The notes beneath the pieces were generated by a model that did no database searches, had not been told where the DNA came from, and saw nothing but the letters and a program-made list of their open reading frames with translations. A stretch of 61,686 nt of DNA, the filler included. It is 7 parts of 7 records of this genome, joined end to end, with 100 filler letters (N's around TTAATTAATTAA, not from the genome) between each part and the next. Parts side by side here need not be neighbours in the genome. Positions count along the whole stretch, not along the records: positions 1 to 8,658 come from SRR22947725_1142; 6 more parts are not named here. One strand, 5' to 3'. The position numbers were made by a program, and so were the translations under genes. This document shows positions 1 to 61,686 of this stretch, piece after piece. Numbering within the stretch: the stretch's first letter is position 1; the number at the start of each line of letters is the position of its first letter.

Positions 1-323
1 TTCTAATATTTAAAGCTGATAATAAAAAAGTAAATTCCGGCGATTTAAAGAAAATCTTTAAAATTAAAATCGATGGAAATGACAACAATGATGAGGAAGT
101 AAAAAAAGATATAAGAATTAAAATTAATTCAGATGATATGTCCGATATAGATATTCAATCGATTTTTGAAGAAATTCAAGCAGAGCTTACTGATGAAGAG
201 TTCAATGAGGTAAGATCAAAATTAGAAGATGCAAGATCTGAATTGGAGAATGCTCTAACTGAAGCATCAGACCAGTTAGATGATGTTGATATTGATATTC
301 AGGTTGAAGTTGAGAATAATTAA
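1..323 (+). CDS. Acidic hypothetical protein, 5'-truncated
   Basis: Frame is open from base 3 (LIFKADNKKV...) through the ORF-track ORF 138..323; very D/E-rich C-terminus; no recognisable motif. Confidence 0.6.
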   Translation, partial: LIFKADNKKVNSGDLKKIFKIKIDGNDNNDEEVKKDIRIKINSDDMSDIDIQSIFEEIQAELTDEEFNEVRSKLEDARSELENALTEASDQLDDVDIDIQVEVENN

Positions 324-324
324 T

Positions 325-1851
325 TTATCCAAATAACTTTCTGACCAAGCGATTTCCCCAAAATATTTTTAAAGCCCCCTTAAGTTGCTCAAATGACTTA
401 TCGGTATATGGGTAAGCTGAAGCTGATTTTTTGCCGATAATAATTGGCATTGCGTGAGCATATCCCAGTAAACCTTCTTTGCCATTAACCACACCTAAGC
501 CACTATTTTTAACGCCACCAAAGGGAACTTCATTAACACCATAACTCATCGCCATATCGTTTACCGAGCAAGCACCCGTTTCTATGGATCGAGCCAGTTT
601 TTGACCCTTAACCAGATCCTTTGTCCAAACATTTCCGTTTAAGCCATAATGAGACTGATTGGCTAATGACAAGGCTTCATCCTCTGAGCTCACCTTCATA
701 ATGCATATGACCGGACCAAAAGTTTCATCCTTCATGATCTTCATCTCATGAGTAACCTCTGTCATTACGGTTGGCTCAAAATATAGACCTTCAAATGCTG
801 GGTTTCTTTTTCCACCAGCAAGAACAGTTGCTCCTTTGGCAATAGCATCATTAACGTGGTCTTCGATAATATCGATTTGCTTATCCCAAAACGTAGGACC
901 AACATCTCCTTTGCAATCATTTGACTGCACTAGGGATTTGGTAATAGAAACAACTTCTGCAACAAATTCATCGTAAATATCTGACATCACATAAATTCTT
1001 TCAGTCCCGCAGCAGTATTGTCCAGCGTTCATAAAGGAGCCAACAACAGCTCCGCTAGCTGCATCCTTTACATCAGCATCTGAACATACAATCATGGCAT
1101 CTTTGCCGCCAAGCTCTAGACTGAAAGGAATTAGCATCTCGCCACACTTTGCTGCAATTTTCTTACCCGTAGCAACGCTGCCTGTAAATGAAACCTTGTC
1201 TGGTCCTTGACTAATGAGCTCAGCGCCAGTTTCACCATCGCCTATTAGAGTCTGGACTAAGTGCATAGGTGCATCTGCCAATGCAAAAATTTCTTGAACC
1301 ATAGCGCCTGACATAGGGGTGACTTCAGAGGGCTTAACAATAACGCTGTTCCCACATAGTATCGCTTGAATGACAGGATTGATTGAAAGGATAAATGGAC
1401 CATTCCATGGAGTAATTACCGCAACAACTCCTCGAGGTTTATAGGTAATAATTGTTTTTTTTAAGAAGCGCATCGGCCCATGCATCTTAATTTTTTTATC
1501 TGAAAGCCATTTTTCTGCTCTTTTGGCATAGAAAACTAGTGAATCAACGGCTGAAAAGACTTCCATCGCCATCGCTTCTTGAACGGGCTTGCCAGTCTCA
1601 CGCATAACAACATCCATGATCCTATCTTGTTGCTGGATAACTACATCTGCAACTCTATGCATTAACTCAACACGTTCTTTTAAGGAGGTTTGTTTCCACT
1701 TAGATTGAGCAATTTTTGCCTGTGTCATGACTTCAGATATTTCATCTGAGTTTGCGCAGTCATAAGTATCAATGTGAGAAAGATCAACGGGACTCTTTAG
1801 AGAAAGCTGCTTACGACCACTCTCTGAGTGAGAAATAGAAAAAATAGCCAT
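325..1851 (-). CDS. NAD(P)-dependent aldehyde dehydrogenase
   Basis: ITPWN, KPSE, FTGS, LELGGK, catalytic Cys in NAGQYC, ETFGP and PFGG motifs. Confidence 0.95.
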   Translation of the reverse strand: MAIFSISHSESGRKQLSLKSPVDLSHIDTYDCANSDEISEVMTQAKIAQSKWKQTSLKERVELMHRVADVVIQQQDRIMDVVMRETGKPVQEAMAMEVFSAVDSLVFYAKRAEKWLSDKKIKMHGPMRFLKKTIITYKPRGVVAVITPWNGPFILSINPVIQAILCGNSVIVKPSEVTPMSGAMVQEIFALADAPMHLVQTLIGDGETGAELISQGPDKVSFTGSVATGKKIAAKCGEMLIPFSLELGGKDAMIVCSDADVKDAASGAVVGSFMNAGQYCCGTERIYVMSDIYDEFVAEVVSITKSLVQSNDCKGDVGPTFWDKQIDIIEDHVNDAIAKGATVLAGGKRNPAFEGLYFEPTVMTEVTHEMKIMKDETFGPVICIMKVSSEDEALSLANQSHYGLNGNVWTKDLVKGQKLARSIETGACSVNDMAMSYGVNEVPFGGVKNSGLGVVNGKEGLLGYAHAMPIIIGKKSASAYPYTDKSFEQLKGALKIFWGNRLVRKLFG

Positions 1852-1853
1852 GA

Positions 1854-2924
1854 TTAAAGCTCCTTGAGTTTTGCTTCCAACATAGGTGTAACGTGATTGT
1901 TAATGTGTGCATTTAAGCCCATTGGCATTATTTCGTAATGCTCAAGCTTTCTAACAACTTTGATCATTATTACAGTGAATTTATACAAAGCTAGAGTATA
2001 AAAATAATCGAAATTATCTGCACTGAAACCTGTTAAAGCTTCCCATTTAGCTATGGTAGCTATAGGTCCTGGGAATCCAGGCAGCCTTTCCGCACCAACT
2101 CCCTTGCTGTTACAGTCATCAATGGCAATGCCCCATGCTAAATCCATGCAAGGATCACCCAAGGATGCCATTTCCCAATCAAGAACTGCAGAGATTTCTC
2201 CGTCAGGTAAGTACATTATATTTGCACATCTAGAGTCACCCCAGATAACAGAAGATTGATTTGATACAGGTTTATTTGCGATCAGCCACTCACGAGCTTG
2301 ATCGGCAACAGGATGCGCTTCTCCTTCCATTGCCCACTCATGAAAATTTAAATAGTAATTAAGCTCTTGATCAAGATAGTTATCACCTAATTCAGGCCTA
2401 TTTAAAAACTCATACTCACCAGTGGAAATATCTACCTGATGAACTTTTGCCATTTCTTCAACCCAGCCCCACCAAATTTTCTCCCGAACCTCTTCGGAGG
2501 AATCTGCAACCCAGCCTTCTTGATGAAAAGGTGGATTATCAGAAGGAGCATCGCCCTCAGCCATCTCCATAACGTAAAACGATGTTCCAAAAACTTCGTC
2601 GCTTTCTTCGTACCACAAGACATTTGGAACTTTAATATTGTGAGCAGACAGCTTTTGCATGATTAGAAATTGTTTATGAATATCGTAATCTGGAAAAACA
2701 AAAAAACCTTCGGGGTAGAACCTTAGAACCATGCCCTTGCTTAACTTTTCATTATCAAGAGAATAAGACACGCGAAAACTTAACGTTTCGTTCGAAAAGC
2801 CAGTATTTTCTGGACCCCCCAAGATTTCTACAGTGATATCTGAGGCAGTTGTAAGTTTTTCTTCCAGCCAGGATTGAAAAATTACTTTGGTCTCTTCTTG
2901 ATTTCTTTCTTGTGGCTTTGGCAT
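1854..2924 (-). CDS. Phosphotransferase, APH/choline-kinase-like (ACAD10/11 N-terminal / LvaA-like) family
   Basis: Brenner-type WGDSRCANIMY, LDWEMASLGDP and FYVME motifs. Confidence 0.85.
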   Translation of the reverse strand: MPKPQERNQEETKVIFQSWLEEKLTTASDITVEILGGPENTGFSNETLSFRVSYSLDNEKLSKGMVLRFYPEGFFVFPDYDIHKQFLIMQKLSAHNIKVPNVLWYEESDEVFGTSFYVMEMAEGDAPSDNPPFHQEGWVADSSEEVREKIWWGWVEEMAKVHQVDISTGEYEFLNRPELGDNYLDQELNYYLNFHEWAMEGEAHPVADQAREWLIANKPVSNQSSVIWGDSRCANIMYLPDGEISAVLDWEMASLGDPCMDLAWGIAIDDCNSKGVGAERLPGFPGPIATIAKWEALTGFSADNFDYFYTLALYKFTVIMIKVVRKLEHYEIMPMGLNAHINNHVTPMLEAKLKEL

Positions 2925-2987
2925 CTTAAAATTTATATGATTTACTACTAACCATAATATATATTTATTTAATTAAAAAGAAATAAT

Positions 2988-4076
2988 ATGACACAAACAT
3001 TTAAGCAAAACTGGAATGAATTTTGTGACGAGCTTAAGTCGATTGGAGATATAGTTTCAAGCCAAGATAATTTAACCAAGACAGATGAGGTTGAGGGGTA
3101 CAGATACCTCACAAGGTTATTAAGATTATCTCTTGAGATGAACATAGAACACTCAAATAAATACCATCCATCTTTTTATAGTTTGTCCCATGAGACAGCA
3201 AAAATTGGTGCGGACAATCCCGACAACATATACCTAAACGCAAATATAGATGGCTCTAGTTCGTATGAAGTATTCGGTAACATTGGTGAAGTTGAGTATC
3301 TTAGTTTTGGGGTTAAAGAAAATAGATATTCAATCGATGGGACCATGAGCTCCTTGGGTGAAATTGATTTGTCTGACATTACTGTGTCTGATGATGGAAA
3401 TTTTAAATTAGTGCTAGGGCAAGATATAAGTGCGAATAATTACTTGCACATGCCCTCTCAAGCGAACATGTTAATAGTTAGGCAGACATACTCTAGAAGA
3501 GTTACACAAAAGCATGCTGAGATAAATATAACTAAACTAGGCAACCCATCAGATCCTGAGCTTTTAACAAATGAAGAGCTTAACAAGCATCTCAAGCAGT
3601 CTCTTGCTTTTGTTAAAGGAACAGCACAAACATTTTTAGGATGGGTCCATGATTTCAAAAAGAATCATAAGAATCAATTGCCTCCTGGGGATCAAGCTTT
3701 TTTTCAGGCTGCTGGAGGGGATCCAAAAATATTTTATCTGCATGGTTACTATGAATTTAATTCTAATGAATATCTTGAAATTAAAACTGACATACCCTCC
3801 TGTGAATTTTGGAACTTTCAGCTTGAAAATTATTGGATGGAATCATTAGATTACAGACATAATCCAATTCATCTAAATTCAGCAACGGCGAAAATGAATC
3901 CCGATAATTCAGCAACCATAATAGTGAGTCACAAAAAACTTGGTATTGAAAACAACCTGATTACAGAGGGAAGAGCTAACGGGGCTATGCTTCTTAGGTG
4001 GATAGGTGCCGATAGCTGCCCTATTCCTGAAGTATCGATTAAGAAATTAACAGATTTGGAGGTGGAGCATGCTTGA
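2988..4076 (+). CDS. DUF1214-like protein (resembles mycobacterial Rv3531c family)
   Basis: EGYRYL, GADNPDNIY, WMESLDY, NPDNSATIIVSH and GAMLLRW segments match my recollection of this family. Confidence 0.75.
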   Translation: MTQTFKQNWNEFCDELKSIGDIVSSQDNLTKTDEVEGYRYLTRLLRLSLEMNIEHSNKYHPSFYSLSHETAKIGADNPDNIYLNANIDGSSSYEVFGNIGEVEYLSFGVKENRYSIDGTMSSLGEIDLSDITVSDDGNFKLVLGQDISANNYLHMPSQANMLIVRQTYSRRVTQKHAEINITKLGNPSDPELLTNEELNKHLKQSLAFVKGTAQTFLGWVHDFKKNHKNQLPPGDQAFFQAAGGDPKIFYLHGYYEFNSNEYLEIKTDIPSCEFWNFQLENYWMESLDYRHNPIHLNSATAKMNPDNSATIIVSHKKLGIENNLITEGRANGAMLLRWIGADSCPIPEVSIKKLTDLEVEHA

Positions 4077-5220
4077 TGCAGTGCAACTACTTGGAGAGGC
4101 TAAGAAAATAACAGGATTAAACTTTCTAGGGAATCCCCTGTTTGAAGAAGGGTTCAATAAGTTAGTTGATTCAATTAACAATGAGGCTGACTTAAATGAG
4201 ATTGGCATTCAAGCTCAGCACCATAGACTCATAGGCGTACTGTCAAATATGCTAAGGATTGAAGATGCCGTGATCAATCATCCTGAAATTTTAAATGAGC
4301 AGATAGTTGCACCAATTGTAATCGTAGGTTTGCCAAGAACAGGCAGTACGATGACTCACAGGTTGCTGGCTGCTGATCCAAGACATACAGCGATGCTTTG
4401 GTGGGAAGGCAGATACCCAGCAATGCTGCCTAATGAAGAGCGAGGCAACCCATCAGAGCGAATGGACCTAGGAAAAGCTGAGGTTGATGCTGTGGTAGCA
4501 GCTTCTCCGGAAGCATTAACCATTCATCCCTGGGACTACAAAGGAGCAGACGAAGAAATCTTGTTGCTGGAACATACATTTTTTAGCACGGTTCCTGAGT
4601 CCTTCATGAGACTGCCTAGTTATTCATCTTGGGTTGAAGATCAAGATCATATTCACGCATACAATCAGTTAAAAATCATGCTCCAGTACCTTCAATGGCA
4701 GAACCCTGGCAGAGAGAAAAAAAGATGGGTTTTAAAATCACCTCATCATCTCGGCTTTATTGATAAGCTGCTGATGGTATTTCCTGACTCAAAAGTTATT
4801 CAGACTCACAGAGACCCACAAAAAACTGTCCCTTCATTTTGTTCTATGTGCGCTAATCTATTTGAACCGCTTACAAATAGCTATGATAAAAATAATATTG
4901 GCTCCCACTGGGCAAATAAATTATCAAAAGTATTAAATCACTGCATGAAGGTAAGCAATGCCAATCCTGACAATTTTTTGAATCTAGATTTTCTTAAGAT
5001 GATTGAAGATCCCATTGCAGAAATGTCGATTGTCTATCAATTTATAGATCAGGATTTTACTGACCAAGCTGAGAATGCTATGACCGCATGGAAAGAAGAG
5101 AACCAGCATGAAATGGGTTCTCACCAATACTCACTGGAAGAATTTGGTCTAGCGCCTACATTCATAGAAACAAATTTTAATGAGTATATAAATCAATACA
5201 TAGATAAGGAGAATTTATGA
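4069..5220 (+). CDS. Sulfotransferase (Sulfotransfer_3 / Rv3529c-like)
   Basis: 5'-PSB loop IVGLPRTGST, WVLKSPHH, 3'-PB motif QTHRDP; overlaps upstream gene by 8 bp. Confidence 0.9.
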   Translation: MLDAVQLLGEAKKITGLNFLGNPLFEEGFNKLVDSINNEADLNEIGIQAQHHRLIGVLSNMLRIEDAVINHPEILNEQIVAPIVIVGLPRTGSTMTHRLLAADPRHTAMLWWEGRYPAMLPNEERGNPSERMDLGKAEVDAVVAASPEALTIHPWDYKGADEEILLLEHTFFSTVPESFMRLPSYSSWVEDQDHIHAYNQLKIMLQYLQWQNPGREKKRWVLKSPHHLGFIDKLLMVFPDSKVIQTHRDPQKTVPSFCSMCANLFEPLTNSYDKNNIGSHWANKLSKVLNHCMKVSNANPDNFLNLDFLKMIEDPIAEMSIVYQFIDQDFTDQAENAMTAWKEENQHEMGSHQYSLEEFGLAPTFIETNFNEYINQYIDKENL

Positions 5221-5990
5221 TTCTAGAAAATAAAGTTGTGATTGTCTCAGGTATTGGGCCAGGTCTAGGTCAAGAATTAGCCTATGGGGCAGCCAGAGAA
5301 GGAGCTAAATTAGTTATAGCTGCAAGATCAACAGAGCTGTTGAATAAGCTTCAAGCAGAGATAACAGAGTCTGGTTCGGAGGTTATTGCTGTTCCTTGTG
5401 ATATTACTAAGCCTGGTGATTGTGAAAACTTAATAAATAAGACAATTGATCAATACGGGAGATTGGATGGACTTTTAAATAGTGCATATAGAGCTGGTGA
5501 CTTTAAAGAAATTTGTGATTCTGATTTTAATGATTGGCAGGAAACAATGAACACTAATTTCTTCGGTACCATGAATTTAACCATGGCAGCTGTTAAAAAA
5601 ATGGAATCAAATGCAGCGATCGTAATGATCAATAGTCTTATTACTAAAAAGCCCTTGCCAACACAAGGTGGTTACGCAGCTTCAAAGGGTGCTTTAGCCA
5701 CAGCAACCAAAATACTTGCAAAAGAACTGGGGCCAAAAGGCATTAGAGTAAATTCTGTGTTTATGGGATGGATGTGGGGGCCTCCAGTTGAGATGTATGT
5801 AAATTATTCAGCTGAAGCTATGGGTGTTTCGCCAGAAACTGTAATAGCTGATGTGACCAAAGATATTCCTCTAGGCTTAATACCTGACGATAGTGACTGT
5901 GCAAACGCAGCTTTGTTTCTAATATCGGATCTTGCTAAGGTAATTACCGGTGCAAGTTTAGATGTTAATGGCGGCGAGTTCATGTCCTGA
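5217..5990 (+). CDS. Short-chain dehydrogenase/reductase (Rv3530c-like)
   Basis: SGIGPGLG Rossmann motif, YAASK catalytic motif, GWMWG and LDVNGGE; ATGA overlap with the sulfotransferase. Confidence 0.92.
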   Translation: MILENKVVIVSGIGPGLGQELAYGAAREGAKLVIAARSTELLNKLQAEITESGSEVIAVPCDITKPGDCENLINKTIDQYGRLDGLLNSAYRAGDFKEICDSDFNDWQETMNTNFFGTMNLTMAAVKKMESNAAIVMINSLITKKPLPTQGGYAASKGALATATKILAKELGPKGIRVNSVFMGWMWGPPVEMYVNYSAEAMGVSPETVIADVTKDIPLGLIPDDSDCANAALFLISDLAKVITGASLDVNGGEFMS

Positions 5991-6074
5991 TGGGTATCGT
6001 GAAAAATATATTCGTCAAGACAAAATGAACTATTTATACTTTTTTTCACTTTAAATTCTATCGATACACTTTAT

Positions 6075-6091
6075 TAGTTAAACTTTAACTA
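6075..6091. promoter_or_regulatory. Perfect 8-1-8 inverted repeat, candidate operator
   Basis: TAGTTAAA-C-TTTAACTA, ending on the A of the amidohydrolase ATG. Confidence 0.3.
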
Positions 6092-6957
6092 TGGGATTTA
6101 ATAAAGATATTTTTACGGTTGATTTAATGCTTGGTATTCCTGAAAAGGAGGATCGATCTGATTGGTATACCTTTATGGAACCGCTTCTCAGAGACGAAGA
6201 GTCAAAGACAATGTTTAAAATGCCTGCCCAATATATGTTTAAAGATATACCTGAAACTGGCTCACATGATGACTTTGTTCAGTATGCTCTTGGGGAAATG
6301 GATAAACATCACATCAATCAAGCCATGGTTGGATTTCATGAACAATCAGAGGTAAAAATTTTAGCTGGTAAAAATCATCCAGACCGTTTTTTCTTTGACT
6401 TGCCAGTTAATCCAAATACTCCAAATGAAGCAGCTAATATTAAGAGAATTTATGAAGAATTTGGAATAAAGGCAGTGAGTGCTTTTCCCTCTGGAATGCA
6501 TCCTCAAGTAGCAATTAATGATGAGAAATGGCATCCCATATATGAAATGTGTGTGGAGTTAGATTTACCATTTTTTTGTTGCGTTGGTGTCCCAGGACCA
6601 AGAATACCGATGGCACCACAAAAAGTTGAGCTCATCGATGAAGTTTGTTGGTATTTCCCTGAGCTAAAATTTGTTATGCGTCATGGCGCTGAACCTTGGA
6701 CGGCTTTAGCTTGTAAATTAATGCTGAAGTATCCGAATCTTTACTATTCAACCAGTGCATTTTCACCGAAGCATTATCCCAAAGACATTGTTAACTTTGC
6801 CAACACAAGAGGCAAAGATAAAATAATGTATGCCGGTTATTTTCCAATGGGCCTAAGCCTTGATAAAATTTTTGCAGAAATGCAAAATGTTCCTTTTAAA
6901 GATGATGTTTGGCCAATGTTTCTTGGTGAGAATGCTAAAAAACTTTTAAAATTATAA
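6091..6957 (+). CDS. Amidohydrolase_2 family protein
   Basis: PIYEMCVELDLP, FPELKFVMRHG.EPW, NLYYSTSA, DKIMY and LGENAKKLLKL TIM-barrel signatures. Confidence 0.85.
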   Translation: MGFNKDIFTVDLMLGIPEKEDRSDWYTFMEPLLRDEESKTMFKMPAQYMFKDIPETGSHDDFVQYALGEMDKHHINQAMVGFHEQSEVKILAGKNHPDRFFFDLPVNPNTPNEAANIKRIYEEFGIKAVSAFPSGMHPQVAINDEKWHPIYEMCVELDLPFFCCVGVPGPRIPMAPQKVELIDEVCWYFPELKFVMRHGAEPWTALACKLMLKYPNLYYSTSAFSPKHYPKDIVNFANTRGKDKIMYAGYFPMGLSLDKIFAEMQNVPFKDDVWPMFLGENAKKLLKL

Positions 6958-6973
6958 AAACTTAGGAAAAATT

Positions 6974-7966
6974 ATGAATGCCACTAAAAGATATCCCATG
7001 CCTCTTCCATTTGGATGGTTTGTAGTTAGTTATGCCAATGAACTTAAAATTGGTGATGTGAAAGCTGTTCGATATTTTGGCCAAGATCAAGTTTTATTTC
7101 GTGGTGAATCAGGCAAAGCTGCAATGTTAGATGCTTATTGTCCCCACCTGGGTGCCCATTTAGGTCATGGTGGATTAGTAAAAAAAGATTGTATTGAATG
7201 TCCATTTCATGCCTGGGAATGGGATGCAAATGGAAAAGTAGCTAATATCCCTTATGCTAAGAATATTCCTCCTAGAGCGAAAGAAGTTAAAATATTTACT
7301 TACCCAACTGTCGAAAAAAATAACCTCGTCTATGCTTGGTACCATCCTAATGGAGATGAGCCATCTTACGAAGTTGAAACTTATCCAGAAATTCTAGACC
7401 CAGAGTGGTCTGACCAGTTTGATTCATATGAATATATTATTGACTGCCATATTCAAGATATGGCTGAAAATGCAGTAGATGCCGCTCATTTTCAATATGT
7501 TCACGGAGTGGTGAGTTACCCTGAATTCGAGGTAACTTATGACAATCAAAAGAGAACCTCTGTCCAAGAAGCTAACATGGAAACTCCGCGAGGCACCATT
7601 AAGGGAAAAATCACTGCCTACTCAAATGGACCTGGAGATAACGCAACTAAATTTGAAGGGATTTGTGACACTTTGCTGCTTGGTTCAACCACTCCTATTG
7701 AAGGAGAAAAATGCATTGTTCGATTCGCATTCCTTCAAAAGAAAATTAATGGTGAAGAGCCGGTTGGTGGCGTAGGCGCAGCAATTATTAAAGACATAAA
7801 TAAGCAAGTCAAAGAGGACATACCTATCTGGGAAAATAAAAAATTTGCTTTAAAGCCAGTACTTTGCGACATGGATGGCCCAATTGCTAAATTTAGAAAG
7901 CAATATGCCACTTTCTATGTAGACTACGATGAAGCTCAAAGCATCGCTGCTTTAAATTTAGATTAA
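6974..7966 (+). CDS. Rieske non-heme iron oxygenase, KshA (3-ketosteroid 9-alpha-hydroxylase) / Neverland-like
   Basis: Rieske CPH...CPFH; mononuclear Fe motif ENAVDAAHFQYVH; C-terminal DIPIWENK...PVLCDMDGPI.KFRK.Y..FY typical of the KshA_C domain. Confidence 0.85.
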   Translation: MNATKRYPMPLPFGWFVVSYANELKIGDVKAVRYFGQDQVLFRGESGKAAMLDAYCPHLGAHLGHGGLVKKDCIECPFHAWEWDANGKVANIPYAKNIPPRAKEVKIFTYPTVEKNNLVYAWYHPNGDEPSYEVETYPEILDPEWSDQFDSYEYIIDCHIQDMAENAVDAAHFQYVHGVVSYPEFEVTYDNQKRTSVQEANMETPRGTIKGKITAYSNGPGDNATKFEGICDTLLLGSTTPIEGEKCIVRFAFLQKKINGEEPVGGVGAAIIKDINKQVKEDIPIWENKKFALKPVLCDMDGPIAKFRKQYATFYVDYDEAQSIAALNLD

Positions 7967-8439
7967 TCTAAAGGGCCAAGTATTTTAAGAAGATCAGCCT
8001 CTAGGCTTATCTCAGGCATCTCGACTATTCTTCCAATTTCCTTCTGATTTCTTAGAAAGACAAAAGTTGGTGTTTTTCTAATTTGAAAGCTTTTTCCTCT
8101 GTCTAGAGGTTCATTTTTTAAATAATTAAGACCAATTAAATGAATATAATTTTCTTGAATATTTAAGGTATTAAGAAGTTGTAGAAGTCGAGGAACCTCT
8201 CTCTGACTATCATGACACCAAGTGCCAAAAAGAACATAGATTTCTATATCGCGAAATAATGCTGGATCCAACAAGTTTCCAGGTTGGTATTCCTCATAAT
8301 TATCCTGAAAACCTTCGTGGTTCTCAAATAAGGTTTTAATTGAAATATCGCCAACAGCATAAGGGTTCATTGGATAGGTTTCTGATGCACAGCTATAGGT
8401 AAATAAAGATAAAAAAAATAATTGATAGATTTTCTTCAT
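7963..8439 (-). CDS. Thioredoxin-fold lipoprotein with CxxS motif
   Basis: Lipobox-like FTYSC after hydrophobic signal; GTWCHDS; cis-Pro TPTF; EIGRIVE. Confidence 0.8.
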   Translation of the reverse strand: MKKIYQLFFLSLFTYSCASETYPMNPYAVGDISIKTLFENHEGFQDNYEEYQPGNLLDPALFRDIEIYVLFGTWCHDSQREVPRLLQLLNTLNIQENYIHLIGLNYLKNEPLDRGKSFQIRKTPTFVFLRNQKEIGRIVEMPEISLEADLLKILGPLD

Positions 8440-8476
8440 GCGGCTGCCAAGATTATAAAAATATAGGAACTGTTAA

Positions 8477-8647
8477 TTATTCTTCTATTAACTCAAAATC
8501 AAATTTACTCACTCCGCATTCAGGGCAGACCCATTCATCTGGTATATCTTCCCATTTGGTACCAGCTGGAATACCATCCTCCGGATCACCAAACTCTTCG
8601 TCATATATGTAGCCACATATAACACATTCATATTTTTGAAATTCCAT
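8477..8647 (-). CDS. Rubredoxin (56 aa, missed by the ORF track)
   Basis: Hand translation: MEFQKYECVICGYIYDEEFGDPEDGIPAGTKWEDIPDEWVCPECGVSKFDFELIEE; two CxxCG motifs. Confidence 0.95.
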   Translation of the reverse strand: MEFQKYECVICGYIYDEEFGDPEDGIPAGTKWEDIPDEWVCPECGVSKFDFELIEE

Positions 8648-8658
8648 TAGGAGTCCTC

Positions 8659-8758
8659 NNNNNNNNNNNNNNNNNNNNNNNNNNNNNNNNNNNNNNNNNN
8701 NNTTAATTAATTAANNNNNNNNNNNNNNNNNNNNNNNNNNNNNNNNNNNNNNNNNNNN
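8659..8758. other. Artificial contig spacer
   Basis: 44 N + TTAATTAATTAA (stops in all six frames) + 44 N. Confidence 0.97.
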
Positions 8759-9294
8759 TGAAGAAGAATTAAATAATGGAATAATAAATCTGCGGATTCG
8801 TTTAAAAACAAATTATCATTATCATCTTTAGCCTCAATAACAAGTTCTACTGCTTCTTCTCCCACCTTTTGAGCTATTTTATTGGTTCCTTTCTTAAACA
8901 AACTAGATACATAGCTAGAATCAGAGGGATTAATCTTTCTGTCTTGTATAATATCCTCAAGTTTACTGATAAAATCACTCGAAACATTAGTATCTTCAAA
9001 ACAGGTGTCATCTCCTTTATGACAAACTGGACCAACGGGATTAACCTTTATAAGTAATGTATCATTATCACAATCCTCCTTTAATGAAACAACCTTTAAT
9101 TCGTTACCACTTTCCTCTCCTTTTTTCCAAATTCTTTGTTTAGTTCTACTGTAAAAATGAACCACATTAGTACTTAAAGTTAAGCTTAAAGACTCTTTAT
9201 TTAAATAACCTAGCATCAACACTTTATGAGTATTGTTATCTTGAATAATTGCAGGGACTAATCCGTCTTTATTTTTATTAAAATCTAAATTCAT
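8759..9294 (-). CDS. hisIE: Bifunctional PR-AMP cyclohydrolase / PR-ATP pyrophosphatase, 3'-truncated
   Basis: [40 protein letters not shown]. Confidence 0.95.
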
Positions 9295-10046
9295 AATCGT
9301 ATAGGTATATTATTATTTTTCAATTCTATTTTAAGTTCTTGTAATCCAATTTCATTAAAATGAAATACACTAGCAGCAAGTGCAGCGTCAATATTCCCAG
9401 ATTTAAAGACTTCATTAAAATGTTCAATTTTCCCCGCTCCACCAGAAGCAATAATTGGAATATTCACTGTTTCAGAAAGCTTTTCAAGTGCCTGGCAAGC
9501 AAATCCATTTTTAGTTCCGTCATGATCCATCGATGTAAAAAGAATTTCTCCTGCTCCCCTATCCTCTACTTCTTTAGCCCAGTCAAATAACCTGATATCT
9601 GTTTTAATTCTTCCACCAATTAAATAAACGTACCAATCATTATCAATAAATTTTGCGTCAATTGCTACAACAACACATTGGCTTCCAAAACCTGAGGCTA
9701 ATTCATTGATAAAACCAGGGTTTTTTACGACATAACTATTCACAGAAACCTTGTCTGCACCATTTTTTAATAGAATCTCTACGTCTTTCAAAGATTTAAT
9801 ACCTCCTCCAACAGTGAACGGAATATTAATGTTCTCTGAAATCTGGTCAACAAGTTTTGCAAATGTTCTTCTATCTTCTTTAGTAGCAGTTATATCTAAA
9901 AAAACAAGCTCGTCTGCTCCGTTTTCAGAGTAATATTTAGCAAGTTCAACTGGATCTCCGGCATCTACAAGGTCTACAAAATTAACTCCCTTTACAGTTC
10001 TGGAGTCTTTTATATCAAGACATGGTATTATTCTTTTAGCTAGCAT
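9291..10046 (-). CDS. hisF: Imidazole glycerol phosphate synthase cyclase subunit
   Basis: [39 protein letters not shown]. Confidence 0.97.
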
Positions 10047-10768
10047 TATGTATTTATAAAATTCATTAAACTTTTTAATTCTATTTTGTTTTCATAAATC
10101 GCTTTTCCAAGAATAGCTCCTTCACAACCAATCTCTTTTAAATCTTCTAAATCTTTAATCTTTGAGATTCCACCCGAAGCAATTAAACAAATATCTTTAT
10201 ATGATTTTAAGATGTTTTTATATGAATCTGTTGAAGGGCCTTTAAGCATTCCGTCTTTAGAAATATCAGTTGGAATAACATACTTTACTCCTTTTGAGAT
10301 GTGATAATTTAAGAAATCCATAAGATCACTCCCAGAATCATTAAGCCATCCATTTGTTTTAATCTTGTTATCTAAAAAATCAGCACCTAAAATTATCTTA
10401 TCTGCTCCGTATTTATCAAACAATTCAATAAACGTTTCAGGGCTTGAAACAGCAATACTACCTAAAGTAACCTGAGATGCGCCTGATTCAAATGCCACTC
10501 TAACATCTTCAATTGATTTTAATCCACCACCAAAATCAATGTTTAAAGCTGTTTTTAGAGCAATTTGCTCTAGAATCTTATGATTTATAATCTTACTTGA
10601 CTTGGCGCCGTCTAAATCAACTAAATGAAGATAATTAATCCCATGATCTTCAAACCTCTGAGCCATTTCAAATGGACTAGAGTTATATATAGTTTTTTTA
10701 CTGTAATCACCTTGTGATAGCCTTACACACTTTCCTTCAATAATATCTATAGCTGGAATTATTCTCAT
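10046..10768 (-). CDS. hisA: ProFAR isomerase
   Basis: [33 protein letters not shown]. Confidence 0.97.
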
Positions 10769-11352
10769 TATGGATTAGTTATAAAATTTTTAAGTATAAT
10801 TTCACCTTTGCCTCCACTCTTTTCAGGGTGAAACTGAACTCCAGTAAAATTATTTTTTTTAATTGCCGTACTATAATCAATTCCGTATTTAGTAGTTGAT
10901 ATAGTTTCCGAAATAACGGGGACAAAATAACTATGTACTAAATACATGTATTCCTTTTCACTTATTGAATTAAACAGACTAGTCTTTAAATCAAAAATAG
11001 TATTCCATCCAATTTGAGGAACCTTTAGAGAGTTGTCAAACTTTTTGACCTTAGAATTAAATATTTTAAGACACTCGGTACTTCCTTCTTCAGAGAAATC
11101 ACACATTAACTGCATACCTAAACATATACCTAATACTGGTTGTTTTAAATTAGGGATAAGCAAATCCAATCCTTCAGACTGAAGTTTTTTCATTGCACTA
11201 CTAGCCTGACCTACTCCAGGAAAAATAACTTTATCTGAATTTGAAATCACTTCTTTGTCTGAAGTCAAAATTCCTTCACAACCAAGTCTTTTCAAAGCGT
11301 ATTTCACACTTTGAGTATTACCAGTTCCATAATCAATTATAGCTATTCTCAT
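10768..11352 (-). CDS. hisH: Imidazole glycerol phosphate synthase glutamine amidotransferase
   Basis: IDYGTGN, PGVG, GICLGMQ, QFHPEKS. Confidence 0.97.
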
Positions 11353-12464
11353 TACAAAACTCCTTTAGTGGATGGTAATATTAATTTATCTTGATTTTTA
11401 CTTACAGCACTTTTAATACACTTAGCAAAAGCCTTGAATATAGATTCAATTTTATGATGCTCGTTAGTTCCTTCAACTTTTATATTAGCATTTAGTTTAG
11501 CTGCGTCACAGAACGATTTAAAAAAGTGGTAAAACATTTCAGTTGGCACATCCCCTATCTTCTCTCTTTTAAATTCAGCGTCCCAAACCAGCCAACTTCT
11601 TCCTCCAAAATCTATTGCTACTTGAGCTAAACAGTCGTCCATCGGTAGTGAAAAAGCATATCTTTCGATTCCTATTTTCTTTCCTAGCAGAGTGGAAAAA
11701 GATTCCCCAAGTGCAATTGCAGTATCTTCAATAGTATGATGCTCGTCAACATTTAAATCCCCGTCAACTTTAATATTTAGATCTATTAGCGAGTGCCTAG
11801 AAAGCTGATCTAACATGTGATCAAAAAACGAAAGGCCAGTATCAATATTACTTTTTCCTGTTCCATCTAAATCAAGCTCAATCTCAATTTTAGTTTCATT
11901 TGTAATTCTCTCAAAATTAGAATACCTGCTTAACCCACTTAGATACTCATAAACTGATTTCCAAGAATCTGTTTTAAGTTTTACAACATCGCTTAACGAC
12001 TTGTCTAAATCTGAGCCATTGTAAAAAATTCCAGAACATTTTAAGTTATTAGCAAGTTGCATATCAGATGATCTATCTCCAATAACAAAAGAATTAACCA
12101 TATCAATGTTACTATCCTCTATATATTCTGTTAACAATCCTGTTCTTGGCTTTCTGTAATTTGAATTTTCTTTTTCAAAACTCTTGTCAATATGTATTTT
12201 AAAAAAATTAATTTTTTCATTTTTAAAAGAGCTAATAATAAAATTTTGAACAGGCCAAAAGGTTGTTTCTGGAAACGAGTCTGTTCCTAGACCATCTTGA
12301 TTTGTAACCATTACAAGTTCAAAATCTAACTCTTCACTAATTTTATTTAAATACTTAAACACTCCAGGAAGAAAACTTAATTTCTCAAAACTATCTAATT
12401 GCTTATCCAGTTTAGGTTCTTTAACTAAAGTTCCATCTCTATCTATAAAAAGAATCTTTTTCAT
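11352..12464 (-). CDS. hisB: Bifunctional histidinol-phosphatase / IGP dehydratase
   Basis: HAD motif FIDRDGTL, RKP, GDR; DEHHTIED and NEHHKIES; STKGVL. Confidence 0.96.
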   Translation of the reverse strand: MKKILFIDRDGTLVKEPKLDKQLDSFEKLSFLPGVFKYLNKISEELDFELVMVTNQDGLGTDSFPETTFWPVQNFIISSFKNEKINFFKIHIDKSFEKENSNYRKPRTGLLTEYIEDSNIDMVNSFVIGDRSSDMQLANNLKCSGIFYNGSDLDKSLSDVVKLKTDSWKSVYEYLSGLSRYSNFERITNETKIEIELDLDGTGKSNIDTGLSFFDHMLDQLSRHSLIDLNIKVDGDLNVDEHHTIEDTAIALGESFSTLLGKKIGIERYAFSLPMDDCLAQVAIDFGGRSWLVWDAEFKREKIGDVPTEMFYHFFKSFCDAAKLNANIKVEGTNEHHKIESIFKAFAKCIKSAVSKNQDKLILPSTKGVL

Positions 12465-13498
12465 AATTCATTTAATGTTTTTATTAATATTTTATTTTCA
12501 TCTTTTGTACCAACTGTAATTCTTAAACAGTTTTGACACAAATATTGATTCGTTCTGTTTCTAACTACAATACCCTTTTTCAATAACTGATTGTATCTTA
12601 AATCAGCATTATCCACTTTAACAAGTATAAAGTTTGCGTCAGATTCGTATATTTTTTCAACAAAATCAAGTTTTTCTAAAAAGGAAATCAACTTCTCTTT
12701 CTGATTTAAAATAGAATTGACATTACTTTTAATTTCACTAACCTTTTTCAGCTCCTCTAAAGCTTTATTTTCAGTAAGTATATTTATATTATATGGAGGT
12801 TTGATTTTATTTATGTAACTAATAATTTTTTCGTTTGAAAATCCCATCCCTAATCTGATACCTGCCATTCCATAAGCCTTAGACATAGTTTGAGTAATTA
12901 TTAAATTTTCATACTTGCCAATAAGATTAATTAAAGATTTTTGAGATGAAAAATCTATATAAGCCTCATCAATAACAACAATACCCTTGAAGTCTTTAAT
13001 TAAATCACTTAAAATATTAATATCAAATGAATTTCCTGTGGGATTATTTGGAGAGCACAAGAACAAAATCTTAGTATTAGATGGTTTTAAACCTAGTATT
13101 TTATCTCTGTCAATTGAAAAATCGCTTTTTAATGGAATTTCAATGTTTTCAACACTATTAGTCTTAGCTATCACATCATACATGCCATAAGTTGGAGGAA
13201 GAGTAATTATCTGATCTTGGTTTGGATTACAAAAAACCCTAACAATTAAATCGAGAATTTCGTCAGTCCCGTTACCAAAAACAACTTGATTTACATTTAC
13301 ATTTTTAATTTTAGAAACAACTGTCTTTAAATCATTATGCTTATTATCAGGATATCTATTAATTCCATTATCAAAAGGAGATTCATTTGCGTCTAAATAA
13401 ATTAAGTTTTCATCACATCCGTTCTTGTACTCATCTCTAGCAGATGAATACGAAGACATATTTTTAACATTGTCTCTTACCAGAGCATCTATTTTCAT
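12461..13498 (-). CDS. hisC: Histidinol-phosphate aminotransferase
   Basis: LDANESP, CSPNNPTGN, DEAY, TMSKAYGMAGIRLG. Confidence 0.96.
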   Translation of the reverse strand: MKIDALVRDNVKNMSSYSSARDEYKNGCDENLIYLDANESPFDNGINRYPDNKHNDLKTVVSKIKNVNVNQVVFGNGTDEILDLIVRVFCNPNQDQIITLPPTYGMYDVIAKTNSVENIEIPLKSDFSIDRDKILGLKPSNTKILFLCSPNNPTGNSFDINILSDLIKDFKGIVVIDEAYIDFSSQKSLINLIGKYENLIITQTMSKAYGMAGIRLGMGFSNEKIISYINKIKPPYNINILTENKALEELKKVSEIKSNVNSILNQKEKLISFLEKLDFVEKIYESDANFILVKVDNADLRYNQLLKKGIVVRNRTNQYLCQNCLRITVGTKDENKILIKTLNEL

Positions 13499-13499
13499 A

Positions 13500-14786
13500 T
13501 TAACTTTTTAAATCTTTAACCCTTATTGATACCGCATTTTTATGAGCCTGTAAACCTTCTGCTTTAGCCATAGTCTCTACTGTTTTTGAAATATTCAATA
13601 AACCAGTTTTTGATATTTTCTGAAAAGTGATTGTCTTTTGAAAACTATCTAAATTAACACCGCTATATTGCTTAGCATTTCCATTTGTTGGCAGAGTGTG
13701 ATTTGTTCCTGATGCGTAATCACCAGCGCTTTCAGGTGTGTAATTACCAATAAATACAGATCCGGCACTTACTATATTATCAACAAAGAAAGATTCGTCT
13801 TGAACATTAATTATATAATGCTCTGGTGCATATAAATTAATGAAATCAATTGCCTTAGTCTTATCATCAAAAAATATAAGTTTAGAATTTGAAATTGATT
13901 TATTAATAAAATCTATTCTGTCTAAGCTTTTGACTTGATCATTTATACATTTCTCAACTTCATTTATTAAGGGTTTTGAAAGGCTTACAAATATAACCTG
14001 ACTATCAGGTCCATGCTCTGCTTGAGAGAGTAAATCTGATGCTATATAACTAGGGTTAGCATACTTATCAGCTAATACTAATAATTCACTTGGACCTGCA
14101 GGCATATCAATTGCTGTATTAAAATTGATCGATTTTAATTTAGCATAGGTAACAAACTGATTTCCTGGTCCAAATATCTTATTTACTTTAGGAACAGTCT
14201 CTGTTCCTAAACTCATAGCCGCCACTGATTGAGCTCCACCAACACAAATGACTGTATCCACTTTACAAAGTTTAGCACAATACAAGATAGCTGGATGAAG
14301 TTCACCATTTTTATTAGGTGGTGAACAAAGAACAATATTTTTACATTTAGCTATCATAGCAGGAATAGCTAACATTAAAACTGATGAAAACAAAGGAGCT
14401 GTACCACCTGGGATATACAAGCCAACATTTTCTATAGCTCTCTTTTCTTGCCAACATAAAACCCCAGGTGTAGTTTCAATTTTATTGAAATCAATAACCT
14501 GATTCTTGTGAAATTTATAAATGTTATTAAAAGCTGCATTGATTGACTCTTTTAAATCCTTGTCAATATCATTTTCTGAATTATTAATTTTTTCAGAGCT
14601 AACCTTTAAATTATTCAATTCAACATTGTCGAATTTTTTTGTGTATTCTATTAAAGATTTATCTCCATATAATTCAACATTTGTAAAAATTTCATCCACA
14701 ACGTCTTTTACAGAATCAAGACTATAAACTGGCCGTTTAACCAACGAAGTCCATGTGCTTTTATTTGGGTTAAATATTTTATTCAT
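13500..14786 (-). CDS. hisD: Histidinol dehydrogenase
   Basis: GLYIPGG, GPGNQFV, DMPAGPSE, QAEH, APEH, GTNHTLPT. Confidence 0.97.
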   Translation of the reverse strand: MNKIFNPNKSTWTSLVKRPVYSLDSVKDVVDEIFTNVELYGDKSLIEYTKKFDNVELNNLKVSSEKINNSENDIDKDLKESINAAFNNIYKFHKNQVIDFNKIETTPGVLCWQEKRAIENVGLYIPGGTAPLFSSVLMLAIPAMIAKCKNIVLCSPPNKNGELHPAILYCAKLCKVDTVICVGGAQSVAAMSLGTETVPKVNKIFGPGNQFVTYAKLKSINFNTAIDMPAGPSELLVLADKYANPSYIASDLLSQAEHGPDSQVIFVSLSKPLINEVEKCINDQVKSLDRIDFINKSISNSKLIFFDDKTKAIDFINLYAPEHYIINVQDESFFVDNIVSAGSVFIGNYTPESAGDYASGTNHTLPTNGNAKQYSGVNLDSFQKTITFQKISKTGLLNISKTVETMAKAEGLQAHKNAVSIRVKDLKS

Positions 14787-15643
14787 TATAAAACCATTTT
14801 TTCAATTGGACACACTAATATATCTTCAGCTCCAGCATCTTTAATTTTATCGATCACTTCCCAAAAAGTATCTTCATTGATAACTGAATGCAAAGAGCTC
14901 CAACCCTCTTTACTTAAAGGAAGAACAGTTGGACTCTTTAAAACAGGAAGTATTTCAGAAATAGCATTTATTTTATCATTTGGAGCGTTTAAAAGAATAT
15001 ACTTAGACTCTTTGGCTTTTAAAACAGCTTTAACTCTAAACAAAAACTTGTCTAGCAAATATTTGTTGGATTCTAACACATGTTTGTTTCCAGCCAATAC
15101 AGCTTGTGATTCATGAATTACAAATACTTCTTTTAAGTTATTTTTATAAAGTGTACTGCCACTTGAAACTATATCACATATAGCATCTGACAATCCAATG
15201 TTTGGAGCTATCTCAACCGATCCGTTAATAACATGGATATCCGCACTAATATTGTTTTTATTTAAAAACTTTTTAAGTGTGTTAGGATAGGATGTAGCAA
15301 TTTTAAGATTGTTTAAATAAGAAATAGAATTAAATTCAACTTCTTTTGGAACTGCAATTGAGACCTTGCATTTAGAAAATCCTAAATTTTCTATAACATC
15401 AATTTTAAAATCTTTTTCGATTAATAAATTTTCGCCAATTATTGCTAAATCAACTACCCCATCGTTAATATATTTTGGAATATCACTGTTTCTTAAAAAA
15501 TAAACCTCAATAGGAAAATTTCTAGCCGAGGCCATTAATTGATCCTTATAGTTGTCTATTTTAATTCCACATTTATTCAAAAGGTTTAAAGAATCCGTAT
15601 TGAGTCTTCCTGATTTCTGAATTGCAATTTTTAGTTTTTTCAT
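14786..15643 (-). CDS. hisG: ATP phosphoribosyltransferase (long form)
   Basis: IAIQKSGRL, ATSYPN, GSVEIAP, DIVSSGSTL plus C-terminal regulatory domain. Confidence 0.97.
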   Translation of the reverse strand: MKKLKIAIQKSGRLNTDSLNLLNKCGIKIDNYKDQLMASARNFPIEVYFLRNSDIPKYINDGVVDLAIIGENLLIEKDFKIDVIENLGFSKCKVSIAVPKEVEFNSISYLNNLKIATSYPNTLKKFLNKNNISADIHVINGSVEIAPNIGLSDAICDIVSSGSTLYKNNLKEVFVIHESQAVLAGNKHVLESNKYLLDKFLFRVKAVLKAKESKYILLNAPNDKINAISEILPVLKSPTVLPLSKEGWSSLHSVINEDTFWEVIDKIKDAGAEDILVCPIEKMVL

Positions 15644-15660
15644 TTATTGATTTTTTTTAT

Positions 15661-15695
15661 AAAAAAAATGCCCGTTTGAATTAACAAACGGGCAT
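15661..15695 (-). terminator. Attenuator terminator of the his operon
   Basis: Perfect 11-bp stem ATGCCCGTTTG / CAAACGGGCAT, 6-nt loop, followed on the minus strand by a T run just before hisG. Confidence 0.85.
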
Positions 15696-15717
15696 GTATA
15701 ATAATATAACAATATCA

Positions 15718-15774
15718 TCACATCACTCGTTTGAGGATATTAAAATGATGATGATTGTTACGGTTAAATTTCAT
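15718..15774 (-). CDS. Histidine operon leader peptide MKFNRNNHHHFNILKRVM
   Basis: 18-aa ORF with three tandem CAT codons, 22 nt upstream of the terminator stem. Confidence 0.8.
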   Translation of the reverse strand: MKFNRNNHHHFNILKRVM

Positions 15775-15808
15775 TGTTTAAATTTGAATTGCAAATATTA
15801 TAAAAAAA

Positions 15809-15914
15809 TTATTGATTTCCTAGAATAATTGGTAAACCATCTTTTCCACTTCCAATTACAATTACTTTAGAGTTAGGAGACTCAGCAAGTTTAGTAGTAG
15901 CTTCAATACCCTTA
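15809..15914 (-). CDS. SPFH/prohibitin family protein, C-terminal fragment
   Basis: KGIEATTKLAESPNSKVIVIGSGKDGLPIILGNQ*, typical bacterial prohibitin C-terminus. Confidence 0.75.
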
Positions 15915-16014
15915 NNNNNNNNNNNNNNNNNNNNNNNNNNNNNNNNNNNNNNNNNNNNTTAATTAATTAANNNNNNNNNNNNNNNNNNNNNNNNNNNNNN
16001 NNNNNNNNNNNNNN
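15915..16014. other. Artificial contig spacer
   Basis: 44 N + TTAATTAATTAA + 44 N. Confidence 0.97.
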
Positions 16015-16029
16015 ATCCATTTATCTGAT

Positions 16030-16626
16030 TTAATCGACATTTATCTCTGTTCTCCCTTGAATTGCTCTCGCAATAGTATTTCCATCAACATATTCTAGCT
16101 CTCCACCAATGGGTATACCATATGAAATTCTAGAAACCTTTCTATCTTTAATATGATCTTTAATGAATATTGCAGTTGCATCTCCTTCCACTGTAGAGCT
16201 TGTAGCCAGAATTATTTCTTTGATATCCTCTTTTGTGATTAAGTTTAAAAGCTGATCTATTCCAAGATCTTCTGGGCCAATTCCGTCAATTGGAGACAGT
16301 CTTCCAAGCAATACAAAGTACTTACCGCGAAAACCACCTGTGGATTCAATAGCTAGCATATCTGAAGGGTTTTCAATTACACAAATGCTATGTTTATCCC
16401 TAGATGTATCTGAACAAACTTTGCAATATTCATTTGAAGTTAGCATTCTGCATCTCTTACACCTATCTATACTATTTACTGCATCTTGAAGAGTTTTTGA
16501 AAGCAAAGATGCACCGTCTTTGTTTTTATCTAAAAGATATAATGCCATTCTTTGTGCAGATTTCTTACCCACACCCGGAAGAATAGTTAGGGAATTTATT
16601 AAATCATTTAGTAGATCAGTTTGCAT
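16030..16626 (-). CDS. recR: Recombination mediator RecR
   Basis: LPGVGKKSAQRMA HhH, C4 zinc finger, Toprim with TVEGDATA, GGELEYVD. Confidence 0.97.
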   Translation of the reverse strand: MQTDLLNDLINSLTILPGVGKKSAQRMALYLLDKNKDGASLLSKTLQDAVNSIDRCKRCRMLTSNEYCKVCSDTSRDKHSICVIENPSDMLAIESTGGFRGKYFVLLGRLSPIDGIGPEDLGIDQLLNLITKEDIKEIILATSSTVEGDATAIFIKDHIKDRKVSRISYGIPIGGELEYVDGNTIARAIQGRTEINVD

Positions 16627-16627
16627 A

Positions 16628-18244
16628 TTAGTTAACTGGTTTAATAGATTTTTCTTTTAAAGTTGCATCGAATTTTGTCATAAAATTTTTAATCGAGTCA
16701 TTATTATTGATGCTATCTTCTGCATTTGACTGCTTGGCTATATTTTCTTGCTCTTCTTGCTGTAATGGTCCGTCATTAATATTAGAGTGCTCTAGTTTAA
16801 TTTTCATATTTACTTTAAAAGCTTCGGAACATATATTTTCGAATTCTTTTTCTACATTTGGAGGTATCTGATATTTTTTAAGATCTCCTCCTAAATATAT
16901 TTCATTATTTTCTATTTTAATAAAAATAAAATTTCCATAATAATTTTTTACAAAAACACTCATTTTAAGTGTCCTAAAGAAAGTTATCCAATCTTGATTA
17001 GATTCTATTTTTAAAAGGTTATTTGTAGATGGACTTTTCTCAACTTTTTGTTCAATAGAGACTTTGCTAGATTTAGTTGATAGGTCTTTTTTTTGATTGC
17101 CAAGAGGTTTATTTAATTTTTTTTTTTCGTTCAAACTTTCGTTTGTTAATTTTGATTTATCATGAATACTTGCCAATGGATTGAAGGCTAACATTCTGAG
17201 CAAACAAATCTCTAATGCTTCTTTGGGATTTGGGTGGATGCTGAACTTCGAATAAGAGTTAACAGCTATTTCATAAATGAGTTGAATGAATTCCCTATCA
17301 ACAGCTTGCGCGATAATCTTGATAGGTTCATTGTTTGAATTTTGAAGAGCCTGCTCTAAAGAAACTTTATGAATAAAGCTAATAATATGCTTAAGAACAT
17401 TTTCATATTCAGGGGTAAGCTCTTCTATCTTATAAAAAATATTAAATGTATTTTCAGCATCACCACTGACCACAGCATCAATTAAGTCTGATATAAGAGA
17501 GTCATCAATCGTTCCAAGTAGCTCCTTTACATCCTCTTCTTTAAGTGACCCATTACCATGAGCTATAGATTGATCTAAAAGAGTAAGAGCATCCCTAACA
17601 GAACCTTGCGCTGATTCTGATATTAAACTTAGAGAATTTTTATCATGCTCGATCTGCTCAGAATTGATTACATTCTGAAGATGCATTTCTAAATCATCTT
17701 TATTTATAGTTTTAAGATTTAGTTGGAGGCATCTAGATTGAACAGTTTTTGGAATTTTTTCTGGGTCAGTTGTTGCAAAAATAAAAATGACATGTGCTGG
17801 GGGCTCTTCTAAAGTTTTAAGCAAAGCATTAAAGCTGCTTGTAGATAACATATGAACCTCGTCTATTAAATAGATTTTGTACCTTCCGGAGGATGGTTTA
17901 TATTGAACTGTATCAAGCAGCTCTCTCATGTCATCAACCCCTGTTTTTGATGCAGCATCAATCTCAAGAAAGTCTAAATGTCTTCCATTTTTTATTTCAT
18001 CACATACCGTACATTTATCACATGGCTTTGTTACAGGCTCTTCTGAAGAAAGACAGTTAAGGCACTTAGATAATATTCTAGCCAAGGTGGTTTTGCCTAC
18101 ACCCCTGGTACCTGAAAATATATAAGCTTGATGTATTTTGTTTGAAGCAATGCTATTTACAATCGCTTGAATTATATGCGGCTGTCCTACAACTTCCTCG
18201 AAGTTGGATGGTCTGTATTTTCTTGCTAAAACCTCATAAGACAT
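16628..18244 (-). CDS. dnaX: DNA polymerase III subunit gamma/tau
   Basis: YEVLARKYRP, GTRGVGKTT, zinc Cys cluster, IDEVHML, SRC, GSVRDAL. Confidence 0.97.
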   Translation of the reverse strand: MSYEVLARKYRPSNFEEVVGQPHIIQAIVNSIASNKIHQAYIFSGTRGVGKTTLARILSKCLNCLSSEEPVTKPCDKCTVCDEIKNGRHLDFLEIDAASKTGVDDMRELLDTVQYKPSSGRYKIYLIDEVHMLSTSSFNALLKTLEEPPAHVIFIFATTDPEKIPKTVQSRCLQLNLKTINKDDLEMHLQNVINSEQIEHDKNSLSLISESAQGSVRDALTLLDQSIAHGNGSLKEEDVKELLGTIDDSLISDLIDAVVSGDAENTFNIFYKIEELTPEYENVLKHIISFIHKVSLEQALQNSNNEPIKIIAQAVDREFIQLIYEIAVNSYSKFSIHPNPKEALEICLLRMLAFNPLASIHDKSKLTNESLNEKKKLNKPLGNQKKDLSTKSSKVSIEQKVEKSPSTNNLLKIESNQDWITFFRTLKMSVFVKNYYGNFIFIKIENNEIYLGGDLKKYQIPPNVEKEFENICSEAFKVNMKIKLEHSNINDGPLQQEEQENIAKQSNAEDSINNNDSIKNFMTKFDATLKEKSIKPVN

Positions 18245-18265
18245 ATGGGCTGATCATAACATGAC

Positions 18266-18706
18266 CTAGTTAAAAACTGATTCGATTTCTGTAAAAGAGA
18301 AGCCCCTATTTATTAAAAAGTTTTTTTGCTTGTTCTTAAGTTTAAAATCAACTGCAACGCCTTCTTTAAATTTCTTATTAAAGACTTGATGTGCTAACTC
18401 TTTCCATTCACCCGATTCAAATATTGCCTTACTGGCAATAGATTTTTCTACACCTTTTGAGACAAGCTCGTATGATATTTTCTTTGGTCCAAATCCTTTT
18501 CTTTTTCGTGCTGCAACATAATGTTCAGAAAACCTTTCATCGTTAACCAAACAGTTATCTTTAAGCTTTTGAATAGATTCTTCTATAAGATCTTGATTAG
18601 AGAATTTTTTTAAAAGCTTATCTGATAATTCTTTTTGCGAATGCTCTCTCCTAGAAAGGATATCTAAAGCTTTATTGTAGATTTCAATATACGAATCTTC
18701 TGTCAT
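18266..18706 (-). CDS. recX: Regulatory protein RecX
   Basis: LSRREHS..EL, NDERF, GFGPKKI..EL..KGV, FL.NRGF. Confidence 0.92.
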   Translation of the reverse strand: MTEDSYIEIYNKALDILSRREHSQKELSDKLLKKFSNQDLIEESIQKLKDNCLVNDERFSEHYVAARKRKGFGPKKISYELVSKGVEKSIASKAIFESGEWKELAHQVFNKKFKEGVAVDFKLKNKQKNFLINRGFSFTEIESVFN

Positions 18707-19170
18707 TAATCAATGGGTAAGACTCTAGATTTTCCATTTCTTTTTATGATTCTTACTTTCTGATTTCTTTCATATCGGATTTCGCTAGATTCCTGGATAA
18801 TAGACACAAGCCTTCCCGTGGTTGTTTCTATCAACAACTCAACTCCATTTTTTTTAGTTAAAGATGAGCCTATATTTGCTCCAATAGCACTACCTGCTAG
18901 AGCTCCGAGAACAGAAGCAATATCTGACTCAGTATCAGAATCAGTTGTATTTTTACCAGCAACTCCACCAATTGCTGCACCTGCAGCTGCACCAAGCCTT
19001 CTATCACCTTCGATAGTTACATTAGTAATATCTATAATAGTACCAAGAGTTATACTTTGTTGTTTCTGAACATCGCTTCGAGATACTGTAGTAGGTTGCT
19101 GTGACATATTTACACAACTTGATGTAAATAGACCTAAAAGTATTATTATTGGAAGTTTATTTTTTATCAT
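18706..19170 (-). CDS. Glycine-zipper 2TM outer membrane lipoprotein (SlyB/Pcp-like)
   Basis: Lipobox TSSC; GAAAGAAIGGVAG and GALAGSAIGANIG; SIIQE. Confidence 0.85.
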   Translation of the reverse strand: MIKNKLPIIILLGLFTSSCVNMSQQPTTVSRSDVQKQQSITLGTIIDITNVTIEGDRRLGAAAGAAIGGVAGKNTTDSDTESDIASVLGALAGSAIGANIGSSLTKKNGVELLIETTTGRLVSIIQESSEIRYERNQKVRIIKRNGKSRVLPID

Positions 19171-19558
19171 TGACCTGCTCCATTTTTTTATATTTGCGAT
19201 TTAAATCATCTGTAATTATATAATATGTTTTATCCTTGGTGAATCCGTCTAGAAGATTTACTTTATAGATATCTCCATTAAAAAAAGGCTCGATAAGTTT
19301 AACTCTGTAACCCTTTTTCAGCCTCACCAATCTTCTTGAATCTATGAAGGAGAATTGATTCCAATCACCATACTCCCTTCCTCTAAATGTATGAAGTGCA
19401 TCTTGAGGCATTTGATATAAAACCTGGCCATTTCCTGAAAATCTGCTGCTATGAATATCAAGCATCCATATATCATCAGGCTGAACTATCTCATCAACGC
19501 TTTCTTCAGAATATGCAACCATGGATAATAATAAAGTTAGTATGTATATTAGTTTCAT
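19157..19558 (-). CDS. Hypothetical exported protein
   Basis: Signal-peptide-like N-terminus; overlaps downstream lipoprotein by 14 bp. Confidence 0.65.
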   Translation of the reverse strand: MKLIYILTLLLSMVAYSEESVDEIVQPDDIWMLDIHSSRFSGNGQVLYQMPQDALHTFRGREYGDWNQFSFIDSRRLVRLKKGYRVKLIEPFFNGDIYKVNLLDGFTKDKTYYIITDDLNRKYKKMEQVNDKK

Positions 19559-19710
19559 ATTATTTGTGACAAAAAATTTATTAAATAGTTCCGAATATAA
19601 AGATTTATAAAATATATTAAAAAGTTATTACTATTGTAATTAACTATTTAATACTCAACTATTAGAACATAAAACACGATTCAAAATTTATATAATGATA
19701 AAATTTAATT

Positions 19711-21693
19711 ATGAAAAATAAATTTCTACTGCTTCTTCTAATTCCTTTTATTGGCATGTCTGCTAATGAAGTTAATACTGGTCATGCAACGGTTTCTTTA
19801 ATCAAAAGCTCAGATAATTTAAATATAAACCAATCATATATTGGAATAAAATTTGATCTTGACAACGGTTGGCATACATATTGGAGGAACCCAGGTGATT
19901 CTGGTGGCCCGTTAGAAGTTAAATGGAATTTGCCTAATAATCTTGAATTAGGCCAAATTAATTGGCCAGCCCCACATTTAATACCTTATCCGCCCTTGAT
20001 GACATATGGTTATGATGATCAGGTTATTTTTCCTTATGAAGTTATAGAGAGTATAGGCATTGATTCTGATGCGTTAATTGAAGTTTCTATAGATTTTTTA
20101 ATATGTGCGGATGTATGCATTCCAGAAAAAGCTGTTATAAAAACCTCTCTTGGTGAAATTGCATTTGACAATAGCCTTGCTGAAGTTCAATCAAAAATAC
20201 CTTCAATTGTTTTACCAGTTGAGGCAAGTATAAATGGTGAAATTTTAGAGATAAGATTTTCTAAAACAATGACTGCTTCAGATGTTTATTTCTTCTCTGA
20301 AAATAAAGATTTTGTTAATCATGCTTCAAAGCAAGAACTTCTAGAATATGAGAATTCTTTTCTTCTTAAAATAGAACTGCTCGATATTAAGCCTGATAAT
20401 AAAAATATTAAAGGTGTTATTGAGATAGATGAAAGCTTATATTTAATAGATTCTGATTTAACTAATTATGCTGAAAAAGATAATGCATTTGGAATGCTTC
20501 AAGCTCTATTGTTTGCTTTTATAGGAGGCTTGATATTAAATCTCATGCCATGTGTCTTTCCAGTTATATCGCTTAAGGTGCTTAGTTTTGTGTCAATGAG
20601 TGGTGAGTCAGAATCCAAGATACGGCTTCATTCTCTTAGTTTTTCACTTGGTGTATTGTTATCATTTATTGCTATTGCTGTTCTTTTGATAATCTTGAAA
20701 GAGTCCGGTAACTATTTGGGATGGGGTTTTCAGCTTCAGTCTCCATTAATAGTTTCATCTTTAGCGATTGTAATGTTTGTTATTGGTCTTGTTTTGCTGA
20801 CAGATATAAATATAGGTAGTTCTCTAACTAGATCTAATCTTAACAAAGAATCATATTCGGGTTATTTGAATTCTTTCTTAACAGGTGTCCTTGCAGTAAT
20901 TGTTGCCTCACCTTGCACAGCACCATTTATGGGTGCAGCTATTGGATATGCGCTAGTTCAACCATCGGCTTCAACATTACCAATTTTTGCATCTCTTGGG
21001 CTTGGATTTGCAGCACCATATATGCTGCTCAGTGCCAATCCTAGATTAATATCATATATGCCAAGGCCTGGTAAGTGGATGGAAACACTTAAAGAGTTTT
21101 TTGCATTTCCAATGTTTGCAACTGCTTTATGGCTGATATGGGTCTTTAGTATTCAATCCAACTCAGAAAGCTTAATAAGCCTATTATTATGTTTATTACT
21201 TATTGGATTGCTATTTTGGGTACTAAAATCTTTTAAAAATTTTATTATGATTTTGATAGCAACTGTTTTAATTATTGGTTTGATACTTATGCAGCTCTCT
21301 TCAATAAATGATGGTGCTTTGGATAGCTCTTCTTCAGCAGATATAACTAAAAGTAAAACTGGTGATTGGTATTTAGGTATTGAAGATGAGATGCAGGTAA
21401 ATGATCAGGCCTACTTGATTAACTTTACAGCAGCTTGGTGTATTACCTGTCAAGCAAATGATAGGATTGCATTATCAAGACCCCTTGTAAAAGAATACTT
21501 ACTTAATAACAAAATAAGCTACGTGGTTGCAGACTGGACTAATAAAGATAGTAATATTTTAAAATCTTTGAATTTTTATGGCAGAAGTGGCGTTCCTTTA
21601 TATGTATATTGGAAGCCTGGAATGGCTGAACCTGATATTCTTCCTGCCATTCTTACAGAAAAGCTACTGCTTGATAAATTAGATAATTCTTAA
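19711..21693 (+). CDS. dsbD: Thiol:disulfide interchange protein DsbD family
   Basis: WHTYWRNPGDSG and CADVC N-domain; NLMPCVFP and SPCTAPF membrane domain; AAWCITC thioredoxin domain. Confidence 0.92.
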   Translation: MKNKFLLLLLIPFIGMSANEVNTGHATVSLIKSSDNLNINQSYIGIKFDLDNGWHTYWRNPGDSGGPLEVKWNLPNNLELGQINWPAPHLIPYPPLMTYGYDDQVIFPYEVIESIGIDSDALIEVSIDFLICADVCIPEKAVIKTSLGEIAFDNSLAEVQSKIPSIVLPVEASINGEILEIRFSKTMTASDVYFFSENKDFVNHASKQELLEYENSFLLKIELLDIKPDNKNIKGVIEIDESLYLIDSDLTNYAEKDNAFGMLQALLFAFIGGLILNLMPCVFPVISLKVLSFVSMSGESESKIRLHSLSFSLGVLLSFIAIAVLLIILKESGNYLGWGFQLQSPLIVSSLAIVMFVIGLVLLTDINIGSSLTRSNLNKESYSGYLNSFLTGVLAVIVASPCTAPFMGAAIGYALVQPSASTLPIFASLGLGFAAPYMLLSANPRLISYMPRPGKWMETLKEFFAFPMFATALWLIWVFSIQSNSESLISLLLCLLLIGLLFWVLKSFKNFIMILIATVLIIGLILMQLSSINDGALDSSSSADITKSKTGDWYLGIEDEMQVNDQAYLINFTAAWCITCQANDRIALSRPLVKEYLLNNKISYVVADWTNKDSNILKSLNFYGRSGVPLYVYWKPGMAEPDILPAILTEKLLLDKLDNS

Positions 21694-21733
21694 ATTTAAA
21701 CTATAATGTCTTAAATAAATTTTTGAGGCTTAT

Positions 21734-22156
21734 ATGTCTGATAATACATTTGTTCTATTTTCAAACCTTCATCTATTAACTTTATTGCTTGTTACATCCG
21801 TATGTATAATTGTTCCTTTGAGAATGAAAAATGCAACTCAGAAAGCCACTGACAATGTATCAAAATTAATAGCGTATGTGATACTGGCACATGTTATTAC
21901 CTCTCCATTAAAAGATTTATTCTATTTAGAGACTCCCTATAATTGGAGAGAGGTTTTGCCTTTTCATATGTGTGATCTGTCAGAGATATTTGTAGCATGG
22001 TTCTTGCTAGGTGGTCCTAAAATTTGCTACAAAATTGCATTTTTTTGGGGAATGGCTGGTGCAACATTGGCCATGATAACCCCAGATATACAGAAATTTG
22101 ATATAGAGTATGTTTATTTTTACATTGGGCATGGAATGATAATTTTAGGAATTATG
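21734..22156 (+). CDS. YwaF/TIGR02206-like integral membrane protein, 3'-truncated
   Basis: FSNLH, LPFHMCD, AMITPD, FYIGHG motifs. Confidence 0.75.
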
Positions 22157-22256
22157 NNNNNNNNNNNNNNNNNNNNNNNNNNNNNNNNNNNNNNNNNNNN
22201 TTAATTAATTAANNNNNNNNNNNNNNNNNNNNNNNNNNNNNNNNNNNNNNNNNNNN
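22157..22256. other. Artificial contig spacer
   Basis: 44 N + TTAATTAATTAA + 44 N. Confidence 0.97.
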
Positions 22257-22503
22257 TTTCATGGGAACAGTAATTGGTATGATTCAGGCTTTTGACAAGA
22301 TTGAAGCAGCTGGAGACATGCAGCCATCTTTAGTAGCTGGAGGTATTAAAGTTGCCTTACTTACAACTGTATTTGGTCTTATTGTAGCAATTATTTTACA
22401 AATATTTTACAATTATATTATATCTAAAATTGATAGTATTGTAAATGATATGGAAAATGCTTCAATATCTCTTATGGATTTATTAGTTAACAATAAAAAA
22501 TAA
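22257..22503 (+). CDS. exbB: MotA/TolQ/ExbB proton channel protein, 5'-truncated
   Basis: FMGTVIGMIQAF, AGGIKVALLTTVFGLIVAI. Confidence 0.92.
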
Positions 22504-22505
22504 TT

Positions 22506-22919
22506 ATGAATTTATATAAAGGAACATACTACACAGCTGGTATACTATCTTTAATAGGTATACTTTTAGTTGGATTTATAATTCAAGGATCTACCGACCT
22601 AATAAGTACGCTATTGTATATAGCATACATTATATTAGCTCTAATTATATCTTTTGTTTTATTCTTTACGTTAAAAAACATTACGTCTAATAAAGATTTG
22701 CTATTAAGTACTACTAAGGTTGTAGGAATATTTTTAGGTACAGCATTAATCTGTTACTTTGTTTTGTCATCTGGAGAAGAAACTCCTTTAAGAGATGGTA
22801 ATATTCTATCTGCATCTGGCTCTAAATTAGTTAGCGCAGGATTATTCATGTTCTATGCACTTATAGTAGCTGCAACATGTATAATGATGTTTTTTGGAGT
22901 AAAAAACATTAAAAAATAA
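22506..22919 (+). CDS. Four-TM hypothetical membrane protein in exbB-exbD operon
   Basis: Four hydrophobic stretches; 2-3 bp gaps to neighbours. Confidence 0.8.
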   Translation: MNLYKGTYYTAGILSLIGILLVGFIIQGSTDLISTLLYIAYIILALIISFVLFFTLKNITSNKDLLLSTTKVVGIFLGTALICYFVLSSGEETPLRDGNILSASGSKLVSAGLFMFYALIVAATCIMMFFGVKNIKK

Positions 22920-22922
22920 ATT

Positions 22923-23519
22923 ATGGCTAAAAGATCATCCCCTGAAGTTAATGCAGGATCAATGGCTGATATTGCATTTTTATTACTAATTTTTTTCTTG
23001 GTTACTACTACCATTGAAACTGATTCTGGTATTAGTAGAAAGCTTCCTCCAATTGAAGAATCAGAAGAAGATGTAATAATCAAGCAAAAAAATATTTTCA
23101 CAGTTTTATTAAATGGTAAAGATCAGCTTTTAGTTGAAGATGAAGTAATGGAATTAGAAGAGTTAAGAGATGCTGCTATCAAATTCTTAGACAATGGTGG
23201 TGGTTCGGGAGAAGATAAGTGTGATTATTGTAAAGGAGCTGGTGATCCAAAATCATCTGATAACCCTGATAAAGCAATTATTTCATTAAAAAATGAAAGA
23301 GAAACTACCTATGCTACATACATTTCCGTTCAAAATGAACTTGTAGCAGCTTACACATCTCTTAGAAACAAAAGAGCTGAAGAGTTATTTGGAGTTTCTT
23401 ATACCGAGATGCAGAAAAATTACAAAGATGTTAACTGGCCAGGTAGTAAATTAAAATTAAAAGAAAACATAACTCAAATTAAACTAGAATATCCTCAAAA
23501 ATTATCTGAGGTTCAATAA
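22923..23519 (+). CDS. exbD: ExbD/TolR family protein
   Basis: VNAGSMADIAFLLLIFFLVTT transmembrane Asp motif. Confidence 0.92.
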   Translation: MAKRSSPEVNAGSMADIAFLLLIFFLVTTTIETDSGISRKLPPIEESEEDVIIKQKNIFTVLLNGKDQLLVEDEVMELEELRDAAIKFLDNGGGSGEDKCDYCKGAGDPKSSDNPDKAIISLKNERETTYATYISVQNELVAAYTSLRNKRAEELFGVSYTEMQKNYKDVNWPGSKLKLKENITQIKLEYPQKLSEVQ

Positions 23520-23527
23520 CAAATATT

Positions 23528-24013
23528 ATGTCTAAATTTAATAAGAAAAAAAAAGGTGAATTGCCAGCTGTGAATACAGCTTCTCTTCCTGATATAGTTT
23601 TTATGCTATTATTCTTCTTTATGGTTGCTACTGTCATGAGAGATAATGAATTGAAAATAAAAAATGAACTTCCTGCTGCTGATCAAGTTGAAAAATTAGA
23701 CAAGAAAGATTTGGTTATGTATATATACCTAGGAAGACCTAATGATGGCTTTAAGGATCAGTTCGGAGAAGAAGCTAGAATTCAACTCAACGATAAGTTT
23801 GCAGAAGTTTCTGATGTTCCTGCCTTCATATATTCGGAAAGAGAATCTAAACGAGAAGAATTAAGGCCTTTTCTGACAACTGCTTTAAAAGTTGATAAGG
23901 AAGCTTCTATGGGAATTGTAGGAGATGTTAAACAAGAACTTCGAAAGGTCAATGCTTTAAAAATCAACTATACTACTCGAATTGGTGATGTTTCTTTAAA
24001 TAAGAAGAATTAG
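23528..24013 (+). CDS. exbD: ExbD/TolR family protein (second copy)
   Basis: TASLPDIVFMLLFFFMV; LKVDKEASMG. Confidence 0.92.
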   Translation: MSKFNKKKKGELPAVNTASLPDIVFMLLFFFMVATVMRDNELKIKNELPAADQVEKLDKKDLVMYIYLGRPNDGFKDQFGEEARIQLNDKFAEVSDVPAFIYSERESKREELRPFLTTALKVDKEASMGIVGDVKQELRKVNALKINYTTRIGDVSLNKKN

Positions 24014-24026
24014 AGAAATGATTTTT

Positions 24027-25439
24027 TTAAAGTTGTTTTCTTAATCTTGCTACTGGAATATTTAATTGCTCTCTATATTTAGACACTGTTCTTCTTGCTA
24101 TTTTGTACCCCTCTTTGTGCAACAGTTTTACTAACGAATCATCAGTTTCAGGCTTTCTCTTGTCTTCTTGATGAATAATTCTCTCAAGTTTTTTCTTTAC
24201 CTCTATTGTTGATATTTCTTCTCCTTTGTTATTTATCATTGATTCACTAAAGAACTCTTTAATCAATTTTGTTCCATAAGGCGTGTCAACGTATTTGCTA
24301 TTTGCAACTCTAGAAATTGTGGAGATGTCCATATTAATCTTGTCTGCAATATTCTTTAAAATCATTGGTTTTATTTTTTTTTCATCACCAGACAAAAAGT
24401 AAGCTTCTTGATAAGTCATAATTGCCTTCATAGTCAACATTAATGTTTGTTGCCTTTGTTCAATTGCTTCAATAAACCATTTTGCAGAATCTAATTTTTG
24501 TTTAATAAACTGTACTGCTTCTTTTTGAGATTTTCTATTTTTTTCTAACCTGTAACCTTTAAGCATTTCTGTATATTCCCTACTAACATTCATAGTTGGT
24601 TTATTTCTACCATTTAGACTTAAAAGTAATTCATCATTTACAATTTCGATCTTAAAATCTGGAATAACTTGCTCAACCAATTTTGAGCTATTAATCGATA
24701 GAGAATTAGCTGGTTTTGGATTTAATTTTTCAATTTCTTTAACTGCTATTTTTAATTCTTTTTCTGAAATCTGATATTTACTTAGTAGTTTTTCAAAATG
24801 TCTTTTTGTAAATAAATCAAATGAATTTTCGATTATATTTATGGCTAATTTTACACTTATTTCATTTGAATCTTTTCTTTTTAATTGTAATGCTAAACAC
24901 TCCTGAAGAGACCTTGCGCCAATCCCAGCAGGATCTAAGTTTTGAATAGTTTTTAGAATGATTTCAACAGTCTTGTATTCTGTAATTATATTTTGTGTAA
25001 AAGCAAGATCATCAATTATATCTTCTAGATTTTGGCGAATGTACCCATCTTCGTCAATACATCCAACTAGAAATTCTGCAATTTTCATTTCTAAATCATT
25101 TAATCTTTCTGTGTGTAATTGATTTAAAATTAGTTGAGTAAATGATATTCCAGACGCATAGGGAATAGAATTTTCTTCTTTATTAGAAGAATTATAAGAA
25201 TTGAGTTTGTAATCAGGAATTTCATCATCATTGATATAATCATCTACATCGATATTATCATCATCTTTAAATTCATCCTTATTTGCAAGTTCTGTTATTT
25301 CAAGTGCAGGGTTTTCTTCAATTTCTTGTTTTAGTTTTTGTTCAAAATCTAAAACAGGTAATTGAATTAACTTCATCAATTGTATTTGTTGAGGAGAGAG
25401 CTTTTGTAATAACTTTAATTTTAAGGATTGCTTAAGCAT
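24027..25439 (-). CDS. rpoN: RNA polymerase sigma-54 factor
   Basis: Q/L-rich region I, STISRV HTH, RpoN box ARRTVSKYRE. Confidence 0.96.
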   Translation of the reverse strand: MLKQSLKLKLLQKLSPQQIQLMKLIQLPVLDFEQKLKQEIEENPALEITELANKDEFKDDDNIDVDDYINDDEIPDYKLNSYNSSNKEENSIPYASGISFTQLILNQLHTERLNDLEMKIAEFLVGCIDEDGYIRQNLEDIIDDLAFTQNIITEYKTVEIILKTIQNLDPAGIGARSLQECLALQLKRKDSNEISVKLAINIIENSFDLFTKRHFEKLLSKYQISEKELKIAVKEIEKLNPKPANSLSINSSKLVEQVIPDFKIEIVNDELLLSLNGRNKPTMNVSREYTEMLKGYRLEKNRKSQKEAVQFIKQKLDSAKWFIEAIEQRQQTLMLTMKAIMTYQEAYFLSGDEKKIKPMILKNIADKINMDISTISRVANSKYVDTPYGTKLIKEFFSESMINNKGEEISTIEVKKKLERIIHQEDKRKPETDDSLVKLLHKEGYKIARRTVSKYREQLNIPVARLRKQL

Positions 25440-25450
25440 TTGTTAAGTTT

Positions 25451-26884
25451 TTAAAACTCTGCATTTTGTGGAGTCCTTGGAAAAGGAATTACATCTCTAA
25501 TATTAGACATTCCAGTCGCGAACATAATTAATCTTTCAAATCCGAGTCCAAATCCTGAATGTTGAGCTGTTCCGAACTTTCTCAAATCTGTGTACCACCA
25601 TAAATCTTCTGGATTTACACCGATATCATTCATTTTTTTATTTAAAATATCTAATCTTTCTTCACGTTGAGAACCTCCAACAATTTCTCCAATTCCCGGA
25701 AATAGAATGTCCATCGCTTTAACAGTTTTATTGTCTTCATTTAATTTCATGTAAAAAGCCTTAATTTTTGCAGGATAGTCATAAATTATGACTGGACATT
25801 TAAAATGTTTTTCAACTAAATATCTTTCATGTTCACTTTGTAGATCTGCACCCCAGTTTTCTATTATATATTTAAATTTTTTCTTCTTGTTGGGCTTACA
25901 ATTTTTTAGTATTTCAAAAGCTTCGGTATAACTTACTCTCATAAAATCATTGCTTACAACAAAGTTGATTTTATCAATTAGTGTCATTTCATTTCTAAGA
26001 TTTTGTGGCTTTGTTTTATCTTCATTAATTAGTCTTTGTTCTAAAAATTTAAGGTCCTCAATATTGTTTTTGAGAATGTATTGAAGCAGATATTTTAAAA
26101 AACTTTCAGCTAAATCCATATTTCCATTTAAATCCATAAAGGCAACTTCTGGTTCAATCATCCAAAATTCAGACAAATGTCTTGATGTATTTGAATTTTC
26201 TGCTCTAAATGTTGGCCCAAAAGTATATACCTTACCCAGTGACATAGCATAGGTTTCTGCTTCTAATTGTCCAGAAACCGTTAGACTTGTTTCTTTACCA
26301 AAAAAATCTTTAGTGAAATCAACTTCGCTATTTTCGTTCAGTGGCGGACTTTTTGGATCTAGAGTTGTTACTCTAAACTGCTCTCCTGCTCCCTCTGCAT
26401 CACTGGATGTAATAATAGGGGTGTGAACATAGTAAAAACCATTTGAGTTGAAATAATTATGAACAGCAAATGATAAATTTGATCGAAGCCTCATTATCGC
26501 ACTAAAAGTATTTGTTCTGGTTCTTAAATGCGCATTTTCACGTAGAAATTCAAAAGAATGTTTTTTTGGCTGTATAGGAAATTCTTCTGAGTCACATTCA
26601 CCTAAAACCTTTAAGTTAGATACAATAATCTCAAATTTTTGACCACTTCCTTGACTTTCTACTAAATCACCTGTAATCTCTAAACTTGTACCAGTATTTA
26701 TTTTTTTTAAAATACTTTCGTCAAAATTTTCAAAATCTACAACACATTGCACACTAGATATAGACGATCCATCATTTAATGCGATAAAGCGATTAGCCCT
26801 AAAAGTTCTAACCCAACCATTTATGGTTACTTTAGATACAGTTTTGGTACTTAGCAAAAGATCTTTTATTGAACAGTTTTTCAT
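25451..26884 (-). CDS. asnS: Asparagine--tRNA ligase
   Basis: GWVRT OB-fold, LTVSGQLEAE, FRAENSNTSRHL, GGSQREER, GFGLGFER. Confidence 0.97.
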   Translation of the reverse strand: MKNCSIKDLLLSTKTVSKVTINGWVRTFRANRFIALNDGSSISSVQCVVDFENFDESILKKINTGTSLEITGDLVESQGSGQKFEIIVSNLKVLGECDSEEFPIQPKKHSFEFLRENAHLRTRTNTFSAIMRLRSNLSFAVHNYFNSNGFYYVHTPIITSSDAEGAGEQFRVTTLDPKSPPLNENSEVDFTKDFFGKETSLTVSGQLEAETYAMSLGKVYTFGPTFRAENSNTSRHLSEFWMIEPEVAFMDLNGNMDLAESFLKYLLQYILKNNIEDLKFLEQRLINEDKTKPQNLRNEMTLIDKINFVVSNDFMRVSYTEAFEILKNCKPNKKKKFKYIIENWGADLQSEHERYLVEKHFKCPVIIYDYPAKIKAFYMKLNEDNKTVKAMDILFPGIGEIVGGSQREERLDILNKKMNDIGVNPEDLWWYTDLRKFGTAQHSGFGLGFERLIMFATGMSNIRDVIPFPRTPQNAEF

Positions 26885-26904
26885 TTAACTATAAATTATA
26901 TTTT

Positions 26905-26912
26905 CAAAGATA
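26905..26912 (-). promoter_or_regulatory. Bacteroidota -7 promoter element for asnS
   Basis: TATCTTTG matches the TAnnTTTG consensus, about 20 nt upstream of the ATG. Confidence 0.6.
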
Positions 26913-26932
26913 AGTATTAAAATAAATTATAC

Positions 26933-29347
26933 TTAATTAACCACATCTTCATCTTCGATAATTTTTATCAAAGGTTCTTTTAAAACTTTTTCATTTGCTA
27001 TAGAGTCTTCCAGGGATAATAACATTGAAGGCAAGAGTAAAAGGTTGGATAACATTGCAAAAAGTAATGTTGCAGAAACTAATGCGCCCAGAGCTACCGT
27101 CCCTCCAAAATTTGACACTGTAAATACTGAGAATCCAAAAAACAATACAATTGAGGTATAAAACATGCTAACCCCAGTTTCACGAAGAGCATTGTATACA
27201 GATTTTTTTACTTCCCAATTATTAGTAATTAACTCCTGTCTATATTTAGCTAAAAAATGAATTGTATCATCAACTGCAATTCCAAAAGCAATACTAAATA
27301 TCAGTATTGTAGATGGTTTTATAGCAACACCTAAATAACCCATTAAGCCAGCAGTAACTATCAGTGGTAATAGGTTAGGAATCAAAGAAATAAATATCAT
27401 TTTTAAAGATCTAAACATATAGGCCATTAATAATGCTATTAAGAATATTGCTAAAGAAAGAGATAGAATTAAATTTTTGACCAAATACTTAGTTCCCTTC
27501 TGAAATAAATATGCCTTTCCTGTTATTGAAACTTCAAAATTATCAGATGGCATAATTTTAGAAATCTCATAATTTAATTTTTTTTCAATTTCTTCCATCT
27601 TTTCAATTTCCATATCTTTCATAAAAGCTGTGATCCTTGTGTACTGACCTGTAGAATCAACATAGTTTTTAATTAGATCAACATCAGAGTCAGAAGTTGA
27701 ATTTTTAGCATAGGATAATATGAAACTATTTTCTTGTGAAGTGGGAACTTGATAATATTTAGGATTACCATTATAGTACGCTTGTTTAGAGTATTTCACT
27801 AAGCTTACCATTGAAATAGGTTTAGATAATTCTGGAATTTCGAGAATTACATCTTCTATTTTACTCATTTTTTTTATGGTAGAAAGATTTGTAACCCCTT
27901 TTTTACGCTTGGTATTTATTAAAATTTCTAGTGGCATTATCCCATTAAATTCTTTTTCATAAAACATTATATCATCGAACCAATCTGCTTTTTGTGGCAT
28001 GTCGTCAATAATACTACCTGAAATTCGAATTTGATATATACCAATAATACTTGTTACAAGAAGTAGAACAGAAATTATGTAAATATTGATTTTACTTTTC
28101 TTTACAGTTTTTTCAATCCAATCTCCAAAGGAATTTATCCAAGTTCTATTTAAGTGTTCTAAGTGCTTTTCTTCAGGGATAGGTAAAAAACTATAGATTA
28201 TAGGGATTATTAAAATACATAATATGAATATTGCCAGAATACTAAGAGAAGCAACAATACCAAATTCTTTTAAGAGCTTACTATTTGTAATAATAAAAGT
28301 GGCAAAACCAGATGCAGTAGTGACATTTGTCATTAAAGTAGCATTACCTATTTTAGTAATTACTTTTTGTAGAGATTTTGCTTTATTCCCATGCTTATTT
28401 ACTTCATGTTGATATTTGTTTATAAGAAAAATACAATTTGGAATTCCAATTACAATTATAAGTGGTGGTATAAGGCCAGTAAGAACTGATATTTCAAAGT
28501 CACCTGGTGGAGTGTTTATTATAAAAAGTCCTAAAATTCCTACAGTCCAAACCACTCCAATCATAACAACAAATAAAGAAATAAACGTTGCGCGGTAAGA
28601 TCTAAAAAACAAGAAAAATATTATAGAAGTAATTATTAGAGCTAAAATCACAAAAGTAGATATTTCACTTTTTATGTTTTCAGCATTTTTTGTTCTAACA
28701 TAAGGCATGCCAGAAATTTTAATATCTAAATTATATTTTGCTTCAAACGATTCAACTTTAGGAATTAAAAAATTATTAATATATGTTTCTCTTCCAGCTT
28801 CATTTACTATTGACTTCTTTAAGTGAATAGCAGTTCTTACAGATTTTGTTTTAGTATTAAATAAAAATTCATCGTAAAATGGATATTTTTCAAATAGCTC
28901 TTTTTTTATTGAAATTAGTTCAATGTCAGATGAGATTGTATCTCTTATAAAAGGCTCAAGATAAAACTGTTGTTTCTTTTTATCTTTTTTAAGTTTTTGT
29001 AAGTCACCAATAGCTATTACAGACTCAACAAAGTTAGTGTCTTTTAAAACTTTTGATAAATTATTCCATGCATTAAGATTTTCTGTTGTGAAGAGTAGTG
29101 AATCTTTAATTCCAATTACAATCAAATTACCTTCTTCTCCAAATTTGTCAGTAAAATCCAAGTACTCTAGATTAACCTCATGGTTATCTGGCAATAAATT
29201 AGCTTCAGTATTTGAAAATTTTATATACTGCCATTGGCTAATAAAAAAAGTTGTAGCCAAGGTCAATAAAGCGATTATTAAGATTCTATTTCTAAGAATT
29301 AAATTTGAAACTGAATCCCAAAATCCAACTAAAAATACTCTAGCCAT
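26933..29347 (-). CDS. MMPL/RND family transporter
   Basis: Two repeats of TM + large periplasmic domain + 5 TM; GIAVDDTIH; TTASGF. Confidence 0.9.
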   Translation of the reverse strand: MARVFLVGFWDSVSNLILRNRILIIALLTLATTFFISQWQYIKFSNTEANLLPDNHEVNLEYLDFTDKFGEEGNLIVIGIKDSLLFTTENLNAWNNLSKVLKDTNFVESVIAIGDLQKLKKDKKKQQFYLEPFIRDTISSDIELISIKKELFEKYPFYDEFLFNTKTKSVRTAIHLKKSIVNEAGRETYINNFLIPKVESFEAKYNLDIKISGMPYVRTKNAENIKSEISTFVILALIITSIIFFLFFRSYRATFISLFVVMIGVVWTVGILGLFIINTPPGDFEISVLTGLIPPLIIVIGIPNCIFLINKYQHEVNKHGNKAKSLQKVITKIGNATLMTNVTTASGFATFIITNSKLLKEFGIVASLSILAIFILCILIIPIIYSFLPIPEEKHLEHLNRTWINSFGDWIEKTVKKSKINIYIISVLLLVTSIIGIYQIRISGSIIDDMPQKADWFDDIMFYEKEFNGIMPLEILINTKRKKGVTNLSTIKKMSKIEDVILEIPELSKPISMVSLVKYSKQAYYNGNPKYYQVPTSQENSFILSYAKNSTSDSDVDLIKNYVDSTGQYTRITAFMKDMEIEKMEEIEKKLNYEISKIMPSDNFEVSITGKAYLFQKGTKYLVKNLILSLSLAIFLIALLMAYMFRSLKMIFISLIPNLLPLIVTAGLMGYLGVAIKPSTILIFSIAFGIAVDDTIHFLAKYRQELITNNWEVKKSVYNALRETGVSMFYTSIVLFFGFSVFTVSNFGGTVALGALVSATLLFAMLSNLLLLPSMLLSLEDSIANEKVLKEPLIKIIEDEDVVN

Positions 29348-29411
29348 ATTATTTAATTATGTGTATTTAGTAAAGATATTAATTACTGTAATATTATTTA
29401 GGAATAATAAA

Positions 29412-29969
29412 TTATAAAGTCATAATTTCTTTCTGTTTTACTTCAAATATTGAATTAATATTATCAATATTTTTATTTGTCAAATCTTGAATATCTTTTT
29501 CAGCGTTTTCTTTTAAATCATCAGAAAATGAATCAGATTTTTTTATTTCATTATTAGCATCCTTTCTAGAATTTCTAACAACAATTTTTGCTTCTTCTGC
29601 TTCACTTTTAGCTTGTTTAGCTAAATCAATTCTTCTTTCCTCAGTAAGTGCTGGAACATTTATAATTATGCTTTCCCCATTATTCATTGGATTAAATCCT
29701 AGATTAGCATTCATTATTGCTTTTTCAATTTCAGCTAATAAATTTTTTTCCCAAGGTTGTACAACTATAGTTCTTCCATCAGGTGTATTTACACTAGCAA
29801 CTTGAGTTAACGGAGTTAATGTACCATAATATTCAACAACAATACTTCCAAGCATTGAAGTATTAGCTTTACCTGCTCTGATGTTTAATAGTTTTTTTTC
29901 TAAATGTTTTACTGCATTAGACATTGATTCTTCTGCAGATTCAAAAATAAATTTTAATTCTTCTTCCAT
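29412..29969 (-). CDS. frr: Ribosome recycling factor
   Basis: IRAGKA, YYG..TPL.QVA, NLGFNP, LTEERR. Confidence 0.97.
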   Translation of the reverse strand: MEEELKFIFESAEESMSNAVKHLEKKLLNIRAGKANTSMLGSIVVEYYGTLTPLTQVASVNTPDGRTIVVQPWEKNLLAEIEKAIMNANLGFNPMNNGESIIINVPALTEERRIDLAKQAKSEAEEAKIVVRNSRKDANNEIKKSDSFSDDLKENAEKDIQDLTNKNIDNINSIFEVKQKEIMTL

Positions 29970-29994
29970 CGTATTTAATTTTAACTAAAATTAT

Positions 29995-30705
29995 TTATAG
30001 GTTAACCGTTGTTCCAATTTTTTCCCCTGATATTAATCTTAACAAATTTCCTCTTTTATTCATATCAAATACAATTATTGGTAATTTGTTTTCTTGACTA
30101 AGAGTGAATGCTGTAGTATCCATTACCTTTAACCCCTTTGTCAAAACATCTTCAAATGAAATATTATCAAACTTTATTGCATTAATATTTTTTTCAGGAT
30201 CTTCATCGTATATTCCATCAACTCTAGTGCCCTTTAAAATTACATCTGACTCTATTTCAATTGCTCTTAATACTGCCGCAGAATCAGTTGTGAAATATGG
30301 ATTACCAGTTCCACCGCCAAAAATAACAACTCTTCCTTTTTCTAAATGTCTTATAGCTTTTCTTCTAATAAAAGGTTCAGCTACTTCATTAATTTCTATA
30401 GCAGTTTGAAGTCTTGTTGGGGCTCCAGAATTTTCTAAAGTACTCTGTAATGCAAGGCCGTTTATCACAGTTGCTAGCATGCCCATATGATCTCCTTGGA
30501 CTCTATCGATTTTATGGTCATCATTGTTAGAAAATCCTCTGAAAATATTTCCACCACCAATAACAATGGCAACCTGTACTCCTAAATCAACTATTTGTTT
30601 AATGTCTGTAGCGTAATCTTGTAATCTTTCTGGATCAATACCAAAGTTTTTCTTGCCCATTAAGGCTTCACCAGAAAGTTTAAGTAATATTCTTTTGTAT
30701 TTCAT
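29995..30705 (-). CDS. pyrH: UMP kinase
   Basis: [30 protein letters not shown]. Confidence 0.97.
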
Positions 30706-30723
30706 GCTTAATTTTGAAGTTAA

Positions 30724-30732
30724 GCAAAGATA
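30724..30732 (-). promoter_or_regulatory. Bacteroidota -7 promoter element for pyrH-frr
   Basis: TATCTTTGC matches TAnnTTTG, about 19 nt upstream of the pyrH ATG. Confidence 0.6.
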
Positions 30733-30776
30733 ATGTAGATTTTTTAATTAAATAAAAAAAAATAAAAATGTAACTA

Positions 30777-31601
30777 TTAACCTAGAGCTACTCTTTTGAA
30801 ATCTACAACACAAAGGTCTTGTTGATAAGAACTAACATAATTTTTTACACTTTGTTTACTGTCTTTGATAAAGTCTTGATTTACAAGAGTGTTGTCTTTA
30901 AAAAATCTTTTCAACTTGCCTTTTGCAATATTGTCTAACATTGATTCCGGCTTTCCTTCAGATCTTAATTGATCTTTAGCAATTTCAATTTCTTTTTCTA
31001 TTACAACTGAATCAACTCCATTTTCATCTAAAGCAATTGGGTTCATAGCAGCAACTTGCATAGAAACATCTTTAGCAGCTACATCTGAACCTTGAATATT
31101 AGCAGATAAACCAACTATTGAAGCAATTTTATTTCCAGCATGGATATAAGACCCTACAAAAGGGGCATTTACCTTTTCAAAGGCATTTACTTCTAACTTT
31201 TCACCAATAACACCAGTTTGTTCAATTAATTTCTCACTAACTGTTAGTTCACCAATCTTAGAGTTTAACAATTCTTCTTTAGAGTTACAATTAAGTGCAA
31301 TCTCTGCTATTTTATTTGCTAAGTCAACAAAGTCTTCATTTTTACCAACAAAATCTGTTTCACAACCAAGTACAATAGCAACACCAGTTGTATTATCGTC
31401 GTTGGTTTTTGTAATGGCAGCACCCTCTGAAGATTCTCTATCAGCTCTTTTAGCAGCAACTTTTTGACCTTTTTTTCTAAGAATTTCAATTGCTTTTTCA
31501 GAATTACCATCAGCCTCAACTAATGCTTTTTTACAGTCCATCATTCCAGCACCTGTAGTTTTTCTTAAGTTGTTTACTTCTGCAGCTGTTATTTTTGCCA
31601 T
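30777..31601 (-). CDS. tsf: Elongation factor Ts
   Basis: LRKTTGAGMMDCKKAL, CETDFV, IGEKL. Confidence 0.97.
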   Translation of the reverse strand: MAKITAAEVNNLRKTTGAGMMDCKKALVEADGNSEKAIEILRKKGQKVAAKRADRESSEGAAITKTNDDNTTGVAIVLGCETDFVGKNEDFVDLANKIAEIALNCNSKEELLNSKIGELTVSEKLIEQTGVIGEKLEVNAFEKVNAPFVGSYIHAGNKIASIVGLSANIQGSDVAAKDVSMQVAAMNPIALDENGVDSVVIEKEIEIAKDQLRSEGKPESMLDNIAKGKLKRFFKDNTLVNQDFIKDSKQSVKNYVSSYQQDLCVVDFKRVALG

Positions 31602-31636
31602 GATTTGAAAATATTATAAGATTGTTGTATTGTAAA

Positions 31637-31680
31637 TTATTTGTCTTCAGATTTAGCTTCTTCAGCTTTAGTCTCTTCAG
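31637..31680 (-). CDS. rpsB: Probable C-terminal tail of ribosomal protein S2
   Basis: EETKAEEAKSEDK* low-complexity tail directly upstream of tsf; assignment rests on synteny only. Confidence 0.5.
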
Positions 31681-31780
31681 NNNNNNNNNNNNNNNNNNNN
31701 NNNNNNNNNNNNNNNNNNNNNNNNTTAATTAATTAANNNNNNNNNNNNNNNNNNNNNNNNNNNNNNNNNNNNNNNNNNNN
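31681..31780. other. Artificial contig spacer
   Basis: 44 N + TTAATTAATTAA + 44 N. Confidence 0.97.
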
Positions 31781-33857
31781 ACTAACAAGTTCTGATTTGA
31801 TGGAATATGTGCCAGCTCCAGATTTTCCGACTGGTGCAGTAATATTAGGGCGTTCTGGAGCGGTTAAGGCTTACAACGAGGGACGTGGGTCAGTTATCAT
31901 TAGAGCTAAAACACGCGTAGAGGAAATACGCGCTGGTCGATATGCAATAATCATAGATGAAATTCCATATCAAGTTAACAAAGCATCAATGATTGAAAAG
32001 ATTGCTGAACTATCTCGAGACAAAAAAATTGAAGGTATTTCACATGTTCAAGACGAATCTGATCGAGTTGGAGTTAGAGTTGTCGTTGAATTGAAGCGTG
32101 ATGCAACAGCTGAAGTTGTTTTAAATCAACTTTTTAGATTTACACCGCTGCAAACATCATTTGGATGCAATATGTTAGCACTAAATGGCGGAAAACCCGA
32201 ACAATTAACATTATACAAATTTCTGAGTTATTTTATTAGCTTTAGAGAAGAAGTTGTAGCAAGGCGTACAGCGTTCGAATTGAATAAAGCACGTGAACGA
32301 AGCCATATACTTTGTGGCCTAGCTGTAGCCGTATCTAATGTAGATGAAATAGTTGCAACTATTAGAGGATCAAATGATCCAGCAGAAGCTCGTGAAAAAC
32401 TTATGACGCGCCGTTGGCCTGCAGCAGATATATCTCAATATATTTCATTAATAGATGACCCAAGCCATACTTTAAACGAAGATAAATCTTATAACCTTTC
32501 TGAAACTCAAGCACGCGCCATTTTAGAGCTTCGCCTCCAAAGGCTTACAGCTATGGGTGTAAAAGAAGTAACTGATGAATTAGAAGAACTTGCAGGTAAA
32601 ATTCAGAACTATTTAGAAATTTTACGTTCAAGAGGTCGTATTATGTCTATAATCTCAGACGAATTGAAAGAAGTACATGAAAAATTTGCTGTACCTCGCC
32701 GGACTGAGATAATTGAATGGGCTGGTGATATGGATGACGAGGATCTTATCGAAAAAGAAGATATGGTCGTTACAATTACTAATTCTGGATATATTAAGCG
32801 AACAAATTTAGCTGAATTTAGAGAACAAAAACGTGGTGGCAAAGGCATTCAAGGTATGTCCACCAAAGATGAAGATTTCGTCACAAATATGTTTGTAGCT
32901 AATACACATACTGCATTACTGTTCTTCACAACAGATGGAATGGTTTATAAACTTAAAACTTGGCGATTACCTTTAGGTGGGCGCAATGCAAAAGGTAAGG
33001 CAATTGTAAACATTCTTCCAATTGATACAGGGGTTTCTATTGCGGCACTAATGCCAATTGATGCTCCTGATGAAGAATGGGGCAATCTTCAAATTGTTTT
33101 TGCAACTGATGCTGGCGGAGTAAGAAGAAACGCACTGTCTGATTTTACAAATGTAAAATCAAACGGCAAAATTGCGATGAAGCTACCAGAAGGTGTTTCG
33201 ATAGTTAATGTTCGCATTGCAACTGAAAGTGACGATTTCTTACTTACCACATCACTAGGAAAAGCTATTCGCTTCCCTACAACTGACGTGCGAGTATTTA
33301 AAGGAAGAGATTCAACAGGTGTTAGAGGTATTAAACTTGCTCCAGAAGATAAGGTAGTTTCTATGGCAGTCATTAGGCATGTTAATGCATCATCAGATGA
33401 AAGAACGGCTTATTTTAAAATGCGAAGGGCACTTTCAGAAGATGAAACACCTAATGATGATATTAGCCAAGAACGATATAATGAATTATCCGAACTTGAA
33501 GATTGGATTTTAATCATTACTTCTGGTGGTTTTGGCAAAAGATCTTCAGCACATGAATATCGAGTATCTGGTCGTGGTGGTCAAGGAGTTGCTGCTGCAA
33601 ACCTAGATAGAAGAGATGATACTGTTGTTGCAGCATTTACCGTACACGAAGAAGATCAAATCATGCTGGCCACATCAACCGGGCAGTCAATAAGATGTCC
33701 AGTTTCTGGAATTTCATTACAAGGCAGATCTTCATCAGGAGTGACTGTATTTAACACTAAAGATGGAGAAAAAGTTGTTTCTGTTGCATATATTGCTGAC
33801 ACAGAAGATAGTGATGTCTCTGAGGATGGCATAACTATAATAGATGAAAATACATAA
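31781..33857 (+). CDS. gyrA: DNA gyrase subunit A, 5'-truncated
   Basis: PDFPTG, EIPYQVNK, GyrA box QKRGGKG, C-terminal pinwheel repeats. Confidence 0.96.
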
Positions 33858-33858
33858 C

Positions 33859-33893
33859 AAAAACGAACCAAAATTATATTGGCTCGTTTTTTT
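33859..33893 (+). terminator. Intrinsic terminator after gyrA
   Basis: AAAAACGAACCAA / TTGGCTCGTTTTT hairpin with one mismatch, then T run. Confidence 0.6.
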
Positions 33894-33917
33894 ACTTAAT
33901 CGAAATAGATCAACAAA

Positions 33918-35267
33918 ATGATTAAACCTATACACATAGTCGGCGGCGGCATGGCTGGATCAGAAGCAGCTTGGCAGATAGTTTCTGCTGGAATACCTGT
34001 TATAATTCATGAAATGCGACCAAGTGTTGAAACATTTGCACATCAAACTCATGATCTAGCAGAACTTGTTTGTTCAAATTCATTTAGGTCTGATGATGAT
34101 GTATCAAATGCTGTTGGATTACTTCATTGGGAAATGCGATCTGCAAATTCTATTATTATGGAAATGGGTGACAAACATGCCCTACCAGCTGGATCTGCAT
34201 TGGCTGTAGACAGAGAAGCTTTTTCTGCTTCAGTCACAAAAAAGATTACTAATCATCCCCTAGTCACAATCGACAGGAGTGAAATTCATAATTTGCCACC
34301 AGAAAACTGGGGTCATACAATTATTGCGACTGGTCCATTAACATCCAAAAGCTTGGCAAATGATATTTTAGAAAACACTGACCAAAAATCATTGGCTTTT
34401 TTTGATGCAATTGCACCAATTGTATTTGCAGATAGTATCGATATGTCAAAAGCATGGATGCAATCACGTTATGATAAAGGTGAAACTGATGAAGAGCGAA
34501 CAGCATATCTAAATTGTCCAATGGATAAAGAGACATATGATAATTTCATCGATGCTTTATTAGATTCTGAAAAAACAGAATTTAAAGATTGGGAAAAGGA
34601 CACACCATATTTTGATGGTTGTTTGCCAATTGAAGTCATGGCCGAAAGAGGTAAAGAAACGCTTAGGTGGGGGCCGATGAAACCTGTAGGTTTAACCAAT
34701 CCTCATCAGCCTACAATCAAAGCACATGCAGTTGTTCAATTGCGCAGAGATAATGCACTTGGAACTCTTTTCAATATTGTAGGCTTTCAAACCAAAATGA
34801 AATATAGTGAGCAAACACGAGTACTTTCTATGATACCAGGTCTTGAAAATGCTAAATTTGCAAGACTAGGAGGGATTCATCGCAATACTTTTATAAATTC
34901 TCCTTTATTACTTGATGATCAGATGAGATTAAAAACACGACCAAATATTAGATTCGCAGGACAAATAACTGGTGTTGAAGGTTATGTTGAAAGTGCTGCA
35001 ATGGGTTTGCTAGCAGGAAGGCTAGCAGTCGCCGAAAGTATAGGTAAAAATATTAAAAGCCCACCCAATACAACTGCAATGGGTGCTTTAATTAGTCACA
35101 TCACAGGTGGCGCTGACGCAAAAACCTTTCAGCCAATGAATGTTAATTTTGGATTATTTCCACCTGTTGAAAATGTGAAAGGTGGCCGTCGCAATCGAAA
35201 AGATCGTTATAAAGCTTATACTGATAGAGCGAAGAATGATTGGACTTCATGGTTAAATAATACTTAA
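33918..35267 (+). CDS. trmFO: Folate/FAD-dependent tRNA m5U54 methyltransferase
   Basis: [53 protein letters not shown]. Confidence 0.97.
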
Positions 35268-35293
35268 ATTATTATCATGGATTTGAATAAAAG

Positions 35294-36112
35294 ATGAAAA
35301 TAGAAAGATTTGCCCCTTCTCCCACAGGATTATTGCATCTTGGGCATGCTTATTCTGCATTACTCGCCTACAGTTCTGCAGTCCAATCAGGTGGTAAATT
35401 ACTGTTGCGAATAGAGGATATAGATCAGGTCAGATGTAGAGAAATATATGTTGATCAAATATTAGATGATTTGAAATGGCTTGGAATTAAATACGAAACA
35501 CCAATATTAAAACAATCGTCAAGATTTCCTCATTATGAAAAAACACTTCAAAGCTTATGGAATGACAACTATTTATTTTCATGTGATTGCTCCAGAAAAG
35601 ATATAAATATTGCTTCGGCTCCTAACGAAACGCCATTGTTTGGCCCGGATGGTATCATTTATCCAAACACATGCTTGAATAAATTTAAAACAAAAAAAAT
35701 GCCTGAAACGGCACTTAGATTAAATTTATATAATTTGGATAAAGATAACTTTTCTTTTTTTGATGAGGCTTATGGAAAAATATCATTTACAAAAGCAGAA
35801 GCAATTAACCAAATAGGATCAGTTATTTTGGCGCGAAAAGATATTGGCATATCCTACCATCTTTCTGTAGTTTTAGACGATGCTTTTCAAGGTATAACTC
35901 ATGTCACTCGTGGTGAAGATTTATTAGATGCAACAAAGATTCATGTCATCTTACAACATATATTAAAGTTACCTACCCCAGTTTATCATCACCATAAACT
36001 CATTAAAGATGAATTTGGTAAGAGACTTGCTAAACGAGATGACGCAAGATCCATAAAAAGTTATAGAGAATCCGGATACTTACTTAAACAAATATCTAAA
36101 ATGCTAAATTAA
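35294..36112 (+). CDS. gluQ: Glutamyl-Q tRNA(Asp) synthetase
   Basis: RFAPSPTG.LHLGH, LRIEDID, RGEDL, RLAKR; lacks anticodon-binding domain. Confidence 0.92.
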   Translation: MKIERFAPSPTGLLHLGHAYSALLAYSSAVQSGGKLLLRIEDIDQVRCREIYVDQILDDLKWLGIKYETPILKQSSRFPHYEKTLQSLWNDNYLFSCDCSRKDINIASAPNETPLFGPDGIIYPNTCLNKFKTKKMPETALRLNLYNLDKDNFSFFDEAYGKISFTKAEAINQIGSVILARKDIGISYHLSVVLDDAFQGITHVTRGEDLLDATKIHVILQHILKLPTPVYHHHKLIKDEFGKRLAKRDDARSIKSYRESGYLLKQISKMLN

Positions 36113-36471
36113 GTTTCAGGATTTAATATAATATTTTCTGAACCTTCTTCTAATTCAGTGTAGAAGCAATTTCTCCTATTGGTATGACAAGCTGGTCCCT
36201 CAGGAGTAACTAACAACAAAATACAGTCTCGATCGCAGTCAAATCGCACTTTATCTACTTTCTGTGTATTTCCTGAAGTCAAACCTTTTACCCAAAGACA
36301 CTTTCTTGATCTTGACCAAAAAGTTGCTAAATTTGTTTCAAACGTTTTTTCTAATGATAATTTATTCATCCATGCAACCATAAGAACTTCAAGTGTTGTT
36401 GTGTCCTGCACAACTGCCGGAATTAAACCATTATCGTCAAATTTAAGTGACGAAATATCAAATTTAGCCAT
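36109..36471 (-). CDS. hisI: Phosphoribosyl-AMP cyclohydrolase (stand-alone)
   Basis: WSRSR..LW.KG.TSGN, DCDRD, ACHTNRRNCF. Confidence 0.95.
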   Translation of the reverse strand: MAKFDISSLKFDDNGLIPAVVQDTTTLEVLMVAWMNKLSLEKTFETNLATFWSRSRKCLWVKGLTSGNTQKVDKVRFDCDRDCILLLVTPEGPACHTNRRNCFYTELEEGSENIILNPET

Positions 36472-36536
36472 TTGTAGTTCCTTTGCCTTTTATCTTTAAT
36501 TTACATGATCTAATAAGATATAAATCGTAGTAATGA

Positions 36537-36992
36537 ATGTTAAGTAATATGTCTGATAATTCTGAAATGATAGACCTTTATTCAAAAAGAATCCTGGAAT
36601 TCGCAGGAAATATTCCATTTACAACCCCCCTAGAAATATATTCAGGGACTGCATCAAGACGTTCACCTATGTGTGGTTCAAATTTACAAGTTTGGATTAA
36701 TGTAAATGAAGGTAAAATTACTGACTTTAGCCACGATGTAAAAACATGTGCATTAGGCCAAGCTTCATCTTCAATAATAGCAGAAAAAATTATAGGATTA
36801 GGTATTGATCAAGTTAAACTTGGCCGCGATCAATTATATAATATGCTGACTGAAAATGGACCAATACCTCAAAAGCCATTTGAAAATTTAGAGGTATTGA
36901 TACCTGCTATAACTTATAAAAACAGACACGCATCAATTATGCTTAGTTTTGAAGCAATTATAGATGCATTTTCAAATATAAAAAATATTTAA
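36537..36992 (+). CDS. IscU/SufU/NifU_N-like scaffold protein (true start may be 36549 or 36567)
   Basis: SPMCGS, TCALGQASSS, RHASIML. Confidence 0.85.
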   Translation: MLSNMSDNSEMIDLYSKRILEFAGNIPFTTPLEIYSGTASRRSPMCGSNLQVWINVNEGKITDFSHDVKTCALGQASSSIIAEKIIGLGIDQVKLGRDQLYNMLTENGPIPQKPFENLEVLIPAITYKNRHASIMLSFEAIIDAFSNIKNI

Positions 36993-37024
36993 ATTTCCAA
37001 GTTTTTCTACATTAATTTAATGGC

Positions 37025-37409
37025 TTAACCTACTGATAGTAAATTAATATATTCATCTGCTCCCATTATATATAATAAATTACGTAATGCTTTTCCTTGT
37101 TGACTATTTAATGATGGATCATTTGTCATAATTAGTCGTGCTTCATCTTTTGCCATTTCCATTAAATGTGACTGAGTTTCAATATCAGCCATTCTAAATT
37201 TAGGCAAACCAGATTGAGACACACCTAAAACATCACCTGCTCCTCGTAACTTGAGGTCAACATTAGCAATTTTAAATCCATCATTAGTTTCACGAATTGC
37301 CTCTAACCTTTTCTTAGCAGTTTTACCCAGTGGAGGCTCATATATCATCAAACAAGTAGAAGCATCAGCTCCCCTTCCCACACGCCCACGTAATTGATGT
37401 AATTGACTT
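37025..37409 (-). CDS. recG: ATP-dependent DNA helicase RecG, C-terminal fragment
   Basis: SQLHQLRGRVGRG (motif VI), DGFKIA..DL.LRGAGD..G..QSG TRG motif. Confidence 0.95.
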
Positions 37410-37509
37410 NNNNNNNNNNNNNNNNNNNNNNNNNNNNNNNNNNNNNNNNNNNNTTAATTAATTAANNNNNNNNNNNNNNNNNNNNNNNNNNNNNNNNNNN
37501 NNNNNNNNN
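37410..37509. other. Artificial contig spacer
   Basis: 44 N + TTAATTAATTAA + 44 N. Confidence 0.97.
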
Positions 37510-37665
37510 TTTTGCAGCATGATACTCAGCATTTTCTTTTAAATCTCCATGAGATCTAGCTTCAGAAATCGCCATAACTATTTTAGACCTAGTCGTATGC
37601 TTTCTCTCATCAAGTTCAGACTTAATCTTTTCAAGTCCTTGAAGCGTTATAGGTTCTTTTTCCAT
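37510..37665 (-). CDS. greA: Transcription elongation factor GreA, 3'-truncated
   Basis: [17 protein letters not shown]. Confidence 0.96.
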
Positions 37666-37677
37666 TATGACTAATTA

Positions 37678-38517
37678 TTACCACGAAGCCAGAGGCGGTA
37701 AAGACATAAATATTGCCTCAATATTTCCACCCGTAGATAAACCAAATTTTGTGCCACGATCATGCAACAAATTAAATTCAGCGTATCTTGCTCTTTTTAT
37801 AAGTTGTTTTCCCTTATCTTTCTTTGTCCACTTTTGTTTCATTTTTTTTTGAATAATATTTTTAGCTATTTTTAAAAAAACTTTTCCTACATCTTTTGTA
37901 TATAAAAAATCTTTTTCCCAATCTGAGTTTAGATAATCATAAAAAATTCCACCGTCACCCCTAGGTTCATTCCTATGAGGTAAAAAAAAATATTTATCAC
38001 AATTTAGTTTATGAAGCTTGTAATAGTTCTTGTTATGATTGGAACACATTTTCTTTAATTCTTGATGAAAATATTTTTTTTGTTTATCATCTTTTATGCA
38101 GGGCGTAACATCCATACCTCCCCCAAACCATTCTTTGGATGTAATAATGTAACGAGTGTTAAAATGCAAAGAAGGTATTTTGGGATTTTGAAAATGGGCA
38201 ACAACCGAAATTCCCGATGCCCAAAATTTAGAACTTTTTTTAGTTCCTGGAATTTTGTTTTTAAAATTTTTATCAAAGCGACCATTAACTACAGAAATAT
38301 TAACGCCCACTTTTTCAAAAATATTTCCATTTCTGAGTATTGATATTTCTCCCCCGCCCTCGGATTTGATTTTAGATTTCTTCCATTTAGATCTAGTAAA
38401 TTTTACTTTCTTTTTTGCATTTTTATTTTCAAAATACTCAAAATCTTTACAAATTAAATTTCTCAAGTCCCTAAACCATTTGGTGGTATTTTTTTTTCTT
38501 AAATGAATAGAGTTCAT
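37678..38517 (-). CDS. hemF: Oxygen-dependent coproporphyrinogen III oxidase
   Basis: FEKVGVN, HFNTRY, WFGGGMD.TP, RYAEFNLLHDRGTKFGL, MSLPP..SW. Confidence 0.96.
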   Translation of the reverse strand: MNSIHLRKKNTTKWFRDLRNLICKDFEYFENKNAKKKVKFTRSKWKKSKIKSEGGGEISILRNGNIFEKVGVNISVVNGRFDKNFKNKIPGTKKSSKFWASGISVVAHFQNPKIPSLHFNTRYIITSKEWFGGGMDVTPCIKDDKQKKYFHQELKKMCSNHNKNYYKLHKLNCDKYFFLPHRNEPRGDGGIFYDYLNSDWEKDFLYTKDVGKVFLKIAKNIIQKKMKQKWTKKDKGKQLIKRARYAEFNLLHDRGTKFGLSTGGNIEAIFMSLPPLASW

Positions 38518-38518
38518 T

Positions 38519-38965
38519 TTATAAATTAATTTGCCTTAAAGCTTCAGAGGCTACAATTGCAACAGATGATGCTATATTAAATGATCTTGTTTTTTTATTC
38601 ATTTTTATTGTAAGTTTATTTTGAATACTATTATGTATTTTCTCTGGAACTCCAGCACTTTCTTTTCCAAAAACCAATGTATCATTTTTTTTATATAAAA
38701 ATTTTGTATAATTGCTATTAGACTTAGTTGTTAGTAAAATTAACCTAGTATCTTTTTTTTTTGAAAAAAAATCATTATACGATTCATAAAATCGCAGGTT
38801 GCAAATATCCAAATAATCTAAATAAATTCTATCCAGTTTTTTTTTGTCAAAAAAATACCCACACGGTTTTATGATTTCTAAATTGATATCAAAACAAGCG
38901 CAGATTCGGATAATTGCAGCGGTATTTTGTGGTATATCTGGTTGATAAAGAGCAATATTAATCAT
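38519..38965 (-). CDS. trmL: tRNA (cytidine/uridine-2'-O)-methyltransferase, SPOUT family
   Basis: PDIPQNT, FGKESAGVP, RSFNIA, EALRQ. Confidence 0.93.
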   Translation of the reverse strand: MINIALYQPDIPQNTAAIIRICACFDINLEIIKPCGYFFDKKKLDRIYLDYLDICNLRFYESYNDFFSKKKDTRLILLTTKSNSNYTKFLYKKNDTLVFGKESAGVPEKIHNSIQNKLTIKMNKKTRSFNIASSVAIVASEALRQINL

Positions 38966-39046
38966 TATTTTTGTTATTATGCGTCATCGTGGCTATAGAA
39001 CTATATTATTAATTTTTCATATATACATGAATTATACTATTTAAAA

Positions 39047-39568
39047 ATGAGCAAAAAAAACAATAAAGATACGTCTACAAGAAGAGATTTTTTAACAACT
39101 GTAACCGCAACTGTTGGGGTAGTGGGGGTAGGAGCTGGTGTGCTGCCTATTATATCTCAAATGAATCCAGATTCTTCAGTGAAGGCACTTGCTTCTATAG
39201 AAGTTGATATTTCCAATATACAAGAGGGTAAAGAAATAACAGTTCTCTGGAGAGGAAAGCCAGTATTTATTAAGAGAAGAACGAAAGAAGAAATTCAAAA
39301 AGCTGAACAAACAAACATGAAAGATCTGATGGATCCTCAAGAAGATAAAGATAGAGTTAAAAAATCAGAGTGGTTGGTTGTTGTTGGAGTGTGTACACAC
39401 CTAGGGTGCGTACCCATTGGAGGTAAAGGAGAATATAATGGATGGTTCTGTCCATGCCATGGATCGCATTACGATACCTCAGGAAGAATTAGAAAAGGTC
39501 CAGCTCCGACCAATTTAGAAGTTCCCAAATACGAATTTGTTAGTAATAATAAGATAAAAATAGGTTAA
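39047..39568 (+). CDS. petA: Ubiquinol-cytochrome c reductase Rieske subunit
   Basis: Tat motif TRRDFL; CTHLGC and CPCHGS. Confidence 0.97.
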
Positions 39569-39578
39569 TACTTTTTAA

Positions 39579-40877
39579 ATGAGCTCTGAAAAACCAAATC
39601 AACAATACGAACCAGTTCACACGAACAAAGTTGGTGGCTCACCCTTTACCGGTGTTACAGGCTGGATAGACAATAGACTCCCTATCATTAGAATGTTTAA
39701 GCACGAATATTTAGACTTCCAAGTTCCAAAATCCTTGAGTTATTTTTGGAGTTTCGGTGGAATTTTAACGATTTGTTTAATACTTTTGATAGTGACGGGT
39801 TTAAGTCTGGGAATGCATTATAAGCCTGACGCAAAATACGCTTTTGATTCAGTAGAAAAAATTATGAGAGATGTAAATTTTGGATGGCTAATTCGCTATG
39901 CTCATATGAACCTAGCTTCCTTTTTCTTTATTGCTGTGTATCTTCATATTTTCCGAGGATTGTATTATGGATCTTATAAAGAGCCTCGCCAGTTAATGTG
40001 GTTAATTGGAATTGTAATATTTTTTTTAATGATGGCAACAGCTTTTCTCGGATATACCTTGCCGTGGGGACAAATGAGCTATTGGGGAGCTACCGTTATA
40101 ACAAATCTTTTCTCCGCAATTCCTTTAGTAGGTGAGTCAGTAGTCACATGGTTATGGGGAGACTACTCTGTTGGAGATGCTGCATTAAACAGATTTTATG
40201 TATTGCATTGGCTAATTGCATTTTTAATAGTTGGTGTAGTTGCTTTTCATGTCATTGCTCTTCACATTGTTGGTTCTAACAATCCATCAGGAATAGAACC
40301 GAAGGACACAAGAGACACAGTTTCTTTTTCTCCATTTACGACGAGCAAGGATCTAGTTGGAATGCTAGTGTTTTTGTTAATATTTGTTGCAGTCATGATG
40401 TACGCACCAAATTATTTAGGTCATCCAGATAATTATATACCCGCAAATCCATTGGTGACCCCAGCCCACATCGTACCAGAATGGTATTTTCTGCCTTTTT
40501 ATGCAATTTTGAGAAGCATACCTGACAAGTTGATGGGAGTTATTGCGATGGTTAGTAGTATTGCAATACTGGGATTGTTACCGTGGTTAGATTTTAGTAA
40601 AGTTAGATCTAGTGTTTTTAGACCCATATGGAAACAGTGTGTATTTTTGTTTGTTCTAGATTTTTTTGTCCTTATGTATATTGGGGGAGCGCCAGCAGAG
40701 GGAATTTATTTAGTTATAGGAAGAATAGGAACTGCTTTTTGGTTCGCATTCTTTTTAATATTGGCACCCCTTGTTTCCCTAATAGAAAAACCGTTGCCAA
40801 TGCCAGATAGTATTCATGAATTTGAAGAGTGGAAGAAGCAGGGAAAGATAAAAACTATTAAATTATTTAATAGATAG
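39579..40877 (+). CDS. petB: Cytochrome b
   Basis: [33 protein letters not shown]. Confidence 0.97.
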
Positions 40878-40880
40878 CAT

Positions 40881-41675
40881 ATGAAATTATTTTTCTTAAA
40901 ATTTAAGTCAATTACTCTTATTGTAATTTTTGTTTTAATTTCAAATGTTTCTTTTTCTAAAGAATCTAATGTTCAACTTTTAAAGCCTGACTGGTCGTTT
41001 AATGGTTTTTTTGGTAAATTTGATAGAGCTTCCCTTCAGAGAGGTTATCAAGTCTACAAAGAAGTGTGTGCCTCTTGTCACTCAATGAGTTTGTTGAGTT
41101 ATAGAAATTTGGCAGAAAAGGGTGGCCCAGAGTTTACAGCGGAAGAGGTAAAAGCCATTGCATCACAATTTGAAGTTACAGATGGCCCAAACAATGATGG
41201 AGAAATGTTCCAACGATCTGGAAAGCCATCTGATAGATTTGCAAGTCCTTATCCTAATGAAAATGCTTCACGATCTGCCAATGGCGGAGCATATCCACCA
41301 GACATGTCTGTCTTAGCAAAAGCTAGACCAGGAGGTTCTGATTATATCTACTCTGTATTGATGGGCTACGAAGAAAAAACTCCAGAAAATATCAAGCTAG
41401 AAGAGGGTGTGTATTATAATAAATATATGATAGGTAACAAAATACGAATGGCAAACCCCTTGAGCGAGGGAGTTATTGAGTATACTGACGGGACCAAAGC
41501 TAGCCAGGAACAAATGGCAAAAGATGTTGTTAGTTTTCTTACTTGGGCCGCGGAACCACATCTAGAAATAAGAAAAGAGTTGGGGTTTAAATCTGTAATT
41601 TATTTATTAATTTTAACTATTCTAGTTTATTTAATTAAAAAGAAGATTTGGTTACGTATTGAACCTAAAGTGTAA
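40881..41675 (+). CDS. petC: Cytochrome c1
   Basis: QRGYQVYKEVCASCH, PPDMS, C-terminal TM anchor. Confidence 0.97.
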   Translation: MKLFFLKFKSITLIVIFVLISNVSFSKESNVQLLKPDWSFNGFFGKFDRASLQRGYQVYKEVCASCHSMSLLSYRNLAEKGGPEFTAEEVKAIASQFEVTDGPNNDGEMFQRSGKPSDRFASPYPNENASRSANGGAYPPDMSVLAKARPGGSDYIYSVLMGYEEKTPENIKLEEGVYYNKYMIGNKIRMANPLSEGVIEYTDGTKASQEQMAKDVVSFLTWAAEPHLEIRKELGFKSVIYLLILTILVYLIKKKIWLRIEPKV

Positions 41676-42728
41676 AACATCTCCATCTTTAACCAAGTAG
41701 TCTTTTCCTTCAATTCTTAATTTACCTTTGTCTCTAGCCCCAGATTCTCCATTACATTGTATAAAATCTTCATAGCCAATAGTTTCTACTTTAATAAAAC
41801 CTTTTTTAAAATCAGTATGTATAACTTCAGCAGCATCAGGAGCTTTACAGACAGTGGGGATGGTCCACGCACGAGTTTCTTCTGGCCCCGCAGTAAAATA
41901 GGTACTAAGGTCGAGAGCCTTATAGCTTGATCTGATTACTCGATCCAATCCTGTTTCTTGGATATTCAAATCTTTCATAAATTCTGATGCTTCCGAATCT
42001 CCAAGCTCAGTGATTTGTTGTTCAATCTCTGCAGATATATTGACAATCTGCTCTCCCTTAAAATGCTCTTCAATTAATTTTGTATATTGATTTCCACTTA
42101 CAATACTCTCTTCTCCAGTGTTACAAACAATTATCTTTGGTTTTAGTGTTAAGATAGATGCACTATTAATAATTTTAGAATCAAAATCATTCCTTAGGCT
42201 ATAGGGATTTTTTCCATCTTTTAGTAGCGCGTAAGCTTGCTCTAGCAATCTATTAAGATCTTCATTTTCAACAACGTTTTTATTTTTCTTCCCAATCCTT
42301 TTTTCTAATGATTCTAAATCTGCCAACATTAATTCTGTTTCAATAATTTCAAAATCTCTCACAGGATCTACTGTTTTGTTAACATTTTGAATTTCATCTG
42401 ATTCAAAGCAGCGTAGAAGATGAACTATGGCATCCACTTCCCTAATATGAGATAAAAATTTATTACCCAAACCCTCGCCTTTAGAGGCACCAGCTACTAA
42501 CCCTGCAATATCAACAAAGGTAATAAGTGTTGGTATAGTTTTTTTAGAGATGGCAATTTTACTTATTTTTTCAATACGCTCATCAGGGACAGAAACCACT
42601 CCAACATTTGGTTCTATTGTGCAAAAAGGAAAGTTTGCTGCCTCTGCATTTTTTGATTTGGTAAGAGCATTAAACATGGTTGACTTCCCAACATTTGGAA
42701 GACCTACGATGCCAACTTTAAAGCTCAT
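41652..42728 (-). CDS. ychF: Redox-regulated ATPase YchF
   Basis: GLPNVGKST, NFPFCTIEPN, DIAGLV, GEGLGNKFL, C-terminal TGS domain. Confidence 0.97.
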   Translation of the reverse strand: MSFKVGIVGLPNVGKSTMFNALTKSKNAEAANFPFCTIEPNVGVVSVPDERIEKISKIAISKKTIPTLITFVDIAGLVAGASKGEGLGNKFLSHIREVDAIVHLLRCFESDEIQNVNKTVDPVRDFEIIETELMLADLESLEKRIGKKNKNVVENEDLNRLLEQAYALLKDGKNPYSLRNDFDSKIINSASILTLKPKIIVCNTGEESIVSGNQYTKLIEEHFKGEQIVNISAEIEQQITELGDSEASEFMKDLNIQETGLDRVIRSSYKALDLSTYFTAGPEETRAWTIPTVCKAPDAAEVIHTDFKKGFIKVETIGYEDFIQCNGESGARDKGKLRIEGKDYLVKDGDVLHFRFNT

Positions 42729-43285
42729 TAAATATTGCTTTTGCTCGAAAAGTTATCTAGATCTCTTTCAATTAAGAGATGCACATTATCTAAAAGTTTT
42801 TGAACAGACATGTCAATAACTTCAGTTTCTTCATCAGTAAAATCGTTAAGAACATGACTATCCACTAATTTTTTTTCACCTGGATGTCCAATACCCACTC
42901 TGATTCTATAAAAATTAGGACCTATAGCATCTTCAATAGATTTAATGCCATTGTGCCCACCGCTCGACCCTCCAACTTTACATCTTATTTTTCCAATTTC
43001 TAAATCTAAATCGTCATGAAATACAAAGACATTTTTTGGAATAATTTTGTAGTAATCTTGAATCTCTCTAATGCAGGTTCCTGAATTGTTCATAAAAGTT
43101 AATGGCTTTACTAAAATTAATTTTTGATTATTTATTTCACCATTTGTTAGCAGGCCTTTAAACTTTGGTTTTTGTTTAGAGAGATTGAATCTTTTGTTTA
43201 AGCTATCGATAATTATAAAGCCAATATTGTGACGATTGTTTTTGTGTTTAGGATCCGGATTTCCTAGACCTACAAATAAGAACAT
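42728..43285 (-). CDS. pth: Peptidyl-tRNA hydrolase
   Basis: GLGNP, RHNIGF, KPLTFMNNSG, HDDLD, GGHNG. Confidence 0.97.
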   Translation of the reverse strand: MFLFVGLGNPDPKHKNNRHNIGFIIIDSLNKRFNLSKQKPKFKGLLTNGEINNQKLILVKPLTFMNNSGTCIREIQDYYKIIPKNVFVFHDDLDLEIGKIRCKVGGSSGGHNGIKSIEDAIGPNFYRIRVGIGHPGEKKLVDSHVLNDFTDEETEVIDMSVQKLLDNVHLLIERDLDNFSSKSNI

Positions 43286-43288
43286 CTA

Positions 43289-44005
43289 CTATTTCTTTTT
43301 GTCGGCAGGCGCTTTTGCTTTATCCTCTTCAGGTTTCGCATCTTTATTTTCAGCAGCACCTTCTCCAGCCGTCGCTGCCACACCTTCAGCTGCTGCCTCA
43401 CCTTCAGCTGCTGCAGCCGGCTCAGGTTCTTTAACAACCGTAGGAGCTGCTACAGTCGCAATAGTGAAATCTCTATCTAAAATTGTGGGCTTTACACTAT
43501 CAGGTAGTTTGATTGATGAAATATGAATACTTTCATTAAGTTGTTTTTCCCCAAGATCACAAACTAGTTCTGCAGGAATCTGATCTGCTGGACAACTTAA
43601 TTCAACTTTTCTTCTTACTATATTTAGAACACCACCCATTTTTAAACCTGGACAAATACTCTCATTTATAAATTTTACTGGTATCCAAACAATAACTTTT
43701 GTTCCAGCGGATATTTTTTGAAAATCTACATGAATAGGCTGGTTGGTTAATTTGTTAAATTCTATATCCCTTGGCAAAACTTTATATTCTTTGCCTGCTA
43801 CTTTAACGTCAATAACTGTACTCATAAAGTTACCTATTTTTAATAACTTTTCTAAAGCATTTTTTTTAACCGTTAATTTTAAATTTGATTCAACCTCTCC
43901 ATAAAGAACTCCAGGTACAAAGCCATCAATCCTTAGTTTTTTAATATCGGATTTTGTTTTTGTTTCTCTGATATTGGCTTCGAGACTGGTTAAATTATTT
44001 TCCAT
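43289..44005 (-). CDS. rplY: 50S ribosomal protein L25/Ctc
   Basis: VPGVLYG, HVDF, GGVL; ATG at 44005 (MENNL) preferred over the TTG at 44044. Confidence 0.94.
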   Translation of the reverse strand: MENNLTSLEANIRETKTKSDIKKLRIDGFVPGVLYGEVESNLKLTVKKNALEKLLKIGNFMSTVIDVKVAGKEYKVLPRDIEFNKLTNQPIHVDFQKISAGTKVIVWIPVKFINESICPGLKMGGVLNIVRRKVELSCPADQIPAELVCDLGEKQLNESIHISSIKLPDSVKPTILDRDFTIATVAAPTVVKEPEPAAAAEGEAAAEGVAATAGEGAAENKDAKPEEDKAKAPADKKK

Positions 44006-44074
44006 AAGAAAGCAGGTTGTATAACAATGAGAGAATAAACTCAAGATTTGTTTATTAAAATATTGTCTTTTATA

Positions 44075-45004
44075 TTATTTAAATAACTTAGAAACAGACC
44101 TGGATTCAGATATTCTGTTAATAGCCTCTCCCAATAGGGAGGCAACACTTATAATTTTGATTTTAGAACCCTTTGTTTTTTGCTTATTATCAATAGAATT
44201 TGTAACTACAAATTGCTTTATTTTGGATTTTTGTATTTTTTTAACTGCATCTCCACTTAAAACTGCATGAACAACATAGGCGTACACTTCTTTTGCCCCT
44301 TTCTCAATTAGAGCCGTAGCTGCATTGCAAATTGTACCACCGCTATCAACAAGGTCATCTATGATAATGCAAGTTTTGCCTTTCACCTCTCCTATAACAT
44401 TCATAACTTCAGACTTTCCAGGTCCAGATCTTCTTTTATCAATGATAGCAAGTTCTGCATTCAGTCTTTTACCTAAAGCTCTTGCTCTTTCTACCCCTCC
44501 AACATCTGGAGCTACACACACCAGGCTTTTAGATTTAATATTTTTTTTTATATCTTTAACAAAAATAGGGGCTGCAAAAAGATTATCTACCGGGATATCA
44601 AAAAAACCTTGTATTTGGTTTGCATGAAGATCAAGAGTTAAAACTCTATTGGCACCTGCATTTGTAATTAAATTTGCAACAAGTTTTGCACTTATAGGTG
44701 ATCGTGGTGTTACTTTTCGGTCTTGTCTTGCGTATCCATAGTAGGGCAGAACAGCAGTTATGTTTTTTGCAGAAGCTCTTCTTAGCGCATCTATACAAAC
44801 CAGTAATTCCATGATGTTATCATTCGCTGGATAAGAAGTTCCTTGAATCACAAACACTTCAGAACCCCTCATATTTTCATTGATTTCAATATAGACTTCT
44901 GAATCGGCAAACCTTCTAATATTACTATTAACAAGTTTAGTTTTAAGGTGTTTTGAAATTTCTTTGCTTAAAATAGGGTTGTTAGTTCCAGATACGATTT
45001 TCAT
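44075..45004 (-). CDS. prs: Ribose-phosphate pyrophosphokinase
   Basis: YGYARQDRK, DLHANQIQGFFD, PDVGG, DDLVDSGGT. Confidence 0.97.
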   Translation of the reverse strand: MKIVSGTNNPILSKEISKHLKTKLVNSNIRRFADSEVYIEINENMRGSEVFVIQGTSYPANDNIMELLVCIDALRRASAKNITAVLPYYGYARQDRKVTPRSPISAKLVANLITNAGANRVLTLDLHANQIQGFFDIPVDNLFAAPIFVKDIKKNIKSKSLVCVAPDVGGVERARALGKRLNAELAIIDKRRSGPGKSEVMNVIGEVKGKTCIIIDDLVDSGGTICNAATALIEKGAKEVYAYVVHAVLSGDAVKKIQKSKIKQFVVTNSIDNKQKTKGSKIKIISVASLLGEAINRISESRSVSKLFK

Positions 45005-45037
45005 TAGATTTTTTTATACACTTATTGTTCAGTTCGT

Positions 45038-45808
45038 TCAATCAGATTTTGTGATTATAGATAAGTTTCTACCATAGTCCTTCTCTAATTTTGCAACAGA
45101 TCTTCTGTGGCTAAAAAATAAAGATTTATTTGCAAAGGTGTCTTTCATAATATGAGAAATATTTGATTTTGGTATCCTGGCTTTTAATATCTGGTTAATT
45201 ATAAAAGATCTTAAATCAAAAAAAATTTTATTTCTTTTGAAGGAAAAATGATCGTGGTATTTTTTGTTATTAGAAATAAATTTATTATAAAAATCTAGCT
45301 GAACTTCATATTTCTCTTTAGAAATGCAAGGACCTACGCACACCCTAATATCTTTTGCTTTTATTTTATTTTTTTTAAATAATGTCGAAGCATTTTTAAT
45401 AATACCGCCAAAAGCTCCTTTCCAGCCAGCATGGACGCAACAAATGTACTTATTTGTTTTGTCTGACAATAGAACAGGAGCACAGTCAGCTGTAAGAATT
45501 CCTATGGCAACTTTTTTAAGATCAGTAAATATGCCATCGGCATATCCAATTTTTATTTTATTTTTTGATGGTATTTTTTTAAGAGTTATTATTTTATTGC
45601 CATGCTGCTGGTGAAGTAAGAATAGAAATTTTGTTTTAATTTTTTTTTTGACGATTTCAATATTCTGATAAACGTGTTTTTTTTTATCTTTAGATCCCAA
45701 TCCGCAATTTAATGTCCCGTAAATTCCTTTGGAGGTTCCATTCTTTCTAGTAAAAAAAGCATGAAGAATATTGCTGTTTTTAGAAAATGAATTTGATTTA
45801 AATATCAT
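45038..45808 (-). CDS. pgeF: YfiH/PgeF family purine nucleoside phosphorylase / peptidoglycan editing factor
   Basis: Q.HG, ADG, TADCAPV, HAGWKG, GPCI, FFSHRR. Confidence 0.92.
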   Translation of the reverse strand: MIFKSNSFSKNSNILHAFFTRKNGTSKGIYGTLNCGLGSKDKKKHVYQNIEIVKKKIKTKFLFLLHQQHGNKIITLKKIPSKNKIKIGYADGIFTDLKKVAIGILTADCAPVLLSDKTNKYICCVHAGWKGAFGGIIKNASTLFKKNKIKAKDIRVCVGPCISKEKYEVQLDFYNKFISNNKKYHDHFSFKRNKIFFDLRSFIINQILKARIPKSNISHIMKDTFANKSLFFSHRRSVAKLEKDYGRNLSIITKSD

Positions 45809-46862
45809 ATTTAAAGTCAGTATTGTATTGGTTGGATATTATCAAAACTTTAAATAGACTTCCCATTTCTAAGGGGTGCAAAAGTCTTTTTAACGCGCTG
45901 TCTAAAAGCAATTGTTGATTTTTTTTTAGGTTTTTTTTTGCGTTGGCAGCCCTCTCTTTAATCCCTAGTTTTTGTAAGAAGTTTGATTGGGTGGTAAATT
46001 CAACTAGATGTAATTTGTTTTTTTTAAATAATTTTATTAAGTGAAAAAAGTTTACCTGGTATGTAATATCACTTTCGCCCGCATTTTGTAAAATATTAGA
46101 TTTTTTATTCTTGTAAATAGCCTGAACGGTATCATTGCAAATTCTGGATTCTTCCCCGTAGTCAATGGTTAAAAAAATAGAATTTTTATTTTTTAAAAGA
46201 TCGGAAATATTCTTTATAAGCTTTTCTAAAATTGGAGGATATTCAATAAATTTATTTATTTTTAAATTATAAATTTTTTCAATTTTTCTAATGGATTCTA
46301 ACTTTGCTTTTTTAAATACGAAACTAAGCTGTTTTTTTTTATTAAAAAACACATATTTTTCAAACCAGGAATCCCCTCTTTTGCCAAATTGTTTAACGGG
46401 CAGAGCATCAAAAAACTCATTGCCAAGAATAATCAAATTATCTTTTTTTTCAAATTCTTTAAGATTATCAATCCAGTAAATATTTTTTTCATTTTTAAGG
46501 TTCTTTTTTTGAATTTTTTTTAAACTTTTACTCTTTTCTAAAAAATAATAATTAACCTTAGATTTAAAAAAATTTATTTTACCTAAACTTGAAATTATTT
46601 CCTTTCCCATAGTTCCGTCTCCAGGGCCTAGCTCCAAGATATTGAGAGTTTTTGGTTTCTTAATTTTATTCCAAAAAAGAATAATCCAAATAGCTATCAT
46701 TTCAGAAAATATGCTAGATACATGTGGGGAAGTTACAAAATCTCCACCATGTCCAAATTTGTTTTTTTTTTGATAATAGCTTTGTTTAAATTTGTAGAGA
46801 CAAAAATCTATATATTGATCTAGAGGAAGAATTTTTTTTTTTTTAATTTTTTCTAAAATCAT
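45798..46862 (-). CDS. SAM-dependent methyltransferase, MidA/NDUFAF7 family
   Basis: GDFVTSP, ELGPGDGT, NEFFDALP, IDYG, DIT..VNF, MGSLFKV. Confidence 0.92.
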   Translation of the reverse strand: MILEKIKKKKILPLDQYIDFCLYKFKQSYYQKKNKFGHGGDFVTSPHVSSIFSEMIAIWIILFWNKIKKPKTLNILELGPGDGTMGKEIISSLGKINFFKSKVNYYFLEKSKSLKKIQKKNLKNEKNIYWIDNLKEFEKKDNLIILGNEFFDALPVKQFGKRGDSWFEKYVFFNKKKQLSFVFKKAKLESIRKIEKIYNLKINKFIEYPPILEKLIKNISDLLKNKNSIFLTIDYGEESRICNDTVQAIYKNKKSNILQNAGESDITYQVNFFHLIKLFKKNKLHLVEFTTQSNFLQKLGIKERAANAKKNLKKNQQLLLDSALKRLLHPLEMGSLFKVLIISNQYNTDFKYDI

Positions 46863-47637
46863 TTTTTGATTTCCATATTATAAAAAAGCTTCCGAAAAAA
46901 ATTGTTAAAAGACTCAGAAGTGTTCCCATGCTAAGTCCAAAGTACAAATAGCCTAAATGCTGATCTGGTTCTCGGAAAATTTCCGCTATGATTCTAAAAA
47001 AAGAATAGCTCATTAAAAAAATAATAGATAGGTATCCATTTTTTTCACTTAATCTCCCAACCAAAGTATTCATAATAAAAAACAATAATAGACCCTCTAG
47101 TAATGCCTCATATAGTTGAGATGGGTGTCTTGCTACTTGATCGTAATTTGGAAAAATAAATGACCAAGAAACATCCGTTGCTTTTCCTACTAGCTCACCA
47201 TTAATAAAATTTGAAATTCTTCCTAAAAAAATACCAATGGGAGATATACATGCCAAAACATCTGTTAATGACCAAAAAGAGATTTTATTTTTTTTAGAAA
47301 ATACAAAAGATGATATTACTATGCCAATTAAACCTCCATGGAATGACATTCCGCCATTCCAGACTTTTGCTATTTCCGCCAAATTCGATAAATAAAAACT
47401 AAAATCATAAAAAAAAACATATCCAAGCCTACCACCAAAGATGATTCCCAAGACCGCCCACACGACGTAATCATCAAGATTTTGTTCAGACAAATTCGCA
47501 TTTGAAAAGTTTTTTTTAATTAAGTATTTCCCCCAATAAACACCAAAAAAAATTCCAAAAATATATGCTAGCGAATACCATCGTATAGAAAGAAACCCCA
47601 AGTTTATTAAGACAGGATCAAAATTATGAACAATCAT
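46843..47637 (-). CDS. lgt: Prolipoprotein diacylglyceryl transferase
   Basis: RWYSLAY, GGRLGYV, GGMSFHGG, GRISNFINGEL, HPSQLYE. Confidence 0.97.
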   Translation of the reverse strand: MIVHNFDPVLINLGFLSIRWYSLAYIFGIFFGVYWGKYLIKKNFSNANLSEQNLDDYVVWAVLGIIFGGRLGYVFFYDFSFYLSNLAEIAKVWNGGMSFHGGLIGIVISSFVFSKKNKISFWSLTDVLACISPIGIFLGRISNFINGELVGKATDVSWSFIFPNYDQVARHPSQLYEALLEGLLLFFIMNTLVGRLSEKNGYLSIIFLMSYSFFRIIAEIFREPDQHLGYLYFGLSMGTLLSLLTIFFGSFFIIWKSKNDFRKN

Positions 47638-48941
47638 TAGGCGGGAAATGTTAGGGTCACTCTTAGACCTGATTTATTTTTGCCTTCGGTAAATTTAATA
47701 GTTCCACCATGAGAGTTCACTATATCTTGGACTATTGATAGGCCCAAGCCAACACTACCTTCAGACATTTGTCTGCTTTTATCCAATCTATAGAACGGTC
47801 TTAATACTTTTGCTCTTTCATTTTCAGGTATACCCGGCCCCTTATCTTCAACTGCAATTTCTATTTGTGATTTTGTTTTTTTTATTCCAACATCAGCATT
47901 GCCAGCATATTTTAAAGAGTTGTCGATCAGATTGTATATACATCTTTTTATTAAGTGCTGTCTTCCTGTCATAAATATTTTTTCATCACACTGCAGAGTA
48001 AGAGATTTATTAGAATATTTGTGAATAATTTCAGTCATTAAATTTGAAAGATTAAATTGTATCGAATTGACAGATTCTTGGGTAGTCGAAAAGTCTAAAT
48101 ATTCAGAAATCATTTTTTCCATTTCTAAAATGTCATCTTTAATTTTATCTAAAGAATTATTTTTATTTAAAATTTCAATTTGTAATTTTAATCTAGTTAG
48201 GGGCGTTTTTAGGTCATGACTAATACCTGAAAGCATGGCTGTTCTTTGGCTGATGTGTCGTAAAATTCTTCTTTTCATTTTTTCAAATTCAATAATTGCT
48301 TTCCTGACCTCAACTGCTCCAGTTGGTTTTAATTCAGGGACATATTGGCCTTTACCAAATTTTTCAGCAGAATCTGCAAGAATAGAAAAAGGTCTCACTT
48401 GATTTCTTAAAAACAAAATAGATATTAAAAGCAAAAAGAAAGATGGAATAGTGATCCATAAAATAAAAATTCTTGCAGAAGAGTTTCTAATTCTAGACTT
48501 TAAAACAATAAATTGAATTACATCTTTGTTAGTACTAATTCTAATATCAACGACATCCTTTTTGCTTTTGGTGTCATACCAAAATGGTACTCGTAGATCT
48601 TTACTTAGCCGCTCTTCTAAAAGCTGGTCATGCAAGCTATATGTAAATGCATTTTTAAATTTAGGAAGTTTATGATTTTTTTTAACATTAATTTTTAAAA
48701 TCAATTTTTTTTCTAAAACTTCTTTTATAAAATTAAAATCTTTTCTTGTTTCCGGATCTATATAAACCTCTGTTATTGCATTGATTTCACCAGCCAAAGT
48801 TCTTACTAGCTCTTTATTAGTTTTAATCCAGAGACTGTCAAAAAAAACTACAATTAAAATGAGCTGCAATAGCGCAATTGGAGTGATTATAATAAATAAA
48901 TATCGAAAAAAAATAGTTTTAGGTAAAATTTTTTTTAACAT
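47637..48941 (-). CDS. EnvZ/RisS-like sensor histidine kinase
   Basis: Two TM, HAMP, SHDLKTPLTRL, NL.DNSLKY, DKGPGI, GLGLSIV. Confidence 0.93.
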   Translation of the reverse strand: MLKKILPKTIFFRYLFIIITPIALLQLILIVVFFDSLWIKTNKELVRTLAGEINAITEVYIDPETRKDFNFIKEVLEKKLILKINVKKNHKLPKFKNAFTYSLHDQLLEERLSKDLRVPFWYDTKSKKDVVDIRISTNKDVIQFIVLKSRIRNSSARIFILWITIPSFFLLLISILFLRNQVRPFSILADSAEKFGKGQYVPELKPTGAVEVRKAIIEFEKMKRRILRHISQRTAMLSGISHDLKTPLTRLKLQIEILNKNNSLDKIKDDILEMEKMISEYLDFSTTQESVNSIQFNLSNLMTEIIHKYSNKSLTLQCDEKIFMTGRQHLIKRCIYNLIDNSLKYAGNADVGIKKTKSQIEIAVEDKGPGIPENERAKVLRPFYRLDKSRQMSEGSVGLGLSIVQDIVNSHGGTIKFTEGKNKSGLRVTLTFPA

Positions 48942-48943
48942 CT

Positions 48944-49627
48944 TTAATCAGTCCAAAGAATATAACCATTGCCCCGAACAGTTTGTAAATACTTTGGATT
49001 TTTTGGGTCTGGCTCTATTTTTTGTCTTAATCTTGTAATCATAACATCGACAGCTCTTTCTTTAGTTAAATGAACTATTTTAGATATTTGTTCTCTATGA
49101 AAAATCTGTCCCACTGACAAAATCATATTTTCTAAAAGAGATTTTTCCGCAGCATTTAGTTTTGTCTCACCAGATTTTGATTTGATGGACATTTTTTCTA
49201 AATCCACTTTTATATCTCCAAACTTTAGTATGGGATTTAAATTTTTATTTTTCTGAACTCTCTTGAGTATATTTTTTATTCTTAAAAGAAGCTCTTTGGG
49301 CTCAAATGGTTTGGGCAAGTAATCATCAGCACCTGTCTCTAGTCCATAAATTCTATCAGAAGTGCCTCCCATTGCGGTAAGCAGGATGATAGGCTGATCA
49401 CTATTTGTTTTGATTTCTTTTGTTAGCTCTAGCCCGTTTTGACCTGGCATCATAATATCTAAAATAATTAAATCAAATTTAATTAATTTTATTTTATTTT
49501 TTGCATCGTCAGAGTTTTTGGCAGTCGTCGTGTAGAAATTGTTACTTTGAAGATATTCTTTTGTAAGTTCTCTTATCCTGTCATCATCATCTACAATTAA
49601 AATATGCTTTTTCTCATCTATTTTCAT
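48944..49627 (-). CDS. OmpR-family response regulator (PetR-like)
   Basis: VDDD, LDIMMPG, GADDYLPKPF, RLRQKIE.DP..P.YLQTVRG.GY. Confidence 0.95.
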   Translation of the reverse strand: MKIDEKKHILIVDDDDRIRELTKEYLQSNNFYTTTAKNSDDAKNKIKLIKFDLIILDIMMPGQNGLELTKEIKTNSDQPIILLTAMGGTSDRIYGLETGADDYLPKPFEPKELLLRIKNILKRVQKNKNLNPILKFGDIKVDLEKMSIKSKSGETKLNAAEKSLLENMILSVGQIFHREQISKIVHLTKERAVDVMITRLRQKIEPDPKNPKYLQTVRGNGYILWTD

Positions 49628-50065
49628 TTAATTATTAATAATTTTTTTTAATACTTTCTTAAAGTTAAGTACCTCTTGAGAATCACATTCTTTAAACGCT
49701 TTGAGTATCCTCTCTTTTTGAATACTAAATATTTCTTCACTAATTTTTTTTCCTTTTTCTGTAAGATGAAGCAATCTTTGTCTACCATCAATCTCACCTT
49801 TGGACTGTGAAATAATTTTATCTTTAATAAGCTCTTGTAACACACGACTTAAGCTTTGTTTTGTAATCTTTAATTTTTTAATTAAATCAGCAACTTTCAT
49901 CCCAGGATTGGCATTCACAGTACAAATGAGTCTATGGTGCGCCCTACCAAAGGAATTTTTTTTCAAAATTTCATAAGGATCTGAGTAAGATTCTGTGTAA
50001 GCCTCTAACATTAATTCAATAATTTCCTTGATGTTGTTTTCTCTTAAATATAAAAAATCATTCAT
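49628..50065 (-). CDS. MarR-family regulator (PetP-like)
   Basis: FGRAHHR, ITKQSLSRVL, DGRQRLL.LT.KG. Confidence 0.9.
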   Translation of the reverse strand: MNDFLYLRENNIKEIIELMLEAYTESYSDPYEILKKNSFGRAHHRLICTVNANPGMKVADLIKKLKITKQSLSRVLQELIKDKIISQSKGEIDGRQRLLHLTEKGKKISEEIFSIQKERILKAFKECDSQEVLNFKKVLKKIINN

Positions 50066-50079
50066 AGTTTATTTATGTA

Positions 50080-50094
50080 GTCAGTATTGCTGAC
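50080..50094. promoter_or_regulatory. Candidate MarR operator
   Basis: GTCAG-N5-CTGAC inverted repeat in the divergent marR/ilvE spacer. Confidence 0.5.
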
Positions 50095-50137
50095 ATATAT
50101 TATATTAAAATTAAAATTAATTGAAAACAATTTATAC

Positions 50138-51019
50138 ATGAGCAACATTCCCTACGATCAAATGACTGGAAAAATATGGCTTGATGGTAGTCTTGTTGAC
50201 TGGAGCGAGGCAAAGCTGCACGTCCTAACCCATGGCCTTCACTATGCAAGCTCGGTTTTTGAAGGAGAGCGAGTATATGATGGTGAGATATTTAAATTAA
50301 CTGAGCACAGCGAAAGACTCATTTATTCTGCAAGCAGACTGGGTTTTGAAATACCTTATTCAATTGAAGAAATTAATTCATTTTGCAGAGAGGTTGTTAA
50401 AGTTCAAAAAATAGAAAATGGATATGTAAGACCCATAGCATGGAGAGGCAGTGAGATGATGGCAGTGTCGGCACAAAATAACACTATTCATTTTGCTATA
50501 GCTGCTTGGGTGTGGGGATCTTATTTTGATCCAAAAATTAAATTGAATGGCATCAAATTGGATATTTCTAAATGGAAAAAGCCAGCTCCAGATTCCATAC
50601 CATGGGATGCTAAAGCTGCAGGAAATTATATGATTAATACACTATCCAAACATGAGGCTGAAAAAAATGGATTTAACGATTCTATGATGCTTGATTACCA
50701 GGGAAATATTGCCGAAGCCACTGGAGCGAATGTTTTTTTTGTTAATCAGGAGCAAACAGAGATTTATACACCTATTGCTGATAGCTTTTTAGACGGGATT
50801 ACAAGAAGAACAGTTATTGAAATAGCAAAAAAATTAAAATTAAAAATTACTGAAAAAAAAATTAAGCCAGATGATTTAAAAAATTATACAGGTTGTTTTT
50901 TAACTGGATCTGCAGCAGAGGTAACGCCTGTGTCACAAATAGGAATATATTCCTTTAAGGTTTTGGACATAATTGGAAGATTGTCAGATGAGTATCAATT
51001 GCTAGTGAGAAAAAAATAG
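50138..51019 (+). CDS. ilvE: Branched-chain amino acid aminotransferase
   Basis: HGLHYASSVFEG, AKAAGNY, EATGANVF, LDGITR, TGSAAEV; ATG at 50138 preferred over TTG at 50087. Confidence 0.94.
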   Translation: MSNIPYDQMTGKIWLDGSLVDWSEAKLHVLTHGLHYASSVFEGERVYDGEIFKLTEHSERLIYSASRLGFEIPYSIEEINSFCREVVKVQKIENGYVRPIAWRGSEMMAVSAQNNTIHFAIAAWVWGSYFDPKIKLNGIKLDISKWKKPAPDSIPWDAKAAGNYMINTLSKHEAEKNGFNDSMMLDYQGNIAEATGANVFFVNQEQTEIYTPIADSFLDGITRRTVIEIAKKLKLKITEKKIKPDDLKNYTGCFLTGSAAEVTPVSQIGIYSFKVLDIIGRLSDEYQLLVRKK

Positions 51020-51023
51020 TTAC

Positions 51024-51584
51024 TTAATCAATTGCGTGAATTATTCCTTTTTTAATATACGAATATCCAGTAATTAAAGTTAGAAAAGCTGAGAACCAGA
51101 GCAAAGCAATTCCTATTTCAGATCCATAGTTAAAAAGCAATTTATCTCCTGAGGATCCGGTAAGCAAAACAGAAATAGCGAACATCTGAAAAAAAGTTTT
51201 TATTTTTGCCATATTGGATACTGGCATTTTTAATCTGAATTTTGCCAAGTACTCTCTTAAACCAGATACTAAAATTTCCCTAGAAACTATAATGATTGCA
51301 GCAATTACCTCTTGTCCTTCTATTTGTTTGCTTGAAACCAGAAGCACAAGGGCTGTAACAACAATAATTTTATCTGCAATAGGATCTAGCAATTCTCCAA
51401 GTTTAGATTGCTGTTTTAGCAATCTTGCAAAAAAACCATCTAAAAAATCGGTAAAACTTGCAAGAACAAAAATTGAAAAAGAGAGCCAATTGCCCAAACT
51501 GCCAGGAAGAAAAAATGCGAATACTAGAAAAGGAACCAAAATTAAGCGTCCAATAGTTAGAATATTAGGTATTTTAAAAATCAT
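51024..51584 (-). CDS. pgsA: CDP-diacylglycerol--glycerol-3-phosphate 3-phosphatidyltransferase
   Basis: PNILT..R, TDFLDG..AR...S.LG..LDP.ADK; follows uvrC. Confidence 0.96.
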   Translation of the reverse strand: MIFKIPNILTIGRLILVPFLVFAFFLPGSLGNWLSFSIFVLASFTDFLDGFFARLLKQQSKLGELLDPIADKIIVVTALVLLVSSKQIEGQEVIAAIIIVSREILVSGLREYLAKFRLKMPVSNMAKIKTFFQMFAISVLLTGSSGDKLLFNYGSEIGIALLWFSAFLTLITGYSYIKKGIIHAID

Positions 51585-53431
51585 AAAAAATTCTTATTAA
51601 GATGAAAATAATTATATATTTTTTTTGCGATTAATTCACTAATTCCGTCCACTTTCTTCAAATCTTCAAGGCTAGCTCCTTCGATAGTTTTTGCCGAACC
51701 AAAGTGATTTAGTAATGTTTTTTTTCTATTGCGTCCGATTCCAGGTATCTCATCCAATGGAGATACTAAAAAAGATTTTTTCCTTTTTTTTCTATGAGTG
51801 AATATTGCAAATCTATGAGCCTCATCCCTTAGTCTTTGCATAAAAAAAAGCAGTGGATTATTTTTTTCTAATTTAATTATTCTATTATTGTAAATGAATG
51901 TTTCATTTCCATCATTTCTATTTTTTCCTTTAGCGATAGCAATAATTGGTAACTGGTGAAAACCTAATTGATCTAGTTTGCTTCTTACCACGGAATATTG
52001 ACCCTTACCCCCATCAATAATAAGAAGGTCAGGGACATTGTCACTTTCAGATTGCTTTACTAGTTTAGAAAATCTTCTTTCTATTACCTCATTCATCATA
52101 CCGTAGTCATCACCAGGATTAATATTTTTATTTTTTATATCAAATTTTCTATATCTATTTTTTAAAAATCCTTCTTTGCCAAAGCTTACAAAAATCCCAA
52201 TAGCATTCGTTCCTTGAGTATGACTGTTGTCATAAATTTCAATTAGAGTTGGGGCAAAACCTAAGTTAAACTTATCTCTAAGCAGTGTTAACGAATTATT
52301 ATTTTGGTCTGAGTCAAATATTTTTCTTTGCAAGCTTTCTTTGGCATTTTTAACTGCCATGTTGATAATGGCTACCTCACTTTTTTTTTTCGGTATTTTA
52401 AAACTTATTTTTTTCTTATTTTTTCTCTCTAGGGCTTTTTGCAAAAGGTCTAAATTCTTAGGCTTGATATTTAATACAATTTGACTGGGCGGTATTTTGT
52501 TTTCATAAAATTGAGCTAAGAAAGCATCCATAACTTCAGATTCGCTATTTTCCAAATCGTGTTTGGGAAAAAAACATTGATTACCCCAGTTTTGTTTGGA
52601 CCTATAAAAAAAAACTACAATACATGAAATATTAGAACTTCTATAAGAAACCACAACATCAGCATCTATAAAATTATCTTTATTAATTTGTTGAGAAGAT
52701 TGAATGTAAGTTAAGGACTTAATTCTATCTCTAAATATTGCTGCTTTTTCAAAATCAAGATTTTTGCTAGCCACTTCCATCTCTTTTGAAAATTTTTGTT
52801 GTATAGACCTTGATTTTCCATTTAAAAAATCAATACAGTTTTGAACAGATATTTTGTAATTTATTTTTTCAATTTCATTTGTGCAGGGAGCTGAGCACCT
52901 TTTAATTTGATATAGCATGCACGGGCGTGTCCTGTTTTTAAAAGTGTTATCATCACAAACTCTTATTTGAAAAACTTTTTGAAGCATTTTAATAGTCCAA
53001 TTAGCTGAAGCAACAGAAGCAAAGGGGCCAAAATACAAGTCTTGATCGTTATGCTTCCCTCTAAATTTTGTCAGTTGTGGCCAGGAATCGCTCATGCGTA
53101 TTTGTATATAGGGAAAGGATTTGTCATCCTTTAGCAGGACATTGTATCTTGGTTTGAATTTTTTAATTAAGTTAGCTTCGAGGAGCAAAGCCTCTGACTC
53201 ATTACTGGTAGTTATTATTTCCAACTCTTTAATAGCGGAAATAAGTCGTTGAGTTCTAATCGCCAATCCAGAACTAGATGTATAGTTTTGAAGTCTCTTT
53301 GGAAGATTTTTTGCCTTACCAATATAAATAATTCTATTTTTATTGTCTAAAAATTTATAGATACCTGGACTATTAGGAATATTTTTGATCTTTGATTTAA
53401 CTAATAATTTGCCACTTTCTAATAGATCCAT
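51581..53431 (-). CDS. uvrC: Excinuclease ABC subunit C
   Basis: GIY-YIG (PGIY...IYIGKAKNL), DNSH, IDGGKGQ, RDEAHRFA, HhH. Confidence 0.97.
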   Translation of the reverse strand: MDLLESGKLLVKSKIKNIPNSPGIYKFLDNKNRIIYIGKAKNLPKRLQNYTSSSGLAIRTQRLISAIKELEIITTSNESEALLLEANLIKKFKPRYNVLLKDDKSFPYIQIRMSDSWPQLTKFRGKHNDQDLYFGPFASVASANWTIKMLQKVFQIRVCDDNTFKNRTRPCMLYQIKRCSAPCTNEIEKINYKISVQNCIDFLNGKSRSIQQKFSKEMEVASKNLDFEKAAIFRDRIKSLTYIQSSQQINKDNFIDADVVVSYRSSNISCIVVFFYRSKQNWGNQCFFPKHDLENSESEVMDAFLAQFYENKIPPSQIVLNIKPKNLDLLQKALERKNKKKISFKIPKKKSEVAIINMAVKNAKESLQRKIFDSDQNNNSLTLLRDKFNLGFAPTLIEIYDNSHTQGTNAIGIFVSFGKEGFLKNRYRKFDIKNKNINPGDDYGMMNEVIERRFSKLVKQSESDNVPDLLIIDGGKGQYSVVRSKLDQLGFHQLPIIAIAKGKNRNDGNETFIYNNRIIKLEKNNPLLFFMQRLRDEAHRFAIFTHRKKRKKSFLVSPLDEIPGIGRNRKKTLLNHFGSAKTIEGASLEDLKKVDGISELIAKKIYNYFHLNKNFL

Positions 53432-53844
53432 TACTTTTTATGCTTACTGATTTGAAATCCTACCGAAGCTCCTTTTTTTAAAATATCTAATTTTTCTATT
53501 TCCAGTTCAATAGCTGTAATTTTTTTATTTTTTAAAATATCTTTGACTATTAATTCTCCTAAAATTTCTAAAAAATTAATTTTTTTATCTAAAATGTTTT
53601 TTATAATTCTGATGATGCCATCGTAGTCCACTATTGTATTTAGATTGTTATCATTAAATTTTATTTTACGATCAATCTCTAGTTTAATATTAAATTTCAA
53701 TTTTTGTTTTTGGACCTTTTCTTTAGGGTAGTATCCAAAAATTGTATTTATAATAAGATTTTTAATAAGAATTTTTTTGACAAGTTTTGAAGAGACGGGC
53801 CTCTCAATAAGTTGCATTACCCTATTTTTTTTGAGATTTTTCAT
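53431..53844 (-). CDS. folB: Dihydroneopterin aldolase
   Basis: FG..PKE..QKQ, VDYD, FLE.L, SVG; next to pteridine-reductase-like SDR. Confidence 0.8.
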   Translation of the reverse strand: MKNLKKNRVMQLIERPVSSKLVKKILIKNLIINTIFGYYPKEKVQKQKLKFNIKLEIDRKIKFNDNNLNTIVDYDGIIRIIKNILDKKINFLEILGELIVKDILKNKKITAIELEIEKLDILKKGASVGFQISKHKK

Positions 53845-53847
53845 TTT

Positions 53848-54600
53848 CTATTCTTTTACATTGATAAGGTCTGGAGTTTTCCAGGCGAGATTTTGACCAC
53901 TGTCTACTGGAACAGTTAATCCAGTAATAGAATCATTGCCTAAAATAAATTCTATTGTTTTACAAATATTAATGACCTTTGTTTGCTTTTTTAAAATTGT
54001 ATTTTTAAATTGTTTTTCAAAATGTTTTTGGGATTGTCTTTTATTTTTCATCACTGGGCCAGGGGCTATTGCATTGACTCTAATTTTTGGAGCAAATTTC
54101 ATAGCCAGCGTCTTGGTTAGTGTCTCTAGGCCAGCTTTACTAAGAGTGTAAGATAAAAAATAGGGAGTTAGCTTGAAGATTCTTTGATCTATAATATTAA
54201 TAATATTGCCGTGAATATTTTTTTTTTGCTTCGCAAATTCACCAGAAAGTATAGCGGGTGCTTTTAAGTTAACATCAAAGTGTGACTGCCACCTTTGATT
54301 GTTAAAATTTAAGATATCATCATTTTCAAAAATTGAAGCACAATTGATAAGGCAATCTATTGTTCCCATTTTTTTCTTTGCTACTTTTAATATCGATCTT
54401 GTCTCATTGGGCTTTGACAGGTCTCCCTTTACAATCATACACAGAACCCCCATAGAAATAATTTTCTTTTTAAGAGCAGTTGCCTCTTTTTTAGATTTAT
54501 GAAAATGAATTACTATATTCCATCCTTTTTTTGCAAAAAAAATAGAGATTTCCTTTCCAATTCTTTGTGCCCCTCCAGTAATAAGGATATTTTTTTTCAT
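53848..54600 (-). CDS. SDR, pteridine reductase / FolM-like
   Basis: TGGAQRIG, IVIHF, YTLSK, RVNAIAPG; upstream of folB. Confidence 0.88.
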   Translation of the reverse strand: MKKNILITGGAQRIGKEISIFFAKKGWNIVIHFHKSKKEATALKKKIISMGVLCMIVKGDLSKPNETRSILKVAKKKMGTIDCLINCASIFENDDILNFNNQRWQSHFDVNLKAPAILSGEFAKQKKNIHGNIINIIDQRIFKLTPYFLSYTLSKAGLETLTKTLAMKFAPKIRVNAIAPGPVMKNKRQSQKHFEKQFKNTILKKQTKVINICKTIEFILGNDSITGLTVPVDSGQNLAWKTPDLINVKE

Positions 54601-55678
54601 TTATCTTTTTTTCTTTACTTTTGTGCCTGCTTTGCCCTGAGTTGATCTTCCATACAATGAGTTATTAGGTCCATATTTTTGTATACTTGAGTTAATAGCC
54701 AATCCTAAATCCGAATTTTCTAATTTTTTTATTTCATCTCTTATTTTGGCAGCCTTTTCAAATTCCAGGTTGTCTGCTGAAATATGCATGTCTTTTTTCA
54801 GAGATTTTAAGTGTTTTTTTAAATTACCACCAATTTCTATATTTTTTTCAACATTCAAGTAATCTTTCTCATAGACACTTTCGAGGATATCTCCAATTTC
54901 TTTCTGAATACTTTGAGCTGTAATATTATTTTTTTTATTAAAAAGTTCCTGCTTTGACCTTCTTCTATCAGTCTCTTCAATCGCTTTTTTTATACTTTTA
55001 GTTTCTTTATCAGCATATAAAATAACTTTTCCCTCCACATTTCTTGCTGCTCTACCGATTGTTTGTATTAACGAGGTTTCTGATCTAAGAAATCCTTCTT
55101 TGTCAGCATCTAGAATTGCTACTAATGCGCATTCTGGAATGTCTAAGCCTTCTCGCAAAAGATTTATTCCTACTAAAACGTCAAAAACTCCTAGTCTCAA
55201 GTCTCTAATAATTTCAATTCTTTCCAGGGTGTCAATTTCTGAATGCATGTATCTTACCTTAATTCCATTTTCATCTAAATATTCAGTAAGATCTTCAGCC
55301 ATTTTTTTAGTTAATGTAGTTGCTAAAACTCTTTGTTTTTTTTTAACAATTTTTAAACATTCTGAAAGTAGGTCATCCACTTGATTTTTTGCAGGACGAA
55401 TAAAGATGTCCGGGTCTGTTAATCCTGTGGGTCTGATAATTTGTTCTGCAAATACACCCTTTGACTGATCTAATTCCCAGTCTCCAGGAGTGGCTGAAAC
55501 AAATATAGTTTCAGATCTCATCATGTCCCATTCTTCAAATTTTAGGGGCCTGTTATCCATGCAGGAAGGTAATCTAAATCCATAGTCAGAAAGAGTTTTT
55601 TTTCTTGTATGGTCTCCTTTATACATTCCATTAAGCTGAGGTACTGTCACATGACTTTCATCTACAAAAATAATTGCA
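54601..55678 (-). CDS. uvrB: Excinuclease ABC subunit B, 5'-truncated
   Basis: [40 protein letters not shown]. Confidence 0.97.
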
Positions 55679-55778
55679 NNNNNNNNNNNNNNNNNNNNNN
55701 NNNNNNNNNNNNNNNNNNNNNNTTAATTAATTAANNNNNNNNNNNNNNNNNNNNNNNNNNNNNNNNNNNNNNNNNNNN
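55679..55778. other. Artificial contig spacer
   Basis: 44 N + TTAATTAATTAA + 44 N. Confidence 0.97.
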
Positions 55779-55863
55779 GACAAAAGATGGTTTTTATAAA
55801 GGTAGACTTGTAAAAGATTTAAGAAAAGTTGAAAAAGAAGAGGCTGAAGATATAACAGCTTAA
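55779..55863 (+). CDS. rpmF: 50S ribosomal protein L32, C-terminal fragment
   Basis: TKDGFYKGRLV resembles the proteobacterial L32 DG.Y.GR.V end; directly upstream of fabD. Confidence 0.75.
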
Positions 55864-55866
55864 CTT

Positions 55867-56787
55867 ATGCCTAGGCACATAAGTTTACTTTTTCCAGGTC
55901 AAGGATCTCAATCTTTGAATATGTTGAGTACCTTTTCATCTTCTGAAATTAATTCCGTCTCTAATACTGTTAATAATGCTTTAGATATAGATATCATCGA
56001 TTGTATTAAGAATGGCCCAGATGAAATACTTAATCAGACATCAATCACTCAACCGGCTATATTAATAACGTCTTATCTTTATTATCAAAGATTTATCAAT
56101 GATACTGGAATAGTTCCAGATATATTTGCTGGACATTCATTGGGTGAATATTCAGCACTATTAGCTTCAGAATCTATAGATTTGTTATCAGCTATATCTT
56201 TAGTTCATAAAAGAGGCAAATATATGGAGAATGCAGAATCTGGATCTATGTATGCAATATTAAATTTCGACCTTTCTTTGATTAAAACTATTTGCGAAGA
56301 GGTTGAGAGTCTAACAGGACAGACAGTTAGCGCAGCAAATATCAACTCTATCAATCAAATTGTTATAGCAGGAAATGATAATTCAACAAAGATTGTGGCA
56401 GATAGATGCAAAGATGCTGGTGCTAAAAGATGTATCCAGCTTAAGGTGAGTGTTGCCTCTCATTGTGCTTTGATGAATGATGCTGCTGACATGCTTGAAC
56501 AAGAGCTTAATAGTATTTCAATCAATGAACCAAAAACAACTGTGATTCATAATTATGATGCTTTACCGAGCAAGAATTCATCAGATATTAAATTAAAATT
56601 AAAAAAACAACTTTTCAATCCTGTTCAATGGGTTGATACTATGAATAAAATTAGAAAGTATGATGGGCTTGTTATTGAGTGCGGTCCTGGAAAGGTGTTA
56701 AGTGGTCTTGCAAAGACTAATGGTTTAAATAATATATTATCAATGACATCATCAACATTCAAAGATGAGCTAAATGAATTATTATGA
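55867..56787 (+). CDS. fabD: Malonyl-CoA:ACP transacylase
   Basis: FPGQGSQ, TQPA, GHSLGEY, VASH, PVQW, GPGKVL.GL. Confidence 0.97.
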   Translation: MPRHISLLFPGQGSQSLNMLSTFSSSEINSVSNTVNNALDIDIIDCIKNGPDEILNQTSITQPAILITSYLYYQRFINDTGIVPDIFAGHSLGEYSALLASESIDLLSAISLVHKRGKYMENAESGSMYAILNFDLSLIKTICEEVESLTGQTVSAANINSINQIVIAGNDNSTKIVADRCKDAGAKRCIQLKVSVASHCALMNDAADMLEQELNSISINEPKTTVIHNYDALPSKNSSDIKLKLKKQLFNPVQWVDTMNKIRKYDGLVIECGPGKVLSGLAKTNGLNNILSMTSSTFKDELNELL

Positions 56788-57500
56788 ATAAAGAAGTAGT
56801 ATTTATATCCGGTGCCTCTCGTGGAATTGGTACTGCTATTGCTAAAAATTTTGCTGATCTTGGTCATACGGTAATCGGCACATCTAGGTCTAGTTTCACA
56901 TTTGACACAAAAGATAAAAATTTAATACCTATTTCATTAGACATTACGAATAGAGAGTCTATTGCTCAATGTATGAATTTCCTAAAAGAAAATAACTTTA
57001 CACCCTCAGTCTTAATAAACAATGCTGGTATAACATCAGATCAATTATTTTTAAGAATGAAGGATGATGAATGGGATAATGTGATTGCTACTAATCTAAC
57101 TGGTACCTTCAATCTAACAAGAGCTCTCATTAAAGGAATGATAAAAAATCGATATGGAAGAATTATAAATATTTCATCCGTTTCTGGTTTGATGGGAAAT
57201 CCTGGCCAAGTTAACTATTCTTCTGCTAAAGCTGGATTGAGTGGTTTCACTAAATCCTTAGCAAAAGAAGTGGGCTCTAGGGGGATAACTGTAAACTCTA
57301 TTGCTCCAGGTTTTATTGAGACTGATATGACATCGTATCTCGATGCTGATGCAAAGGAGAAGCTAATAAATGATATTCCTTTAAATAGACTAGGTGCTGT
57401 TGATGATATATCTGAATTAGCAGTTTTTTTAGCAGGTAAAGATGCTTCATATATTACAGGTCAAACCATCTCTGTAGATGGCGGCCTGTTTATGTATTGA
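56784..57500 (+). CDS. fabG: 3-oxoacyl-ACP reductase
   Basis: GASRGIG, NNAGIT.D....RMK, GNPGQVNYSSAK, PGFIETDMT. Confidence 0.96.
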   Translation: MNKEVVFISGASRGIGTAIAKNFADLGHTVIGTSRSSFTFDTKDKNLIPISLDITNRESIAQCMNFLKENNFTPSVLINNAGITSDQLFLRMKDDEWDNVIATNLTGTFNLTRALIKGMIKNRYGRIINISSVSGLMGNPGQVNYSSAKAGLSGFTKSLAKEVGSRGITVNSIAPGFIETDMTSYLDADAKEKLINDIPLNRLGAVDDISELAVFLAGKDASYITGQTISVDGGLFMY

Positions 57501-57573
57501 TATCTTGGTCCTAAAAAATTGTACATCTTCTTATAATTCGATGTAAAATGCTGCTTTTTACTTTGGAGTAATT

Positions 57574-57804
57574 ATGAGTATTGAAGATAGAGTTAAAAAA
57601 ATAGTCAGCGATCAACTTGGAAAATCTATTGATGAGATTCAAAGTGATTCATCTTTTGTAGATGACTTAGGTGCTGATTCTTTAGATACAGTTGAATTGG
57701 TTATGGCTTTAGAGGAAGAGTTTGATATAGAAATTGCAGATGAAGACGCTGAAAAAATTTCAACTGTAAATGAGGCTGTTGATTACATCAATTCAAATTC
57801 TTAA
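57574..57804 (+). CDS. acpP: Acyl carrier protein
   Basis: [20 protein letters not shown]. Confidence 0.98.
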
Positions 57805-57865
57805 AAACTATTCCAAAAATAATTTTTTAAGTTTTTAAATAACTATTCTAAATTAGAATAATTTT

Positions 57866-57902
57866 AACGAGATTTCATAGTAATATGGAATCTCGTTTTT
57901 TT
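57866..57902 (+). terminator. Intrinsic terminator after acpP
   Basis: 14-bp stem AACGAGATTTCATA / TATGGAATCTCGTT (one G-U pair), GTAA loop, T run. Confidence 0.8.
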
Positions 57903-57921
57903 ATGGGATTAAAATAGATTA

Positions 57922-58872
57922 ATGTTATCGATAAGAAATATATTCTTACTATTAATTGCTATAGCATCTATTATTGGTCCTTATATAGCTTTACTTAATT
58001 CAACCTCGTCGGTTTCCTTGATAACTATTGAAAAAGGCGATTCTATGTATGGAGTTATTTCAAAGTTAGTGCCAAATACTGCTCTAAATAAGCTTTTTTT
58101 TAAAATACATATCAAACAGAATCAGATCGAATCCTTTAAAGCAGGTGAATATAACATCTCACAAATGACTATTGCAAAAAGCATCGATGCCTTTAATAAA
58201 GGAGATAGTTTCACAAGGTCTTTGCAAATTAATGAAGGAATAACAATTTTTGACCTAGATATAATTATTAATAATAGTTTGCTTATAAATGATTGTTTAA
58301 ATTTAAATTGCTTGAAAACAGATTATCCATTTAAAGAGGGAGTTCTTTATCCGGATACTTATTTTTATAAGAAGGGTATGAAAGCATCAGAAATATTAAA
58401 AGCTAGTCATGAGATTCTTGATAATAAGTTAACAAATTTATGGGATAAAAAGCCTCAATCAAATATGTTAAATAATAAATTTGAAGCTTTAATACTAGCC
58501 TCTATTATTGAAAAAGAGGCCGGAAACCATCTTGAAAAAAAAGATATAGCTGGTGTATTTTTAAAAAGAATTAGTCTTGGTATGAAGCTTCAAGCGGATC
58601 CAACTATTATTTATGGTTTATTACCTAATTTTGATGGCGATATTAAAAAAACTGATATTCTTGATAAAAATAATAGATACAATACATATATGATTAAAGG
58701 TTTACCTCCTACTCCAATTTCTATTGTTTCAATCACATCTCTTGAAGCAGCTGTTTTAGGTACACCTGGAGATTATCTATTTTTTGTTGCAGATACACCA
58801 ACCTCACATCATTTCTCTAAGACATATGAAGAGCATAAAAGAATGATTAAAAAGATAGATTTAGATAAATGA
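57922..58872 (+). CDS. mltG: Endolytic transglycosylase MltG
   Basis: AGEY, EG.LYPDTY, LASIIEKE, LQADPT, YNTY...GLPPTPI. Confidence 0.95.
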   Translation: MLSIRNIFLLLIAIASIIGPYIALLNSTSSVSLITIEKGDSMYGVISKLVPNTALNKLFFKIHIKQNQIESFKAGEYNISQMTIAKSIDAFNKGDSFTRSLQINEGITIFDLDIIINNSLLINDCLNLNCLKTDYPFKEGVLYPDTYFYKKGMKASEILKASHEILDNKLTNLWDKKPQSNMLNNKFEALILASIIEKEAGNHLEKKDIAGVFLKRISLGMKLQADPTIIYGLLPNFDGDIKKTDILDKNNRYNTYMIKGLPPTPISIVSITSLEAAVLGTPGDYLFFVADTPTSHHFSKTYEEHKRMIKKIDLDK

Positions 58873-59462
58873 AAATAATTAGTTTTGAGGGTATTGAAGG
58901 GGTAGGCAAATCAACTCAAATAAAGCTATTAAATGACTATTTAATAAATAAAGGTTTCAAGACAGAGATATTAAGGGAGCCAGGGTCTACAAGTACCGGT
59001 GAAAAAATTCGTGACATTCTTTTAAATTCACATGATGATCTATCATCAAAAACTGAACTTCTTTTAATGTTTTCTGCTCGAGCACAACTTATTAAAGAAA
59101 AAATTGAAAACTCTACTAATGATTTTATTCTCTTTGATAGGTTTTATGATGCTTCATCTGCCTACCAGGGCTATGGAAGAGACCTTTCACTCAAAGTCAT
59201 TAATAGCTTAATAGAATTCATAGAATGCCCAGTTCCTAATATTACATTTTTATTAGATATTGATGTTAGCGAAGGTTTTGCAAGAAAGGTTGATGATAAA
59301 AAAGATAGAATAGAATCATCTGGTAATACTTTTTTTGAAAATGTTAGAAAGGGTTATTTAGAGCTAAGTAAGAATAACGAAAGAATTAAACTTCTAGATG
59401 CAAAAAAACAAATAGATGATCTGCATCAAGAGATTGTAAGCTTAGTTAAAAAGTATTTATGA
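58869..59462 (+). CDS. tmk: Thymidylate kinase
   Basis: FEGIEGVGKST, REPG, DRF..AS.AYQG. Confidence 0.96.
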   Translation: MKIISFEGIEGVGKSTQIKLLNDYLINKGFKTEILREPGSTSTGEKIRDILLNSHDDLSSKTELLLMFSARAQLIKEKIENSTNDFILFDRFYDASSAYQGYGRDLSLKVINSLIEFIECPVPNITFLLDIDVSEGFARKVDDKKDRIESSGNTFFENVRKGYLELSKNNERIKLLDAKKQIDDLHQEIVSLVKKYL

Positions 59463-60442
59463 AATTCGAAAAATGTGATTGGTTAGTTGATTCTTTTAAC
59501 TCTTTAAATTTTAAAAATCTTGGTCATGGAATAATTATTAATGGACCAAAAGGCGTTGGAAAAAAATTACTTGCAAAAAAAATATCTAAAAAAATAATTT
59601 CAAACTTTCAAGAAAATTTAAGAGATGATTTTCAAAATCTCATCGATAAAAATAATCATCCTGATCTTTATCTTTTAGATAAAGATAAGTATCTGCTCAA
59701 AGATATAAGGAGACAAAAAAAAGATGCTACAAATTGGGATGAAGAAAAGGGTTTTAATGATGTTGTCTCTTTTTTAAATCTCACACCGTCAATCTCTAAA
59801 AACAAAGTAGTCTGTATGATTAATGCAGATTCGATGAATAATATTGCTCAAAATGCTTTGCTTAAATCATTAGAAGAGCCAGCTCCTTTTTCCTACATCA
59901 TTATGACAACAAGTCGTTCAAAGGCCTTAAATCAAACTATTTATAGCAGATGTCAGGTTGTAAATATCCCATTTATTGGAACAAATAAGATTGATGCCTG
60001 GTTAATAGAAAACGGTATAACAGATTACACTTCAAACGATTTCCCAAGTTTCGCAACACCTTTTTCAATATTGGATGATATTCAAAGCAATAATCAGAAT
60101 TGCTATAAAGAATTTGTTTCAATTTTAGTAGATTTTATTTCATTAAAAATAGATCAAAATCAAGCAATTAAATTACTAAATGATCTTGATATCAGCCTTA
60201 TCTTAAAAATGAATTATTTTGTTGAATTTTATAAAATAATACTCAAAGCCAGGATAATGAACGAAGATTTAAGTGGTATCTATAAAGTTTTTAATTCAAG
60301 GAGTTTTAATAAATTAAAAATTTCTAATTTAATAAACGATATTAATAATCTAAGGCATGACTTATACGATGTTACATCAATCAATGAAACACATGTTTTA
60401 AATTATTTCTTTAGCGAATTAAAACTATCTATTAAACAATAG
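59459..60442 (+). CDS. holB: DNA polymerase III delta-prime subunit
   Basis: GPKGVGK, HPDL, AQNALLKSLEEP, TIYSRCQ; follows tmk. Confidence 0.9.
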   Translation: MKFEKCDWLVDSFNSLNFKNLGHGIIINGPKGVGKKLLAKKISKKIISNFQENLRDDFQNLIDKNNHPDLYLLDKDKYLLKDIRRQKKDATNWDEEKGFNDVVSFLNLTPSISKNKVVCMINADSMNNIAQNALLKSLEEPAPFSYIIMTTSRSKALNQTIYSRCQVVNIPFIGTNKIDAWLIENGITDYTSNDFPSFATPFSILDDIQSNNQNCYKEFVSILVDFISLKIDQNQAIKLLNDLDISLILKMNYFVEFYKIILKARIMNEDLSGIYKVFNSRSFNKLKISNLINDINNLRHDLYDVTSINETHVLNYFFSELKLSIKQ

Positions 60443-61199
60443 TTGTACCACCATCAATGACTATTGTTTGGCCATTAATATAACTTCCAGCAGATGATGC
60501 AAGCATAATAGCTGCTCCTGCAATTTCATCAGGCTCACCAATTCTTTTCATTGGATTTGTTTGGAGAACCGCTTTTAATATATCAGGATTTTCCCATAAG
60601 CCTTTTGCAAAATCAGTTCTTACTAAACCGGGTGCTATAGAATTCGCTCTGATGTTTTTATTACCAAATTCTGCAGCGATATTTTTAACAATCATCACAT
60701 CAGCAGCCTTGCTTATATTATATGCACCTAGAAGAGAACTTCCTTTGATAGCTGCAATACTAGATATGATTATTATCGAGCCATCCTCCTTTTCAATCAT
60801 ATATGGCAGACATAAATTGCATAATAGTTGATTTGATCTAATGTTGTTATGCATTACTTTATCAAATTGTTCGATATCCATATCAAGCATTGAGCCCATA
60901 AAGGTATTAGTAGCAGCATTACAAATTAAGGTATCTATTCCACCCAAGGTATTTAAGGTTTCTGTAACTAAGTTTTTAAGTTGATCATCATCTGCAATAT
61001 TGCACGCAATAGGAAATGCAACTTCTTTACCTATATCATCATTAATTTCTTTTGCAGTTTCTTTGCAAGCATCTATTTTTCTTGATGATATAATAACCTG
61101 AGCGCCCATTAGCGCAGATTGATGAGCTATGGACTTGCCTATGCCTTTAGAACTACCGGTAATTAGGATTGATTTATTTTTAAGACTAAATAATGACAT
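60432..61199 (-). CDS. SDR oxidoreductase (DHRS4-like)
   Basis: TGSSKGIG, ISSRK, YNISK, PGLVRTDFAK.LW. Confidence 0.9.
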   Translation of the reverse strand: MSLFSLKNKSILITGSSKGIGKSIAHQSALMGAQVIISSRKIDACKETAKEINDDIGKEVAFPIACNIADDDQLKNLVTETLNTLGGIDTLICNAATNTFMGSMLDMDIEQFDKVMHNNIRSNQLLCNLCLPYMIEKEDGSIIIISSIAAIKGSSLLGAYNISKAADVMIVKNIAAEFGNKNIRANSIAPGLVRTDFAKGLWENPDILKAVLQTNPMKRIGEPDEIAGAAIMLASSAGSYINGQTIVIDGGTTIV

Positions 61200-61237
61200 T
61201 TTGATTATAATGATTTAACAATACAAGGAATATTATC

Positions 61238-61468
61238 ATGATGATTGAAATATACGGAAAAACATTTTGTCCATATTGCGATAAAGCAAAAGCTCTGTGC
61301 GAAAGACAGGGGTATAAATATTCTTACAAAGAGCTGGATAAAGATTTCTCTAGAGATGAGTTTTTTAATATTTTTCCAACAGCTAGAACCTTTCCGCAAA
61401 TTAAAATTGATGGAACTGATATTGGTGGATACACAGAGTTAGAAACTTGGTCAAAAAATAAGGAATAA
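61238..61468 (+). CDS. Dithiol glutaredoxin
   Basis: CPYC, RTFPQI, IGGYTEL. Confidence 0.95.
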   Translation: MMIEIYGKTFCPYCDKAKALCERQGYKYSYKELDKDFSRDEFFNIFPTARTFPQIKIDGTDIGGYTELETWSKNKE

Positions 61469-61470
61469 CA

Positions 61471-61686
61471 ATGACACAATTTAATGATTTTTTATTACTT
61501 CTTGATAGTAACTTAAGTGGATCTTGGTGGTTTCCAATCTTACTGGTTGGAACCGGAATATTTTTTACTATTTATCTTGGTTTTCCTCAATTTAGATTTT
61601 TTGGTAAAGCATGGAAATTAGTATCAGGTAAAAATAATAAATCAGATGAAGAGGGCGAAACTACTGGATTTGAAGCCCTAACAACT
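61471..61686 (+). CDS. Alanine/glycine:cation symporter (AGCS family), 3'-truncated
   Basis: LLVGTGIFFTIYLGFPQFR...GETTGFEALTT matches the AlsT/AgcS N-terminus. Confidence 0.85.
   Translation, partial: MTQFNDFLLLLDSNLSGSWWFPILLVGTGIFFTIYLGFPQFRFFGKAWKLVSGKNNKSDEEGETTGFEALTT

Follow-up and report, generated by a model that had tools for sequence, protein, structure and literature searches.

What seven closely spaced enzyme genes at one end of a 61,686-nt window (the whole stretch of DNA analysed) do together, and in which organism, is the question raised by this locus. A sequence-only reading had described them as a stand-alone module that modifies a sterol, steroid or other polycyclic lipid in a SAR86-like host.

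Host and gene content of the cluster contig

The window is a pseudomolecule in which seven contigs are joined by N44-TTAATTAATTAA-N44 linkers, with N runs at 8659-8758, 15915-16014, 22157-22256, 31681-31780, 37410-37509 and 55679-55778. The cluster contig comprises positions 1-8658 only (8.66 kb), and genes past 8658 have no physical linkage to the cluster. The former statement that this contig carries no transporter, regulator and the like is baseless, because the window consists of seven joined contigs and the cluster contig stops at 8658.

SAR86 bacteria are abundant in the ocean. Positions 353-8647 share 93% DNA identity with the SAR86 locus L003, and the cluster contig belongs to a SAR86 host, as had been guessed from AT content, although that argument had used the whole window, mostly DNA outside this contig. 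A different contig of the window is 98% identical to a genome from another order. GC content is 0.38 in the cluster contig and 0.29-0.36 elsewhere in the window. A genomic island was rejected as the cause of this step: the contigs come from different source organisms, and GC content is 0.37-0.39 in the six regions measured in the SAR86 relative G002.

The seven enzyme genes were confirmed as ORFs at the coordinates given earlier, and so was the 63-bp divergent spacer (Table 1). The best NCBIfam model for the aldehyde dehydrogenase, which is kept beside the kinase in SAR86 loci, is the GabD2-type succinic semialdehyde dehydrogenase NF006916, at 462 bits and below the cut-off of 521; an archaeal lactaldehyde dehydrogenase model ranks sixth (1.3e-91). 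The kinase matches PDB 9fsg (1.3e-40) and 3ats (3.6e-39), and its catalytic stretch WGDSRCANIMY and the LDWE motif align to solved homologues. The DUF1214-like protein scores 21.4 against the Pfam DUF1214 model, below the 25-bit cut-off, and its homologues carry PF06742; it has 5115 relatives, some with SRPBCC domain fusions. The sulfotransferase aligns with PDB 2zq5 (1.4e-42) and 2z6v (2.9e-38), and the short-chain dehydrogenase/reductase (SDR) is 38% identical to an SDR of plasmid pNL2 that adjoins a DUF1214 gene. The amidohydrolase matches PDB 3irs (1.3e-14), and its weaker solved relatives are 4-oxalomesaconate hydratase and decarboxylases, which act on aromatic-derived acids. Coding overlaps within the cluster are 4-8 nt. 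An operator conserved past close relatives was sought in the spacer and not found.

Table 1. Features of the cluster contig and of the linker that follows it.
Position	Strand	Feature	Match or remark
3..323	+	Acidic ORF, 3' end	No family match
325..1851	-	Aldehyde dehydrogenase, 508 aa	Pfam Aldedh 3.4e-134
1854..2924	-	APH-fold small-molecule kinase, 356 aa	Pfam APH 2.7e-24
2925..2987	.	AT-rich divergent spacer, 63 bp	Between kinase and DUF1214-like gene starts
2988..4076	+	DUF1214-like protein, 362 aa	PDB 6ans 3.6e-84
4069..5220	+	Sulfotransfer_3 sulfotransferase, 383 aa	Pfam 3.4e-39; PAPS-binding loop GLPRTGST
5217..5990	+	SDR, 257 aa	NF005909 322 bits, above cut-off 258
6091..6957	+	Amidohydro_2 metal-dependent hydrolase/hydratase-type enzyme, 288 aa	Pfam 1.5e-23
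6974..7966	+	KshA-family Rieske non-haem-iron monooxygenase, 330 aa	Pfam Rieske and KshA_C
7963..8439	-	Thioredoxin-like protein, signal or lipoprotein-like N-terminus	Overlooked by the earlier reading
8477..8647	-	Rubredoxin, 56 aa	Pfam Rubredoxin 1.5e-23; overlooked by the earlier reading
8659..8758	.	Artificial linker N44-TTAATTAATTAA-N44	Cluster contig ends at 8658

The Rieske oxygenase

The assignment of the Rieske protein to the KshA type, made previously from motifs, agrees with its scores: about 104 bits (104-105) for KshA_C and 23 bits for VanA_C, which is under the VanA_C cut-off, and a VanA-type oxygenase was rejected. Among solved structures, three KshA chains match it best, over the full length (1e-43 to 4e-32), and the next structures (1e-17) match the Rieske domain only. 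Like KshA (PDB 4qdc, 4qdf and 2zyl), it combines Rieske and KshA_C domains, and the Rieske ligand motif (CPH...CPFH) and the iron-binding stretches ENAVDAAHFQYVH and EDIPIWENK align with the KshA structures.

Several features set it apart from KshA. Identity to actinobacterial homologues is only about 30%, and the protein has 330 aa, whereas KshA has 386-394. A KshB-type reductase was sought in the related genomes G002 and G003 and not found, the conserved neighbour of the oxygenase gene in SAR86 is a rubredoxin, and another protein of the same genomes fits KshA_C far better (195 vs about 105 bits). The oxygenase is 43-55% identical to those of locus L017, Haliea and sphingomonad clusters, and 25-34% identical to the KshA-like protein of Rhodococcus jostii RHA1 pRHL1, to proteins of M. 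branderi and S. herbicidovorans, and to two other G002 paralogues. These comparisons place it, as an intact Rieske enzyme of the KshA family, in a subfamily separate from the 9-alpha-hydroxylases. A KshA_C domain alone does not define a steroid substrate.

Conservation in SAR86 and related gene sets elsewhere

The supposition that the gene set is conserved together was borne out: nine of 14 SAR86 loci (L003, L005-L008, L010 and L014-L016) share the order and strands of all seven genes. L013 has six of the seven genes, and L004, L009, L011 and L012 are broken by contig ends and agree in arrangement up to the break. Individual cluster proteins are 52-99% identical among these loci, and gene order is kept across SAR86 lineages even at 52-70% protein identity. 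A rubredoxin gene lies next to the Rieske gene in all 14 loci; the seven genes and rubredoxin are inherited as a unit, and rubredoxin is a candidate electron carrier for the Rieske enzyme. The thioredoxin-like gene is variable (6 of 14 loci), and an MFS_2 transporter gene follows rubredoxin in the three relatives checked (L003, L006 and L016). The DUF1214-like gene was found in 25 of the 201 SAR86-order genomes sampled, and the cluster is a conserved accessory cluster of part of SAR86.

The description as a stand-alone module does not hold. The contig is just 8.66 kb long, and relatives add the MFS_2 transporter and, 7-11 kb from the cluster, biosynthesis genes for the unusual cofactor F420; at the left edge, where the window has the acidic ORF, they have an SDR gene and then Fno-CofE-CofD. 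In the complete genome G003, a KstD-family flavoprotein gene, an SDR gene and a pair of SnoaL genes lie at a distance of about 13 kb, and G002 has a separate KshA_C gene with HsaD-, HsaE-, HsaF- and HsaG-like genes, a P450 and an LLM-type oxidoreductase. The oxygenase, the KstD-like and the HsaD-like proteins miss NCBIfam equivalog cut-offs. PAPS synthesis was sought in the cluster-bearing SAR86 genomes and not detected, which leaves the sulfotransferase step with no obvious donor. Steroid catabolism has already been predicted for SAR86 (PMC4810484, PMC11582366), and according to Freel et al. (2024) kshA, kstD and hsaACD are confined to part of the genomes in a single SAR86 family.

Outside SAR86, a CoA ligase, an amidohydrolase, a Rieske protein and an amidase are encoded in one co-directional run on plasmid pNL2 of N. 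aromaticivorans and on pTomTYG64a, with 60% (amidohydrolase) and 44% (Rieske protein) identity to the cluster proteins. The amidohydrolase gene adjoins the Rieske gene in TomTYG64, and one SDR gene lies between them on pNL2. Genes for AsnC-type regulators and acyl-CoA dehydrogenases follow downstream; of the latter, TomTYG64 has an adjacent pair, and a single one is annotated in this part of pNL2. Loci L020 and L021 keep the pair together with paired acyl-CoA dehydrogenases, L020 also with a CoA ligase, and in L017 the Rieske homologue lies beside a KstD-like gene, SnoaL genes, an SDR gene and a TonB receptor gene. This gene composition of pNL2 and pTomTYG64a matches the bile-salt side-chain cluster (cluster 2) of Sphingobium sp. 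Chol11 as given in the 2021 preprints of Feller et al. There, the Rieske monooxygenase Nov2c228 hydroxylated a steroid at a position not known and was produced only with side-chain-bearing bile salts, and strain F199 grows on bile salts; for Chol11, a distinct KshB partner is not reported in these preprints. By the composition of their clusters, the oxygenases of pNL2 and TomTYG64 are putative Nov2c228 orthologues. The hallmarks of the side-chain cluster, a CoA ligase, two acyl-CoA dehydrogenases and an amidase, are missing from the SAR86 cluster, which adds the kinase, aldehyde dehydrogenase, sulfotransferase, DUF1214-like protein and rubredoxin. For S. herbicidovorans MH, said to hold a similar cluster, the best match on pMSHV, its single record in the plasmid collection, is only 30.5% identical and in an unrelated setting.

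Actinobacteria and sphingomonads also have the DUF1214-like, sulfotransferase and SDR genes, with a DUF1214-like gene adjoining a sulfotransferase and/or SDR gene in Tsukamurella, Novosphingobium and Sphingobium. A plasmid of Tsukamurella (Mycobacteriales) has all three families adjacent, in an order different from that of SAR86, beside the PAPS synthesis genes cysD and cysC, which are undetectable in cluster-bearing SAR86. CysQ, TonB receptor, SDR and DUF1214 genes occur with a FadD3-family ligase nearby on pNL2 and in Novosphingobium ES2-1; pNL2 also has DUF1214 and SDR genes with the sulfotransferase gene 5 kb further along, among KstD-like FAD and NTF2 proteins. The amidohydrolase partner and this trio recur in steroid-degrading sphingomonads and Mycobacteriales. 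The proposed likeness to the M. tuberculosis cholesterol region was supported by the sulfotransferase match to 2zq5, which we take to be Stf1/Rv3529c, and by the Mycobacteriales plasmid. Rv3531c is presumably DUF1214-like, and Rv3531c-Rv3530c-Rv3529c (Stf1) would be the counterpart of the trio in that region. Rv3529c is named Stf1 in PMC8882603. A KstR operator precedes Rv3531c, which is among the genes listed as needed for growth on cholesterol (PMC1995591, PMC6429209). The kinase can be compared, by description, with the 25-hydroxysteroid kinase (25-HSK) of Sterolibacterium denitrificans, a 40-kDa protein of the 'phosphotransferase family' (an APH fold is suggested by this name) that phosphorylates a steroid side-chain alcohol for phosphate elimination (PMC8449060); that anaerobic pathway, as described there, uses molybdenum hydroxylases, whereas the SAR86 cluster has a Rieske oxygenase.

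Proposed function and alternative readings

We give an about even chance to the reading that this SAR86 accessory cluster acts on a steroid-like (polycyclic isoprenoid) substrate from seawater, oxidising and derivatising it. The term steroid is drawn from homology and gene context, which point to a probably steroid-like substrate. The substrate would enter through the MFS_2 transporter, and the Rieske enzyme, fed by rubredoxin, would hydroxylate an unactivated carbon, not C9 and possibly on or near the side chain, by analogy with Nov2c228. The SDR and the aldehyde dehydrogenase could convert alcohol functions into a ketone or carboxylate, and the Amidohydro_2 enzyme may hydrate, hydrolyse or decarboxylate the oxidised product. 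The kinase and the sulfotransferase would place phosphate or sulfate on hydroxyls, either as leaving groups for elimination or in the handling of sulfated substrates, with the DUF1214-like protein as a putative partner of the sulfotransferase and SDR. The products might then become substrates of the KstD-like, KshA-like and HsaD/E/F/G-like enzymes that these genomes encode at other sites.

A catabolic cluster for a non-steroid marine hydrophobic or amphipathic substrate (a terpenoid, a pigment-derived isoprenoid, an alkyl or aromatic compound, or a sulfated lipid) is rather unlikely. It has against it that the nearest solved oxygenase relatives are all KshA, that the closest amidohydrolase/Rieske pairs of cultured organisms belong to clusters whose composition resembles that of the bile-salt side-chain cluster, and that the cluster or its homologues are accompanied by KstD-family, SnoaL-like and HsaD-like genes. 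Each of the seven families is broad, however, and none reaches an equivalog cut-off for a steroid enzyme; a non-steroid substrate would also suit the aromatic-derived acids used by the amidohydrolase relatives, the TomTYG64 sulfotransferase and DUF1214 genes, which lie among meta-cleavage genes for aromatic-type substrates, a sulfatase gene 4 kb from the cluster in L006, and the broad aromatic, polycyclic and heterocyclic catabolism that Freel et al. (2024) stress for SAR86.

Mycobacterial sulfomenaquinone synthesis employs a hydroxylase and a sulfotransferase. The presence of both enzymes in one operon would by analogy fit a biosynthetic cluster that hydroxylates and then sulfates or phosphorylates the cell's own lipid or quinone, as would the Coq4-family gene next to the sulfotransferase homologue on pNL2, the PAPS synthesis genes beside the Tsukamurella trio, and the limited occurrence among SAR86-order genomes expected of an optional trait. 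We consider this reading improbable, since SAR86 genomes with the cluster gave no sign of PAPS synthesis, catabolism is a better fit for the aldehyde dehydrogenase, amidohydrolase and transporter, and homologues lie amid TonB receptors, CoA ligases and acyl-CoA dehydrogenases.

It is very improbable that the kinase and aldehyde dehydrogenase belong to an F420 operon, supplying a phosphorylated side-chain precursor (e.g. lactaldehyde to lactate to 2-phospholactate), and that only the right arm is a catabolic module. A kinase orthologue (at least 45% identity) tracks the DUF1214 arm and not FbiC: it was found in 22 of the 25 DUF1214-positive SAR86 genomes, including both of those negative for FbiC, and in none of the 7 FbiC-positive, DUF1214-negative genomes. 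Loci L017-L019 have the F420 genes searched (FbiC, CofD, CofE and Fno) without kinase or aldehyde dehydrogenase, an oppositely oriented SDR gene splits the pair from Fno in 8 of the 9 SAR86 loci extending there, and in the window the pair has remained beside the right arm, with a different ORF abutting it. These observations outweigh the co-directional run of kinase, aldehyde dehydrogenase, Fno, CofE, CofD, CofC and FbiC in G003 (gaps of at most 38 nt), the lactaldehyde dehydrogenase match and the single-domain CofE of 240 aa. Single-domain proteins of the CofE type are not known to carry the FbiB reductase domain.

That the genes are neighbours by descent alone and have no common substrate is hardly credible. 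Promoter and terminator scans gave no signal above chance, which would suit this reading, but order and orientation persist across diverged SAR86 lineages, coding sequences overlap, and sub-modules recur in other phyla.

The cluster contig and its place in the window

The cluster at window 325-8647 is best read as a catabolic module for a steroid-like substrate, with a hydroxylase of the type of Nov2c228 (the KshA homologue of Sphingobium sp. Chol11) at its core, a reading for which we judge the case to be evenly balanced. SAR86 bacteria, the relatives in which this cluster is found, rank with the most abundant bacteria of surface seawater, and their diet is still deduced chiefly from genomes. 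In the cluster two gene sets come together for which even well-studied steroid degraders have given no explanation: the Rieske/amidohydrolase pair known from side-chain degradation in sphingomonads, and the DUF1214-like/SDR/sulfotransferase trio that mycobacteria have in their cholesterol region. The compact, streamlined SAR86 version offers a small test bed for both.

The ORF listing and the family scans placed the seven enzyme genes of the two divergent arms exactly where the sequence-only reading had put them, and the spacer between the arms is 63 bp long, as it had stated. Several of the coding regions overlap by 4-8 nt.

Genes of the cluster contig and linkers between contigs (window positions)
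Feature	Position	Strand	Evidence or remark
Aldehyde dehydrogenase	325-1851	-	ORF listing and family scans
APH-fold kinase	1854-2924	-	ORF listing and family scans
DUF1214-like protein	2988-4076	+	Pfam score below threshold; PDB 6ans, 3.6e-84; relatives with PF06742
Sulfotransfer_3 sulfotransferase	4069-5220	+	PF13469, 135.8 bits
SDR	5217-5990	+	ORF listing and family scans
Amidohydro_2 enzyme	6091-6957	+	ORF listing and family scans
Rieske oxygenase with KshA_C domain	6974-7966	+	PF00355, 75.8 bits; PF19298, 104.3 bits
Thioredoxin-like gene	7963-8439	-	Absent from the sequence-only reading
Rubredoxin, 56 aa	8477-8647	-	Pfam, 1.5e-23; absent from the sequence-only reading
Six identical linkers, N44-TTAATTAATTAA-N44	8659-8758, 15915-16014, 22157-22256, 31681-31780, 37410-37509, 55679-55778		

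A tRNA suspected at 8476-8651 was rejected, that position being the rubredoxin gene, and the tRNA scan of the window found none. Scans of 1-8658 gave 19 promoter-like sites (26.9 expected) and 3 terminator-like sites (6.0 expected), with no excess over chance in either case, and an alignment of the divergent spacer from nine loci revealed no operator kept outside close relatives. When the cluster contig is divided into 30 bins, metatranscriptome contigs from four marine studies match 23-29 of them at 90-100% identity, one of these contigs spanning the divergent spacer; as DNA carry-over is possible in such contigs, they indicate presence in RNA libraries and are not proof of transcription. The left edge of the contig (1-352) is unlike that of the SAR86 relatives: positions 3-323 encode the last 106 residues of a highly acidic protein that matches no family, and the relatives have an SDR gene there.

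The linker that follows the cluster contig recurs five more times in identical form, which means that the window consists of seven concatenated contigs, the first of which (1-8658) carries the cluster. ORF calls beginning in or beside the linkers are distorted (for example, 8707-9294). Over 353-8647, the DNA of the cluster contig is 93% identical to that of a SAR86 MAG contig of 1.19 Mb (locus L003, in the comparison genome G002), which bears out the SAR86-like host that had been guessed from the sequence, and the matches to all SAR86 loci end at about 8650. Another comparison genome, G001, which belongs to a different order, matches the contig at 37510-55678 at 98% identity, and the presence of both contigs in one assembly shows that organisms have been mixed; the source assembly appears to be a mixed bin. 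Caution is needed in reading the window, which concatenates contigs of more than one organism. Both the cluster and KshA_C are absent from G001, and the DUF1214-like gene was found in 0 of 201 sampled genomes of the G001 order and in 25 of 201 of the SAR86 order to which G002 belongs; the absence of the cluster from G001 is nevertheless irrelevant, because this genome matches another contig of the window, from another order.

As contigs from different organisms are joined, the his operon and the other genes downstream are not linked to the cluster. The earlier statement that the contig is free of genes for a transporter, a regulator, a CoA ligase or ring cleavage lost its basis, since it treated seven contigs as one and the cluster contig ends at 8658. 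A step in GC content in the window (0.38 versus 0.29-0.36) was considered as a sign of a genomic island and rejected, as it marks a seam between organisms and six regions measured in G002 have a GC content of 0.37-0.39. On the contig at 8759-15914 the scanned ORFs are hisB (encoding a bifunctional HisB), hisH, hisA, hisF and hisIE, in that order, and three more co-directional ORFs upstream of them (12461-15643) could by size and position be hisC, hisD and hisG; window 7967-16000, which spans this contig, gave only 72%-identical fragments against G001. Copies of cluster parts at 97-99% identity are found under MAGs labelled Owenweeksia and Candidatus Thioglobus (L004, a 3.2-kb contig; protein P0055), and the small contig appears to have been sorted into bins with different taxon labels.

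Conservation in SAR86 and the F420 neighbourhood

A scan with one genome per species revealed 57 loci with relatives of the Rieske protein, 14 of which (L003-L016) share 71-98% identity with it; by their titles these are mostly SAR86 or unclassified Gammaproteobacteria/Proteobacteria MAGs, with L004 labelled Owenweeksia. All seven genes are found in identical order and orientation in nine loci, with single proteins down to 52-70% identity, six of the seven are present in L013, and L004, L009, L011 and L012 end at contig edges and are consistent up to there. The maintenance of order and orientation across SAR86 loci shows a co-inherited unit and not a chance neighbourhood, so that the gene set does hold together in other genomes, as the sequence-only reading had supposed. 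All 14 loci have the rubredoxin gene after the Rieske gene, and six of the 14 have the thioredoxin-like gene as well. An MFS_2 transporter gene comes next after rubredoxin in L003, L006 and L016, and the window contig stops just short of its position; this gene is intact (444 aa) in L006 and L016 and consists of two ORFs in L003 (11677-13018). In one SAR86 lineage (L006) a sulfatase gene (15877-17496) lies about 4 kb past the cluster, which deserves mention given the sulfotransferase without PAPS supply.

Left of the aldehyde dehydrogenase gene, Fno, CofE and CofD are encoded in all nine loci that reach that far, with an oppositely oriented SDR gene in between in eight of them. The F420 series goes on with CofC, FbiC, a DUF1295 membrane protein and an M20 peptidase in G002 and in the complete SAR86 genome G003, and in the latter the CofG and CofH domains, CofC, CofD, CofE and the NADPH-dependent F420 reductase all pass the NCBIfam cut-offs. 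The full SAR86 F420 set (FbiC, CofC, CofD, CofE) with Fno was located at L016 1-3492, L064 128-4776 and L082 15203-18480. No F420 gene lies on the window's cluster contig, and the family scans revealed no known F420-dependent family among the seven cluster proteins. In the 201 genomes of the SAR86 order, FbiC was found in 30, the DUF1214-like gene in 25 and both in 23, with the two genes 7-11 kb apart on one contig in 18 of these 23, counts that overstate independence because the genomes are akin. Three loci of a second gammaproteobacterial lineage (L017-L019, Rieske identity 50-53%) have FbiC, CofD, CofE and Fno genes beside the Rieske gene, the other six cluster genes being missing.

The kinase and aldehyde dehydrogenase genes are co-directional with the F420 operon in G003, and the left arm could on that ground be taken as a supplier of F420 precursors. 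This alternative was weakened by the distribution of the kinase orthologue, which was found in 22 of the 25 DUF1214-positive genomes, including both that are FbiC-negative, and in none of the seven FbiC-positive, DUF1214-negative ones, and by the F420 genes of L017-L019, which occur without the kinase. Both observations indicate that the kinase/aldehyde dehydrogenase pair belongs with the cluster.

The description of the cluster as a stand-alone module has to be abandoned, as the cluster lies within a larger SAR86 island, in genomes with further steroid-type genes. About 13 kb from the cluster, G003 encodes a KstD-family flavoprotein, whose best models are 3-oxosteroid 1-dehydrogenases (520 bits, cut-off 788), together with an SDR and two SnoaL-like genes. 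Three KshA_C proteins are encoded in G002, and the best of them (195 bits, in two ORFs) lies near genes for an LLM-type oxidoreductase, HsaD-, HsaE-, HsaF- and HsaG-like proteins, a P450, SDRs and a pair of AsnC regulators. The two ORFs of this gene (L062 of G002, 9527-10821) encode a Rieske part of 145 aa and a KshA_C part of 281 aa, and could be due to a frameshift or to faulty assembly, or could be a genuine split. The best model for the LLM oxidoreductase of G002 is the F420-dependent family TIGR03619, under cut-off. In Mycobacterium branderi, an LLM gene annotated as TIGR03619 is separated from a KshA-family Rieske gene by a single gene, for an AMP-binding protein.

The Rieske oxygenase and its sphingomonad relatives

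Both the Rieske and the KshA_C models scored over cut-off in the Rieske protein, which aligned over its full length to three KshA structures (1.4e-43, 8.7e-43 and 3.9e-32). The stretches CPH...CPFH, ENAVDAAHFQYVH and EDIPIWENK, which we take to include iron-binding residues, align with 4qdc, 4qdf and 2zyl, and the KshA-type motifs claimed in the sequence-only reading are real (here the Rieske CxH...CxxH plus KshA_C). Non-steroid oxygenases matched the Rieske domain only, at 1e-17 or worse, and VanA_C remained under cut-off, which argues against a VanA-type placement. Identity as KshA itself was also rejected, since the protein is only 31% identical to the homologue on Rhodococcus jostii RHA1 pRHL1 and 32% to that of M. 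branderi, versus 43-55% to proteins of L017, Haliea salexigens and two sphingomonad megaplasmids, which make up its own subfamily. Orthology with characterised 9-alpha-hydroxylases is thus not supported, and another protein of G002 scores higher on KshA_C (195 versus 105 bits); identity to the other two G002 paralogues is 27-33%.

A search of G002 and G003 with PF00175 revealed no KshB-type reductase, the only match being a 410-aa protein encoded beside ApbE and an Rnf-Nqr subunit gene and read as NqrF. Judging from gene order, rubredoxin is the only conserved candidate electron carrier for the Rieske enzyme.

On the plasmids pNL2 of Novosphingobium aromaticivorans DSM 12444 and pTomTYG64a of Sphingobium TomTYG64, a co-directional run encodes a CoA ligase, an amidohydrolase (60% identical to that of the window), a Rieske protein (44%) and an amidase, with an SDR between amidohydrolase and Rieske gene in pNL2. 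AsnC-type regulators follow downstream, as do acyl-CoA dehydrogenase genes, of which TomTYG64 has two side by side and the pNL2 stretch has one annotated. Feller et al. describe the same composition for a cluster of Sphingobium sp. Chol11 that serves bile-salt side-chain degradation and is kept in strain F199; in these reports, Nov2c228 was produced only with side-chain-bearing bile salts and hydroxylated a steroid at a position not known, and a distinct KshB was not found in Chol11 (10.1101/2021.05.19.444901, 10.1101/2021.06.24.449856). From the composition of their clusters, the Rieske proteins of pNL2 and pTomTYG64a are probably orthologues of Nov2c228. A possible likeness of the window Rieske protein to the Nov2c228-type enzyme of the side-chain cluster (SclA, Scd4AB, Nov2c228, Nov2c229) is measured by way of its 44% identity to the Rieske proteins of these like-composed plasmid clusters. 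The steroid-C24 CoA ligase, the heteromeric acyl-CoA dehydrogenase and the amidase have no counterpart at 325-8647 or in the annotated flanks of L003 and L016.

Sulfotransferase, kinase and DUF1214-like protein

Three features of the cluster are puzzling: a sulfotransferase without PAPS synthesis, a Rieske enzyme with rubredoxin and without a KshB-type reductase, and a conserved neighbourhood of F420 genes. A joint reading that would cover them is a KshB-independent Rieske steroid hydroxylase of SAR86 that receives its electrons by way of rubredoxin, is functionally tied to F420 and is coupled to leaving-group chemistry, with phosphorylation by the APH-type kinase and sulfate transfer by the Stf1-like enzyme without PAPS supply; as a whole we consider it improbable. 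If true, it would represent an aerobic counterpart of the ATP-dependent dehydration in anaerobic sterol side-chain degradation, and would give a first function to the DUF1214-like/SDR/sulfotransferase trio that SAR86 and mycobacteria have in common. Steroid catabolism in SAR86 has been predicted earlier (PMC4810484, PMC11582366); the main text of PMC11582366 mentions no Rieske protein, sulfotransferase or F420, and that of PMC3358033 no sulfotransferase, F420 or rubredoxin. Seven papers mention both SAR86 and F420, with neither name in any of their titles, which mostly deal with other systems; in one of these papers the F420 passages are about other taxa.

The kinase has 9fsg and 3ats as its best solved relatives. 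Few other genomes of the class encode a homologue (2 of 400 at E<=1e-45), and in one of these two the gene adjoins those for a TonB receptor, an SDR and paired acyl-CoA dehydrogenases. In PMC8449060 the 25-hydroxysteroid kinase of Sterolibacterium is described as a 40-kDa 'phosphotransferase family' protein, and the window kinase probably belongs to the same family. A literature search found no crystal structure of this 25-hydroxysteroid kinase and nothing on the PDB entries 9FSG and 6ANS.

The sulfotransferase matched PDB entries 2zq5 (1.4e-42) and 2z6v (2.9e-38), and its loop GLPRTGST, which is presumably the 5'-phosphosulfate-binding one, aligns with GLVRTGTT and GMPRTGTT, respectively. We take 2zq5 to be Stf1 of M. 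tuberculosis. The name Stf1 is given to Rv3529c (PMC8882603). ATP sulfurylase of either type (PF01747, PF01507) had no match in G002 or G003, and APS kinase (PF01583) gave one unconvincing match of 22-26 bits in each, that of G003 in a 136-aa AAA-type ORF. At E<=1e-10, APS kinase was found in 8 of the 201 genomes of the SAR86 order and in none of the 25 carrying the DUF1214-like gene, and SAR86 is described by Dupont et al. as being without sulfate assimilation. Under the joint reading above, the Stf1-like enzyme, having no PAPS supply, might take the sulfate of sulfated marine sterols and transfer it via bound PAP, and such transfer from sulfated substrates is one possible account of an intact sulfotransferase where PAPS synthesis is lacking.

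The label DUF1214-like, given from the sequence, stands in part: the Pfam score (21.4 bits) is under the gathering cut-off of 25, and the assignment is favoured by the match to the uncharacterised entry 6ans and by homologues at 47-53% identity that bear PF06742. Its neighbours in the Atlas search are DUF1214 clusters, from which no function was gained, and the protein is a divergent member of a function-unassigned family. Genes for DUF1214-like, SDR and sulfotransferase proteins are adjacent on a Tsukamurella plasmid, beside cysD and cysC. In Novosphingobium, genes for CysQ, TonB receptors and a FadD3-family ligase are found close to DUF1214 and SDR genes, and on pNL2 the sulfotransferase is among KstD-like and NTF2 genes. 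The sulfotransferase gene of Sphingobium TomTYG64 adjoins DUF1214 among meta-cleavage genes, in a neighbourhood with an aldehyde dehydrogenase 35% identical to that of the window. The M. tuberculosis homologue of the DUF1214-like protein is presumably Rv3531c. A KstR operator lies upstream of this gene (PMC1995591), which also appears among the genes needed for growth on cholesterol (PMC6429209, Table 1 note).
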